Virus record (IMG/VR): IMGVR_UViG_3300036770_005462
Span: 8,103 to 72,102 of that record
Length of the DNA: 64,000 nt
Strand: one strand, 5' to 3'
Source: a virus
Shown here: in pieces, positions 1-64,000 of the stretch
Numbering within the stretch: the first letter of the stretch is position 1
How the letters are laid out: the number at the start of each line of letters is the position of its first letter
The notes under the pieces: generated by a model
What the model saw: the letters and a program-made list of their open reading frames with translations, nothing else
The model's database searches: none
What the model was told of the DNA's origin: nothing
Made by a program: the position numbers and the translations under genes

Positions 1-999
1 CTTGGCAAGGATGCCAACTCGCTGATTCAGCACGTCACTGAGCTGAAGAAGACCGAGAAGGGTGCCCGTGCCGTCCTCACGTTGCTGTCGGATCTGACCG
101 GCGACGGCGTTGCGGGTGACCGCACGCTGGAAGGCAACGAAGAGGCGATGCAGACTTCGGATCAAGTGATCCGCATTGACCAGCTCCGTCATGCCAACCG
201 GCACGAAGGTCGCATGGCCGATCAGAAGTCGGTCGTCGAGTTCCGCGGCAATTCGCGCGACGTGCTGGCCTACTGGCTGGCGGACCGCATGGACCAGCTG
301 GCGTTCCTGACGCTGTCCGGCGTGTCGTACGCGAAGAAGAACAACGGCGCGGACCGCGTCGGTTCGGACTTCCCGTTCCTTGAGTTCGCGGCTGATGTGG
401 CGGCTCCGTCCGCCAAGCGCGTCGCGCGCTGGAACGGCACCACGAAGGCGCTGGCGATTGGTGGCGCGACCACCGACGTTGCCACGGCTGACACCCCGTC
501 GTGGGAACTGTTCGTGCAGCTGAAAGCGTATGCCAAGGATCAGTACATCCGCGGCATCAAGCAGGACGGCGAAGAGACGTTCCACGTCTTCCTGACGCCG
601 CAAGCCATGGCCAAGCTGAAACTTGAAGACAAGTTCATGCTGAACGTGCGTCACGCCATGGAGCGCGGTTCGGGTAACCCCCTGTTCACCGGCTCGACGA
701 TCAAGATCGACGGCATGTACTTCCACGAGTTCCGGCACGTGTACAACACGTCCGGTACCGCTTCCAAGTGGGGCGGCGGCTCGGTGGAGGGTTGCCAGAT
801 CCTGTTCTGCGGCGCGCAGGCTCTTGGCATGGCGGACATCGGCAACCCCGAGTGGGTCGAGAAAGGCTTCGACTACGAGAACCAGCAAGGTATCTCGGTG
901 GCGAAGATGCTCGGCTTCCTCAAGCCGAAGTTCAACAGCATCTATGCGGATAACACCACGCAGGACTTCGGTGTGATCTCCGTGTACGTCGCTCAGTAA
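1..999 (+). CDS. Putative major capsid protein, 5'-truncated at the window edge; the frame is open from nt 1
   Basis: Frame-1 ORF with no stop between nt 1 and the stop at 997-999. It sits first in the structural arm and is followed by a small co-expressed gene and a strong terminator, as is typical for a capsid gene. There is no diagnostic motif, so the call rests on position and composition only. Confidence 0.45.
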   Translation, partial: LGKDANSLIQHVTELKKTEKGARAVLTLLSDLTGDGVAGDRTLEGNEEAMQTSDQVIRIDQLRHANRHEGRMADQKSVVEFRGNSRDVLAYWLADRMDQLAFLTLSGVSYAKKNNGADRVGSDFPFLEFAADVAAPSAKRVARWNGTTKALAIGGATTDVATADTPSWELFVQLKAYAKDQYIRGIKQDGEETFHVFLTPQAMAKLKLEDKFMLNVRHAMERGSGNPLFTGSTIKIDGMYFHEFRHVYNTSGTASKWGGGSVEGCQILFCGAQALGMADIGNPEWVEKGFDYENQQGISVAKMLGFLKPKFNSIYADNTTQDFGVISVYVAQ

Positions 1000-1011
1000 C
1001 GGAGGAATCAC

Positions 1012-1455
1012 ATGGCTCTCAAGAAAGCTAGCCGGACCGCCCAGCGCGTTCTGTCGGCCGAGTTCGACTTCAACTTCAACGACACCATGGTTCCGGCCGC
1101 TGGTGGCGCTGCGGTTGACTTCGGCGCGACCAACATCGCGTCGACGGTCTTCGAAGTTATCAACCTTCCGATCAACGCCGTGGTTGTTGGCGGGGCAATC
1201 ACCCGCTCGACGGCCTTCGACGCCGCGACGTACACGGTGTCGGTCGGCGATTCGGGTTCGGCCACTCGCTATCTGGGTGCGACCGATGTCAAGGGCGCAG
1301 GCACGACCGCGCTGGTTCCGACCGGCTACGTCAACGCCGGTGGCCTGAACGTCCAGATCACCGTCGTCGCCGCTGACGTGTGCACCACCGGTGCCGCCAA
1401 ACTGCGTGTCGACTACGTCATTGCCGGACGTGCCGACGAGGTCTACCCGTCGTAG
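1012..1455 (+). CDS. Small virion protein, possibly a capsid decoration or head protein
   Basis: SD GGAGGAATCAC lies upstream of the ATG at 1012. It is followed immediately by a strong GC hairpin terminator. The product is 147 aa, rich in Ala/Gly/Thr/Val, and looks beta-rich. Confidence 0.5.
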   Translation: MALKKASRTAQRVLSAEFDFNFNDTMVPAAGGAAVDFGATNIASTVFEVINLPINAVVVGGAITRSTAFDAATYTVSVGDSGSATRYLGATDVKGAGTTALVPTGYVNAGGLNVQITVVAADVCTTGAAKLRVDYVIAGRADEVYPS

Positions 1456-1465
1456 TTGCAGTAAA

Positions 1466-1496
1466 GCCGGGGGCTTCGGCCCCCGGCCTTTCCTTT
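1466..1496 (+). terminator. Rho-independent terminator
   Basis: GCCGGGGGC-TTCG-GCCCCCGGC is a perfect 9-bp stem with a tetraloop, followed by the T-rich run CTTTCCTTT. Confidence 0.8.
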
Positions 1497-1514
1497 AACC
1501 CTTGGAGCTAGCCC

Positions 1515-1931
1515 ATGCCGATGATGCAGTTGCACCGGTCGTTTCGTCTCGCGACCCTGAAAGGCCACTCGGTGCGTTTCGAAAAGAACACGCCGACGCA
1601 TGTGCCGAATGAAGTAGTGGCGGAAGCCATCGCGATTGGCGCGATTGTCGTGGATGGTGAAGAATTCGATGTAACCCCGAAGGACGCGCCGAAGCCGAAT
1701 GCGGGTCCTGCGGAAGCAGCAGTTCGCGAAGAGCAGATTCTTGACGCGATCAACGCGCTGGTGATGGAGAACGACCGCGAGTCGTTTACCGCCGGCGGCA
1801 TTCCGAAGGACAAGGCAGTGTCCGGGCTGGTTGGATACCGAGTGCAGAAGAGCGAAGTGATGGCGGTGTGGATGAAGCGCTCGGAACTGATCGCCGCGGG
1901 GCAGCTTACGGCTAACGGCATGCCGGTCTAA
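1515..1931 (+). CDS. Hypothetical protein in the structural arm
   Basis: 138-aa ORF starting right after the terminator, in the same orientation as its neighbours. Confidence 0.5.
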   Translation: MPMMQLHRSFRLATLKGHSVRFEKNTPTHVPNEVVAEAIAIGAIVVDGEEFDVTPKDAPKPNAGPAEAAVREEQILDAINALVMENDRESFTAGGIPKDKAVSGLVGYRVQKSEVMAVWMKRSELIAAGQLTANGMPV

Positions 1932-2612
1932 ATGGATTCCAGCGAGCTGTACGACCGCTTCCGCAGCGACGTCTACGATACGGCCTCGCCGTATCTGTGG
2001 TCGGACGTCGAGGTGTTCCAGTACATGGACGCCGCGCAGAAGATGTTGTGCCGGCTCACTGGCGGAATCGCCGACTACACGTCGACGATCACGCAGATCC
2101 CCATCGTTGCGACGGAAGCGTGGGTCTCCTACGACCCGCGCATCCTGAAGATCACGCGCGCCAACCGCCTGTCGGACTTCAAGAAGGTCGACGTGCTGAA
2201 CGTCGAGGATCTGGACCGCATGGGCGGCAGCGACGACTACGGCGTGGTCCGGACGTACAAGTTCGACCTGTCGACCGGCCCCGTCGAGGCCATCGTCACC
2301 AACCTCGAAGCGAAGAAGGTGCGCCTGATCAAGGTGCCGGAAGCGAACGACACGCTGCAGCTGGCGGTGTACCGCCTGCCGCTGGTGACGGTCAACGACA
2401 CGGACATGCAGTTCGAAGTGGACGAGGTCCACCACGAGTATCTGCTGTACTGGATGAAGAAGCTGGCGTTCAGCAAACAGGACGCCGAGACGCGCAACGA
2501 CAAGCAGGCCGCGGCTAACGAGCTGGCCTTCCGCCAGTACTGCGATCAGGTCCGGCAGGAACGCGAGCGGCGCGAACACAAACCGCGGCAGGTTGCGTAC
2601 GGGGGTATTTGA
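1932..2612 (+). CDS. Hypothetical virion/morphogenesis protein
   Basis: 226-aa ORF. Its stop is adjacent to the next start (TAA then ATG), suggesting translational coupling. Confidence 0.55.
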   Translation: MDSSELYDRFRSDVYDTASPYLWSDVEVFQYMDAAQKMLCRLTGGIADYTSTITQIPIVATEAWVSYDPRILKITRANRLSDFKKVDVLNVEDLDRMGGSDDYGVVRTYKFDLSTGPVEAIVTNLEAKKVRLIKVPEANDTLQLAVYRLPLVTVNDTDMQFEVDEVHHEYLLYWMKKLAFSKQDAETRNDKQAAANELAFRQYCDQVRQERERREHKPRQVAYGGI

Positions 2613-3037
2613 TGGCGAGTGTCATCTACAACAGCTTTCCTGAAGACCTCGCCCGCGGCGCGATTGATCTCGACACCGACACGATCAAGGTGATGCTGGT
2701 CGAGGCGACGTACGTGCCGAACATCGACACGCACACCAAGCGCTCGGACATCACCAACGAGGTGGTCGGTTCGGGCTACGTGGCCGGCGGCGAAACGGTG
2801 GTGGTCACGATCACGAAAGACACCGCCAACGACCGCGTCGACATCACGCTGGGTGGCCATGTCTGGAACCCCGCCACGATTACCGCGCGTCGCGCCGTCT
2901 ACTACAAATCGCGTGGCGGTTTGGCGAGCGCTGATGAGATAATCGCTTGCATCGAGTTTGCGCAGGATGTTTCGAGTTCCAGCGCAGAATGGACGCTGAC
3001 TGCGTCGACCCTTCGTTTCCAAAACACCGCAATTTGA
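2609..3037 (+). CDS. Hypothetical virion protein
   Basis: 142-aa ORF whose start overlaps the previous stop (ATGA). Confidence 0.5.
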   Translation: MMASVIYNSFPEDLARGAIDLDTDTIKVMLVEATYVPNIDTHTKRSDITNEVVGSGYVAGGETVVVTITKDTANDRVDITLGGHVWNPATITARRAVYYKSRGGLASADEIIACIEFAQDVSSSSAEWTLTASTLRFQNTAI

Positions 3038-3048
3038 GGGAGGCGTAA

Positions 3049-3549
3049 ATGCCCATCGTATCTGGTGATATCCACTACCGCCTCTCTGGCGGTGCCGCTA
3101 ACTCCGACCACAACGCTTCGTTGGGCGGGGCCAAGTCGTCTGTTTCGGCTACGACCAACTCGCTGTTCGACGACGTGTCGGGTGCTGAGTCGGCCGCTGG
3201 CACGGTCGAGTACCGTTGCGTGTACATCCACAACAACCACGGTACGTTGCAGCTGCAGAACCCGAAGATCTACGTGCAGGCCAACACGCCGTCCGGCACT
3301 ACGACCATCGATCTGGCGCTTGGCTCCTCGGCTGTCGACGGCACCGAGCAAACCATTGCGGACGAGATCACCGCGCCAACCGGCCTGACGTGGGTCACCA
3401 ACGCCACGAACTACGCGACCGGTGTGGCGCTGACTAGCTTGAACGCCGGCTCGCACCGCGCCGTGTGGATTCGTCGTACAGTCAACGCGGGCACTTCCGC
3501 CGCGACCGACACGTACACTCTGCGCGTCGAAGGCGACACCGCTCCGTAA
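3049..3549 (+). CDS. Hypothetical virion protein
   Basis: 166-aa ORF with SD GGGAGG upstream; the product is Thr/Ser/Ala rich. Confidence 0.5.
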   Translation: MPIVSGDIHYRLSGGAANSDHNASLGGAKSSVSATTNSLFDDVSGAESAAGTVEYRCVYIHNNHGTLQLQNPKIYVQANTPSGTTTIDLALGSSAVDGTEQTIADEITAPTGLTWVTNATNYATGVALTSLNAGSHRAVWIRRTVNAGTSAATDTYTLRVEGDTAP

Positions 3550-3567
3550 CTCTGAACAGGATCTGAC

Positions 3568-3861
3568 ATGGCTATCGTTACCGTTGTACTGAACACGGCC
3601 GTTCGGCCGTTCCCGTTCGGCACCGTCGCCGGCCCCCTGAAGGTCACGCTGAAGAGCGCGACCGGCGAGGAAGTCTTTCTTGAACAGGACGTCGGCCCGT
3701 TCGTGTTCTCGGACGTCGCAGTCGGCACCTACACGGTGTCGGCAGAGCGTACTGACGCAGGCGGCGTTCGTCTCGGCGACGCCGTGAGCGTGGAGTTCGT
3801 GGTGAATCCCAGCACCACGGAGATCCTCGTTCCGATCAGCATGGTGGTGACGCAGGGGTGA
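3568..3861 (+). CDS. Hypothetical small virion protein
   Basis: 97-aa ORF preceded by AGGA. Confidence 0.45.
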   Translation: MAIVTVVLNTAVRPFPFGTVAGPLKVTLKSATGEEVFLEQDVGPFVFSDVAVGTYTVSAERTDAGGVRLGDAVSVEFVVNPSTTEILVPISMVVTQG

Positions 3862-3874
3862 AGAGGGGCGGCAT

Positions 3875-3897
3875 CAAGGCGCTCAGGGAGCGCCTTG
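3875..3897 (+). promoter_or_regulatory. Perfect 10-bp stem-loop (CAAGGCGCTC-AGG-GAGCGCCTTG) in the intergenic region
   Basis: Read directly from the sequence. There is no clean U-tract downstream. It could be an RNA stability or processing element, or an attenuator. Confidence 0.4.
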
Positions 3898-3973
3898 CTC
3901 GTTTCCTTGCAAAGCTTCGGCGCAAGCCCGTGAAGATAGCTGTGCCGCGGTCAATCGTGGCTAAACAGGAGCT

Positions 3974-4393
3974 GTGATGGACGCAGATATTGTTGCTGCA
4001 CTGGGGTCGACCCCGACGGCGATGGAGAAGCTGTACGCGGAGGCCATCGAGGACTCGCGGCTGAACACGGTCAAGTGGGACGAAGAGCGCCAGCGTCTGG
4101 CGGAATTTCGCGCCGCCATGACTGAGTACATGACGTGGTTCAAGACGGAGTACGGCAAGCTTCCGCCTGAACTGTTCGATGACCACGACCGGCTGTATTC
4201 GAATTGCGTGATGCAGGGCCTTGAGATTCGCAAGCAGTCGATGACCACTGCCACCACGCAAAGCACGATGGACGACGTGATCAACGACGGCTTCCGCCTC
4301 GGCGGCGAGATCTTCCGTCGCATTCAGGCGCGGCGCGCGATGGTGACGGCCGGCACGCTGGACCCGACTGCAGTGCCGCCTGCTGTGATCTGA
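3974..4393 (+). CDS. Hypothetical protein (likely ATG start at 3977)
   Basis: SD AGGAG lies 6 nt upstream of the ATG at 3977. The 139-aa product is followed by a terminator. Confidence 0.5.
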   Translation: MMDADIVAALGSTPTAMEKLYAEAIEDSRLNTVKWDEERQRLAEFRAAMTEYMTWFKTEYGKLPPELFDDHDRLYSNCVMQGLEIRKQSMTTATTQSTMDDVINDGFRLGGEIFRRIQARRAMVTAGTLDPTAVPPAVI

Positions 4394-4413
4394 TAGCTGA
4401 GGGTGGGAACCCA

Positions 4414-4449
4414 AAGGGCCTTCGGCGCATAGCCCTAGGCCCTTTTTTA
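4414..4449 (+). terminator. Rho-independent terminator
   Basis: AGGGCC...GGCCCT stem followed by TTTTTTAT. Confidence 0.65.
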
Positions 4450-4460
4450 TAGGCGTTTCG

Positions 4461-5789
4461 ATGCTGCTAGAAACTTCTCTTAACCGCCAGCCAGCGAGTA
4501 ATCCGTCCGGCGCAGGCGTGTGGTCGGAAATAGCGGTCATTTCTCAGGTGCCGTCGTGGGCTACTGGGCTATACATTACTGGTCAGGGTAGCAACAGTTC
4601 CGGCGGCTACACCATCGGTGTGCGTCGTATTGGGCAGTCGTGGTCGCCAGTTAGCACCATGTGGGGGTATTCGCAGCGCGGATTCTTTGTTGAGATTGAC
4701 CCCGCAACGCGGAAAATTCAGCAGTACATCACGCAGACGACGTTCTGCAATCCGTATATTTTTGGATACTTTGGCCACGAAGCTGGCTGGCTCCATCCGG
4801 CGACGCAGCTTACCGCTACGCTGAATCAGCAGTGGGAAACGTATTCTTTTTCCCCCACTAACGGCGATCCGTGCAGCGCGGTGCTGTTGGAAGTCGTTGG
4901 CTCGACGGCGTTTGCGTTTCGGTACAAGGGCACAAGTATCGACATATCGGGGACGCTCGAAGGTGGCGGCGATAGTTTTATTGTTCCCGTTAATGCCAGT
5001 GGCGAATTCGAATTAAAAATGGATTCCGGCGTTTCTGCATACATCGTCGGCTATTTGAAAACGGGCGTGACTGCGTTCACTACTGCGCAGGAGCTTACTG
5101 TTACCCCACTGAACTCGTCGAATACGTACACCTCTCCTGCGATACCGCTCTCGGCGCGGGGGCGCAGTGGAATCGCACTGATAAAGAACATCGACGGCCC
5201 CGCTACTACAAATCGAAGTGCGATTTTGTACCATAAGGACTACACGTCGTTTCCGTGGGGTGGGGCCAATCTTTATGAGCCGGGGGCTATTGCACCCGTC
5301 TTCGCCGGACCAAAGCCGTCCAACGGGCTGTATTACTCGCCGTATTGCAACGCCAACCTCGGCATCTATTACATCGCAATGCTGGAAGATGTAGCGGAGC
5401 CTCCGCCGCCGAAGCAGTACCCGGCAGAAGACGTTACTGACGGCGGATGGTTGCCGTCCGAAAACGGTGCCGATTTGGCAGTGATGTTGGCGGACAACGA
5501 CGGCGACAAGTACATTTATGCGCGCGAGCCAACTACGTGCGAGGTGCTTCTTCTTCCGTTTGTCGATCCTGCCAGCAGCACGGGGCACACTGTGCAGTGT
5601 CGTATGTGGGTCGACGCAGGCACCCGCAACGTCAAGGTGTTTCTGATGCAGGGGGCCACTGAGAAGGCGTCGTGGACGCAGGAGGTCACGACGACGGCTA
5701 CTGTGTACACCTTTACGTTGTCCGGTGCGCAAGCGGACTCGATCACCGATTACGCCGCGCTGCGGCTTAAATTCGAATTGATGGCGTAA
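4461..5789 (+). CDS. Tail fibre / receptor-binding-like protein, paralog A; its C-terminal module is shared with the next two genes
   Basis: 442 aa. The C-terminal ~120 aa (DGGWLPSENG...LSGAQADSITDYAALRLKFE) is clearly homologous to the C-terminus of 5790..7073 and to an internal segment of 7073..10702. GC looks lower than in the flanking genes. Confidence 0.55.
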   Translation: MLLETSLNRQPASNPSGAGVWSEIAVISQVPSWATGLYITGQGSNSSGGYTIGVRRIGQSWSPVSTMWGYSQRGFFVEIDPATRKIQQYITQTTFCNPYIFGYFGHEAGWLHPATQLTATLNQQWETYSFSPTNGDPCSAVLLEVVGSTAFAFRYKGTSIDISGTLEGGGDSFIVPVNASGEFELKMDSGVSAYIVGYLKTGVTAFTTAQELTVTPLNSSNTYTSPAIPLSARGRSGIALIKNIDGPATTNRSAILYHKDYTSFPWGGANLYEPGAIAPVFAGPKPSNGLYYSPYCNANLGIYYIAMLEDVAEPPPPKQYPAEDVTDGGWLPSENGADLAVMLADNDGDKYIYAREPTTCEVLLLPFVDPASSTGHTVQCRMWVDAGTRNVKVFLMQGATEKASWTQEVTTTATVYTFTLSGAQADSITDYAALRLKFELMA

Positions 5790-7073
5790 ATGCCGACGTT
5801 TCTCCCCACCCCCATCCAGCTCACGCCGGTTTCCGGCGGGGTGTGGGAGACCCACGACCTGTCGGCGCACATCCCTGCTGGCGCGGCGGGGGCTCACATG
5901 GTGCTTGCGGGCGACGGCAGCTTCGACTACACGAACTGTGGGATTCGCCCCGTTGGTTCCACCAACGGCTTGCTATGGCAGCGGGCTGGGGTGAAGCACC
6001 ACTACTTCGTTGCGCTGAACGCCAACCGCGAAGTTCAGACCTACGTTAGCTCCGGCGGGCGGGCGTGGATCGTGGGGTATTTCAGTACCGACGAAGCGGT
6101 GTTCTTCACCGACGCCGTTTCAGTCGCGGCGACCGCGGTCGATACATGGGAAACGAAAAATATTAACGGTTCGACCGGCGCTGATCCAGTGTTGGCCGTC
6201 ATGGGCTACAACCGCGGCACGGGCAACACGTCCCCGACGAACCTTGGTTTCCGGTGCACCGGCGAAACGTATACGCCTATCGGAACCAGCGGCAGCGCCA
6301 CGTTCATCATTCCGTGCGACGGTTCAAAGCAGTTCGATATCTACACTGCAAACACTGCGCATACGTTCATGATCACGGGCTACATAAAGACCGGCTTCAC
6401 GGCAAACGCGCCCGTAGATGTGTCGACGAACAGCACGTATGGTACGAAGACCGCCCCCGCTCGCGGCGCGGTAGCAATACAGATAGACACGAATTACGCC
6501 GGCGGCAGCGGGGCAATTCGCCCCAGCTCGACGTACACGACGGCTGCACATGGCACGGGGTTCGGTAACGCCGGCCTGTCCGGTGGCATTGTGCAGACTA
6601 CGGCTTTGCGGAAGTTCGACACGTACTGCCAGAGCGCTACGCCGATCATGTACCGCATCGGGTACTTCACGGACACAATTACGCCGGATGCTCGGTACGG
6701 GCGTCCGACGGAAGATGTGGCGAAGGGAAGCTGGGTGCCGACGTCCGGGTCAACGCTGTCGCCTATGTTAGATGAGACATCGGCAGACGACGCGGACCTC
6801 GTATATACATATTCCGCAACTTCGGGCGAAGTGGTATTGAGTCCGATCACGGACCCGGCGACTAGCTCCGGGCATTCGTTGCGCGTGCGTGCGCGTTCGG
6901 ATCAGCTGCCTAAAAATCTGCGCGTAACGTTGCTACAGGACACCACGCAGATTGCACAGTGGACGGAAGCGCTGTCGGACTCATGGACTACGCACTTCTT
7001 CCCGCTGTCCGGCGCGCAGATTGACGCAATTACCGACTACGGCTTGCTCGTGGTGAGGATCGAGTCCCTGTAA
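5790..7073 (+). CDS. Tail fibre / receptor-binding-like protein, paralog B
   Basis: 427 aa. The start abuts the previous stop (TAA ATG). Its C-terminus (GSWVPTSGS...LSGAQIDAITDYGLLVVRIES) is paralogous to that of the previous gene. Confidence 0.55.
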   Translation: MPTFLPTPIQLTPVSGGVWETHDLSAHIPAGAAGAHMVLAGDGSFDYTNCGIRPVGSTNGLLWQRAGVKHHYFVALNANREVQTYVSSGGRAWIVGYFSTDEAVFFTDAVSVAATAVDTWETKNINGSTGADPVLAVMGYNRGTGNTSPTNLGFRCTGETYTPIGTSGSATFIIPCDGSKQFDIYTANTAHTFMITGYIKTGFTANAPVDVSTNSTYGTKTAPARGAVAIQIDTNYAGGSGAIRPSSTYTTAAHGTGFGNAGLSGGIVQTTALRKFDTYCQSATPIMYRIGYFTDTITPDARYGRPTEDVAKGSWVPTSGSTLSPMLDETSADDADLVYTYSATSGEVVLSPITDPATSSGHSLRVRARSDQLPKNLRVTLLQDTTQIAQWTEALSDSWTTHFFPLSGAQIDAITDYGLLVVRIESL

Positions 7074-10000
7074 TGGCGATCAGTTTCGTCTCCGCTGGCG
7101 CAGTAGCCTACACGAGTCAGAACGGCTCGAGCATTTCTGTTCCGTATCCGGCGAACATTGCGAATGGAGACGGCGTTGTTCTGATCTGCGGCATGAAGCC
7201 GGCGACGGCGAACGGCGGCACGTTCCCGACGTTGACCGGTTTCTCCGTAGCTGCCTCACTGTACGCCGCGGGCGGGTACGGGACTACGAAGGGGAACGAT
7301 ACCGGCAACACTAACGCCGTTGCGTACTTCCGCCCGTGCGACGGGACGGAAACCGGCAACCTCACGGTCTCCGTAAGCGACAGCAACATCGCGTGGGGCG
7401 TGATGTTGCGCTTCACGAAGACGGCCGGGACAGAGTGGAACTGGGACTGGGACGGCACGTGGGGCCAAGATACCACTGCTGGCACGGCTGTTTCGGTACT
7501 GCTTGATGCGGATGGCATTGGGGGTATCAGCTACAGGCCCGGCGACTTCTTCGTCGTCGGGATGTGTATTCCGACCGATGCTTCGACGCCGAATCAGTTC
7601 TCCGCGCACAGCATTTCGCTGACGAACGTCACGTTTAGCTCGGTGACGGAGGTCGTCGAGCCGGATTCGTCGGCCGGTCAGGACATTGGTGGCTTCGTCA
7701 CGTACGGATCGGTTACCGCCGCTACGAACAGCGAGGTTATTGGCGACCCCACTTACACCGCAACTGCGGGCGGCACGACGACGAACGTGCGCGGCCCGTT
7801 GGTGCTCGTTCGGTTTCGTGAGTACAAAGTCGTCAGTTCGGATCTGTCGGACGAGTACGGCGTCACTGGCGCGGTTAAGACGGACTACGCCGATTCGTAC
7901 GGCATTTTCCAGCCACAACGCGCGGCGGTGTCGTGGATCGAGTTCGACGTCGCGGACACGAAAGTTGTCTCTGACCTGTCGGACTCGTACATAACGGGCA
8001 CGACGGTACGGATTTACTCGGCTTCCTTTGCGACAAACTATGACGCCAACGTAACCGCCGTTACTTCGAGCCTCGCAGATCAGTACAACATATACGACGG
8101 CTCATCGAACCAGACAGTAACCAGCGACTACGCAGATTCGTATGAAATTTCCGGCGCAGTTACGTCCGACTACGCCGACTCCTACGGTGTTAGCGTTGGC
8201 GTTACTAGTGACTACGACGATTCGTATGCCATTGGTATCAGTGTCACTAGTGACTACGCTGACTCCTACGTTGTTAGCGCTAGCGTTACTAGTGACTACG
8301 ATGATTCGTACGCCGTCGGTACTAGTGTCGTTAGTGACTACGCCGACTCCTACGTCGTTCACGTAGCGGCTACGTCGGATTACGCCGATTCGTACGTTCT
8401 CAATTCGCAAATCACGAACGACCTCGCGGACGAGTATGTGGTCCGCACCGGCGTCACCAGCGACTACGCCGACACGTTCAATGTCGTCGCTTACAAGGGT
8501 CGCCCGAACGCGCCCAAGTCCGACGGCGGGTGGTTGCCGTCCACCGGCGGGCAGCTGTATGCCTGTATTGATGAAGTCACGCCGGATGACGTCGACTACA
8601 TCTACACCACCGGCGAAGTCCTCGGCAGCGTCTACATCGACGGGATGTCGGACCCCGGGTCCGACTTCGCACACGTGCTGTCGGTCCGGGCGTGGGCCGC
8701 GGTCGGCGCAACGCTGCCGGTTTACCTCGTTGTCAGTTTCTATCAGGAGAACGGCCCCGCTCTGCTGACGAGCGAGGTTGTGGAGCTGTCGGAAAACCCT
8801 GCGACGTTCCGGTTTACGGTGCCGACGTCGCAGTCGTCGCTGATTACTGACTACAACAACCCCGGCAAGAAGTTCGTAGTCGAGTTCCAAGCGGACCGCA
8901 TCGGTGCGCCGGCCTTCGAAGCGCGGATCTCGTGGATCGAGGTCGACGTTGCGGCGACTACGTTCCCCGTCGTAAACAACCTTGCCGACGAGTACGTCGT
9001 TAACGAGCGCGTCACCAGCGATCTGGCCGACGAGTACGTGGTGCGGCAGAGCGTGTCGAGCGATCTGGCGGATTCCTACTCTGTTAGCGCGCCGGTGTGG
9101 GCGGATCTCGCGGACGAGTACGTCGTTGCGACGTCGCTCAACAGCGATCTTGCGGATTCGTACATTGTTTATGCGCTGGTCAATCAGGACTTGCTGGACG
9201 AGTACCTCGTCTATGTGCGGACCAGCGCCGATTACGACGACTTGTACGTCCTCCGTCAGGGGGTCTCGCAAGACCTGAACGATGAGTTCGTGGTCATTGG
9301 GCGAGTCTCGTCAGACCTCGCTGATTCGTACAACGTCGAGCAGGCTGCTGGAAAGGTTACCAGCGACTACGACGACTCGTATGTCGTCCGCAACGTCGTT
9401 ACGTCGGATCTCGACGATTCGTACTTCATCACGACGCTGGTCACGACTGACTACGCGGATGAATATGTAGTCCGCGCGGCAGTCACGACCGACTACGCAG
9501 ATGAGTACGTAGTCAATGCGCCGGTTACGTCCGACTACGCGGATGAATATGTAGTCCGCAACGTCGTTACGTCGGACTACGCGGATGAATATGTAGTCAC
9601 GGGTCGCGTTACTAGCGACTACGACGACTCGTATGGAATCGCAGGCGTCGCGACCGGCGACTACGATGATTCGTACGTCGTTGCTGTCCGCGTTACCGGC
9701 GACCTCGCTGACGAGTACATCGTTCGCAACGGCGTTACGTCGGACTTCGCTGACGAGTACCTCGTTGCTTCGTCTGTCACCAGCGATCTGGCGGATAGCT
9801 ATGGCGTCGCCGGGCTTGTCACTTCTGATTACGACGACTCGTATGTCGTTCGCACCAGCGTCACGTCCGATCTCGACGACTCGTACGCCATCCGCAACGT
9901 CGTCACGTCGGATCTGGCTGACGAGTACCTCGTAATTGCGCGGGTCAGCAGCGACCTCGATGACTCGTACCTCGTCGAGGAAGTCGGCAAAGTCAGCAAC

Positions 10001-10702
10001 GACCTCGCTGATGAGTACGTCGTCCGCAACGTCGTTACGTCAGATCTCGACGATACGTACATTGTCCGTACAAGCGCCGCGTCGGACCTCGTCGATGAGT
10101 ACGTCGTCAATGCGCGGGTCAGCAGCGACCTGTCTGATTCATACAACGTCGAGGAAGTTGGCCGGGTCAGCAGCGACCTCGCCGACGAGTACGTCGTCCG
10201 CGAAGGCGTCGCTTCCAGTCTTGACGACTCTTACATCGTCCGGACTACAGTCACCCAAGATCTGGTGGATTCCTACCAGATCGCGGCACAGGCCAGCGGC
10301 GCGACCCTCGTTGTAAGTGGTGGCTTACTGCCGGGTAGTGCTACCGGTCAAGCCGTCGCGGCCGGTAGTGTCGTAAACTACCAACTGTCGCTGATTCCCG
10401 GCGCGGCCAGTGTTTCGGTCGTGGCTTCGGGGGCTACGTTAGTAGTCACTAACTCGCTGGTCAGCGGCACGGCGGTCGGCGCTGCACTTGCCAACGGCGC
10501 GCTGCTGGTAGTAACGAAGGCGCTGATCCCGGGCACGGCGGAGGGGTCGTATCCCTTCGAGGGGTACACCCCGGACCACGTGTATATGGTGCCGGCGGAA
10601 CGGCGCGGATACATCGTGCCCGAGGAGTATCGAACGCACGAGGCGACTGCCGAAGACCGCCTCTATGTGGTGAACGGAGAAACTCGGAATCAACAGGTGT
10701 AG
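7073..10702 (+). CDS. Large repetitive tail fibre/spike-like protein (1209 aa) built from about 40 tandem 14-aa acidic repeats in two blocks
   Basis: The start overlaps the previous stop (TAATG). Repeats of consensus x-V-T-S-D-[YL]-[AD]-D-[SE]-Y-[VI]-V-x-x occur in two arrays separated by the shared DGGWLP...SWIEVDV module. Confidence 0.7.
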   Translation: MAISFVSAGAVAYTSQNGSSISVPYPANIANGDGVVLICGMKPATANGGTFPTLTGFSVAASLYAAGGYGTTKGNDTGNTNAVAYFRPCDGTETGNLTVSVSDSNIAWGVMLRFTKTAGTEWNWDWDGTWGQDTTAGTAVSVLLDADGIGGISYRPGDFFVVGMCIPTDASTPNQFSAHSISLTNVTFSSVTEVVEPDSSAGQDIGGFVTYGSVTAATNSEVIGDPTYTATAGGTTTNVRGPLVLVRFREYKVVSSDLSDEYGVTGAVKTDYADSYGIFQPQRAAVSWIEFDVADTKVVSDLSDSYITGTTVRIYSASFATNYDANVTAVTSSLADQYNIYDGSSNQTVTSDYADSYEISGAVTSDYADSYGVSVGVTSDYDDSYAIGISVTSDYADSYVVSASVTSDYDDSYAVGTSVVSDYADSYVVHVAATSDYADSYVLNSQITNDLADEYVVRTGVTSDYADTFNVVAYKGRPNAPKSDGGWLPSTGGQLYACIDEVTPDDVDYIYTTGEVLGSVYIDGMSDPGSDFAHVLSVRAWAAVGATLPVYLVVSFYQENGPALLTSEVVELSENPATFRFTVPTSQSSLITDYNNPGKKFVVEFQADRIGAPAFEARISWIEVDVAATTFPVVNNLADEYVVNERVTSDLADEYVVRQSVSSDLADSYSVSAPVWADLADEYVVATSLNSDLADSYIVYALVNQDLLDEYLVYVRTSADYDDLYVLRQGVSQDLNDEFVVIGRVSSDLADSYNVEQAAGKVTSDYDDSYVVRNVVTSDLDDSYFITTLVTTDYADEYVVRAAVTTDYADEYVVNAPVTSDYADEYVVRNVVTSDYADEYVVTGRVTSDYDDSYGIAGVATGDYDDSYVVAVRVTGDLADEYIVRNGVTSDFADEYLVASSVTSDLADSYGVAGLVTSDYDDSYVVRTSVTSDLDDSYAIRNVVTSDLADEYLVIARVSSDLDDSYLVEEVGKVSNDLADEYVVRNVVTSDLDDTYIVRTSAASDLVDEYVVNARVSSDLSDSYNVEEVGRVSSDLADEYVVREGVASSLDDSYIVRTTVTQDLVDSYQIAAQASGATLVVSGGLLPGSATGQAVAAGSVVNYQLSLIPGAASVSVVASGATLVVTNSLVSGTAVGAALANGALLVVTKALIPGTAEGSYPFEGYTPDHVYMVPAERRGYIVPEEYRTHEATAEDRLYVVNGETRNQQV
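8140..8480 (+). repeat. Tandem 42-bp (14-codon) imperfect repeats, block 1, about 8 units
   Basis: Repeated ...GTTACTAGTGACTACGCYGAYTCSTACG... units are visible in the DNA. They encode SVTSDYADSYVV-like units. Confidence 0.8.
8960..10290 (+). repeat. Tandem 42-bp (14-codon) imperfect repeats, block 2, about 30 units
   Basis: Units such as VTSDLADEYVVRN, VTSDYADEYVV and VSSDLADSYNVEE recur continuously. The array casts a long spurious antisense ORF at 8102..9271. Confidence 0.8.
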
Positions 10703-10705
10703 CCC

Positions 10706-11023
10706 ATGGCAGACACGTTCGTCGTTACAGTCGGGAAGCCGACCATCACCAAGGACCCCAACGCAGTTCTTGACTATTCCATCGACTGGACAGACTGGCT
10801 ACTGGCGGCTGCGCCAGACGACACCATCCAAATTCACCAAGTCATTCTCCAAGCCGATACCGATTTGGTAGTAGAGCAGAGCGCCGTCGTCGGCGGCACC
10901 CGCGTTACCTTTTGGCTGTCCGGCGGCACTGCCGGCACAACGGAGCGCGTTGTGTGTCGCATTACCACAGTTGATGGGCGGGTCGATGATCGCTCGGTGT
11001 GGTTGAAGATCAAGGAGCGGTAG
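10706..11023 (+). CDS. Hypothetical small protein
   Basis: 105-aa ORF lying 3 nt after the fibre gene stop. Confidence 0.45.
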   Translation: MADTFVVTVGKPTITKDPNAVLDYSIDWTDWLLAAAPDDTIQIHQVILQADTDLVVEQSAVVGGTRVTFWLSGGTAGTTERVVCRITTVDGRVDDRSVWLKIKER

Positions 11024-11024
11024 A

Positions 11025-11378
11025 GTGAGCTTAGAGTCACACGACCTCGACGTCGCCGGAAAACTCGGCGGTCTGGCCGCGGAACTCGCCGGCATGAAGA
11101 ACACATTGGGGAATCACATTACAGACGAAGACATTCGGGACGAGAAGATCCTGAAGCTTGTGACAGAGATCCGCGAGGCTCTGCCCAGTATGGAGACGCA
11201 CCGGCAACACCATGACGCCATCGAGCTTTGGCTGATGCGTCAAAAGAAGCGCCAAGAGATCCTTGACAAGATCTTGGCGGAATCCGGCAAGAGCGTTTTC
11301 ATCGCCCTCCTAGGTGCGCTCTGCTTTCTATTGTGGGAGGGCCTGAAAGTGGGGCTTCGTGCAAAAGGCGTCTCTTGA
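11025..11378 (+). CDS. Holin-like protein or membrane-anchored small protein (single C-terminal TM)
   Basis: 117 aa. The N-terminus is charged and helical, and the C-terminus carries a hydrophobic segment FIALLGALCFLLWEGL. It lies immediately upstream of the lysozyme gene. Confidence 0.35.
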   Translation: MSLESHDLDVAGKLGGLAAELAGMKNTLGNHITDEDIRDEKILKLVTEIREALPSMETHRQHHDAIELWLMRQKKRQEILDKILAESGKSVFIALLGALCFLLWEGLKVGLRAKGVS

Positions 11379-11525
11379 CGACCTGCAAGGGCATCGGGAC
11401 TTTTGGCTCCGAATGGCGGTGCATACCGTTGCTTTTCTGATCGGCATGTTGCTGGCATTTTGGATTTTCTAACCGTCTCATTCTCTTGTTAGAATCGGAG
11501 TGGGCGTTCACTCGCCAAGGGGTAA

Positions 11526-12629
11526 TTGTGTGCGGAGCGTGCCGTGACTAGTCGGATGCCGCGTTGGGAGCAGGCGCTAGCCCATCCCAATGTTCGGGCA
11601 TTCCTTCGCGTCATTCGCCAAGGCGAGTCGAACCAGACTGACAACGCTTACCGCATGATGTTCGGTGGTGAGCTGTTTGAGGGTAGCTTCGCCGATCACC
11701 CCCGCCGCAAGATCACCAAGCCGCTGGGCGGCAAGCCCATAACGAGTTCCGCGGCCGGGGCCTATCAGTTTTTGGAGCGGACGTGGACGTCGCTGGTGGC
11801 GCTCTACGGTTTCTCCGACTTCAGCCCCAAGAATCAGGACCTTGGCGCGGTTGCGCTGATCGAGGGCCGAAAGGCGCTCGACGACGTGCTGGCCGGGAAG
11901 TTTGATGTTGCAGTGCGCAAATGCGCTTTGGAGTGGGCAAGTCTCCCCGGCAGTCCGTACGGACAGCCGATGATGTCCATCGAAAAGGCGCGCCAGCTTT
12001 ACGTATCGTTTGGCGGGGAGTTCGCTCCCGCCGCCCCTGTTCCGAAATCGGAGGCTGCTGTGGCCCTTCCCCTTCTTGGCATTGCAGCCGCTGTGCTGCC
12101 CTCCCTGATCCAAGCCGCGCCGGATCTTCTCAAGATCTTCAACGATCCGGACAACCCGGACAAGACCAGCCGCGAGCGCGACGCCGAGTTGGCCGTCAAG
12201 GTGTTGGAGATCGCCAAGGAAGCTACGGGCGCGACCACCGTTGAAGAGGTCATTCCCGCGGTGCAGTCGCCGGAAGGCCAAGAGGCGTTCCGCGAGGCCG
12301 TCAAGAGTGAGTGGTTCCAGCTGCAGCAAGCGACTGAAAAGTCCGTCGACACCGCCCGCAAGTACGCGGTTGAGTACGCCCAGATCAAGAACGTACGGAC
12401 ACTGTTCGGCAAGTGGTTCCGGATCACGTTCCTTGAGTTCCTGTCGCTGGTGTTCGTGGTGATCAGCGCCGGGGGCGCTTACATGGTGCTGACCGATGAG
12501 TCCTTCGGGGAGCAGATGCGTGGCGCGGTGATTACGCTGATCCTGATCGGCGGCTTTACCGGCGTGCAGAACTTCTGGCTTGGTAGCTCGCTGGGCTCCA
12601 AGATGAAAGAGGACAAGAAGCAGGAGTGA
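11526..12629 (+). CDS. Lambda-R-like lytic transglycosylase (GH104-type lysozyme) with a C-terminal double-TM extension; the start is ambiguous among TTG 11526, GTG 11544 and ATG 11556
   Basis: The N-terminal domain aligns by eye with phage lambda R: GGELFxxxxDHPR...AAGAYQFLxRTW...DFSPKNQD...WASLPGSPYGQ. The C-terminal 100 aa contains two hydrophobic helices (FLEFLSLVFVVISAGGAYMVL and AVITLILIGGFTGVQNFWLG). Confidence 0.75.
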   Translation: MCAERAVTSRMPRWEQALAHPNVRAFLRVIRQGESNQTDNAYRMMFGGELFEGSFADHPRRKITKPLGGKPITSSAAGAYQFLERTWTSLVALYGFSDFSPKNQDLGAVALIEGRKALDDVLAGKFDVAVRKCALEWASLPGSPYGQPMMSIEKARQLYVSFGGEFAPAAPVPKSEAAVALPLLGIAAAVLPSLIQAAPDLLKIFNDPDNPDKTSRERDAELAVKVLEIAKEATGATTVEEVIPAVQSPEGQEAFREAVKSEWFQLQQATEKSVDTARKYAVEYAQIKNVRTLFGKWFRITFLEFLSLVFVVISAGGAYMVLTDESFGEQMRGAVITLILIGGFTGVQNFWLGSSLGSKMKEDKKQE

Positions 12630-12771
12630 CACATCCGGTAGTGCCTAGCTGCGGTGGCCTCGGTGCGAGCTTGGCAGGGCTCTCGTAACCGCAGCACGGA
12701 GGGTCGGCGTTGCTCCGCGCCGATTCCTCCACCTATTTTGCACGAGGCCAGCTATCCGGAAGATATGCCCT

Positions 12772-13182
12772 GTGTGTTCGAAGGAATTCGAACATCGCCG
12801 ATCAGTAGTATGTTGCTCTCACTCTTGCGCTGCGACGCTCCAACACCGGGTTTTGGGCCCCCCGGGCTGGAAAGGCGGGCTGACTAGAGTCAATGGCTAC
12901 CTACGGCAGTATGCGCCGGATCACCCCCACGCAGTCAACAGCTACGTGGCCCAGCACCGGCTCATCATGGAGAAGCACATCGGTCGGTTCCTGCACCCCC
13001 GCGAGCGTGTACACCACAAGAACGGCCAGCGGGATGACAACCGGATCGAGAATCTGGAACTGTGGACGCTGGGCCGAAAGGACCCCCATGGCGTCCGAGT
13101 GGAAGACCTGTTGCGGGAAATGATCCACCAGCACCCCGAATTGGCCGAGCAGATCATCAAAGAACGCGACCCCGACGCCTGA
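12772..13182 (+). CDS. HNH homing endonuclease (HNH_3-like), free-standing
   Basis: Motifs GYLRQY...HRLIMEKHIG...VHHKNGQRDDNRIENLELWT match the HNH/AP2-associated endonuclease core. It is inserted between the lysozyme and a structural gene, with about 140 bp of structured non-coding sequence upstream. Confidence 0.7.
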   Translation: MCSKEFEHRRSVVCCSHSCAATLQHRVLGPPGWKGGLTRVNGYLRQYAPDHPHAVNSYVAQHRLIMEKHIGRFLHPRERVHHKNGQRDDNRIENLELWTLGRKDPHGVRVEDLLREMIHQHPELAEQIIKERDPDA

Positions 13183-13188
13183 AACTCC

Positions 13189-13220
13189 TATAATCCGTCT
13201 AATTTCCGTCTCTCCGTCTG
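13189..13220 (+). promoter_or_regulatory. Consensus -10 box (TATAAT) followed by three direct CCGTCT repeats immediately before the start codon
   Basis: TATAAT lies at 13189-13194. CCGTCT occurs at 13195, 13206 and 13214. The ATG follows at 13221 with no SD sequence. The -35 element is weak. Confidence 0.35.
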
Positions 13221-14408
13221 ATGACTGACTTCAAGATCGCCCCGTTTGGCGGTATCGACACCCACACCCCGGAGCCGTCCGCGACCCCGGGGTTGCTGCG
13301 TGACGCCGTCAATGTGGACATCGACCGAGACGGTGGCGTTGGACGGCGTGACGGGCTACAGGCCACCGCAGTTACGGACCCCGTGTCCGGTGTCTACGGC
13401 TGGCGCAACCAGAACCGGCTGTGCTACGTGTCCGGCGGGAGCTTGAAGCTGTGGAACCCCGCCACCGGTGTCGCAACGACGCTTGGTGCCGTCACTGATA
13501 CGGAAGTCGAGTACGTCGAAGTCAACAGCGAGCTGGTGGTCGGCGGGCTGAATACGCTGGTGGTGGTGCGCAGCGGTCAAGTGCAGGGGCTTGGCGTGGA
13601 AACGCCCCCGCCCCCGCTCGTTGCGACTACACAGGTTGGCGGCTTCACTGCCGGCCGGTACGGCGTGCTGATCACTTTCGTAGCCAGCAACGGCGAAGAA
13701 AGCGGTGCCAGCCCTGCGATCTTTCTCGACGTTGTCGAGGGCGGCGGCATCGAGATTCAGGCGTTGCCGATCCCGCTGGAAGCGAAGGTCACCAAGATCC
13801 GCATCTACCGCACTACGGCCGACGGCGACGCGTTCTACGCTGCGCAAGATGTCGTTCTGCCGCACGCCGAGGCTTTCCTGCTGAGTCAGGGCGCGCCGGG
13901 CGGGCAAGTCTGCACTACGCGGCACACGGTGCGCATGCCCGGCGGCAAGTACTTGCGGTATTGGCGAGGCCGTGTCCTTGTGGCCCGCGGGCCGAACCTC
14001 TACATGAGCGAGCCGATGCGCTACGGGCTTCATGACCCGCGCCACGGGTTCATTCAGTTTCCGAACGTCATCACGTTCATCCAGCCGGTACTTGGCGGGA
14101 TCTTCATTGGTCAGCGTGATGGTGTTGTATTCCTGCGCGGCGCACTTCCGTCCGAGCTGAAAGTCGAAGCTACGGGCGCAGCCGTGCCGGTCCCCGGTTC
14201 CTCCACCGAGATTGACGGCGAGGACATGTCGGGCGACTGGGCGCAGGGCGGACAGAAGTACGCAGTTTGGCTTGGCGAGCGCGGGTACGCAATCGGCACG
14301 CCAAATGGCGACGTGGTGGAGCCGCAGAGTAAGCGGCTTGCCGTTCCTGTCGGGCAGCGCGGCGTCACAGTCGTGCATAACCGCCGCCTGACCACCCTAG
14401 TAACTTGA
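13221..14408 (+). CDS. Virion structural protein (tail/baseplate-like)
   Basis: 395-aa ORF in the structural arm with beta-rich composition. Confidence 0.5.
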   Translation: MTDFKIAPFGGIDTHTPEPSATPGLLRDAVNVDIDRDGGVGRRDGLQATAVTDPVSGVYGWRNQNRLCYVSGGSLKLWNPATGVATTLGAVTDTEVEYVEVNSELVVGGLNTLVVVRSGQVQGLGVETPPPPLVATTQVGGFTAGRYGVLITFVASNGEESGASPAIFLDVVEGGGIEIQALPIPLEAKVTKIRIYRTTADGDAFYAAQDVVLPHAEAFLLSQGAPGGQVCTTRHTVRMPGGKYLRYWRGRVLVARGPNLYMSEPMRYGLHDPRHGFIQFPNVITFIQPVLGGIFIGQRDGVVFLRGALPSELKVEATGAAVPVPGSSTEIDGEDMSGDWAQGGQKYAVWLGERGYAIGTPNGDVVEPQSKRLAVPVGQRGVTVVHNRRLTTLVT

Positions 14409-14422
14409 ACCCCGAGGTAAAG

Positions 14423-15013
14423 ATGAATGACATCCTGAAGCACAAACGGGAGTTCGCGCGGGACTTGCAGGACGGCGCGTACGAACTCACCCCCAGCGGA
14501 CTCCTGTTCCCGAAGATCGGCGCGACCGTTGCCGGCCAATACTTCCACGCCGTTAACGGCGGCGATCTGCAGATCGACAAGAACCTCGTAGTCGACGAGG
14601 GCCTAGCATACTTGCTGGGCGTGTCACTCGGCGCAACGGCGAAAATCAACACGTGGTATCTCGCGCTGTGGAACACCAACGTCACCCCGGCAAGTAACTG
14701 GACCGCGGCGAACTTCGTTGCGACCGCCGGCGAGATCACGTCGTTGACCGAGGGCTACTCCGAAGCCGTGCGCCAAACGTGGACCCCGGGTGCAATCAGC
14801 GGCGGACAGATCGACAACCTTTCGTCGCTGGCATCGTTCACGATTGCAACGGCTACGGCGGTTGAGGTGTACGGCGCGGCGCTGCTGTCGAGCAACGTAC
14901 GCGGCGGCGCTTCAGGCACGCTGTTGTCCGCAGGCCGCTTTGCCACGCCGCGCACGCTGTACGCCGCAGACGTCTTCCAGATCGGCTACCGGCTGACCCT
15001 GTCTGGCGTCTGA
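14423..15013 (+). CDS. Hypothetical virion protein (ATG at 14423 preferred over the upstream alternative start at 14405)
   Basis: SD GAGGTAAAG precedes ATG 14423 (MNDILKH...). Confidence 0.5.
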   Translation: MNDILKHKREFARDLQDGAYELTPSGLLFPKIGATVAGQYFHAVNGGDLQIDKNLVVDEGLAYLLGVSLGATAKINTWYLALWNTNVTPASNWTAANFVATAGEITSLTEGYSEAVRQTWTPGAISGGQIDNLSSLASFTIATATAVEVYGAALLSSNVRGGASGTLLSAGRFATPRTLYAADVFQIGYRLTLSGV

Positions 15014-15019
15014 CCGTGA

Positions 15020-17641
15020 GTGAAGGTATTTGACGGTTTTCGTCTTTCGGCGACGGGCGAGCTTTCAGCGATTGAAGTTGCAATCGCGAAGAAGCTCGCC
15101 CTCGACACTCGCCTAGAAGCAGAAGCCCGCGGGCTGTTTCAGTTCCGCAAGTATCTAGAGCTGCCCGGTGGGGGCTACGCCTATTCCATAAAGGCGGGCG
15201 ATTTCGTCGGTGTCCATGTCGTGCCTTCGCGGCCCGGCAAGGATCAGTACATCTTTCTCCGCATCCCTGACTTCGGCAGTGGTTGGGTTGTCGACGGCAC
15301 GCGGACCCCGGGCGCTACGCCGGAAGATCCGGACACCGTTACGTTTGTGCCGACTGCGGCCACGGTCGAGCGGCTCGTGGATGTAGCAGTGGCCGGCGAG
15401 CAGGAACTTGCCCGCTACGCAGTAAACGCCAACGTCGAAACCCGTGACGATTTGTTCGCGGGCGACACGCAGTACGAGGCCCTGCGCGCTTCGCAATTTT
15501 CCGGAAAGATGCGGAAGCTTGTGCAGTTGCTTATGGGCTTCGGGCGTCCGCCCGAAGGACCCAACAAGTTTCTTACCGTCGCGCAGCAAGTTCTGAAAGC
15601 ATCCGGGGTCAAAGCACCCGAGCCCGACGTTGCTGCGACGAAAGCGTTCACGACCGGCGTGCAGATCGACTACGACAGTCGCTTCTACCGTACGCATGGA
15701 CTGGCACAGGGCGCAGACAATAGTTGGTGGCTGATAGAGGTGTCTGCGCGCGGGCTTCTGGCCATGCCGTTGCAGTACTACCGCTACACCACATCGCCCT
15801 CATTCATAGCAGTGGCTTCGACGATTGACGCCGAAGTTGCTCTGGCGCTTTCGACCTTTGGCGGACTGCCCACGGGCGAGGCAATCTCGCTCGACACTGA
15901 ATTGTTTGGGGCCATGAAGCGCGCAGGGATCGTTAAAGAGCTGCAGCCGGCTTCTGCGATGGAGGCGTTCTACGATCTGAGCCCCATGAGTTCTGCGTGC
16001 GGCTGGGTGTTCAACGACAGCGGCACGGAAGCGCACAACATCGGCTTCGGCACAAATGCGTCCAGTAAGTTAGCAACCGAGCATTGGAAAGTGACGTTTT
16101 CAATCGGGATGCCGATTGATCCGCAGCAGCCCACGGACAGTCCGATCTTTGCCAGTTTGCTGCCGAAGATCGAGGCTGCAACGCCGCCGCCCGGCGTCAC
16201 CATCGACGAAGAAGCGCAGTACAAGCGGATCATTCGCTCCAAACTGCGCTACATGACGAGCGGCGATCTCGGCACTGCTGCGGCTATGGAAGCCCAAGCA
16301 GCGTTTGACTACATTGATTCGGTGCAAGTCGAACGAGTGACGGCCAGCGGTACGGTCGACGCTATGTCCAAGAATGCGTTTTACTATCTAGTGGATGTCG
16401 ACAACGCGGCGCTAGGGGCAGAGTTCAAGATGCACGAGCCGCTCGTCGGCGGCTTGATCAGTTTTGATGGCGACACGTTTAGCGGCGGCGTATCTACGGC
16501 TCCTCACGCGACAAACCCCGCCGTTACCGACTGCCCCATCTTTGTGTACTTCGTCGGCGACACGCTGAAGTACGTTAACTTCTATTGGCAGCAAGGAACG
16601 TTCTACGGCATCGCTACTCCGTACATACCGGAGACAAACATGCCGAACGGGGAGACTTGCGGATACAACCCGTTGACGCGCGTGTTAATCGGAACGGGAT
16701 GGCGACGCGGCGGCGACGGTTACGGACAGGCCCGCTCTCGTATCTACACGTCGGATGTGGATGAGCGCGTGGTTACTTTTACTGGCTCCCCCGGACGCTG
16801 GTATGAGGAGACTGTCACGGCGACCTATCTGGGCGAGTACACCTATATGTCGCCGACCGAGCTGTTCGGGATGAAGTCATATGCGAACCGAACGCACTAC
16901 AAGTCACGCGCTACTTGGTACGAAGAGAAGTGGAACCGGGAAGTTACTACGCATGCAGTAGTGCCGCAGGGGACGCGAAGCGGCTGCTTCATCTGTGTTA
17001 TCGATGCTTTTGACCAGCACTACCGAGAGGAGTTTTTCTACGACGTTGAAGCTTTCGGAAATAGTTGGAGCAGCGCGCTGTGGCGCATTCCGGCGGATAC
17101 TCCCGAGGGCGACAAGGCACTTGCTACTGCTAACGGCGCACCTGCATGTGCGATGGACCAAGACGAGTGGCGGCACGATACGCCGGAAGATAACGGCGGC
17201 GATACCAGCTGTCAGATTCCTACGTCTGGCGTGTGGAATACGCTATGGTTTGCAGAGTGCGACGTTTTTCAGCCGGGCGGCACCCAGCTAACTGGTAGCG
17301 GCAACTCTCCGCTGATCGAGGATTATCAGAACTTGACGCCGACGGCGACTTACAAGTTGTATGCGAGCTTCGAATTCGTCAACGGCGGGGTAACGCAGGA
17401 GATTCACTCCGGAACGACGACCGACATGAATACGATCAATATCTGGCAGCGTTTTGCATTCAACGCGTTTGACGGGCGGCAGCAGTGCTCGACGACGCAT
17501 AATAGTTTCGGGTCGGGCACTACGGTTGTATCTCAGACGGGCCCTAACGGCTGGGGCCCCGGGTTGCAGATCGGCAGTCCGATGGACACATACATTCAGC
17601 AGCAACGCGTGGCGTTTGTGGGGGTGGTAAATGGCGACTGA
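15020..17641 (+). CDS. Large virion protein (873 aa), tail tube/nozzle/spike-like
   Basis: Long ORF with a GTG start. The product is Cys- and Trp-containing and beta-rich. It lies between the fibre genes and the internal-protein genes. Confidence 0.5.
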   Translation: MKVFDGFRLSATGELSAIEVAIAKKLALDTRLEAEARGLFQFRKYLELPGGGYAYSIKAGDFVGVHVVPSRPGKDQYIFLRIPDFGSGWVVDGTRTPGATPEDPDTVTFVPTAATVERLVDVAVAGEQELARYAVNANVETRDDLFAGDTQYEALRASQFSGKMRKLVQLLMGFGRPPEGPNKFLTVAQQVLKASGVKAPEPDVAATKAFTTGVQIDYDSRFYRTHGLAQGADNSWWLIEVSARGLLAMPLQYYRYTTSPSFIAVASTIDAEVALALSTFGGLPTGEAISLDTELFGAMKRAGIVKELQPASAMEAFYDLSPMSSACGWVFNDSGTEAHNIGFGTNASSKLATEHWKVTFSIGMPIDPQQPTDSPIFASLLPKIEAATPPPGVTIDEEAQYKRIIRSKLRYMTSGDLGTAAAMEAQAAFDYIDSVQVERVTASGTVDAMSKNAFYYLVDVDNAALGAEFKMHEPLVGGLISFDGDTFSGGVSTAPHATNPAVTDCPIFVYFVGDTLKYVNFYWQQGTFYGIATPYIPETNMPNGETCGYNPLTRVLIGTGWRRGGDGYGQARSRIYTSDVDERVVTFTGSPGRWYEETVTATYLGEYTYMSPTELFGMKSYANRTHYKSRATWYEEKWNREVTTHAVVPQGTRSGCFICVIDAFDQHYREEFFYDVEAFGNSWSSALWRIPADTPEGDKALATANGAPACAMDQDEWRHDTPEDNGGDTSCQIPTSGVWNTLWFAECDVFQPGGTQLTGSGNSPLIEDYQNLTPTATYKLYASFEFVNGGVTQEIHSGTTTDMNTINIWQRFAFNAFDGRQQCSTTHNSFGSGTTVVSQTGPNGWGPGLQIGSPMDTYIQQQRVAFVGVVNGD

Positions 17642-18728
17642 GTTCGAAGAAATTGCTGACGAATACAACCTCGTAGAATATTACGTCGCTGGTCCGTTCT
17701 TCATCGACCATCTCGGCACTATGTCCGACGCGGCAACGGTTGGGCGTATTGCCTCGTGGCTATATGAAGTTCGCGCGGCTGCGGATTCCGTCCCGGCCCT
17801 CAAGCTTACGTCGCACCTGACGGAAACACCGAAGATTACGGACTCCGTGCAGTCCGTTGCGCGGGTGCTGATCAGCGAAACGCCCAAGTACGCCGAAACG
17901 CAGCAGATCAGCCGCTACCTGCTGGTGCAGGACACGCGCAGCGCCACGGAAACGGTTACCCCCAAGACAATTGCCACCAAGACACTGCTGGACGGGCTCG
18001 AAGCGCTGGACGCGGCTTATGTCAGTAAGAAGGCAACCTTACTGGAAGCCGCCCAGATCACGGATTCCGTAACCTTCAGCTCCCAAATTCTGCGGCAGGT
18101 TTTTGACGCTCTGGCCGCGGCGGAGGTGGTTACCCAAGCCGCTCGTGTCGGCATCGAGCTGGACGACGAGCTGGAAATCACCGACGCGGCGCTGCCCAGC
18201 GCCCAGACCTCGTCCAGCGTGACCGAGGATCTCTTGTACGTTGAGGATTCGCTGGTCCCGACGTCTTCCGAAGCGTGGACGGCGAACACCGACGGCTGGC
18301 AGATGAGCAAGTACGACCGGCTCCCCATGGGGGCGTCGCTGGCTGCGCTGGGGGGCTACCGGTACACCGGGGCTCTGACGGGGCTTACCAAGTTTGACCA
18401 AGCGGTGGCGGTGTCCGGGGCCACGTTCACGTCCCTGTGGTCGGATCTTGGCGATGACCATCTCAAACTGCCCCGATCCCTCTATCTGGGATATACAAGT
18501 GAGCAACCACTTACTGTTACAATGTTCGTCACGAAGAGCGGGCAAGACTTCGGCTATCCGTACGTCATGCCCGCGCAGCTGGCCGACTCCATGCTTCCGG
18601 GGCGGCTGATGCTAGGTCGGGGCCTGCGTAGCCGGTACTTCAAGTACCAAGTGGAGAACACGGGCGGTGGTTATTTCTACATCGACACCGCGTTGATCGA
18701 CGCGGACGTCTCGACGAGGCGCATCTAA
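17631..18728 (+). CDS. Virion protein (365 aa)
   Basis: Overlaps the previous gene by 11 nt; its stop is adjacent to the next ATG. Confidence 0.5.
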   Translation: MATEFEEIADEYNLVEYYVAGPFFIDHLGTMSDAATVGRIASWLYEVRAAADSVPALKLTSHLTETPKITDSVQSVARVLISETPKYAETQQISRYLLVQDTRSATETVTPKTIATKTLLDGLEALDAAYVSKKATLLEAAQITDSVTFSSQILRQVFDALAAAEVVTQAARVGIELDDELEITDAALPSAQTSSSVTEDLLYVEDSLVPTSSEAWTANTDGWQMSKYDRLPMGASLAALGGYRYTGALTGLTKFDQAVAVSGATFTSLWSDLGDDHLKLPRSLYLGYTSEQPLTVTMFVTKSGQDFGYPYVMPAQLADSMLPGRLMLGRGLRSRYFKYQVENTGGGYFYIDTALIDADVSTRRI

Positions 18729-20612
18729 ATGCCGTTGCCCCCGCAAGAATTCTTCATCGACAAGGTCTACGACGGCGTCGTAGACGAGCTTGAGCGCCTC
18801 AATACCGACACCGACGAGTACAAGGCCCTCTTCGAGTCCGTGCTGGGGTCACTGGCCGCAGCGCCTTTGCCGGTGCTGCCGCCGATCAGCTCGTTTTCGG
18901 ACCCGGCGGCGCTACCGGCGTCGGCGCTGCTGAACGTCACCAAGCCGACTGGCCCGGCAATCGATCTGGTCGGCATGAACATGCCGGCCGATCCCGCCAC
19001 GCTGGATCTGGCGGCGGATATCGCGGCGCTGATCACCTCGGTGCCGGAATTCAATCCGAGCGTTCTCGGGCTGAATCTCCCCAACGCGCCTGCCCCCATC
19101 GACACCAGCGGCCTGCCGCTGCGCCCCGACGTCGACGGCGCTATTACCCTGCCGGTGGCTCCCGATCTGAGCCTGCCGAGCATGGGTGCGCTCACCCCCA
19201 TCGTCATTCCGGAGTTCGTGTTCCCGACGCTGCCGACGTTCACCGAGACCATGCCGGTGCTGACGGCGCAAGCGCCGGACACGAATGTGGCGTGGGCCGA
19301 GCCTGCCTACGACAGCGAGCAGTTCAACGAGATCTGGCTGCGCGTCAAGGAAATGATGGCGGGCTCGCGTGGCTTGCCCCCGGCCGTCGAAGCCGCCCTG
19401 TTCGAACGCACCCGCGGGCGCGATGCGACCGCTGCATCGACGGCTGTAAAGGAAGCGTACGAGGCGTTTGCTGGCCGCGGCTACTCCATGCCGCCCGGCA
19501 TGCTGGTGAAACAGGTCAACGCGGTCATCGAGGACAGCCAGCTAAAGGCCAACGCGACCAACCGCGAGATCTACATCAAGAGCCACGAACTGCTGATATC
19601 TCAGCTGAACGTCGCTATCGAGCGCGGGCTGGCGCTGGAACAGATCAATTTCCAAGCCTTCACCAACGTGATGACCCGCTTGCTGGACATTACGAAATTC
19701 CGTGTGGAGTCCGCGATCTCTGTGTTCAACGCCGAAGTACAGGCGTTCAACATCCGCACGCAGGCGTACAACGTAGCGGCACAGGTGTTCAAGATCCTGA
19801 TCGACGCCGCACTTACGAAGCTCGAAGAGTTCCGGGCGCGCATCGAGGCGCAGAAAGCCATCGGCCAGCTGAACCAGCAAGTCGTGGACATCTACACCGC
19901 GCAGCTGGGCGCTGTCGAGACCAAGGTCAAAGCCTACGTCGCGACCATGGAAGGCGCGAAAGTGCAGACCGAGATCGTCAAGGCACAGATCGACGCTTAC
20001 CGGGGAGACATCCAAGCCTATGCCGCTCGCCTCGACGCCGACAAGACCCGCTTCGAAGCGTACGAAACACAGGTCAAGGGAGAGTCGGCCAAGGCCGGAA
20101 TCCTCGAAGCTGAAGCCCGGGCCTACGCTTCCCGCGTACAAGCCCTCGACGTAGCCGGCACGCTGTCGATGAAGAAGATCGACGCGAAGATCGAGAAGGC
20201 CAAGCTCGATACGCAGCAGTTCGCGGTGAAGGTCACGGCCGAGCGAGACCGCATAACCGCCCAAGCGGAGCAGTTCCGCGCGCTGGTGTCGAAGTACGCA
20301 GCTGATGTGCAGTCGTATGGCACCGAGCTGCAGAACAACGTCGCCACCCGCGAGCTGGACGTCAAGCGGCTTGAGGCGAGCCTGCGCAACGCCATTGCGC
20401 GGTACGAAGTAGAACTGAAGAAGTACGACGGCGAGACCAGCCGGATCATCGAGCTGGCACGGCTGAATCTGGAAAGCCTGCGGACGATGGCGCAGTACGC
20501 GGCGCAGCTTGCCGCGGGCGCGATGAGCGCGCGGAATATCAGTATGGGTGTATCTGGGCAGGGTCAGGGCTCTGACTCTCTCAACTACAACTACAACTAC
20601 AACTACGCGTAG
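18729..20612 (+). CDS. Coiled-coil internal virion / ejection-like protein (627 aa) ending in NYNYNYNYA
   Basis: The C-terminal 400 aa is heptad-like and Ala/Gln/Glu/Lys rich. The 3' end contains (AACTAC)x4. Confidence 0.5.
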   Translation: MPLPPQEFFIDKVYDGVVDELERLNTDTDEYKALFESVLGSLAAAPLPVLPPISSFSDPAALPASALLNVTKPTGPAIDLVGMNMPADPATLDLAADIAALITSVPEFNPSVLGLNLPNAPAPIDTSGLPLRPDVDGAITLPVAPDLSLPSMGALTPIVIPEFVFPTLPTFTETMPVLTAQAPDTNVAWAEPAYDSEQFNEIWLRVKEMMAGSRGLPPAVEAALFERTRGRDATAASTAVKEAYEAFAGRGYSMPPGMLVKQVNAVIEDSQLKANATNREIYIKSHELLISQLNVAIERGLALEQINFQAFTNVMTRLLDITKFRVESAISVFNAEVQAFNIRTQAYNVAAQVFKILIDAALTKLEEFRARIEAQKAIGQLNQQVVDIYTAQLGAVETKVKAYVATMEGAKVQTEIVKAQIDAYRGDIQAYAARLDADKTRFEAYETQVKGESAKAGILEAEARAYASRVQALDVAGTLSMKKIDAKIEKAKLDTQQFAVKVTAERDRITAQAEQFRALVSKYAADVQSYGTELQNNVATRELDVKRLEASLRNAIARYEVELKKYDGETSRIIELARLNLESLRTMAQYAAQLAAGAMSARNISMGVSGQGQGSDSLNYNYNYNYA

Positions 20613-20620
20613 GTGGGTGG

Positions 20621-23311
20621 ATGAAGAAGGTCAAATCGAACGTCACGCAGGACTTCAACACCAAGCGCGGTCTGCGTATGTACGCGGATGGCGGGCTCGT
20701 CGGCACCGCTGCCACGGGTCTGCGCAACCGGCATAACCAGATCGACGCTGCGGTGAACGGCGCGCCTACGGCGCAGCCCGCGGTGGCGACGAAGCCTGTA
20801 GCGCCCGCTCCTGCGCCGGCCCCCGCAAAGCCCATCGAGAAGCCCGCTCGCGTGTTCGGCGTCCCTATCGGTGGCCCGGTCGGCAGCGCCCTGCGCAAGC
20901 TGGGCATGAAGGACGGCGGCGAGGTGAAGGGCCCCGGCGGTCCGCGGGACGACAAAGTGCCGGCGAAGGGCCCGCAAGGCGAGCGCGTGCAGCTGTCGAA
21001 CGGCGAATATGTGCTGCCGTGGGAGACCGTCGACGCGCTTGGCGGCGCGGAAGAGCTGGACGAGCTGGTACGTGAGACCACGGGCCGCGAGCCCGGCCCG
21101 AAAGTCATTGGCGGCGTGCCGCACGCTGCGGCTGGCTGGGGTCTGAAGAAGGCGCTTGGCAACACCGACGTGGTGGAAGCGACTGCCGCTGATTTCGAAG
21201 CGGCGGGCGGCACCAAGCCCGCCAAGCCGGCGACACCGGTGCAGTCCGCTGCGCCGTCGAACCTCGGTTCCCGGTACGAGGCGTGGCGCAACAAGGCCAC
21301 TAGCGCTCTGCGCCGTGGCATCGACGTCGCTGGGCCGAAGGTGAGAGAAGTCGTCGGCGACCTGCGTGGTGCTGCTTCCGTTGGCGCAGAGGACGGCGCA
21401 GCTGCTGGAAGAGCCGCCGCGGCAAACGTCGGCGGGCGTGTGGGTCCGGCCCTCGGCGCAGTACAGGGTGCGGTGGAGAAAATCCCCGGCGTCGCCCCGT
21501 CGGTGAAGGGCGTGACCGTGGCCGACGCCACGCTGAATGACTTCGCCAAGGCACGTGCTGCCAGCGACCCGGCGTATCAGGACGTTACACAGCGCGCCGC
21601 GGCGAATCGCGCGCGGATGCCGGGCTCGATTGCGTCTTCGACGCAGACTGTGGCCCCCGGTGGTGGTGGCGGAACCCCGCCGTCGCCCCCGGGCGGAGGT
21701 GGCGGAGGTGGTGGCAAGCCCCCGGTAGGCGGCGCGCCGAAGTGGTATCAGCCGTCGGGCTTCGGTGCCAAGGCGTCGACCAAGCTCGTCGGTGCGGCCG
21801 GCAAACTCGGCGCTCCGCTCGCTATTGGCTCCGCAATTCCTGCCACCGCCGACATGGACGTGGACGCGCAAGCGCGGAACATGGGTGTTACGCTCGACCG
21901 CGACAACAGCGCGTGGGACATGGCCAAGGAGTTCTACGTCCGCGGCGCTGGCGCGCTGCGCAACATCGCCAGCAACGCCTCGTTCGGTCTGGTCGATCAA
22001 GCGCCGCGGCTGAACCCGCCCGAAGGCGCGCAACCCGCCGGTCCCGCTCTTGCCGCGGCTGGTCCTGCCGGTGCGAATCCTGACGTGCGTCGGGCGCTGA
22101 TTGATATGGGCGTGGACGATCCGTCGCGTCCGCCGGTGCCGCAGAACATGCGCGGTGACATATTGCGCAGCGCACGTCCTGATCCGGGTGCGTACATCAA
22201 CTTCGGCAACTATGGCGGCAACGCCGACGTGTACGGCACGGCGTCGCGCCCGGGCGGTCGGGTCAACAACTTCGCGGCCTCGGGTGGCCCGGGCAACGGC
22301 CCCGGCTACGACATGCAGCGCAACCTCGAATCCATGGCGCGCGCCAACGCGATTCGACAATCGATGATCGACTCCCAGCCGCAAGGCTCGCCGAGCGAGT
22401 TTCGCGACACGTCCGCAGCAGCCGAGACCGACGCCTTCGGCAAGACTGCAGCGCAGCGGCAGGAAGAGTCGGACGACTACAACTTGCGTCTGGCGATGAC
22501 GCGCGCCGGCAGCGGGCCGATCCCCGCCGGTTTGCGCGCGCAGCAAACGGCCATGTTGAACAACAAGTCCGAAGAAAAGCGCAACGCGCTGGACAACCAG
22601 ACGCGTACCCGCGGGCAGGATTTGTCCTACGACCTCGGCCTGCGCGGCGACCGCACGCAGCAGCGCGGCCAGAACATGACGTACGACCTCGGCATGCGCC
22701 GTGACGACACCGAACGATACGGTGTGGATTCCGTTGCGGGCAGCAACCGCGCGCGCCTGCGGCTCGATGCGGCCAAAGCCAACATGGAAACGGGCGACCG
22801 CCGTGCCACGGTTATGCGCGATGAGCTGAAGGACTTCGTGGGCCTTAACGTCAAAGACGGCAACACGGCCGAGAACCAAGAGCGGTTCAACCGGATCTAC
22901 CGCACGGCTGCAGCAACCGTCGGCAAAAACGGCATCGACCTGTCGCAGCTCGACCCGAACATTCGTACTGAGATCTACAAGCTTGCGGACCGCAAAGAGA
23001 AGATCGACGGCGAAAACGCAGCGCTCATCAACCAGCTGCTTGAATCCGTTGGCGTACGCGGGCGCAGCTTCCGGAGCGACAACGTGCTGGACTACGAGCC
23101 GAATCGCTTCGAGCGCGGGCGCTTCGGCGACACGTACTACTCCAACACCGGCGAGCAGTCGTATCAGCAAGTCGTCGGCGACGGTACGGACAAGGCCGGT
23201 CCGAGCTGGCAAGTGTGGACTGGGCAGACGCCTTCGCTGGAAGGGGCCCGCCGCGCTGACCGGCTTCAACAAGAAGAGCGTGAACGGATTCTTCGTAACG
23301 GGGGTCGTTAA
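20621..23311 (+). CDS. Gly/Pro/Ala-rich internal virion protein (896 aa)
   Basis: Low-complexity tracts such as GGGGGTPPSPPGGGGGGGGKPPVGG are present. Its TAA stop overlaps the next ATG (TAATG). The antisense 889-aa ORF at 20603..23272 is Arg-rich shadow. Confidence 0.55.
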   Translation: MKKVKSNVTQDFNTKRGLRMYADGGLVGTAATGLRNRHNQIDAAVNGAPTAQPAVATKPVAPAPAPAPAKPIEKPARVFGVPIGGPVGSALRKLGMKDGGEVKGPGGPRDDKVPAKGPQGERVQLSNGEYVLPWETVDALGGAEELDELVRETTGREPGPKVIGGVPHAAAGWGLKKALGNTDVVEATAADFEAAGGTKPAKPATPVQSAAPSNLGSRYEAWRNKATSALRRGIDVAGPKVREVVGDLRGAASVGAEDGAAAGRAAAANVGGRVGPALGAVQGAVEKIPGVAPSVKGVTVADATLNDFAKARAASDPAYQDVTQRAAANRARMPGSIASSTQTVAPGGGGGTPPSPPGGGGGGGGKPPVGGAPKWYQPSGFGAKASTKLVGAAGKLGAPLAIGSAIPATADMDVDAQARNMGVTLDRDNSAWDMAKEFYVRGAGALRNIASNASFGLVDQAPRLNPPEGAQPAGPALAAAGPAGANPDVRRALIDMGVDDPSRPPVPQNMRGDILRSARPDPGAYINFGNYGGNADVYGTASRPGGRVNNFAASGGPGNGPGYDMQRNLESMARANAIRQSMIDSQPQGSPSEFRDTSAAAETDAFGKTAAQRQEESDDYNLRLAMTRAGSGPIPAGLRAQQTAMLNNKSEEKRNALDNQTRTRGQDLSYDLGLRGDRTQQRGQNMTYDLGMRRDDTERYGVDSVAGSNRARLRLDAAKANMETGDRRATVMRDELKDFVGLNVKDGNTAENQERFNRIYRTAAATVGKNGIDLSQLDPNIRTEIYKLADRKEKIDGENAALINQLLESVGVRGRSFRSDNVLDYEPNRFERGRFGDTYYSNTGEQSYQQVVGDGTDKAGPSWQVWTGQTPSLEGARRADRLQQEERERILRNGGR

Positions 23312-26300
23312 TGGCGGGGCTTCGGCTTTACTCTCTTCCGCCTGAAGAGGAGCGCCCGCTTACCCCGTACGAACAGGCGGTACGCGGTGTCGATTCCTCG
23401 GGCGGTGAGTTCGGCCGGGGCGTAACTTCTGGCTTGCTTGGCGCTTTCGGTGGCGGCTACAACGCTACTGCGGGTGCCTTTCAGGAAGCGATGGGCGGCG
23501 ACCCCACGCGTTCCTACGACACGTCGCGAGGGCTGCTGCGCCGCGCCGGACAGGCCGCGCCCATCGTCAACAACTGGGACAAGGTCAATGGTGTTGGCGA
23601 CTTTCTCGATTACGCTGCGGGCGCTGCCGGACAAGGACTGGCATCGACGGCTCCGGGCGTAGCGGCGACGCTGCTGACTCGCAGTCCGCGGGTTGGCCTC
23701 GCCACGATGTTTCCGATGGAAATGGGCGAGTCAGTTGCAGCGACTCGCTTTGACCCCAGCATCCAGCAGCCCGACACTGCGACCATGCTGAGTGGCGCGG
23801 CCACTAAAGGCGCAGTGAATACCGCCATCGAGGCGGTGCCGTTCATGAACATCTTTGGTCGCGGTCCGCTGCGCCCGTTGATGAAAGCGGCAACGATGCC
23901 CGCTCGCGCTGGTGGACACATGCTGGCGGAAGGCGGCACCGAGCTGGCGCAACAGCGGGTCGGACAGCTTGCGCAGGACTACATGGTTCCGGGGCGCGAC
24001 ACCAGCGAAGACAACATGGAGTTGCGCGAGGCGTTTCTGCAAGGCACGCTGGGCGCAACCCCGTTCGCTGGCATGTCCCTCGCCGGCCACGCAGCGCGCG
24101 ATGCGGGCGTTGGAATGTCGAGTGCAATCGACAAGCTGTTTCCAGCAAAGGGCGAACCGACGGCGCTGGACGACCTCATCGAGTCGACGAAGAGCGTCGG
24201 TACGAAGCTGAAAGAGAAGTTCGACCCGGTCCTCGGCAAGGACACGGCCGAGACGATGGAGAACCTGCGCAAGCCGGTCGACGTCGACGCGCTGAACGAA
24301 GGCAAGCAGTTCAACCTGATGCGCCCCGGCGTGGACACGGCTGAAGACGACATCAAGAAGAAGCACAGCTTCCTGCGGCAGCAGCTGGGCAACAAGCACA
24401 CGTGGCTGGCCGAGCCGCTGGCGAAGGCGATGGACCGCTACCTACGTGGCGACACGCCGGGCGGCGACGACGCCAAGTTCAAGCAGGCGATCCTTGAAGC
24501 GTTCGACGGCAACGTCGAGCGGGCCAACGGCGTCATGGAACACTTCGCCAAGGCCGTCGAAGACTTCAGCGGCACGCTGGGCGAGCGCACCACGATCTAC
24601 GACACGGCGCGTGAGCCGTCGTGGGGCGACCGCGAGGCAGACGACGACACCGCGGCTGCGCCGGAAGGTCCGGCTATCGAGGAAGGCGGGCAGGAGTACA
24701 CGCCCAAGGCCAACTACCGCTTCGCCGGCACGGGCCGTCTGCGCCCGTACGAGAACCGCGCACAGGCTGGTGCGGCCCGCCGCGCGCTGGGAGCGGCTGA
24801 GGGCTCGAAGGTCAAAGTGCGCACGATGCTCGACTGGGCCCAAGAGCGTGGCAAGGACCCGGACAAGGCCCTGACCGACATGATCGGCGGACTGCGCTAC
24901 GACCTGAACGACATCCAGAAGCGGCTTCAGGATCGCGACATGCCGAAGGAGCAGCGCGAAGACTTGTTGCAACGCAGTAACGAGATCGTGTCGCTGCTGC
25001 GCAAGGCGATCCCGACAACTGACCCCGACACGGGCGAGATCACGGACTCCGCGACCGAGCGGCTGTCGAAGCTGTTCGTGCTGCGCGGCGAGGCTCTGCC
25101 GGCCGACGACCTGACTGCCACGTCGGAAGAGATCGCTGCCTACGCTGACAAGCGCGAGGCGTTTGGCGGGGCCAAGGGCGCGATGGTCAAGTTCCGCGCG
25201 CCGAACGGCAAGGTGCAGAACTTCAACGCGCGGCAGATCCTCGACCTCGGTCTGAAGTCGTGGAGCAAGCGCAACCCGGATCAGAAGTTCGTCGATGGCC
25301 CGGCGCACTGGCGGCGCGTGTATGAAGACGGCATCGCACGGCTGACGAACGCCGGGTACGTCCCGGATCAGTCGGAGCGCAACGGCGCGTTCCGTCCGTC
25401 GCTTGTCGTGCGCGACGGCGAGACCTACGGCGGGCTGGTTGAGAAGACGGCGCAAAGCGGCCAGACATTCGACGCGCTGCGCGACGAACAGTTTGGCGCA
25501 GACGCTGCGGCGGACCAGCGTGCCATCCTGAGCGAGCCGATGCAGGCGTCGCCGCAGGAGATTGCGGCACGTAAAGCGGAGGGCTGGGTTCCGCCGACGG
25601 TGGCTCCGGAAGAACAGAGTTCTGGCCGCGGCGACCGCATGGTCGAGACGAATCTGCTGAACCGCGAGAGCCAGCAGGGACCGGAAGGCAACGTCGGCGA
25701 GGGCTTCGACCCGACGCTGAACACGCTGCGCGATCAGGACCCGGACGGCCCGCGGCTGTTTGACGAGAACATCGTCAACAGCGCGAATCCCGACTTCGCC
25801 CCCGAGCGCCTCGAAGACACGCTGGCCAAGCCATACATGGTTCCGGACAAGCGGGCCAAGGGCGGCGCACGCAAGGCCAAGGGCGAGGAAGTCCGTGTCT
25901 CAGGCGCTCCGCTGGCGCAGCCGCAGGCTGCGACCGGTAGCAACTTGGAGAAGCTGCAGGGGCTGAAGGACCACATCGAGGCGTACCGCGCCAACCTAGA
26001 ACAGCGCGGCATCGACCCGACGAAGGCCCCGACGATGCGCCTGTTGCTCAAGCGCATGGCCGAGCTGGAAGCCGAGCGCACGAAGCTGACGAAGGAAGAC
26101 GTCGCCGCGGAGGAATCCGTAGCCGACACCGCCGCGCGCGAGGAAGCTAACCGTGCGCTCAAGCGGGAAGAGGCTGCGGCCGAGAAAACGCGCATGGCGG
26201 AAGTCACCAAGACACAGGTGATCGAGCCAGCGGAAAAACCCAAGGCTGCTCCAAAGAAATCCAAGAAGAAAGCCAAGGGCTACCGCTACGAGATCAAAGA

Positions 26301-29300
26301 CGACATGACCGAAGACGAGGTCGGCGAGACGCGCCGCCTCGAATTGATCAACGACCTGAAGAAGGCCGGCGGGGTCAACCTGCAGGACGTCATGGACGTT
26401 ATTGGCGAGCGCAAAGCCCGCGGCGTGAAGGTCATGCCGGGGCTGTTCACCAAGACCGGCATGCGCGTCGACATGCTCGCCGAGTGGATGGCCGAGAACG
26501 GCTACATCGCCGACGAGAGCGAGACCGACAAGGCGTGGGACATCGTCCGCGCCGCCACGGACAAGCAGGGCGTCTTCAAGATCGAGGATCAGGACGACCT
26601 CGGCCGTCGCCGCTTCGAAGAGCGGGCGAACAAGGAATACAGCCGGATGGATCTGTCCGGCGGGGCCGGCCAGAAGCTTACGGCCGACGAACGGCAGGCA
26701 CTGATCAAGGAGATCGTGCGGCTGCGCGGCACGCAGCTGCAGATCGCGTTCAAGGAGTTCGCCCAGATGGGTCCGGCCAAGCTGGACGCCAAGGGCAACC
26801 CGATCCTTGACGCCAACGGCGACCCGGTGCGGCAGGGTGCGTCTGGCGAGTGGTCGAAGGACAAGACCGCTGCCCACGCGCAGAAGATCATCACGCTGGC
26901 TGTCGACATTGGCTTTTCCAACGCGATGTCGGTTGCGCACCACGAGGCGGTGCACGACTTCTTCGCGGCGCTGCGCAGTGCGGATTCCTCGCCGGAAATG
27001 CGCAACATCGCCATGACTATCGAGCGTGTTGCGGAATTACCACACATCCGGAAACAGCTCGAAACGCTGCTGAAAAAGCACCCGGAAGCGCTGGAACAGC
27101 TCAAAAACCCTGAAGAGCGCGCAGCCTACCTGTTCCAGTTCTGGAAGGCGGGCCTCATCAAGGATCTGGCTCCATCGGCGCGCAATTGGTTCGAACGTCT
27201 GCTGAAGTTCCTCCGCGACGTGCTGGGCATCGTGTCGCTGGAAGAGAAGGGCGAGAAGCTGATGCTGGCGCTGGACGCCGGCAAGTTCACTGACGCCAGC
27301 ACCGTCGGTCGCGTGGTGGCCCAGATGAAGCTGGAAACCGCCGGCGACAAGCTGCAGCGCGTGGCTCCTGCGCTGTGGCATGTCGGAAACGTCGTCATGG
27401 CGAGCGTCACCGACCGCATGCGGCTGACTGAGGTGCCGGCCATCATGGCAATCGCCGACCGCCTGCACCGGGATGTCAGTCGGCAGACTGGCATGCGGGA
27501 CGACCGCCGCCCGGGGGCTACGAAAGCTGACCGGCGTAACGACCCCACCGAGCAGACCGACTTCCTTGACGCCAAGCAGCGCGCTAGCGGTATCTGGTAC
27601 TCGCAGCTGCTGAACCTGTTTCAGGGGGCCGACAAGTTCCAGATCGCCGACGCGCTGGAAGCGCTGCAGTCGCAGGAAGACAGCACGGACCCGATGGTGG
27701 TCAAGATCCGCGCCTTCCTGAAGCGCTTTCACGAGTACCTGTCGAAGGCTGACGTGATGGTCATGGACGACAGCCCGTACGAGAAGATCGACTCGAAGGG
27801 CAAGACCGTGTGGGTCTCGGGCGACGCAGCGCGGCGCTGGGTCCCGATTGCCGAGCGGCAAGTCGGGAACTACTTCCCGCGTTCGTGGGACCGCGAGAAG
27901 ATCATGGCCCACAAGGACGCGTTCGTGGACCTGATCGTGCAGAAGGGCCGCGAGGGCAACAAGACCGTGACGCGCGAGCGGGCACTGGAAATCTTCGACA
28001 CGATGACCAGCGCCGAGCAGGACGAGATCGCGGACGGCGCGGCGTTCACGCCGTACCTGATGAGCGCCAACACCCGGGCGCTGCGCTTCATTACCAAGGA
28101 CAACGCCAAGGACTTCGCCAAGTTCCAGAAGAAGGACATGGTGGCGATCCTGTCCACGTACACCTATCAGGCCGTGCACCGGGCGGAGTTCACCCGCTAC
28201 TTCGGCCATGACGGGCAGTGGATCAGGGAGAAGCTGGCGGAGGCCGAAGCTCAGGGTGCTACGCCCGAGCAGATGGCGACCGCGCGCAAGGGCGTCGAAG
28301 CCATGCTGGGCTCGCTGGGCCGCGACATGACTGAAGGCACCCGCAAGCTGATGACCTCGCTGATGGCGTACGAGAACATCGTGCTGCTGCCGCTGGCGCT
28401 GGTGAACAACTTCATGGACGTGCTGCAGATCGGGCTGCGTACCGGCGACCTGACCGAGTCATTCAACGCCATGAAGCAGGGGGTCATCGGCTTGAAGCGG
28501 CAGATCATGCGGGAGGGCCCGGACGAAGCCGAGCAGTTCTCGCGCTTGCTGGGCATGATCGACGAGAACGTCGAGCTGGCCAGCTACGGCATGCTGTACG
28601 ACGGTCACTTCATGGGCGGCATGGCGAAGAAGGTCAGCGACAAGTTCTTCCGCTGGAACGGCATGGCGACGTGGAACACGCGCATGCGCGTGGCGGCGAC
28701 GCAGGCCGGGGTGCGCTTCATCGAGCGGCACGCCGACAAGGCGCTGAAGGGTGACGAGCAGTCGATCCGCTGGCTGAAAGAGCTGGGGCTGGAAAAGAGC
28801 GACGTGCGGCGCGACAGCAACGGCAAGCCGATGTTCAAGCGCGAAGACTGGGCGCAGAAGCTGAACAAGCCGGTCGACAGCAAGGAAGTCATCGCCGCCG
28901 CTGACCGCATGCAGAAGGCGCTGTTCCTGTTCGTCGACAGTGCCGTGATCCGGCCCTCCGCGGCGCACCGGCCGATCTGGGGCTCCGATCCGCACTGGAT
29001 GCTGGTGTTCCACCTGAAACAGTTCACGTACAGCTTCCAGCAGGTGGTGCTGAAGTACACCCGCAAGGAACTGCAGCACGGCAACAGCTTCCCGGCCATC
29101 GCACTGATGATGTACGTGCCGTTCGCGATGGTGACCGACCTTACCCGGTCGGCCATCGTCGGACGCCCAATCGACTTCTCGCTAAGTGGGTTAATGGGTA
29201 GCGCAGTACGCAATTCGGCCGTGCTGGGTACTGGCACCTTCGGCATCGACGCGTGGAACGACCTTGGCAAGAATCAGGTGCCGGGCGCGTCGTTCCTCGG

Positions 29301-29430
29301 ACCCACGGCAGGTCACGCAATTCAGCTGCTGCAAACCATCGCCGGAAGCCCGCAGGACAGCATGTCACAGGCGGTCTTGCGCTCGCTGCCGGCTTCGCCA
29401 ATCCTGCGTGGTATCGATGCCCGGATCTGA
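23311..29430 (+). CDS. Giant virion-associated protein (2039 aa), likely an internal/ejection protein
   Basis: Uninterrupted 6.1-kb ORF, translationally coupled to the upstream gene. It contains a lone HExxH (AHHEAVHDF) at about residue 1220. No RNAP motifs are recognised. Confidence 0.6.
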   Translation: MAGLRLYSLPPEEERPLTPYEQAVRGVDSSGGEFGRGVTSGLLGAFGGGYNATAGAFQEAMGGDPTRSYDTSRGLLRRAGQAAPIVNNWDKVNGVGDFLDYAAGAAGQGLASTAPGVAATLLTRSPRVGLATMFPMEMGESVAATRFDPSIQQPDTATMLSGAATKGAVNTAIEAVPFMNIFGRGPLRPLMKAATMPARAGGHMLAEGGTELAQQRVGQLAQDYMVPGRDTSEDNMELREAFLQGTLGATPFAGMSLAGHAARDAGVGMSSAIDKLFPAKGEPTALDDLIESTKSVGTKLKEKFDPVLGKDTAETMENLRKPVDVDALNEGKQFNLMRPGVDTAEDDIKKKHSFLRQQLGNKHTWLAEPLAKAMDRYLRGDTPGGDDAKFKQAILEAFDGNVERANGVMEHFAKAVEDFSGTLGERTTIYDTAREPSWGDREADDDTAAAPEGPAIEEGGQEYTPKANYRFAGTGRLRPYENRAQAGAARRALGAAEGSKVKVRTMLDWAQERGKDPDKALTDMIGGLRYDLNDIQKRLQDRDMPKEQREDLLQRSNEIVSLLRKAIPTTDPDTGEITDSATERLSKLFVLRGEALPADDLTATSEEIAAYADKREAFGGAKGAMVKFRAPNGKVQNFNARQILDLGLKSWSKRNPDQKFVDGPAHWRRVYEDGIARLTNAGYVPDQSERNGAFRPSLVVRDGETYGGLVEKTAQSGQTFDALRDEQFGADAAADQRAILSEPMQASPQEIAARKAEGWVPPTVAPEEQSSGRGDRMVETNLLNRESQQGPEGNVGEGFDPTLNTLRDQDPDGPRLFDENIVNSANPDFAPERLEDTLAKPYMVPDKRAKGGARKAKGEEVRVSGAPLAQPQAATGSNLEKLQGLKDHIEAYRANLEQRGIDPTKAPTMRLLLKRMAELEAERTKLTKEDVAAEESVADTAAREEANRALKREEAAAEKTRMAEVTKTQVIEPAEKPKAAPKKSKKKAKGYRYEIKDDMTEDEVGETRRLELINDLKKAGGVNLQDVMDVIGERKARGVKVMPGLFTKTGMRVDMLAEWMAENGYIADESETDKAWDIVRAATDKQGVFKIEDQDDLGRRRFEERANKEYSRMDLSGGAGQKLTADERQALIKEIVRLRGTQLQIAFKEFAQMGPAKLDAKGNPILDANGDPVRQGASGEWSKDKTAAHAQKIITLAVDIGFSNAMSVAHHEAVHDFFAALRSADSSPEMRNIAMTIERVAELPHIRKQLETLLKKHPEALEQLKNPEERAAYLFQFWKAGLIKDLAPSARNWFERLLKFLRDVLGIVSLEEKGEKLMLALDAGKFTDASTVGRVVAQMKLETAGDKLQRVAPALWHVGNVVMASVTDRMRLTEVPAIMAIADRLHRDVSRQTGMRDDRRPGATKADRRNDPTEQTDFLDAKQRASGIWYSQLLNLFQGADKFQIADALEALQSQEDSTDPMVVKIRAFLKRFHEYLSKADVMVMDDSPYEKIDSKGKTVWVSGDAARRWVPIAERQVGNYFPRSWDREKIMAHKDAFVDLIVQKGREGNKTVTRERALEIFDTMTSAEQDEIADGAAFTPYLMSANTRALRFITKDNAKDFAKFQKKDMVAILSTYTYQAVHRAEFTRYFGHDGQWIREKLAEAEAQGATPEQMATARKGVEAMLGSLGRDMTEGTRKLMTSLMAYENIVLLPLALVNNFMDVLQIGLRTGDLTESFNAMKQGVIGLKRQIMREGPDEAEQFSRLLGMIDENVELASYGMLYDGHFMGGMAKKVSDKFFRWNGMATWNTRMRVAATQAGVRFIERHADKALKGDEQSIRWLKELGLEKSDVRRDSNGKPMFKREDWAQKLNKPVDSKEVIAAADRMQKALFLFVDSAVIRPSAAHRPIWGSDPHWMLVFHLKQFTYSFQQVVLKYTRKELQHGNSFPAIALMMYVPFAMVTDLTRSAIVGRPIDFSLSGLMGSAVRNSAVLGTGTFGIDAWNDLGKNQVPGASFLGPTAGHAIQLLQTIAGSPQDSMSQAVLRSLPASPILRGIDARI

Positions 29431-29433
29431 CCG

Positions 29434-29859
29434 ATGTACTGCATTCGGGAAGTCGACGGTGATGAGGAGGCCGAGGTCATCGGGGAGCTGCATCGTATCT
29501 GCCTGCCGCATGACGAGCTGCCATCGACCACTGACGGTTGGTGGTGGCTCGCCTATGCGGGTGACGTAGCCGTCGGCTACGCCGGCATGCGGGATGCCAA
29601 GAGTGAGCCCGGAGCGGCGTTTCTCTGCATCGCCGGCGTAGTTCCCGAACACCGCGGCAAGGGCCTGCAGCGCAGGCTGATCAGGGTCCGGGTGCAGAAG
29701 GCGCGCCGCTTGATGAAGCGCGCCGTAATCTCCTACACGATGGACAACGCGCCGAGCGGCAACAACCTGATCGCTTGCGGCTTCCGTTTATACAGCCCAG
29801 ACAAGCGCTGGGAGGGCGGGGATGTGGCCTACTGGCGCAGACTTCTGGTGAATGACTAG
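29434..29859 (+). CDS. GNAT family N-acetyltransferase (141 aa)
   Basis: Acetyl-CoA binding motif VVPEHRGKGLQRRLI (Q/R-x-x-G-x-G/A). The size matches a single-domain GNAT. The start lies 4 nt after the giant gene stop. Confidence 0.65.
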   Translation: MYCIREVDGDEEAEVIGELHRICLPHDELPSTTDGWWWLAYAGDVAVGYAGMRDAKSEPGAAFLCIAGVVPEHRGKGLQRRLIRVRVQKARRLMKRAVISYTMDNAPSGNNLIACGFRLYSPDKRWEGGDVAYWRRLLVND

Positions 29860-29896
29860 GCATAGAATCCGGCGAGCCGGCTTACTGCCAGAGAAA

Positions 29897-29930
29897 AAGA
29901 GCCGGGATCACCGGCTCTTTACTTTTTTCT
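29897..29930. terminator. Bidirectional rho-independent terminator at the convergence point of the two arms
   Basis: AAAGAGCCGG-GATCA-CCGGCTCTTT hairpin with T-runs on both strands (ACTTTTTTCT on +, and a TTTTCTCT equivalent on -). Confidence 0.8.
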
Positions 29931-30331
29931 TACGCGAAGATGGCTTTCAGCCGCTTCGTAACTGACTTTGTCGGAGCCCCGGGCAGGTAGCTCCAATCGG
30001 CTCCCGGCGGACCGTAGCGCATCAGCATGCTGTGCACGTTCGGCCAGTTCGGTTCGCTCTGCGTCTTGGCTTCTATTCGCTCTCTCGTGCGCCCGCGAAT
30101 GAGGCCGTAGGCCATGTGCGTGTCACGCGCTTCCTTACGCACGTTGATCACGCGATGGCGATGCAGATCGTTCCGCAGCTGGCCCCATGAACGCTTTTCT
30201 TCCTTACGGATGATGTGCGATTCGGCCACCAGCGTTTTCAATTTCACCCGCAGCATTTCGCGGCGGTCAAGCATCTTGCCTTCTTTGTCTTGCATGTCTA
30301 TCTCCAAGTGGTGAATGAATGATCTCGCCAT
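29930..30331 (-). CDS. Hypothetical protein (133 aa), last gene of the minus arm
   Basis: ORF ending at the bidirectional terminator. Confidence 0.45.
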   Translation of the reverse strand: MARSFIHHLEIDMQDKEGKMLDRREMLRVKLKTLVAESHIIRKEEKRSWGQLRNDLHRHRVINVRKEARDTHMAYGLIRGRTRERIEAKTQSEPNWPNVHSMLMRYGPPGADWSYLPGAPTKSVTKRLKAIFA

Positions 30332-30376
30332 CTAGGAGATAGGCGGGGCTCTAATGCATTCAGGTCATGGTGTGTC

Positions 30377-30447
30377 CTTGGCGGTTCCGGTGGGAGTCGA
30401 ACCCACTGTATTTCGGGATTGAAAGCCCGATACTCACCCTGACGGAA
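30377..30447 (-). tRNA. tRNA-like element with a canonical acceptor stem, T-arm and CCA but an aberrant D/anticodon region
   Basis: Minus-strand read: GGTTCCG...GTGGG-TTCGACT-CCCAC-CGGAACC-G-CCA. The acceptor stem is a perfect 7 bp and the T-loop is TTCGACT. However, the only stem available for the anticodon arm (TCGGG/CCCGA) encloses an 8-nt loop CTTTCAAT, and no D-stem can be drawn. Confidence 0.4.
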
Positions 30448-30452
30448 CCGAA

Positions 30453-31094
30453 TTACGGCAACCTGCAGAGGGCTACGGTATCGATACGACCGTTCACGCT
30501 GCAATAGCGATACGGGTCTTTGCCAACGCTGTTTGTAATGCAATTGCATTGCGTGCCGGCTTGCACCGTGCCGTTTGATGGCGACACCAGCGCGCCGCTA
30601 CGCGTTGCGTAGGTAGGCCGCAGCCCGGTGCCTGCTACCGCGTACACCGCGCGCGACGGCGGCGTGTTCAGCGCCATTGCGGCGAATACTGCTTCGCACA
30701 GCTGTTTGTCGGCCGCGTTCTGCGCAATCGCTTCAGCACACGTGTGTCCGGTGTCTGCCCACGCAGCGGTGATCTCGTTGATCTTCGCCCGCGGGTCGGC
30801 TGCGCTAGTGATCGCTTTCGTGGCTTTCGCCAGCAGCTCGTCGAGTGAGACTTCACCGGACTTTGCCAGCAGCGTTGGGATCGCGGAAGCAGGCAGGCTA
30901 CGGAAGTAGCCAACCCATTTCGCGCCGTCCCAGCAGTACCAATACAGCGCAGTTCCGTCGGAGCGCCACAACTGAAACGGCAGCTTCGTCGGATAAGCTT
31001 TGTCGGGGTCCAGCGTGGGGTAACACGCTGGCGTCAGCTGGGCGTTTGCTGCAGTGCAAACAATCAGAAGCAAGGCGGCGATCAGGGTGCGCAT
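30453..31094 (-). CDS. Secreted/periplasmic Cys-containing protein (213 aa) with an N-terminal signal peptide
   Basis: MRTLIAALLLIVCTAANA-Q has the form of a signal peptide. The protein contains 8+ Cys. Confidence 0.5.
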   Translation of the reverse strand: MRTLIAALLLIVCTAANAQLTPACYPTLDPDKAYPTKLPFQLWRSDGTALYWYCWDGAKWVGYFRSLPASAIPTLLAKSGEVSLDELLAKATKAITSAADPRAKINEITAAWADTGHTCAEAIAQNAADKQLCEAVFAAMALNTPPSRAVYAVAGTGLRPTYATRSGALVSPSNGTVQAGTQCNCITNSVGKDPYRYCSVNGRIDTVALCRLP

Positions 31095-31432
31095 GTGGGA
31101 CCGTCTACGTATTTTTCAGGCTCAATTGGACCGTACCGCCATGCCCCGGTCAAGCGCTGATGAACGAGGAATCCGGCGATCTCTTCCTTGAATATATCTA
31201 CAAGGTAAAGGGGCGGGTTGGACCACATTTCATCCCCGGCTTTCAGCCAGACAGGTGTTTCGTACTGTTCCAGCTCTATGGAATCGTGTATTTCAACCTT
31301 CTTGCGCGTCCGCACGGCGATCCACAAGGTATACGCCTCGTCTGTCTGGTCGTTGAAGAAAAACAGCTGGCGTCTGGTGTTTGAAAACGGCACGTTGTGC
31401 ACGGACCAACCGTTGCGCTCTGCAATCTTCAT
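31082..31432 (-). CDS. Hypothetical protein (116 aa)
   Basis: ORF only. Confidence 0.4.
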   Translation of the reverse strand: MKIAERNGWSVHNVPFSNTRRQLFFFNDQTDEAYTLWIAVRTRKKVEIHDSIELEQYETPVWLKAGDEMWSNPPLYLVDIFKEEIAGFLVHQRLTGAWRYGPIEPEKYVDGPTCAP

Positions 31433-31857
31433 CGCTTGGACGTGATAACGACGTGCACGTTGGGTAGATCGATGACTACCGAATCGCCCTCGACGTGCAC
31501 CGCTGGCTTTTTCGCAATTGGAAGTTCCGCGACTACGGAGTGCCGCGGCTGCGCGTCGTAAGCGCGCGCTTGCATTTCGGCAAGTTCAGCCGGGTGCAAC
31601 ACACGGCGGAAGTTCGCGGGCTTCCAGCTGTATGCCCACTTGGCTTGGCTATGCGGCGTCTTTAACGCGGGCTCTCGAAAGAGATAGCCACGCCGCCACA
31701 GATTGCCAAGCGCATCGGATACTGCGTTGACATCTGCAGCGATAGCTCGCACTTCGGGTACATCGAACAACGTTACACACGTCTGGGGATGCGTCTGGGT
31801 TTTGAGAACCCGTTCCAGTACGTGATACAGATTTCGCTCAGAAGGCAGGGTGCCCAT
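31429..31857 (-). CDS. Hypothetical protein (142 aa)
   Basis: ORF only. Confidence 0.4.
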   Translation of the reverse strand: MGTLPSERNLYHVLERVLKTQTHPQTCVTLFDVPEVRAIAADVNAVSDALGNLWRRGYLFREPALKTPHSQAKWAYSWKPANFRRVLHPAELAEMQARAYDAQPRHSVVAELPIAKKPAVHVEGDSVVIDLPNVHVVITSKR

Positions 31858-31906
31858 CTGATACCTCCCTGTGGTTGGCAGACCAATGGAGGATCAAGCG
31901 ATCCAA

Positions 31907-32128
31907 TCAGCGTCTCATTCTGCTCAAATGCTCTTTCCGGGTCTGACATTCTATACAGGTATGGTACCCGTGTAGAAGCCTTGGTTTCGATACCTCGTCT
32001 CCGCAGTCCGAACAACTACTACCGTTCCAGTCTGCGGGCGGAGGATTCCGTTTGGTAGCAAGAGATATTCCCCTTTCAATCTCCGCGTCGGTCAACTTCG
32101 CGGCTAGTTCGAAATCTTTTTCGTCCAT
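31907..32128 (-). CDS. TraR/DksA-family C4 zinc-finger protein
   Basis: CSDCGDEV...17 aa...CIEC spacing with an acidic N-terminus, at the size typical of phage TraR-like proteins (73 aa). Confidence 0.6.
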   Translation of the reverse strand: MDEKDFELAAKLTDAEIERGISLATKRNPPPADWNGSSCSDCGDEVSKPRLLHGYHTCIECQTRKEHLSRMRR

Positions 32129-32176
32129 ACAAGTATGCCTCTGACACTATTGCGACGATCAGAATCGACGTCGTGG

Positions 32177-32632
32177 TTATCCGATAGATAGCAGAGACAA
32201 CTTTGGCTGCGACAAAAACGTTGCCGGGGAATGGCATGCGCGTACACCTATTTGACTACGAATCCAAGTCGCCAATCCTTGGCGCGATTGGAGGTGCATC
32301 AGATATTCAGCCGGTGTTACGCCTGCCTCCCACCGCTCCGGTGGAATGATGACGGCTCCGTCAGGCGACCCAACGACCACGATTACGTTCCTACCTTCAG
32401 CTAGGCGATTCACTAGCCAGTATTTCTGGCGTTCAGATAGGTCGGGTACGATCCGCGCTGCCTTCGGTATCTTGGGTATGTATTTGTACTCGACCCACAT
32501 ATCCCCACGGTCACCCGAGTACCACGTATCAGCGGTGCCCGAGCGATAGGGATTGTTCATCTTCTCCACATGAACATCGGAGAGATACCGGTTCACAGAC
32601 CGGATGAACGTATTTTCAGGTTTTGCGGCCAA
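32177..32632 (-). CDS. Hypothetical protein, possibly a PD-(D/E)xK / VRR-NUC-like nuclease
   Basis: Has a D...DMWVEYK motif resembling a D-x(n)-E-x-K nuclease core. This is weak evidence. Confidence 0.3.
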   Translation of the reverse strand: MAAKPENTFIRSVNRYLSDVHVEKMNNPYRSGTADTWYSGDRGDMWVEYKYIPKIPKAARIVPDLSERQKYWLVNRLAEGRNVIVVVGSPDGAVIIPPERWEAGVTPAEYLMHLQSRQGLATWIRSQIGVRACHSPATFLSQPKLSLLSIG

Positions 32633-33170
32633 GTACGATGGATTGCAGTTGAACCTGCAAGTCCTCGATGGAACTGTTGTTGTCGATTACAACATCAAGC
32701 GGGGAAACCCGCACGCCGTTCTCGGACGAGTGCGCATTGACGGAAGCGGCATTGATGCGACGTAGATGAATCACTTTGCCGCCAAGGCTGCGCACCCAGT
32801 GCGCTTCGTTCTCGAAACGAATATCAGAGACCACCATCCCTGCGCCGCGCTCCAATAAGCGTCCGCGAGCGATGGTAAGCCAGATATCAGGAGCGACCAG
32901 CTGACGGCCCCATTCGGTGCCGAGCGTTTGCCACAGGTACCGCGGGCTACGTCCACCAAACGCCGGAATCGGATCTTCCTTATGCTCGATCCAGTATGGA
33001 TCAGCCGGGTCGATGCCAAAGCCGGCGCGAATCATGTCCTTGATGGGGTCTGCGAGGCCGTAGCGATAGCCGCCTGTCATCCCGATGATCAACTCCGCAG
33101 CGGTGTCCTTACCGCTGCGGGCGGGACCGGCAATGCCGATAACAGGAAACTTCATCGTACCTGTTGCCAA
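32616..33170 (-). CDS. Deoxynucleoside monophosphate kinase (phage dNMP kinase family)
   Basis: N-terminal P-loop IGIAGPARSGKDT; the product is 184 aa. Confidence 0.6.
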   Translation of the reverse strand: MATGTMKFPVIGIAGPARSGKDTAAELIIGMTGGYRYGLADPIKDMIRAGFGIDPADPYWIEHKEDPIPAFGGRSPRYLWQTLGTEWGRQLVAPDIWLTIARGRLLERGAGMVVSDIRFENEAHWVRSLGGKVIHLRRINAASVNAHSSENGVRVSPLDVVIDNNSSIEDLQVQLQSIVLGRKT

Positions 33171-33673
33171 ATGGCCTGCAAGTGAAGCGCCTGAGACAGT
33201 GCGTCATCAAGCGCATTGTGAGCGGTACCGATCTGGGGCTTAGGCACCCCGGGGTACATCGCCTTGACGGTGCGGTAACAACGCACGTTGTAGAAGCGCC
33301 ATGGAATGCCGCCCTGCACGTCGTTGTACGCGGTTTCGAGAATAGGCACATCAAACGCTGCGCCATTGGACCATACGTTCACGGTGTCTTGATCGCTACC
33401 GATGAACAGTCCCAAGTCATACAGCCCCACAGCCAATGAATGTTTGTGCGGGCCGTCGCTGAACACACGCTTGGCATCGTCGCCTTGATCGACCCACCAC
33501 GCGAGCGTTTGCGGGGAGATCTTGCGCGTGCCGTGATCCAGCTGGTCTTGTATATCCAATTCGAGATACAGCTTGCTGACGATTTCCGTTTCGGTAAAAC
33601 GGACTGCCCCAATGCTGAGGATGACCGCGCGCGGATCAGTCCCCAGTGTCTCTAAGTCCACCATCAAGTGCAT
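33152..33673 (-). CDS. DnaQ-like 3'-5' exonuclease (DEDD family)
   Basis: Exo I motif MVDLETLG near the N-terminus and an H-x4-D (AHNALDD) motif near the C-terminus. Confidence 0.6.
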   Translation of the reverse strand: MHLMVDLETLGTDPRAVILSIGAVRFTETEIVSKLYLELDIQDQLDHGTRKISPQTLAWWVDQGDDAKRVFSDGPHKHSLAVGLYDLGLFIGSDQDTVNVWSNGAAFDVPILETAYNDVQGGIPWRFYNVRCYRTVKAMYPGVPKPQIGTAHNALDDALSQALHLQAIWQQVR

Positions 33674-33741
33674 GACTTCCCCGAGGTCGTTAATTGTTGT
33701 TGTGAAAAAGAGGCGGGGGATTTGCTCCCCCGCCGTAACCC

Positions 33742-34485
33742 CTACCGCTGAACTCGGGCCGCGGAACGGCTCGGGGTGCGGGAAGCAGGGGAGGAGACAT
33801 CTTGAGCGGGCTGCTGCATCGCGGAATAATCCGGCTCAGTCAGCAACCGACGCCGCGCTTCTTCCATGCGCGCGACGGATTCGGCCAGCCGCGTATTCAC
33901 TTGCGGGTTGCCGAAGCGCAAAGTGGCATACGTTTCCTTCGGGTCGAAACCAATGGTGGTCACGACTTTCACCGGCGGCGCGTTGAAGTTGGCCGCGATG
34001 GAAGCAACGTACGTGTCGAATGGCTTGATGCCGGTCGGGCTGGTCTGCAACAGCCAGAGCGGTGTGTCAGCCGAGAAATCAACGGGCAGAACAGCCAGCA
34101 AGCGGGAGTTCTTGCACGCCTTGCCGCGGCCACCCGGACCTGTACCCCACACGTTGTGCGGGCAGGCGGAGCAGAAGTCGGCTTGCTTGGCGATGCTCTT
34201 GTCGCTTGGCTGCATTTGCGACACGTCTTCGCCGATGGAGTAGCAATCTGGCGGGACGATTTCGTTGCGGTCGAAGCTCCCCGAGTAGTACTGATTCATC
34301 GAGACGAAGTCCACGATGATGGCCTCGAAGGGACCGGGCGACTGCGTGCCGTCCGGGAACTTGAACATCTTGTTTTGCAGGACTTTGATGCGGTCGCCGC
34401 TGGGCTTGCTGATCTTGCTGGCGAGTTCCGCCGCCTTCTTGGCCAGCAGCTCGTCGTAATTGACGATTTCGTTAGACATTGTCAC
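33742..34485 (-). CDS. Hypothetical DNA-binding protein with a zinc-ribbon (CSACPH...GRGKACKN)
   Basis: CxxC...C-K-N cysteine pattern. Lies in the replication module. Confidence 0.35.
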   Translation of the reverse strand: MTMSNEIVNYDELLAKKAAELASKISKPSGDRIKVLQNKMFKFPDGTQSPGPFEAIIVDFVSMNQYYSGSFDRNEIVPPDCYSIGEDVSQMQPSDKSIAKQADFCSACPHNVWGTGPGGRGKACKNSRLLAVLPVDFSADTPLWLLQTSPTGIKPFDTYVASIAANFNAPPVKVVTTIGFDPKETYATLRFGNPQVNTRLAESVARMEEARRRLLTEPDYSAMQQPAQDVSSPASRTPSRSAARVQR

Positions 34486-34497
34486 CTCTGAACCTAG

Positions 34498-34866
34498 TTA
34501 AAGACTAGTAGTGCGCACAGTGCGCTTTGTGAACGGCACAACCCCGGGGATTCTGCCGTTTTTCTCAAACAACTCCCTGCAGCCATTGACTGAAGGGCGT
34601 CGGTCAAGAAGATGGAAGTAATCGTGGCGCTTGATATAGTCGTAGAACTGATCCCAGTCCTGCACGCTGGGCTTGATGCTCTCGACAATCGAGACAGTGG
34701 CCATCGAGCCGGTGGAACGCTGCACGCCTTGTGCGTCCATCAGCTCGATCAACTGCTCTTCTTCGCCTGCGATTTCTTGTTCAATCTCTTCAACGATCTG
34801 CTGTGCGATCTTTTTCTTCTGCTTCAATTGCATCAGACGGTCGATGCGTTCACCAATTGTTAACAC
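34498..34866 (-). CDS. Hypothetical protein (122 aa) with an acidic coiled-coil N-terminus
   Basis: ORF only. Confidence 0.4.
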   Translation of the reverse strand: MLTIGERIDRLMQLKQKKKIAQQIVEEIEQEIAGEEEQLIELMDAQGVQRSTGSMATVSIVESIKPSVQDWDQFYDYIKRHDYFHLLDRRPSVNGCRELFEKNGRIPGVVPFTKRTVRTTSL

Positions 34867-34875
34867 GAGGGAATC

Positions 34876-35406
34876 CTAGTCGAGGATTTGATGCAGGGCT
34901 CGATACAGCTCTCTGGCCGAGTCTTCACTGATAGTCCGTGCTTCGCCCTGACCTAGGTCAATTGTAATTTTGACTTGGCGTTCAACGCGGACTGCAATGG
35001 TAGTCGGTTTGTCGGTTTTCGCAACAGGCACCGAGACTTTTTTGGCAACGGCTTTTGGTTTCGCCGCACGGTCTTTGTATTTCTGCAACGCCCGTTGCGC
35101 GTGTGCATCGTACTTCGCCATTTCGGTGGCGATCTGCAAGCCCTTCTTGGAAGTCAGGCAGTAGTAGCGATACCGCAACCCGTAGCCGCACGCCTTATTC
35201 TCGGCAACTCGAATGATGTCGTGCGCTTTCCATAGTGCCGTGAAATGCGACGAGGCATGCTCGACATTGGGGAAGCGTTTCGGATCAAGGTCGAACAGAT
35301 CGGTCGAAGAAAGACCGTCGTCTCCTGCAGCGTCGATCAGGGAGAGGACGTACTTCTTCGCCTCCCCCTTATTTTGAGTAGTAGCGGGCATACTTTCCTT
35401 CTGCAT
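34876..35406 (-). CDS. Hypothetical protein (176 aa) with a Lys-rich C-terminus
   Basis: ORF only. Confidence 0.4.
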   Translation of the reverse strand: MQKESMPATTQNKGEAKKYVLSLIDAAGDDGLSSTDLFDLDPKRFPNVEHASSHFTALWKAHDIIRVAENKACGYGLRYRYYCLTSKKGLQIATEMAKYDAHAQRALQKYKDRAAKPKAVAKKVSVPVAKTDKPTTIAVRVERQVKITIDLGQGEARTISEDSARELYRALHQILD

Positions 35407-37201
35407 TGACAGGTAGATCAGGAGCCCATGCGGGCGGGGTTTTCATCACCCGAAGTCCGAAGTCGAGTGCAGCATCGGCTTCGTCCTCCGGGACGATGTA
35501 GGAAATCTCATCATGCGTCATCATCACCACGCGATACCGTTTAGCAATTTCAAGCATCTGGTCTGCTACCACACATCGCGCTAGGGCTTGTACAGCATTT
35601 TCGGTGAGCAATCCACCGTACAGCTTGACAGGCAACCCACGCTGATTGCGATAGTGACAGTCGATATAGCGACCAGACCATTCGTTGAAAAAGCCAGTGA
35701 TGTCGTTGTAGTGAATGGCGAGGCCGGAAGGAAGAATCATCTGTTCCTTCTCGACTCGCAACGCCTTGAAGTCGAATCCCTGCCCGCCAAGAATCATGAA
35801 CGCCATCAACTGTTCCATCGACTTCCATAGTCGACAGATATGCTCGTTGAACTCGCGATAGACGTTTACGATCTTTTGGCACTCTGACAATTCAAGCTGA
35901 CGCGGATTGAATTTGTCAGTAGCTAGTGTCTCTTGTAGTTTTTGTGCGCCCATCCCATACCCGAGCGCGAGTACCACGATCTTCCCCAATTGCCGTTCAT
36001 CGTCCGTGATGTCCGCGACGGCTTTCTGAAAGATTTTCGAGGCCATGACTCGATAGATGTCGGGGCCTTCGCGGCGGTCGTAACGACGGAAGATATCGAG
36101 CTTCTCATCGTCGCCAGCCAGCCACAGATTCATTCGAGCTTCGATCTGCGCCGAATCAACGGTGCAGACGACGAACCCCTCTGGGGCCAAAATAGATTTA
36201 CGCAGCTCTCCCTTTTGGGGGAGATTCTGCATGTTCATCTTGTTGCCAGCTGACCAGCGCGTCGTATGCGCGCCGCAGTACTGCAGCAGCACAGGCAAGC
36301 GCCAGCCGTTCTTGCCGGCATGGAGGAAGCGGTTGGCGCGCGTTTCGCCAAGCGTGGACTTCACGGCCAGCCGGGCGTCGATCACGTCCCGCAGGTTGCC
36401 GCTGGCTTTGTCACGTAGCGCCAGAAAGTCCACGTCCTTCTTGGCGAAGGCATACGTCATCTTGCCGGTGGTAAGGCTGCGCTTCATGGGCGGTTCCACG
36501 CCCAGCTCGCGCAGCAGATCAGCAAACTCGTCAGCAGAAGACAGCTGGTCGGCACGAACGCCGGCGCGCAGTACCTTGGCGACTTTCTGGCCGACTTCGC
36601 GTTCCAGTTCTGCTTCGACCCGCGGAAGGTCGACCAGCAGGATCGGATCGCAGAACATGCGCAGGGTCAGGTCGATCAGGTCGCGTTCGGCTGCAGGCAC
36701 TTTCGGGCATAGATACTTGTATGCCTCGCGCATGATCCAGACGTCTTGCACGCCATACTCGGCTAAATCGATCAGCTCGTCTTCGGTCAGGTCGCGCTTG
36801 CCCTTGGTGTCTTCGAGCTTGCCCTTGATCTTGCCGGGCAGTTTCAGACGGGCAGCAACTTCGTCGAGCCGATGCAGGACGTTGGCTCCCCAATGCGCGC
36901 GGGACAGCAGCATGGTGTCGCAGTAGCGCGCCGGGATCTTGCCGTAGTGATGCGATAGGATGAATCCATCGAATGCGGTGTTGTGACAGATAAGTTCTAT
37001 CTCGTCCCAATCCCATTCGTCGAACAGCTTCTGCAGGCTTTCGGTGGAGGCCCACTGCAGTGGGCCGTCATCGAACGCCCACTGCACCATGTGGGCCTTA
37101 AACCGTTCGTCGCGGATGTACTCGCTGGTCGACATCTTGGCCGACGACAGCGTGTAGCCCTTGTCGTAAAACGTCTCGAAATCTAGAAACAGCTTTTTCA
37201 T
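35369..37201 (-). CDS. Family A DNA polymerase with an N-terminal 3'-5' exonuclease domain
   Basis: Exo I motif LDFETFYD, a motif B-like RQLGKIVVLALGYGMGAQKL, and motif C MMTHDEISY. Confidence 0.8.
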   Translation of the reverse strand: MKKLFLDFETFYDKGYTLSSAKMSTSEYIRDERFKAHMVQWAFDDGPLQWASTESLQKLFDEWDWDEIELICHNTAFDGFILSHHYGKIPARYCDTMLLSRAHWGANVLHRLDEVAARLKLPGKIKGKLEDTKGKRDLTEDELIDLAEYGVQDVWIMREAYKYLCPKVPAAERDLIDLTLRMFCDPILLVDLPRVEAELEREVGQKVAKVLRAGVRADQLSSADEFADLLRELGVEPPMKRSLTTGKMTYAFAKKDVDFLALRDKASGNLRDVIDARLAVKSTLGETRANRFLHAGKNGWRLPVLLQYCGAHTTRWSAGNKMNMQNLPQKGELRKSILAPEGFVVCTVDSAQIEARMNLWLAGDDEKLDIFRRYDRREGPDIYRVMASKIFQKAVADITDDERQLGKIVVLALGYGMGAQKLQETLATDKFNPRQLELSECQKIVNVYREFNEHICRLWKSMEQLMAFMILGGQGFDFKALRVEKEQMILPSGLAIHYNDITGFFNEWSGRYIDCHYRNQRGLPVKLYGGLLTENAVQALARCVVADQMLEIAKRYRVVMMTHDEISYIVPEDEADAALDFGLRVMKTPPAWAPDLPVNAEGKYARYYSK

Positions 37202-37663
37202 CTATGACTGGACTACGAAGGCATTCTCGCTGCGTTTGGTTATCTTGATCTCTGCGCCAGCAGCGGCGAGCTGCATCATGGCTACTGCGCGATCAGGCCA
37301 TTCATACGTGTTGCCTTCCCAGTTCAAATGAACGAACGCGCCGACATTCTTGGATGGTTCATTGAAGTGCACGATGAAGTGGTCGCCGTTAGCCACTTTC
37401 TTGCGAATGATGTCCAGCAAGTTTTTGATCGTTGGCTTGGGCGTTGCGTCCTGCACGGCTTTCTGCATTTCGTACTCGGCCTTCATCTTCTGCATTTCAA
37501 GATTCAGCTTCGCCACTTCCAGATCCATCATCATTTTGTCGTGCAGCAGACGAAAAGCGCAGTTTTCTGAGCTTGATTCTGAATCCTCGGGCGGCGAATT
37601 TGATGGCAAGAGTTTCCGCATCGAATTCATCAAACCGGTACCAAGCTGCACTAGTCGCTCCAT
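37202..37663 (-). CDS. Hypothetical protein (153 aa)
   Basis: Its stop is adjacent to the polymerase start. Confidence 0.4.
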   Translation of the reverse strand: MERLVQLGTGLMNSMRKLLPSNSPPEDSESSSENCAFRLLHDKMMMDLEVAKLNLEMQKMKAEYEMQKAVQDATPKPTIKNLLDIIRKKVANGDHFIVHFNEPSKNVGAFVHLNWEGNTYEWPDRAVAMMQLAAAGAEIKITKRSENAFVVQS

Positions 37664-37681
37664 AATCGTTGACCCCAGTTA

Positions 37682-39142
37682 CTAGCGCGAACCCGACGAA
37701 TCCGCGGATTTCAACGCGCTTGATACGGCTTGCAGCGTACTGATTACAGGCTTCTTGGAAACGCCAAGCTTCGATTTCCATCGTTCAGGTAACTCCAAGA
37801 GCGACAGCAGATCCATCTGCTTCGCGTCTTTCTCCTGCAAGCGGAGCGCGACGCGCTCCTCGATGGTCCCCGGTGCGATCACGACGATTGTTTCTGTTTT
37901 CTCTTTCTGGCCCGCACGATATATGCGACGGTTGCCTTGGAGCCAGTGTTCGAGGTTGTAGGTCGGACTGGCCCAGATCGTGGCCGTCCCGCGTGTAAGT
38001 GTGAGTCCGTGGGCGGCGGATTTGGGGTGGGCGAGGACGACGCGGTAGAACCCCGCTTGAAAATGCTTGACAGCGTCGTGACGCTCTTTGTCAGTAGACG
38101 AACCATCGATGACCACATATGTGATGCCACGGCTTTCGAACTCCTTGATCAGTTGTTCGCGTTGATGGTCCCATTGAAAGAACACGATGCTGTGCTTGCG
38201 CTCGTCGACTAAATCGGCCACCAGCTCGTAGCGGCCGGTGTCGACGATTCCATACTTGCCAGTGCCGTCGTACACCGCGCCGGATGCGATCTGCAACAGC
38301 TTCGTCATTACCGCCGCGCCGTTGATGGCGTCGACAATTTCGCCGCTGTGCAGCTGGACGATGGCATTTTCTTCCATGTCCTGATACACGCGCATCTGCT
38401 TCGGTGGCAGGTAGTAATTGATCGGGCGCAGCGTGTTTTCGGGAATGTCGATGCAGTCTTCGAACTTGTGACGGATCGTAATGTCTTCGATCATCTTTCC
38501 GACCACCAGCTGGATACCTTCCTTGTCCTGCCACTTGACCATGTTCGGCATAGGACCGACTTGCACCGGCTGGCATACATGCGCACGAAACGAGTAAAAC
38601 GATGTACCGAGGCGCTGGCCGTCGTCCAACACATAGATCTGATTCCAGATGTCCGTGACCGCGTTGGCGTTCGGTGTACCGGTCATGTTGTGCCGGTACT
38701 TGAAGTGCTTCTTGATCTTGTTCAGCGCTTTGCTGCGTTGGCTGGTGTGATGCTTGTACGACGAACTTTCGTCGATGACTAGCATGCCGCCTTCGAACCG
38801 CTTCCAGAAGGACGCTGGCTGCTTGGCCAGCCACTTCACGGCGTCGGTGTTGGTGATGTAGACGTCGGCGTTGGCCTCGAATGCTTCCTCGCGATGTTCC
38901 GAGTAGGCAATGGACGTTTTCAGCTGCGGCGCAAATGAGGCGAAGTCGTCGCCCCATGCGGACCGCAGCAAGCTTTTGGGGGCCAGTACAAGACAACAGC
39001 CCGATCCGCGGACGCGGCGGGCTGCGAATACTTCGATGGCAGTGCGTGTCTTGCCTGTTCCCGGGTCAGAAGCATCAAACGTCCGTTCGCGGTTCAGGAT
39101 GAAATTGATCGAGACCTTCTGGTGTTCGAACAATGGATACAT
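37682..39142 (-). CDS. SF2 (SNF2/DEAD-like) helicase
   Basis: Walker A DPGTGKTRTA, DESS (DExx) box VIDESSSY, and C-terminal helicase motifs. Confidence 0.7.
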   Translation of the reverse strand: MYPLFEHQKVSINFILNRERTFDASDPGTGKTRTAIEVFAARRVRGSGCCLVLAPKSLLRSAWGDDFASFAPQLKTSIAYSEHREEAFEANADVYITNTDAVKWLAKQPASFWKRFEGGMLVIDESSSYKHHTSQRSKALNKIKKHFKYRHNMTGTPNANAVTDIWNQIYVLDDGQRLGTSFYSFRAHVCQPVQVGPMPNMVKWQDKEGIQLVVGKMIEDITIRHKFEDCIDIPENTLRPINYYLPPKQMRVYQDMEENAIVQLHSGEIVDAINGAAVMTKLLQIASGAVYDGTGKYGIVDTGRYELVADLVDERKHSIVFFQWDHQREQLIKEFESRGITYVVIDGSSTDKERHDAVKHFQAGFYRVVLAHPKSAAHGLTLTRGTATIWASPTYNLEHWLQGNRRIYRAGQKEKTETIVVIAPGTIEERVALRLQEKDAKQMDLLSLLELPERWKSKLGVSKKPVISTLQAVSSALKSADSSGSR

Positions 39143-39175
39143 CTAGGCTCCAACCATGCGACTAGTAACGGCTAC

Positions 39176-39214
39176 CCCACAAAAAGAAACGCCCAAGGTT
39201 GTGAGGACCCTTGG
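39176..39214 (-). terminator. Rho-independent terminator (minus strand)
   Basis: On the minus strand, CCCAAGG-(10 nt)-CCTTGGG is followed by CGTTTCTTTTTGTGG. Confidence 0.6.
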
Positions 39215-39368
39215 GACTAGCCTTAGCGCGGCTTCTTCGGTGTGTTCACGCAGGGAAAGGAGTTGGAACCCACGCACACACGGCCGGTGTTTTTCATGGA
39301 CATGCCACCGCCGGCTGGGCACGCCCGGAGAGAACGGTCAAGCTCCGGGAGACCGCACCACCACCACG

Positions 39369-40094
39369 CTATTTCTGCACTCCAACTTGGCAGTGGCCGG
39401 TCCCCTTTGGACCGTAGGGACACCACTTGCAGTTGAAGATATTCGGTTTAGCCGGAAACTCCATGGCATTGGTGATGGTTATGCCTCTCTCATGGAATTT
39501 CTGACGGAAGCGTTCGATGTCATCAAGATCGTAAGTCTTGGATGTGATCTCGTTCTGGTCGGTGTACCAGAATTCAACGATTACTTCTTCTAGTTCTGGG
39601 TTGCGATTCGCAGTACCGACGGCGTACAGCTGTCCTTGCTCGGCATGCTTCACTTCGTTACCGGATTTCTTTCCGGTTTTGTAGTCTATAACAACTGCCT
39701 GCTCGGGATGAAGTCGAACCATCGCATCGAGCTTGACGCGACACCAGACTTCGCGATCCATCCAACCGACGGGTTTCCACTCGCGGTTGATGCCCCATTC
39801 GCCTTCAAGCGAAACCTTGCCCTGCGCATACAGAGTGCGCAGATTTTCGAATTCGGGTTTGAAGTGTTGCAGCTCGGTGATCAGTTCCACGCCGCCGCGA
39901 ACGAACATTTCGGCGGCTTCGTGGATGCGTGTTCCACGGTCGTTGGCATGCTCGGTTTTGCCGGGAGGAAGCGGTCGTTCAGGTTCCGGGATTCGGTCAA
40001 TGAACGCTAACTTCGCTCGGAGGGGACATTGTTCGAAGACAGTCAGACGCGAGTACGACCAAGTTTTGATCACTGAATAACCTGAGAGAGTCAT
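39369..40094 (-). CDS. Cas4/RecB-like PD-(D/E)xK nuclease with a C-terminal Cys cluster
   Basis: VIDYKTGK (E-x-K core) plus a C-terminal CKWCPYG...C cluster typical of Cas4-family Fe-S nucleases. An N-terminal Cys (QCP) is also present. Confidence 0.6.
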   Translation of the reverse strand: MTLSGYSVIKTWSYSRLTVFEQCPLRAKLAFIDRIPEPERPLPPGKTEHANDRGTRIHEAAEMFVRGGVELITELQHFKPEFENLRTLYAQGKVSLEGEWGINREWKPVGWMDREVWCRVKLDAMVRLHPEQAVVIDYKTGKKSGNEVKHAEQGQLYAVGTANRNPELEEVIVEFWYTDQNEITSKTYDLDDIERFRQKFHERGITITNAMEFPAKPNIFNCKWCPYGPKGTGHCQVGVQK

Positions 40095-40134
40095 TAGACT
40101 GGCGCGCAGTATACGTCTCTCTGCAGGTTAGTGC

Positions 40135-40347
40135 TTACTTACTATTGCTCAAAAAGTCCAACTCGCTGTCAGCGATAAGCACGGCACGAATGGCGACGCC
40201 GGGGCTCTCTTGGTTGACGAACTCGATGATGTCTTGAACGTCCCCGACGATGTCGGCTACGCTGGCGTTGCCAAGGTCGTATTCGACGACGAACTCAAAG
40301 CGGTAGGTCTTTTTGGGCGGGGTCGCCGCCGCCTTCTTTGTTGCCAC
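40135..40347 (-). CDS. Hypothetical small protein
   Basis: ORF only. Confidence 0.3.
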   Translation of the reverse strand: MATKKAAATPPKKTYRFEFVVEYDLGNASVADIVGDVQDIIEFVNQESPGVAIRAVLIADSELDFLSNSK

Positions 40348-40500
40348 TAGACACTCCTTCGGGTTGGATAAGCGGCATCAGCAGTACGGTGTCTGCTTGG
40401 TTGAACTTCTTGTCGTGGTAATTCGAGGCTTCGAAAGCGCTGTCGAATGGGCCGTAAATCGTGGGACCCATTTCGGTGAACTTCACAAGTACATGCAGGT

Positions 40501-41649
40501 TCATTCAATCCTCACGACTTCGCCAAAGGGGGGATTTTCGTCGGTGATCATGGCCCACATCACCGGCCATTGCACGTCTCGTTCTTCGGGGTACGTGCCC
40601 CAGCCGTCAGTCAGGTAGATTACGCACTTGGGCTCGATGCCGTTTTCTTCGAGCCACTTGAATGGCGGACGGAAATCCGTACCGCCGCCGCCTTTGGCGT
40701 CGACGAGCGCCGCAGGCAGTTCGTCTCCCACGTCGGCTTCGATTACGCGATGCACGATGGCATCGCAGTCGATGACGTAGATCTTGCTGGGCTGCACGTC
40801 GAGCGCAATGGACTCGATCTCGCCGTTGAACTGACGTAGGGCTTCTGGTGTGCTATAGATCGAACCGGACGTATCGCGGATGATAGCGATGGGCCCCACG
40901 CGCTCGCTGTCGCGTGCCGGCAGGTACAAGCCCTCGCTGATGAAGCGCCGGTTGGCTTTGTTCCAGCTTTCCTCATCCCGAGCTTTTTCGCTGATGAACC
41001 GGCGCAACGGGTGTTTCCACTCGATCTTCGGTTCCAGCGCCTCGTCGAGGAACTTGTCCAGATGTGCGGGCATGCGCCCCGCCATCTTGGCGGCATGACG
41101 CGCTGCAGCGACGGCTTGTCGCCACTCGGATTCAGCCTGCTTGTTCAGGACGTCCTGCGACTGCTTACCGTCGTTGGGCGTGTCCCGTACTTCGCCACAG
41201 CCGCCGGGGTCGTCGCCTTCCTTGTCCCAGCCGCCGGGAGGTTCAGGCAGCTGCGTGTAGATCTGCTCGGCGCTCATGTTGGCGTACTGCGGGCTTTCCA
41301 GTGCGCCGTCCGGCAGCTTGTACTTCTTGCTGATCAGTGGATTCAGCGCGTAGTCGCACGCGACATTCCACTTCTTGTGGTGCCGGTTACCACGGCGCGT
41401 GTGATGAAGTAGGGCCGGGTGCATCAGTTCGTGTACGAGTAGCCCTCGACGTTCTTCGCCTGTCAGGCTCAGAACGTACTTCATGTTGTAGCCGATGGTT
41501 GCGCCGTCGCACCACGCGGTGTCGCACGTTGGGTCCTCGCGCATCTTCATGCGCAACGCCAATACCCCATAGAAGGGCTCGGACATGACGAGTTCAGTCC
41601 GGGCCTTCACCATGGGGTTTACGTTGGTGAGGATCTTAGCTGGCATCAA
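40501..41649 (-). CDS. Zn-metallopeptidase-like (HELMH) + von Willebrand factor A domain protein, partner of the MoxR ATPase
   Basis: HELMH motif at about residue 83. The C-terminal half (IRDTSGSIYS...VIYLTDGWG) is VWA-like with a MIDAS-like DxSGS. Confidence 0.55.
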   Translation of the reverse strand: MMPAKILTNVNPMVKARTELVMSEPFYGVLALRMKMREDPTCDTAWCDGATIGYNMKYVLSLTGEERRGLLVHELMHPALLHHTRRGNRHHKKWNVACDYALNPLISKKYKLPDGALESPQYANMSAEQIYTQLPEPPGGWDKEGDDPGGCGEVRDTPNDGKQSQDVLNKQAESEWRQAVAAARHAAKMAGRMPAHLDKFLDEALEPKIEWKHPLRRFISEKARDEESWNKANRRFISEGLYLPARDSERVGPIAIIRDTSGSIYSTPEALRQFNGEIESIALDVQPSKIYVIDCDAIVHRVIEADVGDELPAALVDAKGGGGTDFRPPFKWLEENGIEPKCVIYLTDGWGTYPEERDVQWPVMWAMITDENPPFGEVVRIE

Positions 41650-41869
41650 CGATTTCCCTTGCGCGCTTACGGCCGGTATCGGTCAGTGCGACGTACGACG
41701 TGCCGTTAATTTGCCCATCGTAATCGATGAAACTGTATGCCTTCAGATCTTCAAGTCGCGATACCACCAGCGGAATCGACATATTGGTACGTCGAGCGAT
41801 CTTCTTGACGCTGCCGTTGAAGTCGACCAGCTGCTTCAGGATCGGGCCGTAGTATTCCTTCGTGATCAT
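41636..41869 (-). CDS. Small winged-helix-like DNA-binding protein
   Basis: 77 aa with an HTH-like segment. Confidence 0.3.
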   Translation of the reverse strand: MITKEYYGPILKQLVDFNGSVKKIARRTNMSIPLVVSRLEDLKAYSFIDYDGQINGTSYVALTDTGRKRAREIVDAS

Positions 41870-42456
41870 TTGGCGAGAATTGCAGATTTGGTCAAGGCAG
41901 TTTGAAGGGCCGGATCAAGCGCGGTAATTTCCTTGCTGCGCTTTTCTGCTTTCTTGTTGTGTTCAGCCAGAATGTCGGCTGGCACATGCATCAGCACAGT
42001 TGGCCAGACGGCGATCACTTGCTTTAGCGACAAGCACTTCTTCAGCAGCGTTTCGAGCCCTTGCTTCAGTACGACTTTCTCGTCGACCAGCGTTTTACGT
42101 CGTTGCAGCATCGGCTCGATGATGTGCCAGTCCGATGCGTTTTCGTCGTGTATCGCTACTCGGACCGAACTGTCCGGATAGGGATATGCCTGTGTCTTGT
42201 CGGGGCTGACCATCCACTCGAAATGCATCGGACGGTCGATCTTCACGTTGAAATACGACAGCTGTTTGAAGTACTTCGGCGGGACGCCTTTCATTGCTTC
42301 GATATCGGCAGTTGGAACGACCATTTTGTACAGGCGGTCGGCCGGAAAGAACGTTTTGATCTCTGTTTCTAGCTTGGTGATCTGCTGCGTCAATCCATTG
42401 CAGGCGGATGTGATGATCTTCGTACGAAGATCGTCGTTCAAGCGGACGTTTGCCAT
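41866..42456 (-). CDS. Hypothetical protein (196 aa)
   Basis: ORF coupled to its neighbours. Confidence 0.4.
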   Translation of the reverse strand: MANVRLNDDLRTKIITSACNGLTQQITKLETEIKTFFPADRLYKMVVPTADIEAMKGVPPKYFKQLSYFNVKIDRPMHFEWMVSPDKTQAYPYPDSSVRVAIHDENASDWHIIEPMLQRRKTLVDEKVVLKQGLETLLKKCLSLKQVIAVWPTVLMHVPADILAEHNKKAEKRSKEITALDPALQTALTKSAILAK

Positions 42457-42465
42457 AGGCTCCTA

Positions 42466-43572
42466 CTAGGTTATTGCTTCTGCGTTGCGAGCGGCCCAAC
42501 TATTGAATGCCTTGGTATCGGCCAGTTCGGGAATCCGAGTGACCGAATCTTTCACTAGCGTCACGCCGAACTCCGTCGGTAGACGATCTGCATACTGGAT
42601 CACGCGTTCGAAGTTGTCGGACGTGGACTTGACGGCCAGACCGGACACCGTGGCGTACAGCGTGGCAGGCTCTTCCGGCACCGGCGCGTTGCCCGGGTTC
42701 ATCAAAATGTTGTCGAGGTTCGGTGCGCGGCGCGAGTACTTCATGTACTCGACGAATTTCGCTGCTGGGCCCTCGCCTACTACCGAGCCGTAGGTCTCGT
42801 ACTCGACTTCCGCCGGAATCCCCGCGGACAACAGACGAGAAAGGAAGGCCCAGCTGCGTGGTGTGGCGAATGCGCGGGCATCCTTGGCGCGTTGTTGCAT
42901 CTGTTGTTGACGGACTTTGTCGTCACCAACATCGAATTCGTTCAGGAGATCGGGGGCGGAGGAGATAAAGCCGAGAACGTCCGAGTGGACGCCATGAGTG
43001 AGTGCCCAATGCCGCCAGTCATCCAGATTCACTTCCACTTCGATGTGGATGAACCGGTTGCGCAGCGCCATTGGCATCTGGTTGACTATGGATCGATCCT
43101 GTAAGCGGTTACCCGCAGCGAGGACGGCCCATCCAGCTGGCAGTTCGTAATTACCCAGCCGTCGGTCGAGGACCAATTGATATGCAGCGGCCATCGTTCC
43201 GACACTGCCGCTGTTGATTTCGTCGAGGAACAGGATTCCACGGCTGTCGAGGTCGTGGGGAAGAAAGTCAGGGGGGTTCCAGACCGTGCGTCCGTTTTCG
43301 CGGTGCGGTATTCCACGGAGGTCGACGCTGTCGAGCTGGCTGATTCGAACGTCCCGCAGCTCCAAACCGTGATCTTCACAGAGCTGCCTCACGAGGTCGG
43401 ACTTTCCGATCCCGGGTGGGCCCCACATCATCGCGGGAATCTTCGCTAGTACTGCTGTTCGAAGTACGGCTGACGCCTGACTGGGACGCATGCAACGAGG
43501 CTCCTTGCTGGTTACTACGAATGAACATTCGAACGAGTGCCGCGAATGCAGCAACTCCGAGAGATACATCAA
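42466..43572 (-). CDS. MoxR-like AAA+ ATPase
   Basis: Walker A MWGPPGIGKS, Walker B ILFLDEIN, and sensor/Arg AGNRLQDRS...ALRNRF. Confidence 0.7.
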   Translation of the reverse strand: MMYLSELLHSRHSFECSFVVTSKEPRCMRPSQASAVLRTAVLAKIPAMMWGPPGIGKSDLVRQLCEDHGLELRDVRISQLDSVDLRGIPHRENGRTVWNPPDFLPHDLDSRGILFLDEINSGSVGTMAAAYQLVLDRRLGNYELPAGWAVLAAGNRLQDRSIVNQMPMALRNRFIHIEVEVNLDDWRHWALTHGVHSDVLGFISSAPDLLNEFDVGDDKVRQQQMQQRAKDARAFATPRSWAFLSRLLSAGIPAEVEYETYGSVVGEGPAAKFVEYMKYSRRAPNLDNILMNPGNAPVPEEPATLYATVSGLAVKSTSDNFERVIQYADRLPTEFGVTLVKDSVTRIPELADTKAFNSWAARNAEAIT

Positions 43573-43883
43573 GCGCTATTACTAGGGGGTTCATATCGAG
43601 AGTAGTTCCGGAAAAAGCGATGCAGATTCATGGCAGCGATGCAGCCAAGTCCTCCGCCAAGCCCGACAGGGACAACAATCCATCCCCACCCCATATGGGC
43701 TACGTTCGCTATGACAAACACTTCGGTGAGGGCCATACCCATGGATGTCGGCATGACCCACCAGACCTTGTGATGCACTACGTTCAGCTGCTGCAAGGCT
43801 TTCAGCAGCACGAAGAAGAAGCTGGCAAAGAATGCGAGAACGAGGTTAAGCAGGAGCATCGTGATCACGCTTAACCGCGCCAC
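43569..43883 (-). CDS. Small membrane protein (3 TM)
   Basis: Hydrophobic throughout. Confidence 0.4.
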   Translation of the reverse strand: MARLSVITMLLLNLVLAFFASFFFVLLKALQQLNVVHHKVWWVMPTSMGMALTEVFVIANVAHMGWGWIVVPVGLGGGLGCIAAMNLHRFFRNYSRYEPPSNSA

Positions 43884-44112
43884 GGGGCGTGATGTAGTAT
43901 TCCCCGATCTCGGTTCCCATGACGGTCTTGCCGTTCAGCAGGTCAAACATTGTTTGACTGTCTGCAGGCACATCTACCAAATGAATCTTCACTTCGTTAC
44001 GTATTGCGTCGATACCGTTAAGTCGGATCTTGAAGCGAATATAAATTCGCATTTCTGCTTCTGTGCGTGTGAAGACGAGGAAATCATCGCCTTGAATTCG
44101 AATGAATCTCAT
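43846..44112 (-). CDS. Hypothetical protein (88 aa)
   Basis: ORF only. Confidence 0.35.
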   Translation of the reverse strand: MRFIRIQGDDFLVFTRTEAEMRIYIRFKIRLNGIDAIRNEVKIHLVDVPADSQTMFDLLNGKTVMGTEIGEYYITPRGAVKRDHDAPA

Positions 44113-44113
44113 C

Positions 44114-44230
44114 TAGCGGTTCCTTCGCTGCAGTAACCATTCAACGGTGCCAATCACTATAGCCAGTGACCACAGCACGACGCCGGCAATGAATGCTCGG
44201 ATTGTTCTGAACCATTGCCGGCGATTCATG
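44114..44230 (-). CDS. Possible 38-aa single-TM peptide (MNRRQWFRTIRAFIAGVVLWSLAIVIGTVEWLLQRRNR)
   Basis: Found by reading the minus strand. Not in the ORF track because it is under 60 aa. Confidence 0.25.
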
Positions 44231-44235
44231 GCTTT

Positions 44236-44799
44236 CTAGTGGGTGGTAGGGGTTGGCATGGCCATCGTGCCGGTCATCTGGCCTTGGTCGGTTCCTGCGC
44301 CGAATTCCTTGCGCTCACCCATCAGGAAACCTTCCTTGACGGGCTGCATGATGATGCGCGTACCTTCGAGCGTATGAATCTGCAGCATCACGCATTCAGA
44401 AGCCGTAGGGTCTGCGGCTAGCGAACCGGGTCGATACTCCTCGACCTTGGAAGCGTCATGCTCTTCCTTCATGAACGCTTCAATGATGACGATGACGGCT
44501 TTGACTGCGCCTTGCTTGCCGTCACTCCACGGCACGGACCGCGGGATGTCGTTGGCGAGGCACTTCTTGATGATGAACATCAGCTGTTCCTTGCCGATAG
44601 GATTCTTCTGATTGAAGAATTTCTCTGCCAGCTCGCCGGGCATGACGGCGATGGACGGAAGCGTTTCGTCTTCGTTCAGGCGGCAGAACGCCACCATGGG
44701 CGATACGACAGGAGCGCGTCCTTGCTTGTGTTCCTCTTGGTAGAACTCGACGGCCTTGTCCAGCAATTCCTTGCCGGCTGTTTCAATGCGGGCGTCCAT
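44236..44799 (-). CDS. Hypothetical protein (likely start MDARIE, SD AGGAGAGGAG)
   Basis: A strong SD precedes the internal ATG of the 194-aa ORF. Confidence 0.45.
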   Translation of the reverse strand: MDARIETAGKELLDKAVEFYQEEHKQGRAPVVSPMVAFCRLNEDETLPSIAVMPGELAEKFFNQKNPIGKEQLMFIIKKCLANDIPRSVPWSDGKQGAVKAVIVIIEAFMKEEHDASKVEEYRPGSLAADPTASECVMLQIHTLEGTRIIMQPVKEGFLMGERKEFGAGTDQGQMTGTMAMPTPTTH

Positions 44800-44861
44800 T
44801 GCTCCTCTCCTGAAAGACAAAAGCCACCGCGAACGGTGGCTTCGGATTGAATTTGTTGGGG

Positions 44862-45158
44862 CTAGTGGAACGTTCCTTTTTCCTGTGGGTCATCCGGGTC
44901 TGGGAACATTTCGTCGAGCGTCATCAACTGACTAGCCGCGAGGGTTTTCAGCGTTGCCTCATCACCCGCCATGTATTCAACAATAGAGAGGTGATTGGAC
45001 TTTGCGTTTTGAAGGGTACCAACCACCACCAGAATTCCATGGATGAGAGCTGGATCGAGAGAGTGAAGCCTGCCGAGAATCTGGGCGAGCTGCTCTTCTC
45101 TGGTTCCATGGACTTCTGTGACGCCTGCAGCGGCTGGAGGGTTACTTTTTTTCGCCAA
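44862..45158 (-). CDS. Hypothetical protein (98 aa)
   Basis: ORF only. Confidence 0.35.
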   Translation of the reverse strand: MAKKSNPPAAAGVTEVHGTREEQLAQILGRLHSLDPALIHGILVVVGTLQNAKSNHLSIVEYMAGDEATLKTLAASQLMTLDEMFPDPDDPQEKGTFH

Positions 45159-45483
45159 TTGCTAATTCCGGTACACACGCGAGTAACTGGGGTCTTTCGA
45201 ACCCTTCCTCGCGTAGAAAGGCTTCAATACGCCGACTTTCTTCGTCGGACCCGGAATACTTTCCATCTAGCCCAAGCCGGGTTGCCGTCACACCTGAATG
45301 ATGGACGAAAACCACGACATAAGCGGATACGGCCATGTGTCAGGTTCCTTGATCTTTGTCAGATCTTACACTTCCGACGCGCTCTCGCAAGACCGCGAAC
45401 AGAGCCCGAGCGCCGATTACCGCAAGAATCGCGGCGGCGGTCGCGTATAGCCACCATGGGGTCATTTTTTGGGGGGGTTCCAA

Positions 45484-45969
45484 TCAAGAGTCGGGGTTAT
45501 CACGGGACGGGCCTTCAATGCGTGCGTTCGATTCCCCTTCTGCTGCCCTTTCGCCATGCTGTCCGGCCGATACAGAAATAATGGACCGCCCTCGGCTAAG
45601 TGACTTGGGGATGTCGGTTTCGCCAGTGAACTGCGTATAAGCGTACTGGACCGCTTTTTCGTGGCCTTCGACGGCTTCTTGCCATGTGGCGTACCGCCAA
45701 CAGGTTTGGTCAAACGAACCTCCAAAAATCATTGTTTCAAACAAGATCGGCGGACCTTCGCCGAAAGAATGGTCTAGTGCTAGAAATACAGTGCTGATCT
45801 GGACGCCAAGAAAGAGTTCGGTAAAAGCTACGCGGCGGTCGTTTTCCCACCACTCATCCGATGGCTTCCAATCGTCTGGGGCTGGTTCAGGAGTCTTGTC
45901 CCACGCCAGCCGCCACCACAGCGGGCGCGTATTCATCCTTGGGTCCTGTGATGTAAAACTTAGCGACAC
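45484..45969 (-). CDS. Hypothetical Trp-rich protein (161 aa)
   Basis: ORF only. Confidence 0.35.
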   Translation of the reverse strand: MSLSFTSQDPRMNTRPLWWRLAWDKTPEPAPDDWKPSDEWWENDRRVAFTELFLGVQISTVFLALDHSFGEGPPILFETMIFGGSFDQTCWRYATWQEAVEGHEKAVQYAYTQFTGETDIPKSLSRGRSIISVSAGQHGERAAEGESNARIEGPSRDNPDS

Positions 45970-46106
45970 GGAACTTCATCTGAGCCTTACGGTGGGCGAT
46001 TTCGGCTTCCGTGGCATTGCGGGGGAGGTGATACGAGCGCTCGTATTTCTCGATGAAGCGCTCGCAGGCTTCGCGGGTCACCCCGCGGTAGTACACGATG
46101 TCGCGG

Positions 46107-46457
46107 TCACCAAACAGTCGTGCGACGGGTGACGGCCCAAGGACCTTCCACGGTCGTTTCTGTTTGTGTGGTGGGCCCTTCAGCGTCTCCTTCTGCGGGA
46201 GGACTCCACGGCGTTGGTCTTTTACTTTTACTAGTTCCTCTTCCCACCAGCTCATTCTTGATTCCTTCAAGAGTGGCGATGCGCTGTTCCAGAAATGCTT
46301 GGCGCGCTCGCAGGGCTGTGTTTTCCTTGTTGATTACAGCAATGGTGGCTAGCAATTCGAGGTTGACGCGACGCATTGACTCGTCACTCCACCAGCGTTT
46401 ATCGCCGGCGTTTATGACGACGGGAAGGAATTCCGCAGGTTCAACGTTTCGTGCCAC
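46107..46457 (-). CDS. Hypothetical protein (116 aa)
   Basis: Overlaps the alternative ORF 45887..46270; which of the two is real is unresolved. Confidence 0.3.
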   Translation of the reverse strand: MARNVEPAEFLPVVINAGDKRWWSDESMRRVNLELLATIAVINKENTALRARQAFLEQRIATLEGIKNELVGRGTSKSKRPTPWSPPAEGDAEGPTTQTETTVEGPWAVTRRTTVW

Positions 46458-46698
46458 TCCGCTGCTTTTCCTCGTCGGCTAGCATCTGAGCCAGCATTTC
46501 TACAGCGTGTTGGTGTTTCTTACGCTGCAAGTATTCGTTGAGTTGCTGGTTACAAAACCATCCCAAAAGGAAGGTATTCCCCAGCATCAAATACATCCAC
46601 GGCTCCGCAGCGTGTTTGTACAGAAAGTGAGCGACCACTGCGGCATTGAAGAATAACAGACCGCCGAGAACGGCGTCTAGCCAAGGGAGCCACTTCAT
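46441..46698 (-). CDS. Small membrane protein (2 TM)
   Basis: Hydrophobic. Confidence 0.4.
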   Translation of the reverse strand: MKWLPWLDAVLGGLLFFNAAVVAHFLYKHAAEPWMYLMLGNTFLLGWFCNQQLNEYLQRKKHQHAVEMLAQMLADEEKQRSGTKR

Positions 46699-46776
46699 GG
46701 GAACTATTTCAGGCTGGGGATCTGGAAGTGCTTCATCATGTCCTGCAGGACCCGAGCGATCTCGGGAACAGGATGT

Positions 46777-47187
46777 TCAGGGGAGGCCGTCTTCTCCAAC
46801 TTCTTGTTTGGCATCTCGTTGTTCGGCGTCTTTGCGGCGGGCCCATTCATCCTCTTGCTCCTTGAAAAAATCGGTGATGTGGTAGGCCAATTCAATGGCC
46901 TGAAAAAAATTCAAATATTCGATGTCGTCAGAGGACTCAGGATTGTAAAGCAGTACTTTGTCGCTATCGAAATTGACTGCTAGCGCTCTTGCTTCATCTG
47001 ATGTACGAGTCAGAAGCCATTGAGATAGCCGCAGCATTTCATTTTTGCTACCGTGAATCACGTTGAATTGCGTGGCGGTGCCGTCGTAGCGCGGTGTGAA
47101 GTCGTCGTTGTCGACGTATCGGCCGATGCAGTAAGGCCGTATACGGCTGACTTCATCGATACGTTGTAGGCGATAGAACGGGCTCAT
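46777..47187 (-). CDS. Hypothetical protein (136 aa)
   Basis: ORF only. Confidence 0.4.
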   Translation of the reverse strand: MSPFYRLQRIDEVSRIRPYCIGRYVDNDDFTPRYDGTATQFNVIHGSKNEMLRLSQWLLTRTSDEARALAVNFDSDKVLLYNPESSDDIEYLNFFQAIELAYHITDFFKEQEDEWARRKDAEQRDAKQEVGEDGLP

Positions 47188-47190
47188 GGC

Positions 47191-47298
47191 TTACCACCCG
47201 TTGCGTTTGCGGCCTCGTTTACTCAGCCGCGAAGCTTTGTACCACAGCAGGATGTAGATCCGGTTGCGGCGCTTTCTGATGCTGTTTCCTCGGGTCAT
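47191..47298 (-). CDS. Possible 35-aa highly basic peptide (MTRGNSIRKRRNRIYILLWYKASRLSKRGRKRNGW)
   Basis: A good SD GGAGAAAAAC sits before the ATG. Not in the ORF track. Confidence 0.3.
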   Translation of the reverse strand: MTRGNSIRKRRNRIYILLWYKASRLSKRGRKRNGW

Positions 47299-47307
47299 GT
47301 TTTTCTC

Positions 47308-47637
47308 CTACGGTTTATCCCTTGCAGGGGATATACGTGATTTATCCCCCGCAAGGGCTTTGATAGCGCAATGACGTACGGCTTGAATGCCGCGCGGTCT
47401 GCCGCATGCGCACGCATCTTTTACAGCGCACATTCCTTGGATGCGATCAAGTGCAGTTCGCAGGCGCTCAATTTCGGCCATGAGTGCCAATTCACGTTCG
47501 GCTCCCATGCCATTTAAGCGAGCTTGTTCTTCTAGCTCGCCCGTAAGTAAATCGTATGTTTCGCTGTTGACGTAGTCTTCTAGCCTGAAGCCGTCAGTGC
47601 CTTCTGCAGTTCTCGCATCTTCCGGTTTGCTCGCCAT
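47308..47637 (-). CDS. Hypothetical protein (109 aa)
   Basis: ORF only. Confidence 0.4.
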   Translation of the reverse strand: MASKPEDARTAEGTDGFRLEDYVNSETYDLLTGELEEQARLNGMGAERELALMAEIERLRTALDRIQGMCAVKDACACGRPRGIQAVRHCAIKALAGDKSRISPARDKP

Positions 47638-47975
47638 GTTCTAGCCCTTTCCGCCATGCTTTTCTTTGGCCGTGGCGCGTCTTTGCCTTCGCCCCAGTGG
47701 TACACGATGATGGTTGGCCTGCCATAGGCATTACGTTCCCATCCACCAATGTGGATGAGTTTGAATTTGTTATGCCAGATGGCAAGCCATTCTCTTACCG
47801 TTTGCGGATGAAGTCCGCTTTCGTCGGCAAGTTCCTGAATCGTGGCATGCCCATGTTCAATCAAGTACTTCAACATCATGCCGTACGACAAAGCGTTGAC
47901 TTTGACTAGGGGCTTACGCCCCGGTGCATGTGGGGCACCAATTTTCATGCCGGCACTTTCTCGACTTCTGCCCAC
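47580..47975 (-). CDS. HTH DNA-binding protein (putative early transcriptional regulator)
   Basis: HTH-like segment ATIQELADESGLHPQTVREWL. Confidence 0.45.
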   Translation of the reverse strand: MGRSRESAGMKIGAPHAPGRKPLVKVNALSYGMMLKYLIEHGHATIQELADESGLHPQTVREWLAIWHNKFKLIHIGGWERNAYGRPTIIVYHWGEGKDAPRPKKSMAERARTWRANRKMRELQKALTASG

Positions 47976-48726
47976 GCTACGGGATGACAGACTTCCTTGG
48001 TGTCGATATCGATGCAGTACGAATACATGCCATCGATATTGCCCAGTCGCAACACTCGACCGGCGTGATACTTGCCAATGTCGGGTGGCGCGTTAGTGTC
48101 TTCGATAAGACGGAAGTGATCACCACTATCTAAGTCGTACAGCTTCATGGTCGTCTAGCGATGTAACCTTGCGGCTCATCGTCCTCGGATTGCAACTTTT
48201 GAAACTCTTCATTTGCTTTGTTTTTATCTTCAAAGCAATACCGCTTGCTCCACCCCCACCGGTCGCAGCCGACGTAAACCGCCCGAGTAAATAGCAAATC
48301 CCCGATTGCGGCGATAGAGCCGTCGGGGAGAATTCGTACTTCTCGATATTCCTGTCGAAGCCATTCGACAAGTTCAATGCACTCGGGCGTTGTTCTCGTC
48401 GGCGGTGTGGTAGGTGTGGTTTTCTTCGGACTCTTTGTCTCCGCTGGTGAAACCGGCCGGATCGACTCCGATGATGTGTTCTGGTCCGAATCGGACTTCG
48501 TCGTCATATTCCAGCCCGTGTGCGTCAGTGTTAACGAGATCGTTGCGCACAACGCCAACGAACCGGTTGTCTTCGATGGCTGTAATAGCGACCCAAAAAC
48601 GCTCACCGCCGCCTTTGGCTTTCACACCGATCTTGACCATATCGCCAACGCTTGCGCCGTAGCGATAGATCCAGCCGGGAATCTCGAAGGTGGCGGGATG
48701 CAGTGCGGCCATTTCCTCGCCATTGA

Positions 48727-48996
48727 TCAGTTCGTACACAGTTCCTTCTCCTTCTCTGTGACGATATCGGTTTTGGGGCCGGCGATGGGCTGCAAAGCGA
48801 ATTCCGGACCGCGGTCCCATAACCGGCGATAAAGTTGAATGCCGGGAGAAAACGTCCACCACAGATCTTTTTTACCCCGCTTGCCGGTGTAATACTCCGG
48901 ACAGGAACAACGCTCGCCAAGAGTGACGAGCTTGCCGTTGTGCTGAGGATATTTCGGCGTGTGGACGATACAGATGACGCCCGGGGCATGTTTCAT
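48727..48996 (-). CDS. Hypothetical Cys-containing small protein (89 aa)
   Basis: ORF only. Confidence 0.35.
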   Translation of the reverse strand: MKHAPGVICIVHTPKYPQHNGKLVTLGERCSCPEYYTGKRGKKDLWWTFSPGIQLYRRLWDRGPEFALQPIAGPKTDIVTEKEKELCTN

Positions 48997-49004
48997 TTCT
49001 CCCC

Positions 49005-49178
49005 CTAACTACTGCGGCGAGCGGTGCCTTCTTCGGGAGACCGCTTTAGGGTTTCTTCCTTCTGCGGCGGCTTCGACTCTTCCTTATTGCTAGTGACGAA
49101 TCCGCTGACTATCGCGATGAGAATGCCAGCGATAGCTAGCATAATCAGTACTTCGATGATGGTGAATCCGCGTTTCAT
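49005..49178 (-). CDS. Type IV pilin/pseudopilin-like small protein (57 aa) with a prepilin N-terminal motif
   Basis: MKRGFTIIEVLIMLAIAGILIAIV matches the prepilin cleavage/methylation motif (G-F-T-[LI]-I-E). Its ATG overlaps the SPFH stop (ATGA). Not in the ORF track because it is under 60 aa. Confidence 0.5.
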   Translation of the reverse strand: MKRGFTIIEVLIMLAIAGILIAIVSGFVTSNKEESKPPQKEETLKRSPEEGTARRSS

Positions 49179-49987
49179 TTGCCAACCCCTTGTAGGTTGA
49201 TGAAAGGCAAAGCACCGCTACCGAAGTTATAGTTCGGCAGCTTGCCGTCCCACTTCTGTACCGCTTCATACTCGACCAGCTTCGGATTTGATGCTAGTGC
49301 ATTGGCGCGGATACGCATCGATTCCGCTTGTGCTTGTGCTGTGATGACCGCTTGCTTGGCTTGTTCCTGCACTTGCACAGTTTTGTTCTTCTCTTCGATG
49401 GCGCGTTGCACAGCCACGACCTTGTCTTCGACCGATTTCTCGAATTCCTTGTGATACTGGATGTTCACGAGCTCGATGCGGTCGAAGATGACGTTGCGAG
49501 TTGCAAGTGCTTCGGTGATAGCGGTTTGAATCTCCGCTGTAGCTTTAGCTCGATGTTCGATCAGGTCGACGGCGTCGTAAGTGCCGATTACCTGCTTCAT
49601 GATGCCGCTGACTACTTGCGGAACTAGAGCGGTTTCCCACTGGCGTCCCACGTCCCGATAGACCGTGTGCGCCTCATTCGGATTCAGATGGAAGTTCATC
49701 ACGTACTTGATGTCCGCTTGCTGGACATCCTTGGTGTACGTGTTGGCGGTACCGTCCCACTTCTGCACTTGCACGTTGATCTCGACAATCTTCGTGGTAA
49801 GCGGATTGAAGAAGTACAGCCCCTCGGTCAAGGAGCCCGCTTCTTTGTCGACTTCACCGAAGCGGATTTGCACGCCACGGTGTCCCGTGTCGACCTGTTC
49901 GACACCGGCACAGCCGCCGATGACGCCCGCAAGCAGAACGATGGACAACAGTCCACCGATGGCGAGCCATTTCCCCATGCCTTCCAT
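49175..49987 (-). CDS. SPFH/band-7 (stomatin/prohibitin/HflKC-like) membrane protein
   Basis: N-terminal TM followed by the SPFH core (GHRGVQIRFGEV...TKDVQQADIKYVMNF...) and a C-terminal coiled coil. Confidence 0.65.
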   Translation of the reverse strand: MEGMGKWLAIGGLLSIVLLAGVIGGCAGVEQVDTGHRGVQIRFGEVDKEAGSLTEGLYFFNPLTTKIVEINVQVQKWDGTANTYTKDVQQADIKYVMNFHLNPNEAHTVYRDVGRQWETALVPQVVSGIMKQVIGTYDAVDLIEHRAKATAEIQTAITEALATRNVIFDRIELVNIQYHKEFEKSVEDKVVAVQRAIEEKNKTVQVQEQAKQAVITAQAQAESMRIRANALASNPKLVEYEAVQKWDGKLPNYNFGSGALPFINLQGVGK

Positions 49988-49989
49988 GC

Positions 49990-50094
49990 TTACTTCCTTT
50001 TGTTTGTGGGTTGAAAGACCGCGGCGACCAGCAGACCAACCGCAACGCCGACGCCGAAGAGAATTGCGCCGACAAAAACAGAACCGAGGACCAT
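49990..50094 (-). CDS. 34-aa single-TM peptide (MVLGSVFVGAILFGVGVAVGLLVAAVFQPTNKRK) translationally coupled upstream of the SPFH gene
   Basis: SD GGAGAAACCTC precedes the ATG. Its TAA stop is followed 2 nt later by the SPFH ATG. Not in the ORF track. Confidence 0.45.
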   Translation of the reverse strand: MVLGSVFVGAILFGVGVAVGLLVAAVFQPTNKRK

Positions 50095-50382
50095 GAGGTT
50101 TCTCCGTTGATGAATTCTTGCCAGTTACCCTCGTCTGGCGGCTGCGCGTTGAGGAATCGGCGGGGCCCCGCTATTCCGCGGCAGTCGGGGAAGGTGGACA
50201 AATAGGAGGGTACACACCCCCGCCGATGTTTCTGTCTATCGGTCAGAGACAGAGGGTTCACGTCCGAAGACAGTACCCACAACGATCAGACTTTCGGTGC
50301 TGACCAACCGAGAGGCGGAGACTGCCGCATCAGATCCGGGCATCCGATCCCGGCAACGGAGGGTTCTAATAGCACCCACAAC

Positions 50383-50793
50383 TCAGGAGGCCCGGGCCAT
50401 CGAAGGCATGCGGCTGTCCACATCGGACTCCGCAGGGGCCGAAACTTGTTCGACCAGCTCGATCAGTTCATTCAGCTGGCGTTGTAGTTCAGCGTTCTCC
50501 TGCTCCTGAATGTAGAACGCTCGCATCAGTCCGCCGGACACGAAACCTGCCAGACCGACCAGCACCATGGTCTCGATAGCCCAGTGCAGCAATCCGGGGC
50601 CGGCGAATATAACAAGCCCGAGGCTCACCCAGTGAGACATGCAATAAGGGCAGCTGAACAAGTAGTGCAGCATGTCCCACTGCCGCAGCTTCAGATGCGT
50701 CCTGATCGGTTCCGTAATGTGCGTTTTGGTGATCGTGAAGGAGATCGCTCCCGCGGCGACTCCCAGTGCCAGTAGCGTCAGCCATTCCATGAT
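50383..50793 (-). CDS. Membrane protein (about 135 aa, likely start MEWLTLL) with a C-terminal coiled coil
   Basis: Multi-TM N-terminus containing an SCPYC motif. Its ATG lies 3 nt after the stop of the upstream K/E-rich gene. Confidence 0.45.
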   Translation of the reverse strand: MMEWLTLLALGVAAGAISFTITKTHITEPIRTHLKLRQWDMLHYLFSCPYCMSHWVSLGLVIFAGPGLLHWAIETMVLVGLAGFVSGGLMRAFYIQEQENAELQRQLNELIELVEQVSAPAESDVDSRMPSMARAS

Positions 50794-50799
50794 CACCGT

Positions 50800-51005
50800 C
50801 CGCAGCAACTGCGCCCGCAGCACAGGAACTCGCGCTCGCGGGCGCGTTTGGCCTTGCGCTCTTCTTCCTCGCGCTTGGCGCGTTTGGCCGCTTCGATGGC
50901 TTTCGCACGGGCTTCGGCGACTTTGGCAAGCAGCACTTCGTCGGCAGACAGCTCGGTTTCGGGTTTGGGAGCGTCGCCTTCGTTAGGCTTGCGCTGTTTC
51001 AACAT
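50800..51005 (-). CDS. Small K/E/R-rich protein ending in a CCGRSCCGR motif (about 67 aa from MLKQRK)
   Basis: Its start (ATG) is adjacent to the AAA ATPase stop (TGAACATG). It has a charged helical body and a C-terminal CC-x3-CC. Confidence 0.4.
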
Positions 51006-52419
51006 GTTCAACGGTCCTTGTGTGATGCAATGCGTTAAGAGCCGCAATTTCACGCGGGCCCGCAAAGTCAGTCAGGGCCTCGCTGTGATCGACGTTGGTG
51101 TTGGCGATGAAGATGGACTTGACTGCCCGATGAACGTCGTCCGGCAGGACTCCGCTTGCCTTCGACGAACCCGCCGCAAGGTCGCGGTGGAGCGCATTGC
51201 TGGTTGCGTGTTCAACCGCTCCCACGATAAGCGCTCCACTGACCAGATGGGAGAGGCAAAAGCGACTCCGAGTCCGGTCCGAGAATGCGACGTCGTAATA
51301 CGCATGCTCAGGAGCGAAAAGCGCGTCGGTGAGCGTAGAAGCAAGGCTCGGCACGTCATGACCTTCTGCAATCGTGGTGGTTGAGAAGGCGAGCCGGGCA
51401 ATTTCCAGTGTTGAACGAATATCGGGACGCGATACGCGTATCTTTCGATCCATGCGGCCTTCGCGCGTGATGGCGCTGTCCAGAGACGACGCGCGGTTAG
51501 TCGCGACGACAACAATCGCGCCATTTTCGTCGAGCCCATCCATCTCAGCCAGAAATGTCGGGACAACGGTTTTTTCCATGAACGCATGACGATTGCTTCG
51601 GGAGCCAAGAAGGGCATCTGCTTCATCGATGAAAATCACGGCTGGTGTGCCGGTCTCCTTCTGATGGAATCGGGCGTCGGCGAAGATATCGCGAATGCGC
51701 GACTCCGTCACGCCGACGTACTCGTTCAGCAGTTCTGCGCCTTTGATGTAGATAAAACGGGTTTTTGTGCCGCCAACAGCCGTGGCGAGTGCCTTGCCCA
51801 GCATGGTCTTGCCGCAGCCGGGCGGGCCTTCGAGTAGCACGCCTTTGATGGGGCGCTTGCCGTAGCCTTTGTACAGCTCCGGATACTTCCGCGGTAATTC
51901 GACGGCCTCGATCAGTGCCAGCTTGGCGTCGTGAGCCCCGCCGATGTCATCCCACGTGACGTTGGTTGACGCCGTGAAGATGTATTGCTCGGCCTTGTTG
52001 GGGTAGTGCGCCACGATCACCATGCCGTTGGTGTCGAGGACAACCTTGTCGCCTTCCTTGATGGTCTTGCCGAAGCTGCCACGCAAGACGGTGCGTTCCA
52101 TGCCGTTGATGCTGATCTCGACGATCTGGCCGTCGAGTTCACGAGTCACTGGCACCAGCTCGCCCATGCGCGCCGGAAAATCCAGATGATCGACATATTG
52201 CATCGATTTGGGATGCAGCAGAATGCTGTCGCCGGAAGCAACCGCGGCTTCCTTGGGTTTGCCGATCCGGAGCATAGCTCCGCCGGCAGCGATCAACATG
52301 TATGTCTTGCCGGTGGCAAGCACAGTTCCGACAGGCAACGGAGCTTGTGCAATCCGTTCCAGTTCGCCTGACAGTTCTTCGACTTGAGACTGCAACTCCT
52401 TGACAGCGGTAGCGCTCAT
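50983..52419 (-). CDS. Classical-clade AAA+ ATPase with an N-terminal coiled coil and an OB-like domain (PAN/ARC/Mpa-like architecture)
   Basis: N-terminal coiled coil (ELQSQVEELSGELERI), beta-rich interdomain, Walker A GPPGCGKT, Walker B IIFIDEAD, and second region of homology (SRH) ATNRASSLDSAITREGRMDRKI. There is no C-terminal HbYX motif. Confidence 0.7.
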   Translation of the reverse strand: MSATAVKELQSQVEELSGELERIAQAPLPVGTVLATGKTYMLIAAGGAMLRIGKPKEAAVASGDSILLHPKSMQYVDHLDFPARMGELVPVTRELDGQIVEISINGMERTVLRGSFGKTIKEGDKVVLDTNGMVIVAHYPNKAEQYIFTASTNVTWDDIGGAHDAKLALIEAVELPRKYPELYKGYGKRPIKGVLLEGPPGCGKTMLGKALATAVGGTKTRFIYIKGAELLNEYVGVTESRIRDIFADARFHQKETGTPAVIFIDEADALLGSRSNRHAFMEKTVVPTFLAEMDGLDENGAIVVVATNRASSLDSAITREGRMDRKIRVSRPDIRSTLEIARLAFSTTTIAEGHDVPSLASTLTDALFAPEHAYYDVAFSDRTRSRFCLSHLVSGALIVGAVEHATSNALHRDLAAGSSKASGVLPDDVHRAVKSIFIANTNVDHSEALTDFAGPREIAALNALHHTRTVEHVETAQA

Positions 52420-52659
52420 TCAACTCCCCGGTTGAAAGTAATGCGATAGAAATGCCGGTCTCTCCCGGCTGTCTCCACTTCATTCTGTATCACAGGGTCG
52501 TGTACCAGCTTCTACGCCGGGCACGCGGGATCTGTGCTTTACCCCTCGGGGTCTGTTCTGCCGTCCCACAGCAGCGAGGGGGGAATAGGGTGGGCTACTC
52601 CAACAACGGGGATACTGTGGGGAGCGCTACCGCCCGCCGCCGTTTCGCCCGTTGTACGT

Positions 52660-54056
52660 CTAGTGACTTTCCGTGGTCATCACATCGCGAACGATGTTGC
52701 GGAACTGGCTGTCGAGGCTCGGCAGCTTCTCGGGGCCGCGATCCTTGTTGAGCAGGCGCAGCTGGCCCTGCATCGTGGACGCGGCTTCGATCAGTGCGGC
52801 TTCGGTCAGCATCTTGACCTTCTCGCCGGGCTTCTGCAGCGACAGCTGCGACAACTTCGCCCGCTTGACGACTTCCGCGATCACCGCGGGGATCGTGCCG
52901 GACAGCAGTTCGCCGACCTTGTGCAGGTCGGTGTCCTTGGCCAGCCGGTCGCCTGCGTAGACACGCAGGAGTTTCTCGACGGCAGGACCGTCAGGTTCGG
53001 CCACTTCGATCACGGCGTCGAGACGCCCCGGGCGCAGCATTGCCGGGTTGATGTTTTCGAGGTGGTTCGACGTCAGGATCACCATGATGTTCGCCGACTT
53101 GGTGTCGATGCCATCAATGATGTTCAAGATGTCGTCCATTTCCACCGTGCGTTCGCCGTTGAGCGAGCGGTCGATGTCTTCGCAGAAGATCGCTGCCGCC
53201 GGCTCTTGGTACTGCTTGGCGAAGCTCACTGCGTCGGCCAGTTCGTCGGCACGGCCGACGTAGATGAACGTCACGCCAGCCTCGACTGCGCGTTTGGCGG
53301 CAACTTTCGCTGCCAGTGTCTTGCCGGTGCCGTATTTGCCGCCGAGCAGCACACCGCGCTTGATCGGAATGCCGTTGGCCTTCAGGTCCTTGTGTCGCGT
53401 GATCGGCGTGAACAAGTTCACGTTGATCGAATTCTCGACTTCTTCAGGGAAGACCATCAGCGACTCGTCGACGTCGTCGTGCCGCATGAATTTCGGTTCC
53501 GGCATCGCCAGCCGGTCGCCATCTTCGTCGGTGAAGCGGATCTTGATGGCTTGACCGCGGTAGATCGAGTTCAGCTTCAGATACTCGCGCACTTCCTTGT
53601 ACAGCGCTTTGACGGTGTCTTCGTCCTTGCGCTTGACACTGGCGACGAGCGCGAAGCAGAGCAGGCCATCTTTCTTGTTGGCATCGCACTGCACGTAACC
53701 GTCTTGAATCGTCGGCATGCTGAACCGGCCCCACGGGACGTTGTGCATCTTCCCGGGTCCGATCTCGATGGCGATCATCTGCGGCGGTTGCTTGCCGAAA
53801 AAGCTCGGAACACCTTCCGCCGCGGCCCAGCCGAACTTCTGACGCAGGACTTGTTCCAGCGCGTAAGCGCCGTCCCACGGGAAGACGTTGAACGTCTCGT
53901 TGATGACGACCGGCTCTTCGAGGTACTTCAGCCGGCGATTCAGCAGATCGATGGCGTCCGGAATCTTCATCTTCTCCGGAAGAATCAGTTGCTCGCCGGC
54001 ATGAACAACTTCAGCGACGACAACTTTGGGGCCTTTCTTTTCCAACGTTTCACCCA
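52660..54056 (-). CDS. Second classical AAA+ ATPase with a roughly 250-aa N-terminal domain (likely start MGETLEKK, SD AAGGAG)
   Basis: Walker A GGKYGTGKT, Walker B IFCEDID, and SRH SNHLENINPAMLRPGRLD. The ORF-track start at 54153 is probably an upstream in-frame extension. Confidence 0.7.
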
Positions 54057-54210
54057 TGTGGGCGCTCCTTTTGTGAGTGGAACTACATGACAAGACGCAC
54101 GGCAGGTTTTGCCGACGTTTCCTTCGTGGTCCGCGTAAGCTCGTGCGGTCCAAACTTCGTGAATAGAATTACGATGAAGACGAAGAGCCAGAAAAGAGAG
54201 GCTCCAACGA

Positions 54211-54597
54211 CTACGTCGATGACGGTGATTTTCGAACGCGTTTTACGAGTCGCGGCAGATACTTCGTTTTCAAGATTTGCGCGATCTCTTTGAAGCTGCG
54301 GCCACCGTCGTTCAGCTCGATCAATTCGTCGCGGTCCTCGATGGACAGTCCCAGCTGACGAACTAAGGTAGTGGGCGGATGAGTGTCGTCGCCGTTGTAG
54401 GTGTAGTCCCCGTACTCGTCCTTGACCCATTTCTTGCCTCCTTGATGGGTATGAAGATCGATGGCCACGCCCCAGACGCAAAACTCTCCGTCGGCGTTGT
54501 GCAATGTGCCGTCGCACTGTTGGTATTGGCCGCTTTCGAGCGCGCAGATCCATTGCTTCAGACGACACACCCGGGGGTGCTCTTTCAAATTACCCAT
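54211..54597 (-). CDS. Hypothetical Cys/His-containing protein (128 aa)
   Basis: SD GGGAGAAATTACGC precedes the ATG. Confidence 0.45.
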   Translation of the reverse strand: MGNLKEHPRVCRLKQWICALESGQYQQCDGTLHNADGEFCVWGVAIDLHTHQGGKKWVKDEYGDYTYNGDDTHPPTTLVRQLGLSIEDRDELIELNDGGRSFKEIAQILKTKYLPRLVKRVRKSPSST

Positions 54598-54848
54598 GCG
54601 TAATTTCTCCCGTCTTGGATTTGTCGAATGGCGTGATGAGTAACGCCATATTGTGCAGCGATGACTTTTACGGGGCGTCGATCTGCACGAATCTCACGTA
54701 CTTGACGTTCAGTGAATCGACGCGGGGCCCATGTCTTTGGGCCTGCTTTTTCCAGCAACTCGTTGCCATGCTTCGAGTTGTTGACGTCACGAATCTTCAA
54801 GACACTGCTTGCAGTCTTGTTACCCATGTTCAGGCAGTCGGCTTCCAA
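54585..54848 (-). CDS. Small HTH protein (87 aa)
   Basis: HTH-like segment KVIAAQYGVTHHAIRQI. Confidence 0.4.
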   Translation of the reverse strand: MEADCLNMGNKTASSVLKIRDVNNSKHGNELLEKAGPKTWAPRRFTERQVREIRADRRPVKVIAAQYGVTHHAIRQIQDGRNYAWVI

Positions 54849-55270
54849 GCCCCATCAGCAGTGGGGAAGTTTCGAGAGACTTGAATTTTGCGATCTTCGA
54901 ACATGTCACTGTTCAGTAGACCGGCAGGCCCCTTGCGATAGATGTTCAATGCAAGGTTGAAAGCAGCGCTCCACTGTGCGCCGGACAACCCGAGTTTCCC
55001 AATGATCGGGTTGGTCTGGCTCCATTCAGAGATCTGGTCGAAGAACGCACGCGATTCATCGCGCTTGTCGAACACAGGTTCGACATCGATCTGTTCAGCG
55101 TCGAGATAGCGCAGCACTTCCATCATGGAGATCTGCAGCGCTTGCTCGTAGCCGGGGCCAAGACCGCCCATTTCGATGGTCCACACGGCTTGGCCGGCGT
55201 CCCACCGGCGCAAGTATTCCTTGACCGTGTCGCCGTACAGTGCACCGGCGTATTCGGGTTCGTGTTTCAT
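54830..55270 (-). CDS. Hypothetical protein (146 aa)
   Basis: ORF only. Confidence 0.4.
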   Translation of the reverse strand: MKHEPEYAGALYGDTVKEYLRRWDAGQAVWTIEMGGLGPGYEQALQISMMEVLRYLDAEQIDVEPVFDKRDESRAFFDQISEWSQTNPIIGKLGLSGAQWSAAFNLALNIYRKGPAGLLNSDMFEDRKIQVSRNFPTADGAWKPTA

Positions 55271-55469
55271 AGCGGTTTCATGGCCTCTTCGTACAGCTGC
55301 CCGTACCGGCGCGGCATGATCTCGCCAGTTTCGCGGTGTTGGGCGATCAGTGGCTCGCCGATGCTTTCACACATCCACGAGCCGTCGTCCATTTTGCGAA
55401 TGAGCTTCACGTGCCGGCCGAGATTGGCAGGCTCTTTCGTCTTGACGACGATCATGACGTCGCCGGGCT

Positions 55470-55946
55470 TCATGGCAGTTCCAGTGCGCGCTGCAGATAC
55501 TTCAGTCCTGCGCCTTCATGATGTCCTTCTGCAGCGGATATGGCTAGATTGATCAGCCGTTTCATTTCTTCTATCTTGCCGCTACGACTGGCTTGTGCCA
55601 TGGCGAGCTGTGCTTTCAGCTGTTCATTTTGCGCTGATAGCTCTTCGTATTCGCCGGACTGTGTCAGCCCTTCGAGGGCGCGTTTCTTCAGCGCCATTTC
55701 GAGTTCCTCGACACGTTCGCGCATTTCCTTGAACTGGACATGCGCTTGATGCACAGTGTCCTTGATGCCGATCAACTGCGTGCGCGTGTCGGCAATCAGG
55801 TCGAGTGCGTCGGCGATGACGGCTTTGTACTCGCCGGCGGTGTAATCGCTCGTTGTTGCCTCGGCCATGCGCTGCATGCGCGACAGCAGCAGACGAGACA
55901 GTGGAACTTCAGTTGGAGCGGGCTTGCTCGGCGAGTCGCTTGGCAT
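55470..55946 (-). CDS. Coiled-coil protein (158 aa)
   Basis: Heptad-rich sequence. Confidence 0.4.
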   Translation of the reverse strand: MPSDSPSKPAPTEVPLSRLLLSRMQRMAEATTSDYTAGEYKAVIADALDLIADTRTQLIGIKDTVHQAHVQFKEMRERVEELEMALKKRALEGLTQSGEYEELSAQNEQLKAQLAMAQASRSGKIEEMKRLINLAISAAEGHHEGAGLKYLQRALELP

Positions 55947-56193
55947 TGAGATACTCCATGTATTCGAGCGTGGCTTTGCGCAGATCCGCGTTGCACAGCA
56001 TCGTGGCGCATGCGCCGGCTTTCATCGTGGTCTCGTAGGCTTGCGCTTGCGGTTGCTGGTCGGCGTAATACAGATCGAGCGTGCCGTCCTCGTTGATGAT
56101 GAGGGCGGCTTGCTTGCCGGCGATGGTGATTGTCTGTTCCCCCGCGTACTGCATGGCCTTGATGGGCCGCTTCTTCTTAGTGCCGGTTGTCAT
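55909..56193 (-). CDS. Hypothetical protein (94 aa)
   Basis: ORF only. Confidence 0.35.
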   Translation of the reverse strand: MTTGTKKKRPIKAMQYAGEQTITIAGKQAALIINEDGTLDLYYADQQPQAQAYETTMKAGACATMLCNADLRKATLEYMEYLNAKRLAEQARSN

Positions 56194-56548
56194 GATCCAC
56201 GTTCATGTTTTCGGGGTACGCGCCGGTTTCTTCGGCCTGCTGCAGCTGCATCGCGATGTGCGCGAGGTTCGCTGCCATGGCCAAGGTGATGTGTGCCGGG
56301 CCAAACGTCATGGTCTGCATCTGGCCGCTGTTCTCTTCGTCGCCGGGGATGTCTTGCACCGTGATCAGCACGCCAGCGCGGAGCTTGGTGAAGTCGAGTT
56401 CCTTCAGCCGTTCGGCGAAGTGATTGGCTTTCTCGCGGCCTTTGTCCTCGTTGCTGAACACTTCGATGTGACGCGAGAGAGTCTGGCTGGCCGGCGGTTC
56501 GGGATGCTCTTCGAGAATGTCGGCGAAGCTCTTGGGCTTGGCGGTCAT
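56177..56548 (-). CDS. Hypothetical acidic protein (123 aa)
   Basis: ORF only. Confidence 0.4.
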   Translation of the reverse strand: MTAKPKSFADILEEHPEPPASQTLSRHIEVFSNEDKGREKANHFAERLKELDFTKLRAGVLITVQDIPGDEENSGQMQTMTFGPAHITLAMAANLAHIAMQLQQAEETGAYPENMNVDHDNRH

Positions 56549-56883
56549 CAGTTCATCGCTCCGGTGGCAATCGAGTTACGACTGTGGGGCTCGGAGATCT
56601 GAGCCTGCATGATTCGCAGGATCAGCATCCGGGTTAGCTCGTTGAGAGTCGACATGGGCCCGAGGCAGTGGGTGTAGACGTCGGTGGGGATGCCGCCTTC
56701 TTCGTCGACGATGTTTTCGTCCGGGTTCTGCCGGACGATCACGGTCAGGATCATGCCTTCGACCATGCTGGGTTCAAGGTTGTTCATGAACTCCTGCAGC
56801 TCCCGCACCTTGTTAGTGGTTGCGGTCCGTGAGTTCAGGTCCTCGTGAACCGAGGACACTTCCTCCAGATTTCCGATGCTCAT
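56548..56883 (-). CDS. Hypothetical protein (111 aa)
   Basis: ORF only. Confidence 0.4.
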   Translation of the reverse strand: MSIGNLEEVSSVHEDLNSRTATTNKVRELQEFMNNLEPSMVEGMILTVIVRQNPDENIVDEEGGIPTDVYTHCLGPMSTLNELTRMLILRIMQAQISEPHSRNSIATGAMN

Positions 56884-56895
56884 TGATGCTCCTTG

Positions 56896-59214
56896 TCATT
56901 GCACTTCTTTTTGGGCTTGTGCGAGCCATGTGGGGTCCGATTTCCAGTCGACTTTGATGCCTCGTACTGATTTCGCACCCGACCACACATAGGTCATGTG
57001 GATCTGCTGGTGCTTCAGATATGAGGTGAATTTGTTCGGTGTTTCAGGGCAATTGCCGACGCAGTAGCGAAAGATCGTCATCAATTCGTCGCGAGTGAGC
57101 TTGTCATGCCCAGTCAGGACGATTTCCTTCATCAGTTCCTGATACTTCAAGGTGATCATCTGCTTCGGGTCGTTAGGGATCAGTCCACCCGGAAGCGTTT
57201 TCATTGGTGCAGTAGGCAGCTGGTCGTAGAAGAACTGCAGGTCGCCGTCGCGTAGCGCACGTGCCACGACTTCTGCAGCCTGCATGTTGGTCTCGATCAG
57301 TTCCTGTCGGCCTTGTGTGTTCAGTGGACGCTTGGCGCGTTCCCGGTCCGCGGGGTATGTCATCCAGAAGCTGTACATCTGGTGCAACTCGCCATCGATC
57401 TGGGCAATCTCTGCTTCCGTGATGTTGATGGCTTTCTTCTGGTAGTTACCTACGTTGAAGCGGCGGTCGTCTTGTGCCACGACAATCGGATCGGGCATGT
57501 TCGACGTGAAGATCATGTTGCAGTAGTTGCGCGCCATATACGGTTCGCGATACATCTTGCGAATGCTGATGTGGGGCTCCACCATCAGGTTCTTCAGCTT
57601 GCTGGTGATCTTGGCCTGCTTCAGCGATGCGCTGGTCTGGATCTCGTCGACCACCACCAAGAAGACGTTCTCGAAAAAGCCGGTGAAGTCCTGTTCCAGT
57701 TCCTCCATCCGCTTCATCGTCATGTTCTGGGCACCAAACAATGGCATCAGGATGCGATTCATCAGCAAGCCTTTGCCAGTGCCCTGCGTCCCATGCAAGA
57801 TCCACCCGGTGTAGGTGCGATCCAAGTACTGGAAGATGCACGCCATCCAGTTGTTGAAGTGGTCGACGATCAGGGGGTCGTCGCCACACACGTGGTGGAT
57901 GATCTTGCTGCAGACGGGCGGCATCTTGCGCGTGGGAGTGAATTCGCCCTTCATGAAGGAGCTGGGGCGATAGACGTTCAGCTTCTGTTCGCGCAGATAC
58001 ACCACGGTGCGGTCGTGTGGATCGAAGATGATCCGCCAGTCCGGTACGAAGTCACCTAGCTCGGTGCCGTGCTGCTTCATGAAGTGGCGCAGTTGAGTCT
58101 CGCTGCGCGCCACACTAATTTCCAGTTCGTCGGTTTCTTGGTCGTACCAGCCGTTCCAGTACTGGGCGCTGTTGAAGTCGCGGAAGGCGAGCAAAATGCG
58201 GGAGTTCTGTTGCTTGGCTTGCAGACGTAGTTGAGCGTAATAGTCGGGTACTAGCTCCTCCGTTTTGTAAACGGGCTCGCCCTTGAAGTTGAAGATGAAT
58301 TCGGGGTTGTTCTCGTGGTGCCAGTAGGCGAAGCTGTCACCGCCGTTCAGGTTCAGGTAGACGAAGCCTCGTTCGTGCTTGACGCCTGTCACCACCGCGG
58401 TGTCAGGTTTCGCCATGTATTCGATGGTGTTCTCGACCTTGTACTGGGACGCTCGGCGCTTGGGCAGGTTGGCGTTCTTGCGCAGCTCGTTGATCCGGTC
58501 GTCGATCATCTGTCGAATGGCGGTGGCGCTGGGGATCATTTCAGGCAGGGCGAGGGATGCCTTGGCCTTCTTCACCACTGTGATACGGTTTGGGCCCAGC
58601 GGGTCAGCGATGCCTTCCAGCTGGGGCGGGGCGATGTAGATCAGCTTGTCGTTCTGGCACGTGGTGATGTCGAGCGGCCAGATCAGGGCGCAGCCGGTCT
58701 TGGTAAGCCGGGTGTCGCGGCGCAGCACGTCCAGTGTCAGGTTCTTGTACTGCAGGAACTGCTTCAGCAGGGCTGGGTGGTAGGGCTGGTCAAAGTGCAC
58801 GAACACGTGGCAGCGCAGGCCGGTGGACGAAGGGTCGATGCCGTGGCTGGCGCTGTACTGGGCAACGTAGGAGACGTCGCCAAAGCCCATGTCCTGCATG
58901 AAGAAGTCCGGACTGGCGTAGCCGGCTCCGTCCAGATCGAAACAGCCCCACGCTGTAATCTGGTTGGCGTCGGTTGAGCCAGCCCGGGATTCGGAATTCA
59001 GGGGCGTTGCAAGCAGCCCCTTCAGGAGGCAGTGACCTTGGTCACCGTGCACCTTGATCAGTACAGCAAGGTCATCAAGGGTAGGGGCGGACTCTTCGAA
59101 CGAGGTGAAAGCGTACGCGTTGGGATACGCGGTTTTACTGATAGTGCCATCGGGCAGGCGGCGGTAGGACTTGACCAGCGGAGTCTCGCTGGCCTTCAGG
59201 AAGACCAATTTCAT
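56896..59214 (-). CDS. Primase-helicase (primase/polymerase-like N-terminal region + P-loop NTPase/helicase C-terminal region)
   Basis: 772 aa. The C-terminal half has Walker A LHGTQGTGKGLLMN and a downstream Walker B-like VVVDEIQ, consistent with a D5/SF3-type or DnaB-like helicase fused to an N-terminal primase-like region. Confidence 0.6.
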   Translation of the reverse strand: MKLVFLKASETPLVKSYRRLPDGTISKTAYPNAYAFTSFEESAPTLDDLAVLIKVHGDQGHCLLKGLLATPLNSESRAGSTDANQITAWGCFDLDGAGYASPDFFMQDMGFGDVSYVAQYSASHGIDPSSTGLRCHVFVHFDQPYHPALLKQFLQYKNLTLDVLRRDTRLTKTGCALIWPLDITTCQNDKLIYIAPPQLEGIADPLGPNRITVVKKAKASLALPEMIPSATAIRQMIDDRINELRKNANLPKRRASQYKVENTIEYMAKPDTAVVTGVKHERGFVYLNLNGGDSFAYWHHENNPEFIFNFKGEPVYKTEELVPDYYAQLRLQAKQQNSRILLAFRDFNSAQYWNGWYDQETDELEISVARSETQLRHFMKQHGTELGDFVPDWRIIFDPHDRTVVYLREQKLNVYRPSSFMKGEFTPTRKMPPVCSKIIHHVCGDDPLIVDHFNNWMACIFQYLDRTYTGWILHGTQGTGKGLLMNRILMPLFGAQNMTMKRMEELEQDFTGFFENVFLVVVDEIQTSASLKQAKITSKLKNLMVEPHISIRKMYREPYMARNYCNMIFTSNMPDPIVVAQDDRRFNVGNYQKKAINITEAEIAQIDGELHQMYSFWMTYPADRERAKRPLNTQGRQELIETNMQAAEVVARALRDGDLQFFYDQLPTAPMKTLPGGLIPNDPKQMITLKYQELMKEIVLTGHDKLTRDELMTIFRYCVGNCPETPNKFTSYLKHQQIHMTYVWSGAKSVRGIKVDWKSDPTWLAQAQKEVQ

Positions 59215-59524
59215 GGCAGGTTCAGTGGGGTTGGACTACCGCCAGTTTAGGAGAAAACGAGGGTCTTATGTGAGAAGCGTCTGTTGGGACTTTTTCGATT
59301 CTCACAAAAAGATTGAGATGCAGATTTTTTGCTAGGAAACCGCTGTGAGGATTCTCGAAATGAGATGCACCTAACCCCTTGATTCCTTTACTCTCTCTTA
59401 TTCTCTCATCTTAAAGTAAGAAAAAAGTAACAAAAGAAGAAGAAGAAGAAAGGAGAAGAGAAAGAAGAGATATATATAAAGGATAGGAAGGGGGGTTTTG
59501 TGTGGGATTTTTCGAGACTCAGAC
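59215..59524. other. AT-rich about 300-bp intergenic region with a pyrimidine tract, an 80-bp purine tract including (GAA)5 and ATATATATA, and short repeated TTTCGAGA/GAGATGCA motifs; candidate origin or early promoter region
   Basis: Directly visible in the sequence. It contrasts strongly with the GC-rich surroundings. It lies immediately upstream of the primase-helicase gene. Confidence 0.5.
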
Positions 59525-59950
59525 CTACGGGTTTTCCCGCGGTTGGGTCATTCTCGCCAACAGGTCTCGCGCTTGGGCGACGACTTCTTCGGTGGGTTCC
59601 TGATCCGGATCGTCGTTCGTAGTGGCCTGTTCGACCGCCTGTTTCAGCAGTCCGAAGATGATCTTGTTGCGCAAGGCATCCATGATTTTCTTGTCCTTGT
59701 TGACGACACCGGTGCAGAACTCCAACAGGTAGTCGTCGGCGAGGTCGTCAAACAGGGCACGCAGCTTCGGACGGTGCTCCGTCCGGCATTCGTCGTGACC
59801 GCAGTCGTGCGACTCGATGATGGTTTCGATGACCCCGGCGGTTTTCATGACGCCGCTGTACAGAATGGGGTACTTGATGGCGATCTCCGCCATGCTCAGT
59901 TTGGGCAACTCTTTGCCGTCGTTCCGTTCGAATTCCATGTGGTGTCCCAT
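59525..59950 (-). CDS. Hypothetical acidic protein (141 aa)
   Basis: ORF only. Confidence 0.4.
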   Translation of the reverse strand: MGHHMEFERNDGKELPKLSMAEIAIKYPILYSGVMKTAGVIETIIESHDCGHDECRTEHRPKLRALFDDLADDYLLEFCTGVVNKDKKIMDALRNKIIFGLLKQAVEQATTNDDPDQEPTEEVVAQARDLLARMTQPRENP

Positions 59951-60013
59951 GTGGCCCGGGGCCTGTGAAGGAAATGGGTCAGGGGTGGTCAGCCCCTGAC
60001 CCGCCTGCTGTGG

Positions 60014-61150
60014 TTACAGCTTGTCTTCAGCCATGTCCTTGATGCCGCCAAGGTCGACGCCGGTTTCTCGGTCGCGTCGTGCCTGTGCTGCCTTCAGGCG
60101 CTTCTGCAACTGACCCATCTGGGTCTTCACTTCCTTGAACGAGGCGCAATGCTCCTTGACCCAAGCGTCCAGCAGGATCAGCGCGAGTTCGCTGATCATG
60201 AGGTCGGTCATGAGCTTGTCGCGCAGATCTCCTTCGGGCAGACCTGACAGGGTGATTCTGATCTTGCCGGTCTGGGGTGCGACGGAACTCGCGATGTTGT
60301 TGCGCACCCGCAGGATCATCGATTCCTGCATTTCCCGCGGGAGCTTGTTCCAGCCGTTCGCGCTGGGGGCGATGGTCATGCCATCGATCTCGGAGAGCAC
60401 GTCGGCCATGCGGTTGAGGGCTTCGCCTGCGAACCGTTGCCGCTTGCGCAGTTCGTTGGCCAGCGCTTCTTCCTCGCTCGCATTGAACTGCTTCGCGTTT
60501 TCCTTGATCTGCGTCTGCTTGGCCGCGCTCGGGAGCTTGTTGTTCTCGATGCGGTTGCGCAGGGCCGACTCAGCGCTGACGAACTTGAGCGCGAGGTCGG
60601 GGATGCCGCGGTACAGGATGTCCTGACGGCGGGGCAGGTGAGCGTTCTGGCTTTCGACCCCTTCGTACAGGTATGTCCGGGCTTCCTCGCAGGCGAGGGC
60701 AATTTCGAGCGGCTTCAGCGCGGGGGTGAACCCCATGTCTTCGGTCGCGTGGTCGTGCTGTTCCTCGCCGCGGTGCTTCTCATCGCGTTCGTTGCGCTGG
60801 TCGAGCGTGGGCACGCTACCCTTGACGGGCGTGCGGGTGGTGCTACCGAGGTCGGTGCCCGGGATTTCCTGCATGTTGTTCTTCACATGCAAGTCGAGTT
60901 GGAAGACCATCTGGCCGGTGAGCTGGTTGCACATCTTGGTGGCCAGCAGTTGGCCTTCCTCGGTGTGCATGTGCTCGTCCAGCAAGTCGAAGAAGTTGGC
61001 GTGGATCGTCGGAGCCGGCTCTTCGCTGAAGCTTTCCGGCTGGTTTTTGCTAGCGGATTGCACCGCCGCTGCCATGGTGGTGGGCGCGGGGTAGTCGCCG
61101 CTGATCGTTCCGGCAGGGACTTGGATTGTGCGTGGTTCACGGGTGGTCAT
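60014..61150 (-). CDS. Hypothetical protein (378 aa)
   Basis: Long ORF with a charged C-terminal half. Confidence 0.45.
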   Translation of the reverse strand: MTTREPRTIQVPAGTISGDYPAPTTMAAAVQSASKNQPESFSEEPAPTIHANFFDLLDEHMHTEEGQLLATKMCNQLTGQMVFQLDLHVKNNMQEIPGTDLGSTTRTPVKGSVPTLDQRNERDEKHRGEEQHDHATEDMGFTPALKPLEIALACEEARTYLYEGVESQNAHLPRRQDILYRGIPDLALKFVSAESALRNRIENNKLPSAAKQTQIKENAKQFNASEEEALANELRKRQRFAGEALNRMADVLSEIDGMTIAPSANGWNKLPREMQESMILRVRNNIASSVAPQTGKIRITLSGLPEGDLRDKLMTDLMISELALILLDAWVKEHCASFKEVKTQMGQLQKRLKAAQARRDRETGVDLGGIKDMAEDKL

Positions 61151-61597
61151 CGTCGATTTCCTTTTGGTTTACGGTTTGCGTGTGGATGAAGAACAGGTTG
61201 ATTTCGAGTTGTGTCAGTCCTAGTAACAGCAGTCGCTGGGTCATTTCCTCCTTGCAGGCACATCGATCTTCAGGGGTAATGAGTTCCATGGGTTCAGGTT
61301 CCCCATCGTCGTTGAAACCCATTTCGTCGGAAAGAATCCGTATTGCCATCTAGCTCCCCTTGTCTAGAGATAGGCACCGTGCCTACCTCACCCGCCGCGA
61401 TTCGCAAGCCGCCAACGGCGGCATGGGTCAATACTCTCCATGTTCAAGGTAACGCTTGCAGCGTTCGCAGTTGGCCCATTCATGGAGTCGTTCCCAGTCG
61501 GAATTGAATTGGCCATTGATCATCATGGGCACGTATTGCATTGCCCACATGGCGTAGCTTCTCCTGATGAAGAGAAGAATGAGAATGAGGTAGTTGA

Positions 61598-61918
61598 TCA
61601 TTCGAACTCCGCGTTTCTTCCTGACAGCAGATAGATTAGTTGGCACAACTCGTAGCCATCGATCTGGTGGATGATTTGACTATCGGTGCTGTTACCCATT
61701 GCATTGCGAATCAAGCGACGCATATCGCGAGCGATGTTGTCGAGCACGATGTCGTATGACCGCGAGATTTCGGGCGATTTGCTTGGCAGGTACTGCACTG
61801 TTTCGAGGTACATCTGGGCCATGGCTTGCAGCGCGGCGATGACCTTGACTTGTTCGATGTCGTGCGTGCGGTCGGCGTGAAATTGCAGTAGTAGTGTGGA
61901 CATGGCGGTGGCTCTCAC
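61598..61918 (-). CDS. Hypothetical protein (106 aa)
   Basis: ORF only. Confidence 0.35.
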   Translation of the reverse strand: MRATAMSTLLLQFHADRTHDIEQVKVIAALQAMAQMYLETVQYLPSKSPEISRSYDIVLDNIARDMRRLIRNAMGNSTDSQIIHQIDGYELCQLIYLLSGRNAEFE

Positions 61919-61948
61919 ATGAAAAAGGGGGCACGTGGCCCCCTTGGT

Positions 61949-62227
61949 TTAGTTGACGATGCGCGGCAGGTCGCCGCTGCCTCTGTTGGTGTTGGCCGGA
62001 TGTTGCTGGCCTTCGAAGTCGATGTGCAGGATGTTGGTCTCGTGCCGTTTGCACCAGACTTGCAGCCCGTGGTCAGTCCAGCCCGCTTCGATCTGCGCCC
62101 AATCGCGCGGGCTTATGTTGGCTGGCTTGTCTTCCATGCATTGGGCGCAGTGGAAGAATAGCTTGATATGGTTGTTAGCCATACACGATGTCGCAGCGGA
62201 TGCCGCTGGGCGCATACGCCGTGGCAT
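61949..62227 (-). CDS. Small zinc-finger protein (CAQC...C-x-R-H)
   Basis: Cys pattern. Confidence 0.35.
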   Translation of the reverse strand: MPRRMRPAASAATSCMANNHIKLFFHCAQCMEDKPANISPRDWAQIEAGWTDHGLQVWCKRHETNILHIDFEGQQHPANTNRGSGDLPRIVN

Positions 62228-62588
62228 AGCGCGAGAGCGGGCCGAAACTGTCGCGTTCGCCGTCTTGCCAGCGCACGATCTCGAAGCCTTTGGCTTCGAG
62301 CTTGGGCGTCAGCACATCGCGTTCGAATTCGCGATAGTTGTCGTGCAAGTCGTCCGGCTCTTCGTAGTCAGGCAGGATTTTGTAGATCGCGACTCCGATC
62401 ACGTTGCGGACGCTTTCGGCTGCGCGCCGGTCGGTCAACGCCTTTGGCAGCACGTCCGCGCGCCGACGGCGACGTGTTGACGTCAGCTTGCGGGCTGACC
62501 AGACGCGCTTCTGTTTCTTGCGTTGCTGGAATGCGGCTTGCGCTGCTATCCGCCGTGCTTTGTTGCGTTGTGTATTGGCTACGGGCAT
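62175..62588 (-). CDS. Hypothetical protein with an Arg-rich N-terminus (137 aa; the true start may be internal)
   Basis: ORF only. Overlaps the ORF at 62368..62877. Confidence 0.3.
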   Translation of the reverse strand: MPVANTQRNKARRIAAQAAFQQRKKQKRVWSARKLTSTRRRRRADVLPKALTDRRAAESVRNVIGVAIYKILPDYEEPDDLHDNYREFERDVLTPKLEAKGFEIVRWQDGERDSFGPLSRYATAYAPSGIRCDIVYG

Positions 62589-62904
62589 TCAGCTTCTCCT
62601 TCTGGATGATGCGGCCTTGAAGGACGCGGAGTATCCGTGTCAGCCGCATGTCGGTGGGGTTCATGGTGGTGATGGCGTCTGCTGCTAGCTCGTACAAGCT
62701 GGGTACGTCCTTGTCTTTGGTTTTCATGCGAGTCCTTTCGCATTGCCATGCGAGTAGTGCCAGCGTCCCGTGTTCCACGGCTTCGATGACGATGACTGTG
62801 GCGAATGGGTTCATGTCCCATGCCTCCCTGTGGTTGGCCTTAAACCGTGAGCGGGCGGGCGAGCCCACCCAACTCACGGCGATTCGCTGCCTGCCAACGG
62901 CAGG

Positions 62905-63342
62905 CTAGCGGTTGAGGGATGCGAGTTTGCGACGAATGTCGCGCGCATTCGGGTTGTGGGCCGGGCCGTATTGCACGACGCGGCTGATGCGCCAACTGAA
63001 GGCGCGGTAGTCGTACATGGCGTCGACCAATGGGTCGAGCGTTTCTTTGCCGAGGTCGAGGACGATCTTGCCTTCACGGGCGAGGTCGTGCATGTCTTGG
63101 CTCGGCGTGTACGGGGGTTGCCGATCCAGCACAAGGCGAATCATGCTGATCGCGATTTCGCGAGTGGTGGCTAGGCTGCTCATCATTTGATCCTCACTAG
63201 GGCTTGCCGCCAGTCGGCGATGTGCCCGGGGTAGTACTTGCCTTTGTCGATGTACCCCACCGACCAGCGTGCGGCGCTGGTCATGGCGGAGACCATGAAG
63301 CCTGCAACGGCAGCGGCCATGATTCCGCTGAATGTGCCCCAA
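62905..63342 (-). CDS. Hypothetical protein (145 aa)
   Basis: ORF only. Confidence 0.35.
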   Translation of the reverse strand: MGHIQRNHGRCRCRLHGLRHDQRRTLVGGVHRQRQVLPRAHRRLAASPSEDQMMSSLATTREIAISMIRLVLDRQPPYTPSQDMHDLAREGKIVLDLGKETLDPLVDAMYDYRAFSWRISRVVQYGPAHNPNARDIRRKLASLNR

Positions 63343-63482
63343 TGCAGGATGTAGGCGATAACGCTCGCGGCCACGTCAAGGACGAGTGGCCAGCCAAGCG
63401 CATACAGGATGGTGCTGCGGGGCAGCTTCCAGAAGAGGAAGCAGAAGCCCAAGAAGATGATGACGCCTGATTCAATGATCAT
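63183..63482 (-). CDS. Small membrane protein (99 aa)
   Basis: Hydrophobic throughout. Confidence 0.35.
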   Translation of the reverse strand: MIIESGVIIFLGFCFLFWKLPRSTILYALGWPLVLDVAASVIAYILHWGTFSGIMAAAVAGFMVSAMTSAARWSVGYIDKGKYYPGHIADWRQALVRIK

Positions 63483-63575
63483 GCGGTTTGCTCCTAGTGT
63501 GAGTTGTCCCGTGTGATCCGGGCCTCCGCAGTGAAAGCAGGCCCGATATACCGGGCCTGCCTAGAACTGCGAGGG

Positions 63576-63917
63576 TTAGATCTGGGGAACGAAGTCGCCT
63601 TCGCGGACGACGGTGCCGTCGCTCATGGTGGCGATGATTTTGGGTTCGCGTTTGAATTTGCCCGCAATGTTCTTGCGGAACGCGTTGAACGCCTCGACGG
63701 AGCCTTTGATGCGAACGGTGATCCGTTCGCCCGCGCGCTCGTCGTACGCGAGCCAAGCGGCAGCGAGGGCGAGCACGGCGCTCACGAGCCAGAGGCCGAC
63801 GGTGAGCATCCAGCCGAAGACTTCGACGGCCGCGATCAGCATCATGATCGAGAGCGCGATGTTAATAATCGCCGATGCGATGGACAGGGCGAGGGAGACG
63901 GCGTGTTGGGTTTTCAT
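63576..63917 (-). CDS. Membrane protein (113 aa, 2-3 TM) with a soluble C-terminal domain
   Basis: Hydrophobic N-terminal 60 aa. Confidence 0.4.
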   Translation of the reverse strand: MKTQHAVSLALSIASAIINIALSIMMLIAAVEVFGWMLTVGLWLVSAVLALAAAWLAYDERAGERITVRIKGSVEAFNAFRKNIAGKFKREPKIIATMSDGTVVREGDFVPQI

Positions 63918-64000
63918 GAAGCGTCCTTTCGGAGTGGGATGGAAATGGGGGGCTTGGCCCCCCGGGTTGGTGTTACGACTGCGGTTTCTGCGCGCTGCCT

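Follow-up and report, generated by a model that had tools for sequence, protein, structure and literature searches.

The locus and its genes

The DNA analysed is a 64,000-nt stretch (the window) of the IMG/VR virus record IMGVR_UViG_3300036770_005462, in which a three-gene cassette occupies positions 49005-50094 of the minus strand. An earlier note on this DNA had taken it to come from a phage, and the head, head-closure, polymerase, helicase and primase genes present in the window agree with this assignment. The nearest cultured relative is Pseudomonas phage KPP25, which is only distantly related and contains neither an SPFH nor a pilin-like gene in the 58 of its 64 kb examined. No integrase was found among the genes scanned in the window, and megablast of the region against the GenBank phages gave zero matches. 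An endolysin-like gene (11526-12629) adjoins the head-closure gene, as in KPP25, and lies about 37 kb from the cassette.

The cassette encodes, all on the minus strand and in this order, a 34-aa single-pass membrane peptide (TM34, 49990-50094), a 270-aa prohibitin-type SPFH lipoprotein recognised by Pfam, PHROG and a structure model (49175-49987), and a 57-aa truncated prepilin-like peptide that exceeds the cut-offs of the N_methyl and TIGR02532 models (49005-49178). The span and the lengths of the two small products (34 and 57 aa) are those given in the earlier note, which had also described both junctions as overlaps. This holds for the SPFH stop and the pilin-like start, which are joined by ATGA, but TM34 and SPFH are separated by a 2-nt spacer (TAA-GC-ATG). 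Shine-Dalgarno-like sites precede all three genes: GGAG at 7 nt upstream of the TM34 ATG, GGAAG for SPFH, which sits within the last codons of the 34-aa ORF, and AAGGGG for the 57-aa ORF. The proposed operon of three genes is correct in that all three genes are real, but the transcription unit extends beyond them, as orf89 starts 9 nt past the pilin-like stop and has its own GGGGAG site.

On the 5' side, a 288-nt intergenic region (50095-50382, minus strand) fills the gap between a DUF1360 gene and TM34 and is probably a promoter or 5' leader. It is nearly identical to that of the variant L018, with its last 105 nt 100% identical, whereas the flanking coding sequences differ by 6-9%. The region matches nothing in Rfam, and its folding energy shows no excess (z = 0.14). 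The genes around the cassette encode AAA+ proteins, a DUF1360 protein and unknowns, and small membrane-protein genes are abundant in this part of the window. The neighbouring AAA+ genes are proteasome-ATPase-like, with matches that show neither a protease domain nor a TM segment, and the cassette contains no FtsH gene. None of the three cassette proteins matched a PADLOC model at E <= 0.01.

The SPFH lipoprotein

The earlier note had spoken of an SPFH core. A Band_7 domain is indeed present (PF01145, 92.6 bits versus a cut-off of 23.6, 3.9e-26, aa 31-213), but the protein is more exactly a prohibitin-type lipoprotein with a conserved lipobox cysteine, and it matches phrog_200, annotated as 'lipoprotein', at 3.2e-48. 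Its best solved relatives are human prohibitin 1/2, both by sequence (4.5e-22) and by Foldseek comparison of the model with prohibitin chain 8rrh_A (3.7e-16 over 260 columns). The fold matches that follow prohibitin are stomatin, erlin, HflK/C and QmcA; HflK/C was detected by fold only, with no sequence match at E <= 1e-3.

The N-terminus is a signal peptide with a lipobox (MEGMGKWLAIGGLLSIVLLAGVIGG followed by Cys26) encoded at 49910-49987 on the minus strand, with the Cys26 codon at 49910-49912, and a hydrophobic N-terminal region precedes the cysteine. Cys26 is at least 90% conserved among 34 homologues and aligns with the canonical lipoboxes LAGC, LTGC and LAAC of relatives, some of which have a TM helix instead. 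The protein would thus be lipid-anchored at Cys26, to judge from this alignment. In E. coli, Ala at position +2 sends a lipoprotein to the outer membrane. The residue after Cys26 is Ala, so by this rule the SPFH protein would go to the outer membrane, away from the inner-membrane peptide.

The rest of the protein is predicted to have a cage-type fold. In the AlphaFold2 model of the monomer (mean pLDDT 80.4), the alpha-beta Band_7/SPFH domain, with the Pfam boundaries aa 31-213 (49349-49897, minus strand), is built of strands and helices, and aa 180-233 (49289-49450, minus strand; pLDDT 83-91) form the long 'wall' helix of SPFH cages. The model aligns full-length to the cage subunits of prohibitin, stomatin and HflK/C. 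The best-conserved stretch of the subfamily is a C-terminal motif, KLVEYEAVQKWDGKLPNYNFGSGALPF, at aa 236-262 (49202-49282, minus strand), in which W246, G248, P251 and P261 are invariant and which has low confidence in the monomer model; it may serve cap formation or partner binding.

The small TM peptide and the conserved core

TM34, with the sequence MVLGSVFVGAILFGVGVAVGLLVAAVFQPTNKRK (49990-50094, minus strand), is composed of a TM segment at aa 2-27 (50014-50091) and a basic tail, QPTNKRK (49993-50013), and by the positive-inside rule it would adopt an N-out/C-in topology. It has no Pfam match. The peptide is 33/34 identical in the sister phage L253, clear homologues exist in the closest relatives, and homologous peptides of 29-42 aa lie directly upstream of SPFH in relatives. 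More widely, a small TM ORF immediately precedes SPFH in 115/161 related loci.

The three-gene unit described earlier does recur as a set, yet relatives with 60-79% SPFH identity often do not have the pilin-like gene. On sequence comparison, therefore, SPFH and the small TM peptide make up the conserved core, with the prepilin-like peptide as a facultative third member. The earlier note had contrasted the cassette with bacterial SPFH proteins, which usually partner with an NfeD or small membrane protein. An NfeD partner is indeed absent, as neither the 34-aa nor the 57-aa product has an NfeD match in Pfam or NCBIfam, and an SPFH-NfeD operon was rejected on this ground.

The prepilin-like peptide

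The third gene was said to encode a bona fide prepilin leader, and this stands. The leader MKRG (49167-49178, minus strand) is followed by FTIIE, so that the residues recognised by the prepilin peptidase (G-1, F+1 and E+5) are all present, and they are identical in the variants. Two curated thresholds are passed, that of Pfam N_methyl (PF07963, 24.6 bits versus 21.2) and that of TIGR02532 (24.5 bits versus 16.3), and the first 41 aa align with the models of GspG and GspH. A scan of the window's six-frame translation (1,395 segments) gave this ORF, at 46.6 bits, as the sole prepilin-like match, the runner-up reaching 4.0, and revealed neither a prepilin peptidase nor any other gene of a pilus or T2SS.

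The mature part starts with a hydrophobic helix, FTIIEVLIMLAIAGILIAIVSGF (49098-49166, minus strand), with a Kyte-Doolittle 19-residue maximum of 2.89, and ends with a hydrophilic tail of 30 residues rich in K, E, S and P (49008-49097, minus strand). Because no globular C-terminal alpha-beta head follows the helix, the peptide is classed as prepilin-like or truncated and not as a pilin. The tail includes a conserved motif, EETLKRSPEEGTARR (49014-49058, minus strand), which is kept as KEETLKRxPEEGTARR at 60% overall identity.

Homologues of the 57-aa peptide were found at 88% (P0002), 60% (P0123, with the tail motif kept) and 36-37% identity (L228 and L229), and the peptide matches the short phage families phrog_10597, phrog_13280 and phrog_11263. 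A word-indexed protein search returned the peptide itself and one 88% variant, and the 60% homologue came from an exhaustive search of representatives. The tblastn search of the peptide against GenBank phages found nothing, probably owing to masking by the low-complexity filter, and a similar search with the N-terminus of P. aeruginosa PilA gave only three records, which are bacterial-looking.

Selection on the three genes

In comparison with the variant L018, which is about 93% identical, synonymous and non-synonymous codon changes number 7 and 0 in TM34, 51 and 3 in SPFH, and 9 and 7 in the 57-aa gene. Against the sister phage L253 all three genes are under purifying selection, with dN/dS values of 0.038 for TM34 and 0.20 for the 57-aa peptide, both at dS of about 0.7-1.2, and of 0.009 for SPFH. 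The 57-aa peptide thus evolves about 20 times faster than SPFH. Within the window's own genus the TM peptide/SPFH/pilin-like set persists even where dS exceeds 1.

These values bear on the view that SPFH is the sole real gene and that the small ORFs are chance open frames. The shortness of the ORFs (34 and 57 aa) and the antisense frame across the 57-aa ORF, which is likewise open, would fit such a view. It is already contradicted by the comparative sequence data, namely the absence of non-synonymous changes beside the seven synonymous ones in TM34, the low dN/dS of both small genes and the homologues that hold the same position in divergent phages. Furthermore, the curated HMM thresholds are passed, and all three genes were called independently by public pipelines on three other contigs. 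Chance frames have next to no probability left.

Linkage of SPFH with prepilin-like genes

A search of phage databases for the co-occurrence of SPFH and prepilin-like ORFs, as the earlier note had proposed, revealed that the pairing recurs and is not a one-off. At least five other lineages have a short prepilin-like peptide adjacent to SPFH or fused with it. The peptide is encoded directly downstream of SPFH in L105, L107, L136, L188 and L234; the TM-peptide/SPFH/short prepilin-like set is found in a different genomic context in L228; and in two divergent sequences, L130 and L209, the SPFH ORF is itself fused with a class III helix, which is the first anchor of the SPFH protein. In L229 and L230 SPFH and the prepilin-like peptide are separated by a VWA gene. 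The VWA gene (L228, L229) was considered as a cassette member and rejected, as it has no homologue in the window and no signal peptide; on the latter ground it is treated as a neighbour.

Adjacency is enriched over chance: counting only HMM hits of 30 bits or more, 8/14 matches are located within 14% of the space searched (P = 2e-4), and P is 9e-4 (about 1e-3) when the window's own lineage is left out. Many of the close SPFH relatives (60-79% identity) are without the pilin-like gene, and ten SPFH loci of cultured phages have no prepilin-like neighbour. A check of six cultured or faecal phage SPFH loci likewise revealed no pilin-like ORF. Conversely, short prepilin-like peptides without SPFH are found in the phage contexts L062, L239, L240, L237 and P0128, so the two units can work independently.

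Comparison with known systems

Both components are individually already known in phages, and a literature search returned no relevant paper that combines 'SPFH' and 'prepilin'. Like prohibitin 1/2 and HflK/HflC, the phage protein combines a Band_7 domain with a long wall helix and a C-terminal region for assembly, and its N-terminal anchor is predicted to leave the SPFH domain outside the cytoplasm, as happens in those families. Prohibitin and HflK/C cage FtsH-family AAA proteases on the non-cytoplasmic side of the membrane. The phage protein differs from them in that it uses a lipobox Cys and not a TM helix in this lineage, and in that it is encoded by a single phage gene and not by a hetero-pair.

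The translational coupling of SPFH to a small membrane-protein gene recalls the SPFH-NfeD operons, such as E. coli QmcA-YbbJ (PDB 8z5g), whose partner differs from the 34-aa phage peptide, which contains no NfeD/OB-fold domain. The two systems would also differ in topology, as the phage SPFH domain is predicted to face the periplasm. The SPFH domain of QmcA is cytoplasmic. The window protein belongs to the same family as the phage and prophage SPFH proteins of PHROG 200, and differs from the ten cultured-phage loci of that family in having a prepilin-like neighbour. Such proteins are annotated as 'prohibitin family protein', 'lipoprotein' or 'HflK family', and no defined phage function was found for them in the literature. 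One prophage protein of P. multocida, PM0222, is HflK/C-like and was found in outer-membrane vesicles.

The closest precedents for the third gene are pilin mimics. Prophage FimU mimics block phages that use the pilus tip, and truncated PilA-like proteins of about 60 aa are encoded by six non-temperate Pseudomonas phages; the latter were proposed to enter or inhibit the pilus and are possible superinfection-exclusion factors (Sztanko et al. 2026, PMC12952977). In architecture, the window peptide resembles the truncated PilA-like proteins in its size of about 60 aa, in keeping only the pilin N-terminal helix and in its non-temperate phage context. It also resembles the phage FimU mimics in diversifying quickly, and differs from P-FimU, a full-size functional minor pilin (PMC12952977), in being truncated. 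No SPFH association was reported for either kind of mimic (PMC12952977). Another precedent is PfsE of Pf4, a small inner-membrane protein that binds PilC, suppresses type IV pili and causes superinfection exclusion (PMC8764522). The likeness is to a very small phage-encoded inner-membrane peptide that acts on the pilus machine, and PfsE differs in coming from a filamentous phage. To our knowledge, PfsE has no class III signal.

Proposed role and alternatives

The reading that we prefer, with a probability of roughly 0.35, is that a KPP25-like phage of the lytic type carries an accessory envelope cassette, mobile by horizontal transfer, which combines an SPFH cage, a TM partner and a pilin decoy. 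Because the same combination recurs in unrelated viruses, the cassette probably remodels the host envelope. In the mechanism that we infer, TM34 would insert in the inner membrane, N-out/C-in, and the SPFH protein would be exported and lipid-anchored at Cys26 on the periplasmic face, where it would build a ring or cage like those of prohibitin and HflK/C, enclosing the patch of membrane in which TM34 sits. The 57-aa peptide would insert like a prepilin, N-in/C-out, and the host prepilin peptidase would cut off the MKRG leader. What remains, a hydrophobic alpha1-N helix with a 30-residue periplasmic tail and no globular pilin domain, should be unable to build a filament, and would most likely serve as decoy or terminator at the platform that assembles the type IV pilus or T2SS, or else compete as a substrate for the peptidase. 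By either route the infected cell would be stripped of pili, which would lead to superinfection exclusion or host takeover. Through a putative physical link, the SPFH cage would retain the peptide and other small membrane effectors, concentrate them or protect them, possibly against FtsH-type quality control.

The earlier note had suggested that the peptide engages the pilus/T2SS machinery or the prepilin peptidase and that the module may serve superinfection exclusion; both suggestions are plausible. Counted in favour of the preferred reading are the fast evolution of the peptide, which resembles that of the FimU mimics, and the FimU, PilA-like and PfsE precedents; counted against it are the loss of the pilin-like gene in close relatives, the Ala at +2 and the lack of other pilus/T2SS genes in the window. 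Moreover, phage SPFH genes are found across very different hosts, some without prominent type IV pili, so the core function cannot be pilus-specific.

A bolder version, in which the three products form one device, is improbable on our estimate. The periplasmic prohibitin-like cage would use the truncated prepilin as a bait or adaptor and trap or wall off the pilus/T2SS platform, the pilin pool, or the prepilin peptidase together with the Sec/YidC route. If true, a single mobile cassette would switch off both pilus display and secretion, by a new superinfection-exclusion mechanism and with a new class of client for an SPFH cage. SPFH or 'prohibitin family' genes are present in hundreds of sequenced phages, and the truncated pilins of lytic phages were flagged only in 2026; a cassette that repeatedly joins the two, in three small clonable genes, offers an experimental handle on both. 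Should the parts cooperate, a virus would have a new way to disarm a major surface machine that is also a virulence factor.

Alternatively, the peptide might have nothing to do with pili. The class III helix would then be an anchor or client of an SPFH microdomain, as NfeD and FtsH are elsewhere, and during infection the cassette would modulate the quality control of host membranes (FtsH, Sec/YidC) or their integrity. The fused proteins of L130 and L209, where this helix is the first anchor of SPFH itself, point in this direction, as do the closest characterised families, prohibitin and HflK/C, which cage FtsH-family proteases, and the occurrence of phage SPFH across very different hosts, which fits a universal target. 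In Synechocystis, prepilin accumulation reportedly triggers the degradation of SecY and YidC. We nevertheless consider this explanation unlikely, since the residues that the peptidase must recognise (G-1, F+1, E+5) are all kept and are identical in variants, and phage SPFH has no direct tie to FtsH and no sequence match to HflK/C at the threshold given above. Far less probable still is a lysis-control module, in which the small peptides would be holin-, antiholin- or i-spanin-like and the lipoprotein would be their o-spanin-like outer-membrane partner. An inner-membrane peptide followed by a coupled lipoprotein does superficially recall spanin pairs, but the lipoprotein is a 270-aa SPFH protein and not a short proline-rich o-spanin, the endolysin-like gene is located beside the head-closure gene about 37 kb away, and bacterial chromosomes also contain members of this SPFH family. 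A spanin/lysis cassette was rejected on gene size and position.

Nearly as probable as the preferred reading is a co-location of the genes without functional coupling: TM34 and SPFH would be one unit, and the truncated prepilin an independent, moron-like exclusion gene that shares a variable slot with them. This would account for the many close SPFH relatives without a pilin-like gene, for the prepilin-like peptides found apart from SPFH, for the cytoplasmic VWA gene between the two in L229 and for the very strongly different evolutionary rates, and small membrane-protein genes crowd the local region in any case. Against this stand the enrichment of immediate adjacency on the same strand, the fusion of the class III helix to SPFH in two divergent sequences, the movement of the TM-peptide/SPFH/pilin-like set as a whole into otherwise unrelated genomes and its persistence within the genus of the window even where dS exceeds 1. 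Even if the parts do not cooperate, the small TM peptide and the SPFH lipoprotein constitute a widespread unit to study, with the SPFH family present in 341 GenBank phage records.

Organization of the Cassette

The earlier note described three translationally coupled genes, and all three ORFs are present on the minus strand: a 34-aa transmembrane (TM) peptide, which is the first gene of the cassette (50094..49990), a 270-aa SPFH protein with a Pfam Band_7 domain (49987..49175), and a 57-aa prepilin-like peptide matching PF07963 and TIGR02532 (49178..49005). Of the two overlaps claimed, the one between SPFH and the 57-aa ORF was found, where the stop and start codons share the bases ATGA, whereas the junction between the 34-aa ORF and the SPFH gene reads TAA-GC-ATG, a 2-nt spacer with no overlap. 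A Shine-Dalgarno-like site occurs at every one of the three starts. Because orf89, with its own GGGGAG site, begins just 9 nt past the 57-aa ORF, the transcription unit probably extends beyond the three genes. The 288-nt intergenic region upstream of the 34-aa ORF (50095-50382, minus strand) is near-identical to that of L018, a variant with about 93% identity, and its last 105 nt are 100% identical, while the adjacent coding DNA diverges by 6-9%. This region, which has neither an Rfam match nor excess folding energy, may be a phage promoter/regulatory region or a recent recombination tract.

Judged by their substitution patterns, the small ORFs are real genes. Compared with L018, the synonymous and nonsynonymous codon changes are 7 and 0 in the 34-aa ORF, 51 and 3 in the SPFH gene, and 9 and 7 in the 57-aa ORF, where all seven replacements are conservative and confined to residues 20-31; the substitutions fit the annotated frame best. 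Gene order is conserved in the sister phage L253, whose synonymous divergence is near or above 1; it retains 33 of 34 residues of the TM peptide, 96.7% identity in SPFH and 62% in the 57-aa peptide, giving dN/dS values (Nei-Gojobori) of 0.038, 0.009 and 0.20, respectively. The codon changes against L018 and the dN/dS values against L253 rule out chance ORFs. Furthermore, public pipelines called all three genes in three further contigs with an identical 57-aa product, and a six-frame translation of the window, comprising 1,395 segments, contains no prepilin-like segment other than the 57-aa ORF.

The SPFH Lipoprotein

The SPFH protein matches Pfam Band_7 (3.9e-26) and phrog_200, annotated "lipoprotein" (3.2e-48). 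Among solved sequences, human prohibitin 1 and 2 come closest (4.5e-22), and no sequence-level match to HflK/C was found at E <= 1e-3. The AlphaFold2 model (mean pLDDT 80.4) begins with an N-terminal hydrophobic helix, continues with the alpha-beta SPFH domain and a helix of 54 residues, and has a disordered C-terminus; in Foldseek searches it aligned over its full length to prohibitin cage subunits, followed by stomatin, erlin, HflK/C and QmcA. The SPFH assignment of the earlier note thus stands, but the note overlooked the N-terminus, MEGMGKWLAIGGLLSIVLLAGVIGG followed by Cys26, which is a predicted signal peptide with a lipobox. Cys26 shows at least 90% conservation across 34 homologues and coincides in alignment with canonical LAGC, LTGC and LAAC boxes, and certain more distant relatives have a TM helix in place of the lipobox. 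Because of this signal peptide, the SPFH domain is predicted to face the periplasm, like HflK/C and prohibitin. The residue at +2 after Cys26 is Ala, which in E. coli directs lipoproteins to the outer membrane, and under this rule the protein might be sent there.

Homologues are widespread: GenBank phages contribute 341 records, and 1,733 proteins match at E <= 1e-20. In species-representative genomes (loci L147-L226) the subfamily occurs mostly in Bdellovibrionota and Melainabacteria (Gastranaerophilales, Vampirovibrio) MAGs, and also in a few Rickettsiales and Patescibacteria contigs. The literature found on phage SPFH proteins speculates about their function by analogy to HflK/C and lambda CII but offers no experiment on it; an HflK/C-like protein of a Pasteurella multocida prophage has been studied as a virulence factor released via outer-membrane vesicles.

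A Small Membrane Protein as Partner of SPFH

Among the 161 related loci with a visible SPFH N-terminus, a small hydrophobic ORF ends directly upstream of SPFH in 115, and a Cys immediately precedes the SPFH domain in 89. Clear homologues of the 34-aa peptide occupy this upstream position in the closest relatives; these homologues, 29-42 aa long, start with M(V/I)LGSV, have a single TM segment and a basic tail, and frequently overlap the SPFH start. No NfeD domain was found in the TM peptide with Pfam or NCBIfam.

Other arrangements were also observed. In locus L009 a single ORF (3848-4756) joins a TM-peptide-like N-terminus, a charged linker and a lipobox-containing SPFH; if cleaved by lipoprotein signal peptidase, this fusion would yield the two products that the window encodes as separate genes. 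A second family of two-TM proteins (64-92 aa), sharing a WP...GR motif, lies upstream of SPFH in L086, L088, L091, L092, L096-L098 and L109, and two-TM proteins of 62-63 aa occupy the equivalent position in a low-GC lineage. The SPFH gene therefore seems always to be accompanied by some small membrane protein, the identity of which varies.

The Truncated Prepilin

The prepilin leader reported in the earlier note is genuine: the peptide, MKRG followed by FTIIEVLIMLAIAGILIAIVSGF, exceeds the curated thresholds of both PF07963 and TIGR02532, matches positions 1-41 of the GspG and GspH models, and retains G-1, F+1 and E+5. Since just 30 hydrophilic residues follow the helix and the pilin head domain is absent, the product is a truncated prepilin and not a pilin. 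An exhaustive search of 1.84 billion representatives returned 13 matches, one of which, a 56-aa homologue with 60% identity, keeps the tail motif KEETLKRxPEEGTARR; on this comparison, the tail is constrained and the middle diverges fast.

Comparable phage peptides of 45-66 aa form PHROG families 10597, 13280 and 11263, which have no assigned function. FimU mimics encoded by prophages become part of the pilus and block pilus-tip phages, and six non-temperate Pseudomonas phages encode truncated PilA-like proteins of about 60 aa that were suggested either to enter or to inhibit the pilus (Sztanko et al. 2026, PMC12952977). A precedent for a tiny inner-membrane peptide acting against pili is PfsE of phage Pf4, which blocks the pilus through PilC (PMC8764522).

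Recurrence of the Pairing and Proposed Function

The pairing of SPFH with a prepilin-like gene is facultative. The latter is absent beside SPFH in relatives with 79%, 74%, 71%, 69% and 66% SPFH identity, in 11 of 11 IMG/VR relatives (37-62%), and at ten cultured-phage SPFH loci examined; KPP25, the nearest cultured relative, has neither gene in the 58 of its 64 kb covered. The co-occurrence proposed for checking does, nevertheless, recur in other lineages. L228 (72% SPFH identity), a genome otherwise unrelated, encodes the TM peptide, SPFH and, through an ATGA overlap, a 59-aa N_methyl peptide, and L229 and L230 (70%) encode the TM peptide, SPFH, a VWA gene and a 54-aa prepilin-like peptide. 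Prepilin-like ORFs of 51-89 aa lie 14-128 nt downstream of SPFH in the low-GC lineage (L105, L107, L136, L188), a 250-aa prepilin-like protein lies immediately upstream of the SPFH module in L201, and a peptide-centred search retrieved a viral contig (L234) with a TM-anchored SPFH gene followed by a 53-aa prepilin-like ORF. Finally, L130 (2614-3768) and L209 (2686-3768) encode in-frame fusions of a class III helix with SPFH; in these low-GC gut-associated sequences the ORF runs from the class III signal helix through a second TM, a charged linker and a third TM to the SPFH domain.

The VWA proteins of L228 (3987-4607) and L229 (4774-5463), two related phage contigs, are encoded within the SPFH/prepilin-like cassette; they are cytoplasmic, with no signal peptide and a DRSGSM MIDAS at the extreme N-terminus; the window has no VWA homologue.

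The evidence supports a conserved two-gene core and a facultative third gene that joined repeatedly and was fused once. At the inner membrane, on its periplasmic side, the SPFH lipoprotein would assemble into a cage resembling those of prohibitin and HflK/C, and the membrane patch enclosed by this cage would hold the TM peptide. The truncated prepilin would insert N-in/C-out and, after processing by the host peptidase, would serve as a decoy unable to polymerise, directed either at the platform of the pilus or T2SS or at the peptidase itself. Both the fusions and the movement of the cassette between genomes suggest that the peptide sits in or at the SPFH microdomain, and the rate contrast, with SPFH hardly changing and the peptide evolving fast in its central portion, fits a rigid scaffold with an effector tracking a variable target.

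It is also plausible that the core and the prepilin-like gene are unconnected and only happen to lie next to each other in a variable slot occupied by membrane-protein genes. Short prepilin-like peptides are found in phages without a nearby SPFH as well. Against this reading, a test on 158 non-redundant SPFH loci placed 8 of the 14 prepilin-like ORFs within a same-strand zone from -500 to +300 nt that makes up 14% of the searched space, an adjacency above chance (P = 2e-4; 9e-4 without the window lineage, and 8e-3 once related pairs are merged). The peptide could instead serve the cage purely as an anchor or a client, the target being FtsH or Sec/YidC quality control; this reading is supported by the L130/L209 fusions and the biology of prohibitin and HflK/C but is considered less likely. 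A lysis or spanin-like module is ruled out by gene size and position.

The interpretation in the earlier note is supported in part, and the superinfection-exclusion or host-takeover role that it proposed for the whole cassette is plausible. SPFH genes occur in phages whose hosts lack prominent pili, and this, together with the Ala at +2 and the outer-membrane sorting it might entail, argues against the core being specific to pili. SPFH and truncated prepilins are each a known but uncharacterised class of phage genes; no paper dealing with the two jointly was found in the library searched. As far as checked, both the recurrent linkage of the two and the recognition of a core made up of TM peptide and SPFH lipoprotein are new.

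Genomic Surroundings

By gene content the window is a tailed-phage genome, with a structural block on the plus strand (major head protein, head-closure protein, lysin and a 2,039-aa ORF) and a replication block on the minus strand (DNA polymerase, helicase, exonuclease and a 772-aa primase-like protein, 42% identical to its counterpart in Pseudomonas phage KPP25 and relatives). No GenBank phage matched the region at the nucleotide level. The 2,039-aa ORF (23311-29430, plus strand), downstream of the tail and structural genes, has a very high GC3 of 0.84. A tRNA match in Rfam (30382-30449, minus strand; 30.4 bits) barely passes the gathering score of 29, and ARAGORN found no tRNA in the whole window. 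The cassette and its downstream neighbours (48374-50094) have a GC of 0.52-0.56 and a GC3 of 0.60-0.67, both lower than the window mean GC of 0.59 and the core-gene GC3 of 0.69-0.84, in keeping with an accessory region that was acquired.

Directly upstream of the cassette are two AAA+ genes in tandem (50983-52419 and 52660-54153, minus strand). A proteasome-ATPase-like unfoldase is unusual for a phage and may be linked to protein turnover during infection. The 478-aa AAA+ product aligns along the whole of TIGR03689, the model for the proteasome ATPase (Mpa/ARC), with a score of 247 bits, under the family cut-off, has further matches to PAN, Cdc48 and FtsH AAA modules, and is 94% identical to that of L253.

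Follow-up and report, generated by a model that had tools for sequence, protein, structure and literature searches.

The window analysed here, a 64,000-nucleotide stretch of viral DNA, carries two tandem genes for AAA+ ATPases, which raises the question of whether they build one machine or two. The initial annotation proposed one: the two ATPases, possibly as mixed hexamers, would join a small protein, a membrane protein and an SPFH operon to extract or unfold host proteins. All four open reading frames lie on the minus strand, with coordinates essentially as first called, except that the upstream gene extends to 54057, one base beyond the 54056 originally given. This gene, AAA-1 (52660-54057), encodes 465 amino acids from its ATG, a Bcs1/YjoB-like AAA ATPase of phrog_10440. 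AAA-2 (50983-52419) encodes a 478-aa Mpa/ARC-like AAA ATPase, and its end overlaps by 23 nt the start of a 70-aa, Pup-like mini-protein (50793-51005). Two nucleotides after the mini-protein stop begins a DUF1360-like membrane protein of 135 aa (50383-50790), and an SPFH gene (49175-49987) lies downstream of this AAA-2 module. The gene calls recur unchanged in four independent assemblies; three derive from this phage and the fourth from a close relative, L299.

[quoted passage not shown] They match Pfam AAA (PF00004; E = 1.9e-13 and 1.9e-35), their best sequence matches among solved structures are Cdc48/p97, Rpt, FtsH and Mpa, and they carry the Arg-finger motifs LRPGRLD and TREGRMD, whose arginines are invariant in each family. 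The region had also been put forward as a candidate host-takeover or anti-defence system; PADLOC returned generic AAA similarity only, to IetA and TRIP13. Calling classical AAA genes rare in phages goes too far: they are uncommon, yet AAA-1 relatives are present in 67 GenBank phage records. AAA-1 and AAA-2 are two genes rather than one gene split by a frameshift, because each encodes a complete AAA module and the spacer between them is present in all four assemblies.

The spacer (52420-52659, minus strand) is 240 nt long, 60% GC and structured. One element in it is terminator-like, a GC hairpin (52469-52454) with a T-rich run behind it (GCCGGGAGAGACCGGC-ATTTCT). Its length, GC content and hairpin were described correctly, although "strong" was generous for a sequence that folds only somewhat better than its shuffles (z = -2.6). 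An Rfam search of the spacer gave no match. It is 92% identical to that of L299, with the first ~145 nt nearly identical, and it includes a ribosome-binding site (GGGGAG) 6 nt before the AAA-2 ATG.

AAA-1 resembles Bcs1 and YjoB

AAA-1 had been read as a canonical unfoldase with a unique N-domain, and neither description survives comparison with Bcs1 and YjoB. The N-terminal alpha/beta domain (about aa 1-225; 53383-54057, minus strand) is highly conserved within the family, with 40 invariant columns, and has no sequence match in Pfam or the PDB. Only Bcs1/YjoB fold alignments cover it, and these match it to their cap domain. In the translation, the Walker B motif reads ED (E293-D294; 53176-53181, minus strand) in place of the canonical DE, within an FCEDIDR segment whose F291, C292, E293, D294, D296 and R297 are invariant among 45 homologues. 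In the predicted structure, beta2 passes directly into helix 2, leaving no pore-loop-1 segment, and Bcs1 and YjoB likewise lack the canonical aromatic pore loop 1. An ED Walker B is an exceptional feature of YjoB and Bcs1 and, together with a Bcs1-like N-terminal domain, a published hallmark of the two (PMC9565160); BCS1 orthologues have already been noted in jumbo phages (Iyer et al. 2021, PMC7824862). AAA-1 differs from these proteins in that its N-domain shares no sequence similarity with theirs, the TM-scores are modest (0.32-0.50), and it lacks the transmembrane anchor of Bcs1. AAA-1 would be a ring ATPase of the Bcs1/YjoB type, capped at the N-terminus, with ED in its Walker B and without an aromatic pore loop. 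Threading of unfolded chains is less likely for it than work on folded proteins inside a chamber, as a chaperone or translocase, and it may act alone or with unlinked partners.

AAA-1 and AAA-2 are probably independent systems

Gene neighbourhoods separate the two ATPases. AAA-1 stands alone in 77 of 78 loci, this phage being the only one with AAA-2 or DUF1360 within 5 kb, and the 78 neighbourhoods share no conserved neighbour; in cultured N4-like and KPP25-like phages, too, AAA-1 occurs by itself. Conversely, only a few of 42 distinct AAA-2 loci have AAA-1 nearby. Because AAA-1 is so consistently solitary and so seldom near AAA-2, we read the region as two ATPase systems that work independently and adjoin each other in this phage lineage only, not as one machine.

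The single machine of the initial annotation, in which both ATPases would act on host proteins with the mini-protein, the membrane protein and the SPFH operon, is very improbable. The two genes are indeed adjacent and co-oriented, here and in L299, and AAA-1-type genes lie ~6 kb or less from AAA-2 in six other contigs (L007, L032, L040, L045, L269 and L275), but the solitary AAA-1 loci and the structured spacer with its terminator-like hairpin speak against a shared unit. So do the ring types, which differ, and the unrelated N-domains, a Bcs1/YjoB-like cap in one protein and a coiled coil plus double OB in the other; to our knowledge, known mixed AAA rings are formed by paralogues of the same architecture. 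The proposed functional link to the SPFH operon is likewise unsupported, since SPFH shares a strand with AAA-2 in no other lineage and otherwise occurs beside it only as one opposite-strand copy.

AAA-2 resembles the Mpa/ARC ATPases

AAA-2 aligns over its full length (aa 4-473) with the NCBIfam model TIGR03689 (pup_AAA) at 247 bits, below the family cutoff of 505 bits. Its AF2 model (pLDDT 89) retrieved M. tuberculosis Mpa as all of the top 30 Foldseek matches (E ~1e-35), ahead of Rpt at 1e-24. TM-scores against Mpa were 0.55-0.76, and 0.65-0.76 for the crystal and substrate-engaged entries. The model predicts an N-terminal coiled-coil helix (aa 3-24; 52348-52413, minus strand) and, from its beta strands, tandem OB barrels (aa 30-78 and 88-139; 52003-52332, minus strand). 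In 49 homologues the N-terminus keeps its charged, heptad-like character, and each barrel has a conserved GD motif, with G63 and G123 invariant. The predicted coiled coil spans only about 22 residues, compared with about 50 in Mpa. An HMM of the AAA-2 N-domain matched 78 of 80 cellular ARC/Mpa loci.

The motor itself appears intact: Walker A, a DE Walker B, the sensor-1 asparagine and both Arg fingers are invariant, and a YVG pore loop is conserved, with Y234 the majority residue. The C-terminus carries neither of the proteasome-docking tails, HbYX or GQYL. The first description of AAA-2 as PAN/ARC/Mpa-like, with coiled coil and OB but no such tail, is borne out. Neither the window nor the flanks fetched for the phage loci (about 4-7 kb per side) yielded a 20S or Dop/PafA homologue. 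Its sequence motifs and predicted fold identify AAA-2 as a hexameric, Mpa-like threading motor.

A conserved three-gene module

AAA-2 does not travel alone. DUF1360 follows it in 21 of 42 distinct loci, and in 27 of 48 in an enlarged set where DUF1360 is its only widely conserved neighbour. Between the two genes lies a Cys-tailed ORF of 60-90 aa in 20 of the 21 loci (21 if a CxxC variant is counted), against a background rate of 3.4% of ORFs for such tails. A reverse search found AAA-2 upstream in 15 of 38 loci with CPYCxSHW proteins, and credible Cys-tailed mini-proteins only there. Cellular ARC/Mpa loci yielded neither the mini-protein nor a DUF1360 partner, and roughly one AAA-2 locus in four is without a partner of either kind. 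Judged by gene order and sequence, AAA-2, the mini-protein and the DUF1360-like protein are a tightly packed, conserved three-gene module, recurrent in many uncultured phages; we found no description of this set in the literature. The initial annotation rightly assigned the two small proteins to an ATPase, here AAA-2, but missed both the conserved set and the Pup-likeness of its middle member.

The mini-protein begins with a basic stretch (MLKQRKP), has a helix at its centre and ends in a cysteine tail (CCGRSCCGR in the translation; 50796-50822, minus strand). The tail reads HSCCGCCR in L299, and counterparts with CxC or CC tails lie directly 3' of AAA-2 at other loci. An HMM of the family, built without the tails, was run against 6,391 ORFs from cellular ARC/Mpa loci. 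True Pups filled ranks 3-8 and 10-14 at E-values as low as 9e-5, while the best E-values of ten column-shuffled control HMMs were 0.56-13. In a leave-out version of the HMM, a Pup scored as well as a held-out family member, and hhalign aligned the helix with the DxLLDEIDxVLE segment of Pup (probability 71%). With at most 21.6 bits, the similarity is weak by absolute measure, and it is partly compositional, since a reversed profile still ranks one Pup at E 0.025. The mini-protein of the window, taken alone, has a score close to zero with the Pup HMM, and Pfam searches with single mini-proteins gave no Pup match. The protein is highly charged and has no signal peptide, and should therefore be cytoplasmic.

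A second kind of mini-protein, type B, has three cysteines (CxCGxxxCxIGPF) and occurs without DUF1360. The motif C[GE][DN]P[NG]C appears four times in 21,725 ORFs, three of them type-B mini-proteins. The fourth occurrence is N-terminal, in an AAA-2-like phage ATPase without coiled coil and OB domains, a possible fusion that would hint at a pairing of mini-protein with ATPase.

The membrane protein matches Pfam PF07098 (24.3 bits; cutoff 21) and phrog_781. It has three hydrophobic segments, a C-terminal amphipathic helix and a charged C-terminal tail, and hydropathy and K/R counts are the sole basis for its predicted topology. The second segment begins with a CPYC motif (50641-50652, minus strand, from the translation). 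C47, P48, Y49, C50, H53 and W54 are invariant in 16 aligned homologues, and CxxC-x-HW is kept across a wider set of 23. Such CPYC proteins also occur without AAA-2.

A model for the AAA-2 module

We propose that, independently of AAA-1, the AAA-2 module is a proteasome-free and ligase-free Pup-Mpa-like unfoldase, docked to the membrane through cysteines, a reading to which we give a probability of about one half. The module would work like the actinobacterial Pup-Mpa pair, with the mini-protein as a largely disordered, Pup-like adaptor. Its central helix could dock on the AAA-2 coiled coils and its basic N-terminus could enter the pore. Pup itself ends in GGQ or GGE and is ligated to lysines. 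In place of that tail, the two to four terminal cysteines of the mini-protein may join the membrane protein's invariant CPYC on the cytoplasmic side, by a disulfide or by a shared metal ion, CxC with CxxC, in the manner of the CD4/Lck zinc clasp. The unfoldase would thereby be held at a membrane protein or pull on one, the membrane protein being either a mere anchor, an FtsH-like arrangement from separate parts, or the object pulled. The module would be expressed together with the replication-region genes.

There are three other readings of the module. The strongest, though distinctly less probable than a docked unfoldase, makes the membrane protein the substrate: AAA-2 would engage the N-terminus of the Pup-like handle and move along it, so that the cysteine-linked DUF1360-like protein is pulled and thereby gated, extracted or inactivated, for example as a holin-like or ion-leak protein that needs timing. 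In the Pup-Mpa system whatever carries Pup is the substrate, and a small protein with three hydrophobic segments and a charged C-terminal tail has the general shape of a class I holin; the overlapping or abutting genes are also consistent with co-translation. Yet the module sits amid replication-region genes with no identified lysis cassette beside it, the protein matches no holin family (PF07098 and phrog_781 are both of unknown function), the metal clasp or disulfide would have to survive the pulling force, and the same data are compatible with an anchor. A slightly weaker possibility is that the DUF1360-like protein is a small membrane thiol-disulfide oxidoreductase, with the Cys tail its partner or substrate and AAA-2 connected only through the mini-protein. 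CPYC is a glutaredoxin-type active-site sequence, and its conservation fits such a role. In another phage lineage (17 loci) the DUF1360-like gene directly follows one for an exported, thioredoxin-like WCxxC protein, and this hints at redox chemistry in the periplasm instead of a clasp in the cytoplasm. That neighbour, however, is confined to a single lineage, where synteny alone may account for it; the mini-protein should reside in the cytoplasm, where disulfides are unstable, and Cys-tailed mini-proteins are confined to loci with AAA-2.

It is unlikely that the mini-protein is just charged, disordered filler, or a regulator of AAA-2 such as a pseudo-substrate inhibitor, with a compositional likeness to Pup and cysteines that bind metal alone, out of contact with the membrane protein. 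Some Pups are still picked up by reversed and shuffled profiles, single mini-proteins find no Pup in Pfam, and the three-cysteine type B lives without DUF1360, all of which fits. The E-value of the true-order profile is nevertheless at least a thousandfold below that of every shuffled control, its alignments with Pup keep register both in the N-terminal motif and along the helix, and two-cysteine tails accompany CPYC proteins in 20-21 of 21 loci.

Comparison with known systems

The postulated cysteine bond has a formal counterpart in the CD4/CD8-Lck zinc clasp, in which CxC and CxxC chains share one Zn ion at the cytoplasmic membrane face (PMC7355011). The CxC/CC tail and the CPYC would supply the equivalent motifs, an analogy of motif arithmetic alone between proteins that are not homologous. 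FtsH-HflK/C, a membrane AAA protease in an SPFH cage, offers a parallel in its classical AAA motor at the inner membrane face, and in this phage an SPFH gene lies 400 nt downstream. Unlike FtsH, AAA-2 has neither a protease domain nor a transmembrane segment, its anchoring would run through two separate proteins, and SPFH is unlinked to it in other lineages.

PAN and Rpt share with AAA-2 the coiled coil, OB and AAA motor and the classical-clade motifs. PAN has one OB domain rather than two, and its models match only aa 117-365 at 185 bits, compared with 247 for pup_AAA; in E, fold matches to Rpt trail those to Mpa by eleven orders of magnitude, and AAA-2 has no HbYX tail.

The nearest known counterpart is Mpa/ARC with Pup. 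AAA-2 shares the ATPase's architecture, a coiled coil at the N-terminus, two OB barrels in tandem and a classical AAA motor, and can be aligned over its whole length with TIGR03689 and the Mpa structures, although at ~28% identity, below the family cutoff, with a shorter coiled coil and no GQYL or HbYX tail. The neighbouring gene encodes a mostly disordered protein of 60-90 aa that shares with Pup, in register, a QEQ-K-like basic motif, a G-rich linker and an acidic amphipathic helix, but ends in cysteines instead of GGQ/GGE. Searches of the window and the fetched flanks turned up no Dop, PafA or 20S genes. In contrast to the Pup-proteasome system, the phage module has a CPYC membrane protein as a third partner, and its carriers are phages rather than Actinobacteria or Nitrospirae.

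A co-oriented gene run encodes two distinct classical AAA ATPases

The minus strand of the window carries a run of genes headed by two AAA+ ATPases, the upstream AAA-1 (52660–54057, 465 aa) and the downstream AAA-2 (50983–52419, 478 aa), with a 240-nt spacer between them (52420–52659, also read on the minus strand). The gene for a 70-aa mini-protein (50793–51005) starts with an ATG inside the end of AAA-2, with 23 nt shared, and 2 nt past its stop codon begins a 135-aa DUF1360-like membrane protein with a CPYC motif (50383–50790). All of these genes are co-oriented, as the initial annotation had described, and both ATPases match Pfam AAA. Because the same gene calls recur in three assemblies of the window phage (contig ~72 kb) and in its close relative L299, the ATPase pair is two genes and not a single gene split by a frameshift artefact. 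The nearest sequence relatives of both ATPases are Cdc48/p97, Rpt, FtsH and Mpa rather than MoxR or ClpX, which upholds their placement in the classical clade. Two distinct classical AAA types are present in the window.

The phage itself is not close to any cultured one, because megablast of the window against cultured phages returned only a single 417-nt match in AAA-1, and positions 1–25000 had no match. N4-like identity was considered and rejected, as none of the large ORFs matched a virion RNA polymerase family. Two very large structural ORFs, of 896 aa (20621–23311) and 2,039 aa (23311–29430), lie on the plus strand, and the C-terminal part of the larger matches virion structural families (phrog_30152). 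Common to N4-like phages are only AAA-1 and a MoxR/VWA pair, here a MoxR-type AAA_5 ATPase (42466–43572, minus strand) and a DUF2201 metallopeptidase-like/VWA protein (40501–41649, minus strand). This pair, spanning 40501–43572, is the third AAA+ system of the window.

AAA-1 is a Bcs1/YjoB-like ATPase

AAA-1 belongs to phrog_10440 (E = 2.6e-207) and shares 55–60% identity with proteins from phages of the N4-like (Pylas, Pollock, SP-058, Ea9-2) and KPP25-like groups. Its Walker B motif reads ED (E293-D294) instead of DE, within an FCEDIDR segment that is invariant among 45 homologues. In the predicted monomer structure (pLDDT 84), strand beta2 leads straight into helix 2, leaving no pore-loop-1 segment. 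YjoB and Bcs1 share this exceptional ED Walker B as well as an N-terminal domain fold, and both make use of an internal chamber (PMC9565160); BCS1 orthologues have been noted before in jumbo phages (PMC7824862). Unlike Bcs1, AAA-1 lacks an N-terminal transmembrane anchor: it has no hydrophobic segment, and residues 1–20 are polar and modeled with low confidence. Profile searches of the AAA-1 N-domain against the PDB and Pfam returned only noise.

These features bear on the proposal of the initial annotation that the two ATPases form a protein-unfolding or membrane-extraction machine, which could be hetero-hexameric. AAA-1 is a different kind of machine, independent of AAA-2. A mixed hetero-hexamer is unlikely, because AAA-1 differs in type and has no conserved neighbor across 78 loci, among which AAA-2 or DUF1360 lies near AAA-1 only in the window phage. 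The same analysis corrects a widespread mis-annotation. GenBank entries label AAA-1 homologues 'metalloprotease', 'FtsH', 'cell division protein' or 'DNA helicase activity protein' (e.g. Pylas gp42, phiR18, CRPAP1904), yet the homologues of N4-like and KPP25-like phages have no protease domain. We regard the FtsH/metalloprotease labels as over-annotation; these proteins are Bcs1/YjoB-like ATPases.

AAA-2 is an Mpa-like ATPase with no proteasome encoded nearby

AAA-2 aligns over nearly its whole length (residues 4–473) to the NCBIfam model for pup_AAA (TIGR03689, positions 22–508 of 512). The score of 247.3 bits is under the equivalog cutoff of 504.75, and well higher than that of the PAN model, which reaches 185 bits and matches the AAA part only. 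An AlphaFold (AF2) model built on 49 homologues (pLDDT 89) comprises a helix (3–24) forming the N-terminal coiled coil, two beta barrels in the manner of tandem OB domains (30–78 and 88–139), the AAA module, and a lid bearing a beta hairpin. When this model was searched against the PDB with Foldseek, Mpa of M. tuberculosis filled all thirty top places, aligned over its whole length (E ~1e-35, TM 0.55–0.76; full length to 5kwa, 5kzf and 7pxc), with Rpt subunits next in rank (E = 1e-24). Conversely, an HMM of the AAA-2 N-domain matched 78 of 80 cellular ARC/Mpa loci.

The Mpa-like motor is intact: the family conserves Walker A, the YVG pore loop, a DE Walker B, sensor 1 and the two SRH arginines, so that AAA-2 should actively thread its substrates. 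Invariant across the 49 homologues are GPPGCGKT, V235-G236 of the pore loop, D265-E266, N308, R319 and R322, while the pore-loop Y234 is the majority residue. FtsH is a poor match for either ATPase: neither has a Pfam protease or a transmembrane region, and FtsH models align to the AAA part only, far under cutoff. PADLOC likewise connects the ATPases to IetA and TRIP13 through the AAA core alone.

The HbYX/GQYL-type tail for docking on a 20S proteasome is absent from AAA-2, which ends in VETAQA and shows no conserved penultimate Tyr among the 49 homologues. About half of these phage homologues end in small-residue tails such as -AEAA, -AETA, -AKAA or -AA, which, like the -ETAQA terminus of the window protein (50986–51021), recall ssrA-type C-terminal degrons. 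Dop/PafA HMMs and 20S sequences drawn from 30–33 cellular Mpa loci, where Dop/PafA gave 84 matches, had no match within the window or in the flanks fetched for the phage loci. Ligase and proteasome genes are absent from these regions, and AAA-2 cannot feed a proteasome encoded nearby. AAA-2 is thus Mpa-like in its working, yet no Mpa/ARC equivalog.

AAA-2, a Cys-tailed mini-protein and a CPYC membrane protein form a conserved module

A scan of IMG/VR with the single AAA-2 protein gave no match, whereas an alignment-based scan found relatives. We collected loci around AAA-2 homologues from assemblies and IMG/VR and scanned them with custom HMMs. A DUF1360-like gene lies 130–900 nt downstream in 21 of 42 distinct loci with an AAA-2-type N-domain. 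An intervening ORF of 60–90 aa, with a charged helical middle and 2–4 terminal Cys, occurs in 20 of these 21 loci, or in all 21 if a CxxC variant is included. These two-to-four-Cys tails (type A) include CVC, CWCG, CGCG, CKC, CEC and CCGGVCCGG, among others; across all small ORFs of these loci, the share with such a tail is only 3.4%. A second tail with three Cys, [IL]CxCGxxxCxIGP[FM] (type B), appears in seven further loci, six of which are without DUF1360, and both tail types occur together in two loci, there with DUF1360. Type-B small proteins 3' of AAA-2 are found in L007 (8470–8871), L017 (7370–7726), L023, L029, L034, L035, L041 and L026.

In an enlarged set DUF1360 is present in 27 of 48 loci. 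Except for type-B mini-proteins clustering in six loci, it is the sole conserved neighbor of AAA-2, and no protease was among the conserved neighbors in these 48 loci. The association also holds in reverse. Searching with CPYCxSHW recovered 38 loci, 15 of them with AAA-2 just upstream, and credible Cys-tailed mini-proteins were confined to those 15. We conclude that AAA-2, the Cys-tailed mini-protein and the CPYC membrane protein constitute a conserved module. In the window its neighbors are replication-region genes (a VapE/DUF5906 primase-helicase-like gene, MoxR and VWA, a DNA polymerase, a helicase and a nuclease), a setting that favors an early or middle role over one in lysis.

Both partners are missing from cellular ARC/Mpa loci of Actinomycetota, Nitrospirae, Verrucomicrobia and others, save for the two closest 'MAG' contigs, which are probably phage DNA. 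None of the three parts occurs as such in cultured phages, and the DUF1360-like protein had no tblastn match in 50,697 GenBank phage records. PADLOC and NCBIfam gave no match to the mini-protein, the DUF1360-like protein or the SPFH protein described below, and we found no description of the module in the literature on DUF1360, on phage proteasome-associated or proteasomal ATPases, or on phage Pup/Mpa. The best AAA-2 matches among cultured phages, in the Brevundimonas phages Strzyga and Polewnik, were rejected as the same module: they lack the coiled coil, the OB domains and both partners.

The spacer and the SPFH genes

The spacer between the ATPases is 60% GC, contains a terminator-like hairpin and folds better than shuffled sequences (z = −2.6). 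It is 92% identical to its counterpart in L299, near-identical over the first ~145 nt, and conserved to the same degree as coding DNA, which suggests a function, perhaps as a regulatory RNA or as a promoter region of the phage. Rfam had no match across 49900–54400. Neither spacer contains a sigma-70-like promoter (2 promoter-like sites versus 1.7 in shuffles), while terminator-like sites are about twice as frequent as in shuffles (15 versus a mean of 7.4). The window holds no second copy of the spacer and no repeated regulatory element sharing its sequence.

A gap of 288 nt follows the DUF1360-like gene, and then come, on the same strand, a 34-aa single-TM ORF (49990–50094), immediately 5' of an SPFH/Band 7 gene (49175–49987), which in turn overlaps the gene for a 57-aa protein whose N-methylation motif resembles that of type IV pilins (49005–49178). 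Together these three (49005–50094) resemble a separate small membrane operon. The initial annotation had placed the ATPase genes just upstream of the SPFH operon. Of 78 AAA-1 loci, 5 have SPFH at a distance of up to 5 kb, and nowhere outside the window phage lineage does it accompany AAA-2 on the same strand; we therefore reject it as a module member.

A small but real Pup-like signal in the mini-protein

Aligned mini-proteins share a basic N-terminal motif (MLKQRKP, MEQERKKKK, MSAQEQIKKR), a G-rich linker and a helix of the form [DE]-[DE]-[VI]-L-x-x-[IL]-D-x-A-L. Single sequences were insufficient to reveal their likeness to Pup, which required comparison of profiles: Pfam searches with ten individual mini-proteins returned noise and no Pup match. 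An HMM built from 40 genuine Pups extracted from cellular loci aligns in register, weakly, with some mini-proteins, the window's own member being among the weak ones, and of 9,417 phage ORFs, the one it matches best is Cys-rich and lies immediately 3' of AAA-2. In hhalign, the mini-protein helix falls on the Mpa-binding DxLLDEIDxVLE of Pup (probability 71%, P = 3.7e-5).

The strongest test of Pup-likeness is the reciprocal search. When 6,391 ORFs of cellular loci were searched with a mini-protein HMM stripped of the Cys tails, Pups came up at ranks 3–8 and 10–14, with E-values down to 9e-5. Ten column-shuffled profiles gave best E-values of 0.56–13 and a reversed profile 0.025, while a leave-two-out profile scored Pup (3.3e-5) about equal to a held-out family member (2.8e-5). 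Scores between mini-protein and Pup stay at or below 21.6 bits and are in part compositional. At the level of sequence profiles, a Pup-like mini-protein is moderately supported, by a signal that is real but small. The C-terminal GGQ/GGE that defines Pup is absent: Cys motifs end all 20 family members, the window's with CCGRSCCGR, and the mini-protein is accordingly not classed in the Pup family.

A possible cysteine pairing and membrane-coupled unfoldase

The membrane protein matches DUF1360 (PF07098) at 24.3 bits, over the Pfam gathering threshold of 21, through the second half of the profile only, and phrog_781 at E = 1.4e-9. CxxC-x-HW is kept at the start of the second hydrophobic segment, and CPYC, H and W are invariant in 16 aligned proteins. 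Hydropathy and K/R counts suggest an N-out topology with three segments, in which the K/R-rich first loop, the CPYC motif and the C-terminal amphipathic helix would all be cytoplasmic. The co-occurrence of a two-Cys tail in the mini-protein with a two-Cys motif in the membrane protein recalls the CD4/Lck zinc clasp, made of CxC and CxxC (PMC7355011).

Two further observations bear on the cysteines. Of the four occurrences of the type-B motif C[GE][DN]P[NG]C among 21,725 ORFs, three are in type-B mini-proteins; the fourth lies at the N-terminus (CGDPNCMEC) of the Strzyga ATPase, the closest cultured-phage relative of AAA-2 (vB_BpoS-Strzyga 'proteasome-associated ATPase', L003 5566–6978), which has neither the coiled coil nor the OB domains. 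This may hint at a fusion-type link between Cys motif and ATPase N-terminus. On the other side, CPYCxSHW DUF1360-like proteins also occur without AAA-2 in loci L252–L298 (e.g. L266 3415–4294, L264 267–1173). One phage lineage has 17 loci in which the DUF1360-like gene lies directly 3' of an exported thioredoxin-like WCxxC protein and ~0.8 kb upstream of a 555-aa gene. Such a neighbor hints at thiol-disulfide chemistry, and the stand-alone gene beside it therefore counts against a cytoplasmic clasp.

The boldest reading, with a probability of roughly one in three (0.35), is that the module is a ligase-free, proteasome-free Pup–Mpa system of uncultured phages. The mini-protein would be a true Pup homologue whose GGQ tail has been exchanged for a Cys tail clamped, by zinc or a disulfide, to the CPYC membrane protein, and the Mpa-like unfoldase would be recruited to the membrane or pull on it. 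As to mechanism, we infer that the mini-protein docks on the AAA-2 coiled coil in the fashion of Pup, that its cysteines join CPYC through a metal or disulfide, and that the complex is located at the cytoplasmic face of the membrane. As a compact three-gene set, the module is directly testable in vitro, and it would supply the first functional context for DUF1360/phrog_781 proteins.

Pup and Mpa serve Actinobacteria and a small number of further phyla as a degradation-tagging system. To our knowledge, this system has so far invariably come together with a ligase and a 20S proteasome. If the boldest reading is true, the mini-protein would be the first Pup-like protein from a virus, and its Cys tail a new, non-isopeptide route for joining a Pup-type handle to a target. 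The phage version would retain the ATPase and the Pup-like protein, dispense with both enzymes and the protease, and couple through cysteines to a membrane protein, showing that Pup–Mpa recognition can be reused without covalent tagging or proteolysis.

Follow-up and report, generated by a model that had tools for sequence, protein, structure and literature searches.

The window analysed here, a stretch of 64 kb of DNA, is part of a metagenomic phage contig of about 72 kb, which was recovered twice. The genes of the window are arranged in two arms. The plus-strand arm carries apparently structural genes and extends up to about 29.9 kb, and the minus-strand early/replication arm starts beyond 64 kb and ends at about 29.9 kb. 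The early/replication arm encodes a family-A DNA polymerase (35369-37201), an SNF2 helicase, a dNMP kinase and AAA ATPases. The element considered in this work occupies the gap upstream of a primase-helicase gene, and its immediate surroundings are the following:

56896-59214, minus strand: gene of a 772-aa protein with predicted AEP-primase, SF3-helicase and C-terminal winged-helix-like parts, the presumed initiator
59215-59524: non-coding gap of 310 nt, which in the ORF map begins where the 772-aa ORF starts and extends to the stop of the 141-aa ORF
59525-59950, minus strand: 141-aa ORF, which serves only to mark the boundary of the element

A preliminary description of this DNA had placed a striking tract at 59215-59524, upstream of the primase-helicase, and these coordinates are exact, as they cover the entire gap. 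The gap has no coding potential, its core holds no ORF of at least 20 aa on either strand of the ORF map, and no tRNA was found within 59215-59524. The start of the primase-helicase (CCTGCCATG) is not preceded by a Shine-Dalgarno sequence, and only 12 nt separate its stop codon from the next ORF. The 141-aa ORF has no match in Pfam, PHROG or NCBIfam, neither it nor the 378-aa protein upstream has a family or PDB sequence match, and the relatives do not have the 141-aa ORF conserved at this place. The sequence of the element is identical between two independent assemblies from separate samples (L002, L003). Near and distant DNA searches of phage genomes returned no match to the element itself; in the same searches, phages of the KPP25 group matched part of the primase-helicase gene only.

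The GC content of the whole window is 59.0%, and the gap contains its most AT-rich part. The features of this part are listed below:

59386-59485: AT-rich core, candidate DNA-unwinding element, with the lowest GC content of any 100 nt in the 64 kb (28%, the next lowest being 38%)
59375-59412, plus strand: pyrimidine-rich arm, 87% C/T, with the 10-mer TTACTCTCTC twice in tandem at 59388-59407
59413-59492, plus strand: purine-rich arm, 90% A/G, the next best 80-nt stretch of the 64 kb reaching 69%
59436-59450, plus strand: (GAA)5, within the purine-rich arm
59471-59478, plus strand: TATATATA, within the purine-rich arm
59372-59384, minus strand: match to the IHF consensus, AATCAAGGGGTTA, a predicted site at the border of the core

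Duplex stability, calculated by the nearest-neighbour method, has its global minimum at the core, with -112.6 kcal per 100 bp compared to a mean of -153.0 (z = 5.3; the next minimum in the 64 kb has z = 3.1). The homopurine run at 59432-59470 is 39 nt long and represents the longest homopurine or homopyrimidine stretch of the 64 kb, the next longest being 16 nt. On the minus strand, which is the sense strand of the gene, the pyrimidine arm becomes a purine arm (GAGAGAGTAA / GAGAGAATAA) that adjoins the IHF-like site. The AT-rich pyrimidine/purine tract with (GAA)5 and TATATATA is thus present as first described, and it is a strong outlier in the 64 kb, real and far beyond chance. The purity of its two arms had been overstated. 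The run of 35 nt reported as CT-only is pyrimidine-rich, but the stretch at 59375-59412 has 38 nt with 5 purines, and the AG-only run of about 80 nt is indeed purine-rich (90%), but only 39 nt of it are uninterrupted.

The two arms were also said to be partly complementary, and they are (74% over 27 nt, with a spacer of 30 nt). The cruciform proposed on this basis is not borne out. The single-stranded DNA fold of the region is no better than that of shuffled sequences (z = -0.83), and 40 of the 200 shuffles equal it; therefore, the cruciform potential is a consequence of base composition. The formation of H-DNA is a possibility at the level of sequence only, where the 39-nt pure purine run is accompanied by mirror arms of just 9 nt.

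Folding has to be considered at the level of RNA as well. The whole gap, taken as RNA, folds better than shuffled sequences (z = -2.7, with 1 of 100 shuffles as good), and together with the primase-helicase start that lacks a Shine-Dalgarno sequence, this would fit a structured RNA in a polycistronic early transcript, for example a long pyrimidine/purine hairpin that is processed by RNase III, serves as an attenuator or controls the translation of the primase-helicase. The central hairpin, however, is no better than its composition predicts, and no U-tract terminator is present. A comparison of 59215-59524 with Rfam 15 gave a best match of 19.8 bits against a gathering score of 107, with sub-threshold microRNA-like hairpins only, so that no Rfam family reaches its threshold. 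Moreover, the features conserved in the relatives are DNA-type motifs in both orientations and not compensatory base pairs. Such an RNA function is very improbable.

The core is flanked by several short repeats, which are located as follows:

59508-59521, minus strand: iteron-like repeat TGAGTCTCGAAAAA (plus strand TTTTTCGAGACTCA), on the distal side of the core
59291-59304, minus strand: its second direct copy, TGAGAATCGAAAAA (plus strand TTTTTCGATTCTCA)
59350-59360, plus strand: third copy, inverted and degenerate, GATTCTCGAAA, on the gene-proximal side of the core
59314-59322 and 59361-59369, minus strand: two copies of TGCATCTCA (plus strand TGAGATGCA), the sole exact copies in the 64 kb
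59269-59274 (minus strand), 59301-59306 (plus strand) and 59344-59349 (minus strand): cluster of CTCACA/TGTGAG

The motif TGAGWMTCGAAAAA has just two exact matches in the 64 kb, at 59291-59304 and 59508-59521, and the same holds for the two copies of TTTTTCGAnnCTCA. The segments 59350-59360 and 59510-59520 form an inverted repeat across the core, 11 nt long and 91% complementary. The core is in this way bracketed by an inverted repeat, and such a convergent arrangement is the commonest pattern in the relatives. The sequence TCTCA/TGAGA, which is the core of the TGCATCTCA copies, occurs 5 times, compared to 0.23 expected. The cluster of CTCACA/TGTGAG comprises 3 of the 10 copies of the whole window (Poisson p = 8e-6, uncorrected for the number of k-mers tested). 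In a shuffle test of the flanks, the best direct match of 12/14 is reached by 3.7% of the shuffles and the inverted match by 25%. The recurrence of short motifs in 2-3 copies, which had been noticed at the outset, is present but only marginally significant in this test. The repeats are few, with 2-3 copies for each of three motifs, which is sparse compared to most relatives, and for this element taken alone, they go only marginally beyond chance.

The relatives provide the broader context of these repeats. Homologues of the primase-helicase are numerous in metagenomes (1992 at E <= 1e-20 among the candidates scored), and none were found in viral_contigs. The loci compared comprise the close relatives L004, L005 and L086-L089 (56-59% identity) and 80 further loci (37-53% identity); their counts are somewhat inflated, as several metagenomic loci are near-duplicates. 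In nearly all of these relatives, an extensive non-coding region lies upstream of the homologue; its anatomy is shared while its sequence differs, and the elements can be aligned at the motifs only. The gene adjoins the element in most of about 70 related loci. The core of the relatives is AT-rich, with 8-35% GC, and the locus-wide GC minimum lies at most 800 nt upstream of the homologue in 50 of 66 loci, against 8.2 expected by length (some loci being near-duplicates). The core is pyrimidine-rich on the left and purine-rich on the right in 36 loci and has the opposite order in 5, again with some near-duplicates included. An interpretation of this order as an orientation relative to the gene was rejected, since the layout is strand-symmetric; it describes the kind of dyad. 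On the sense strand, the purine arm of the window aligns with the purine arms of L086, L004, L005 and L089. The sense-strand block CCTTTATATATATCTCT matches CCTTTTATATATACTCTCT in L086, and both borders of the window's core (CCTTTATATATATCTCT... and ...GGAATCAAGGGGTTA) align with the same locus.

The core of the relatives is flanked by 7-8-mers that are specific to each locus and absent elsewhere in the loci of 6-8 kb. Examples of such motifs are given below:

L086: TCTTACG, 11 of 11 copies inside the element
L056: CTTACGA, 11 of 11 copies inside the element
L042: GGTTGGA, 8 of 8 copies inside the element
L064: GTTGCGA, 8 of 8 copies inside the element
L035: CCTAGCA, 6 of 6 copies inside the element
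L004: CCTCACA, 5 of 5 copies inside the element
L089: CCTCACA, 3 of 3 copies inside the element

These 7-8-mers form pairs or triplets with a spacing of 8-11 bp, which are found in either orientation and extend over about 400 bp. In 10 of 17 loci, compared to 25% expected, the innermost copies on the two sides of the core are convergent. Inverted copies are located within the purine arm, which accounts for the partial complementarity of the two arms. The loci L004 and L089 are the two closest iteron-sharing relatives of the window, and CCTCACA is their exclusive iteron. The motifs common to the window and its closest relative, L004, are CTCACA (three copies in the element), CATCTCA (two copies) and TCGAAAAAG; in addition, L004 has four repeats of CCATCTCA in its corresponding region.

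The border of the core is marked by the IHF-like motif. The IHF consensus WATCAANNNNTTR, as quoted in PMC10380432 and PMC9452768, has a single match in the 64 kb. The number expected for the whole window is about 0.56, and therefore the location of the match is informative and its count is not. The motif likewise marks this border, with an unchanged orientation to the gene, in L012, L015, L042, L056, L071, L081, L082, L086, L087 and L089, as well as in L004, where it has the same orientation and relative position with one mismatch; overall, it is conserved in at least 12 relatives. Its density is 0.27 per kb within the 800 nt upstream of the gene and 0.027 per kb outside, and the matches in these 800 nt comprise 15 in the sense and 2 in the antisense orientation. 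The IHF-like motif alone gives the element its polarity. It is conserved as AATCAAsnACTTA, which is tighter than the IHF consensus requires, and for this reason its reader could be a phage protein instead of IHF. Boxes for DnaA (TTWTNCACA) are absent from this element, the sole match in the 64 kb being at 33701. Among the relatives, L033, L056 and L080 have a perfect box (TTATCCACA) in their element, and L042 has two.

The conservation of this layout bears on another explanation of the tract, namely that it is functionless low-complexity DNA, in which (GAA)n, (CT)n and (TA)n microsatellites expanded by slippage in a tolerated gap. The tracts are simple repeats, and their distribution suggests expansion: a TATATA block lies directly beside the IHF-like motif in L081 and L087, but the two are separated by about 90 nt of CT/AG tract in the window and L086. 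Against such an origin of the whole region, the position, the dyad, the flanking repeats and the IHF-like motif are conserved across proteins that are 37-60% identical, and the element did not differ between the two independent samples. This explanation is very improbable.

The main rival explanation is a transcription-control region. In this scenario, the element would be a promoter/operator array for the replication ("middle") operon, in which a phage regulator would use the repeats as operators, the AT tract would be UP-like or curved DNA, and the IHF site would be an architectural aid. Its location directly upstream of the replication operon agrees with such a role, and IHF sites are common at regulated promoters. 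In L039 and L009, two of the relatives, the element is followed just downstream by a good sigma-70-like promoter (10/12 matches), and in four relatives a gene for an XRE-type HTH protein lies between the element and the primase-helicase. The promoter of these two relatives, however, is distinct from the AT core and about 100 nt downstream of it. In the window, a scan that covered the sigma-70 type only (-35/-10 hexamers with a spacing of 16-18 nt) found no such site in 58500-60500, so that the early promoter for the primase-helicase, which had been suggested as an alternative or additional function, did not appear as a site of this type. An array of 8-11 repeats in both orientations over about 400 bp, accompanied by DnaA boxes, would also be an unusual layout for operators. 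Furthermore, the iterons occur with or without the HTH gene, which is absent from the window, L004, L086, L056, L035 and L010, all of which have iterons regardless; the small HTH protein was for that reason rejected as a general reader of the iterons. Transcription control is unlikely to be the explanation of the element, and it could coexist with an origin function.

Another class of candidates comprises other protein-DNA assembly sites, such as a partition centromere, an attP-like recombination site or a packaging-recognition site. Both P1 parS and lambda attP have repeats in both orientations around an IHF-type site, a layout which the element resembles, and the IHF-like motif is conserved. 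Such sites normally do not possess an unwinding-prone core of 100 bp or DnaA boxes, however, and neither an integrase, ParA/ParB nor a similar gene is found among the annotated neighbours or the large proteins of the early arm. The attP and parS readings were rejected, given that integrase and Par genes are missing among the annotated neighbours. The terminase is located about 10 kb from the element, across the divergent region, which also speaks against this class. An assembly site of this class is highly unlikely.

The protein encoded next to the element offers further indications. In a sequence search, the primase-polymerase of phage NrS-1 was matched through its helicase region by residues 373-726 (6k9c, E = 6e-48), and the same residues match Pfam DUF5906 and VapE-like; the helicase region of the 772-aa protein additionally matches TIGR01613, "phage/plasmid primase, P4 family", below its cutoff. 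The full-length protein was modelled with AlphaFold (mean pLDDT 88). The structures most similar to the model are self-loading initiator-helicases of viruses and mobile elements, namely NrS-1, SaPI PriRep1 and PriRep5, poxvirus D5/E5 and papillomavirus E1, and its best matches also include ASFV C962R, AAV Rep and SV40 large T antigen. These proteins are SF3 helicases acting at the origins of viruses and mobile elements, and the SF3 helicase fold of the 772-aa protein is confirmed in the predicted structure. The N-terminal domain is AEP-like in the model. The C-terminal segment appears winged-helix-like, judged only by the helix-strand-helix-helix-strand-strand order that the model gives to residues 683-754, which is the winged-helix pattern.

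A possible relation between the protein and the iterons can be examined in the relatives. The loci L086 and L056 share the iteron CTTACGA, and the sole protein common to both is the primase-helicase, with 42% identity. A scan for co-variation between segments of the primase-helicase and the type of iteron gave a weak signal in the variable stretch before the C-terminal domain. The predicted C-terminal recognition helix (SPNKFTxxLKHH) is nearly invariant across phages with different iterons.

Taken together, these features suggest that the element is probably a replication origin of the iteron type, or at least a site where the initiator assembles. The preliminary description had called the region a strong candidate for the replication origin. 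The extreme local instability of the duplex, the architecture shared across the family, the exclusive repeats, the IHF-like and DnaA motifs and the SF3 fold of the presumed initiator argue for this part of the claim, whereas the cruciform, the promoter and the GC skew do not contribute to it. The small number of repeats in this element, its lack of a DnaA box, the distance between element and gene in phiR18, the nearly invariant recognition helix and the tight conservation of the IHF-like motif count against it. The skew had been named as a check of the origin; it shows no sign change at 59.4 kb or anywhere in the 69 kb assembled, in which G exceeds C on the plus strand almost throughout, and this result is uninformative rather than refuting.

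The analysis shows the anatomy of the sequence, its conservation and syntax in the relatives and the fold class of the adjacent protein, and what is said on binding partners, melting and origin firing is what we infer from these. In the proposed pathway, the 772-aa protein would bind the short repeats on both sides of the core (GAGWMTCGAAA, CTCACA and CATCTCA), and a host bending protein of the IHF type may bind AATCAAGGGGTTA at the core edge. The core of about 110 bp and 28% GC, as the least stable duplex, would then melt, allowing SF3 hexamers to load outward on both strands. The primase domain would start the synthesis, which the family-A DNA polymerase might extend.

The best explanation of this arrangement is that it works like the Rep/ori system of SaPI and the alpha/ori system of P4, but is strictly a member of neither family, because the element is placed differently with respect to the gene, protein identity is as low as about 12%, and additional host-factor motifs are present. 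The protein of SaPI, the pathogenicity islands of Staphylococcus aureus, reads iterons of 5-6 nt via its C-terminal winged helix, and the SaPI origin consists of 6-12 iterons that are split by an AT-rich centre and have opposite orientations on its two sides (PMC9371898). The paired, convergent repeats around the AT core in the relatives correspond to the syntax described for SaPI origins (PMC9371898). The differences concern both the location and the content of the element. The SaPI origin lies immediately downstream of the gene, whereas the element here is upstream of it, and in the cultured phage phiR18 it is 11 kb away. SaPI and other PICI are satellites, in contrast to the autonomous phage of 72 kb considered here, which has its own polymerase. 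The IHF-type motif of the window, the DnaA boxes of some relatives and the long pyrimidine/purine dyad also set the element apart from SaPI, and the identity of the protein sequences is about 12% only.

In the second system, that of the satellite phage P4, the alpha protein is a single polypeptide that unites a primase, an SF3 helicase and an origin-binding domain at its C-terminus and recognises short repeats. The 772-aa protein has the same combination of primase, SF3 helicase and C-terminal domain in one polypeptide, next to short repeats. The primase of P4 alpha, however, is of the DnaG/Toprim type, while the primase here is AEP. Moreover, P4 needs a second repeat cluster (crr) kilobases away, and no second cluster of the element's motifs is seen elsewhere in the 64 kb.

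A wider comparison includes the origins of theta plasmids and lambda. The origins of pSC101, R6K gamma and P1 (oriR) as well as ori-lambda consist of iterons and an AT-rich unwinding region, with IHF sites and DnaA boxes, and their AT-rich region has a purine/pyrimidine strand asymmetry. The element shares with them the iterons, the AT-rich region with such asymmetry and the IHF-type site. It differs in the type of initiator, since Rep, Pi, RepA and lambda O are not helicases and recruit the host DnaB. Their iterons are direct repeats of 17-22 bp, whereas the iterons of the family described here are 7-8-mers in convergent pairs, and this element has no DnaA box. For the primase-polymerase of the deep-sea vent phage NrS-1 and the poxvirus D5/E5 primase-helicases, the resemblance is limited to the protein.

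The order of the two arms may carry a meaning of its own. The layout of pyrimidines followed by purines is the same on both strands, and as a result helicase/primases moving outward in the 3'-5' direction would each travel on a pyrimidine-rich template. It is conceivable, although rather improbable, that the dyad is a functional design and not a by-product of the iterons, in which two outward SF3/AEP hexamers would prime from a near-pure pyrimidine template and make purine-only first primers of the (GAA)n type. In such a "polypurine-primer" origin, triplex formation or melting of (GAA)n under supercoiling might be the trigger of unwinding, and the reader of AATCAAsnACTTA might be the initiator, through its invariant C-terminal helix, and not IHF.

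If the reading of the element as an iteron-type origin is confirmed, it would provide a defined candidate origin with a recognisable syntax, in which pairs of convergent iterons accompany an AT core and an IHF-like motif, and which could serve as a landmark for annotation. The relatives would then represent a natural set of initiator/iteron specificity pairs for origin recognition by SF3 primase-helicases, and a testable counterpart would be available in cultured therapeutic Pseudomonas phages (phiR18 record 36589-37265). Such a finding overturns nothing, as the design is the familiar origin of iterons and an unwinding element, here in a large and mostly uncultivated group of phages.

Two Pseudomonas phages of the genus Kochitakasuvirus, KPP25 and phiR18, are the only relatives in culture, and they are distant: the 772-aa protein is 42% identical, and part of its gene is about 65% identical at the DNA level. 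The literature searched contained no description of a replication origin for phages of the KPP25/phiR18 type and their relatives. The phiR18 homologue has no AT-rich element in the 141-nt gap upstream of it or within 4 kb on either side. Its counterpart is a non-coding gap of 677 nt (record LC102729.1, 36589-37265), which belongs to the same transcription unit and lies about 11 kb farther upstream. The adjacency of the element to the initiator gene is accordingly common but not obligatory. Since phiR18 has the same kind of element, this type reaches isolates that can be tested at the bench. The phiR18 gap has a core of 20% GC and three direct repeats of 49 nt, and it holds 8 of the 9 copies of TCGTAAC and 6 of the 12 copies of GTCACGA in the 49.6 kb of the genome examined.

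The iterons, the short locus-specific repeats that flank the AT-rich core of the candidate replication origin, were compared between the metagenomic loci carrying primase-helicase homologues (L004-L089) and the phage phiR18 (L090). Written in a single orientation, they read TCGTAAG, TCGTAAC, TCGCAAC, TGCTAGG, TGTGAGG, TCGAAA and TTGAGA. The repeats of the different loci look like variants of a single theme, and this likeness in one orientation hints at a single, diverging DNA-binding domain behind them. The motif CTTACGA is common to L086 and L056, two phages with a primase-helicase identity of only 42%.

A counterpart of the element is present in a cultured relative:
L090 22590-23266 (LC102729.1, record positions 36589-37265): iteron/AT-rich element of Pseudomonas phage phiR18, equivalent to that of the window.
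Eight of the nine copies of TCGTAAC within the 49.6 kb of phiR18 covered are located inside this element, which also contains three 49-nt direct repeats spaced by 79-88 nt and a core with a GC content of 20%. The primase-helicase gene of phiR18 lies about 11 kb away, and the element carries no annotation in the record LC102729.1.

Some relatives with CCTAGCA/CCTATCA-type repeats have an additional gene between the element and the primase-helicase gene:
L009, L011, L033 and L039, some 60-320 nt upstream of the primase-helicase gene: gene for an HTH protein of the XRE family (HTH_3 in Pfam, with E values of 1e-9 to 1e-12).
In L009 and L039, this gene is preceded by a sigma-70-like promoter (10/12 matches).

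The start of the primase-helicase gene is alike in the window and its closest relatives, L005, L087, L088 and L089:
Window 59205-59214 and the corresponding starts in these four relatives: ...CCTGCCATG or ...CCGCCATG.
No Shine-Dalgarno sequence is found at this start in any of the five; such sequences precede around half of the window's other genes, and AGGA/GGGA-type sites precede the primase-helicase gene in more distant relatives.

Two further features lie between genes or operons:
Window 59976-60002, minus strand: 10-bp G+C-rich hairpin (GGGTCAGGGG...CCCCTGACCC) between the 378-aa and 141-aa genes.
L002 4462-4921 (independent assembly of the same phage; window coordinates 64294-64753, just beyond the window end): divergent region between the terminase and early operons.
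The hairpin has no T-run and may serve in processing or pausing. The divergent region is probably the early promoter/operator region, and its particular repeats comprise two copies of GGGGGGCCACTTCGGAT, several motifs that resemble TCAGAAAAA, and palindromes of the sequence GGGTAC.

Other genes of the window include:
Window 7073-10702, plus strand: 1209-aa ORF with internal tandem repeats of 42/84 nt (14 or 28 codons) at 8168-8396 and 9435-9915; no Pfam match; perhaps a fibre or decoration protein of repetitive build.
Window 23311-29430, plus strand: 2039-aa ORF, the largest gene; no Pfam match.
Window 18729-20612, structural arm: 627-aa ORF that matches PF06023, a family of Csa1/Cas4-like exonucleases, below the threshold (24.2 bits, cutoff 27).
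Window 42466-43572, early arm: AAA_5 protein.
Window 50983-52419 and about 52660-54057, minus strand, early arm: adjoining pair of AAA ATPase genes (Pfam AAA), whose phiR18 homologue is annotated as FtsH.
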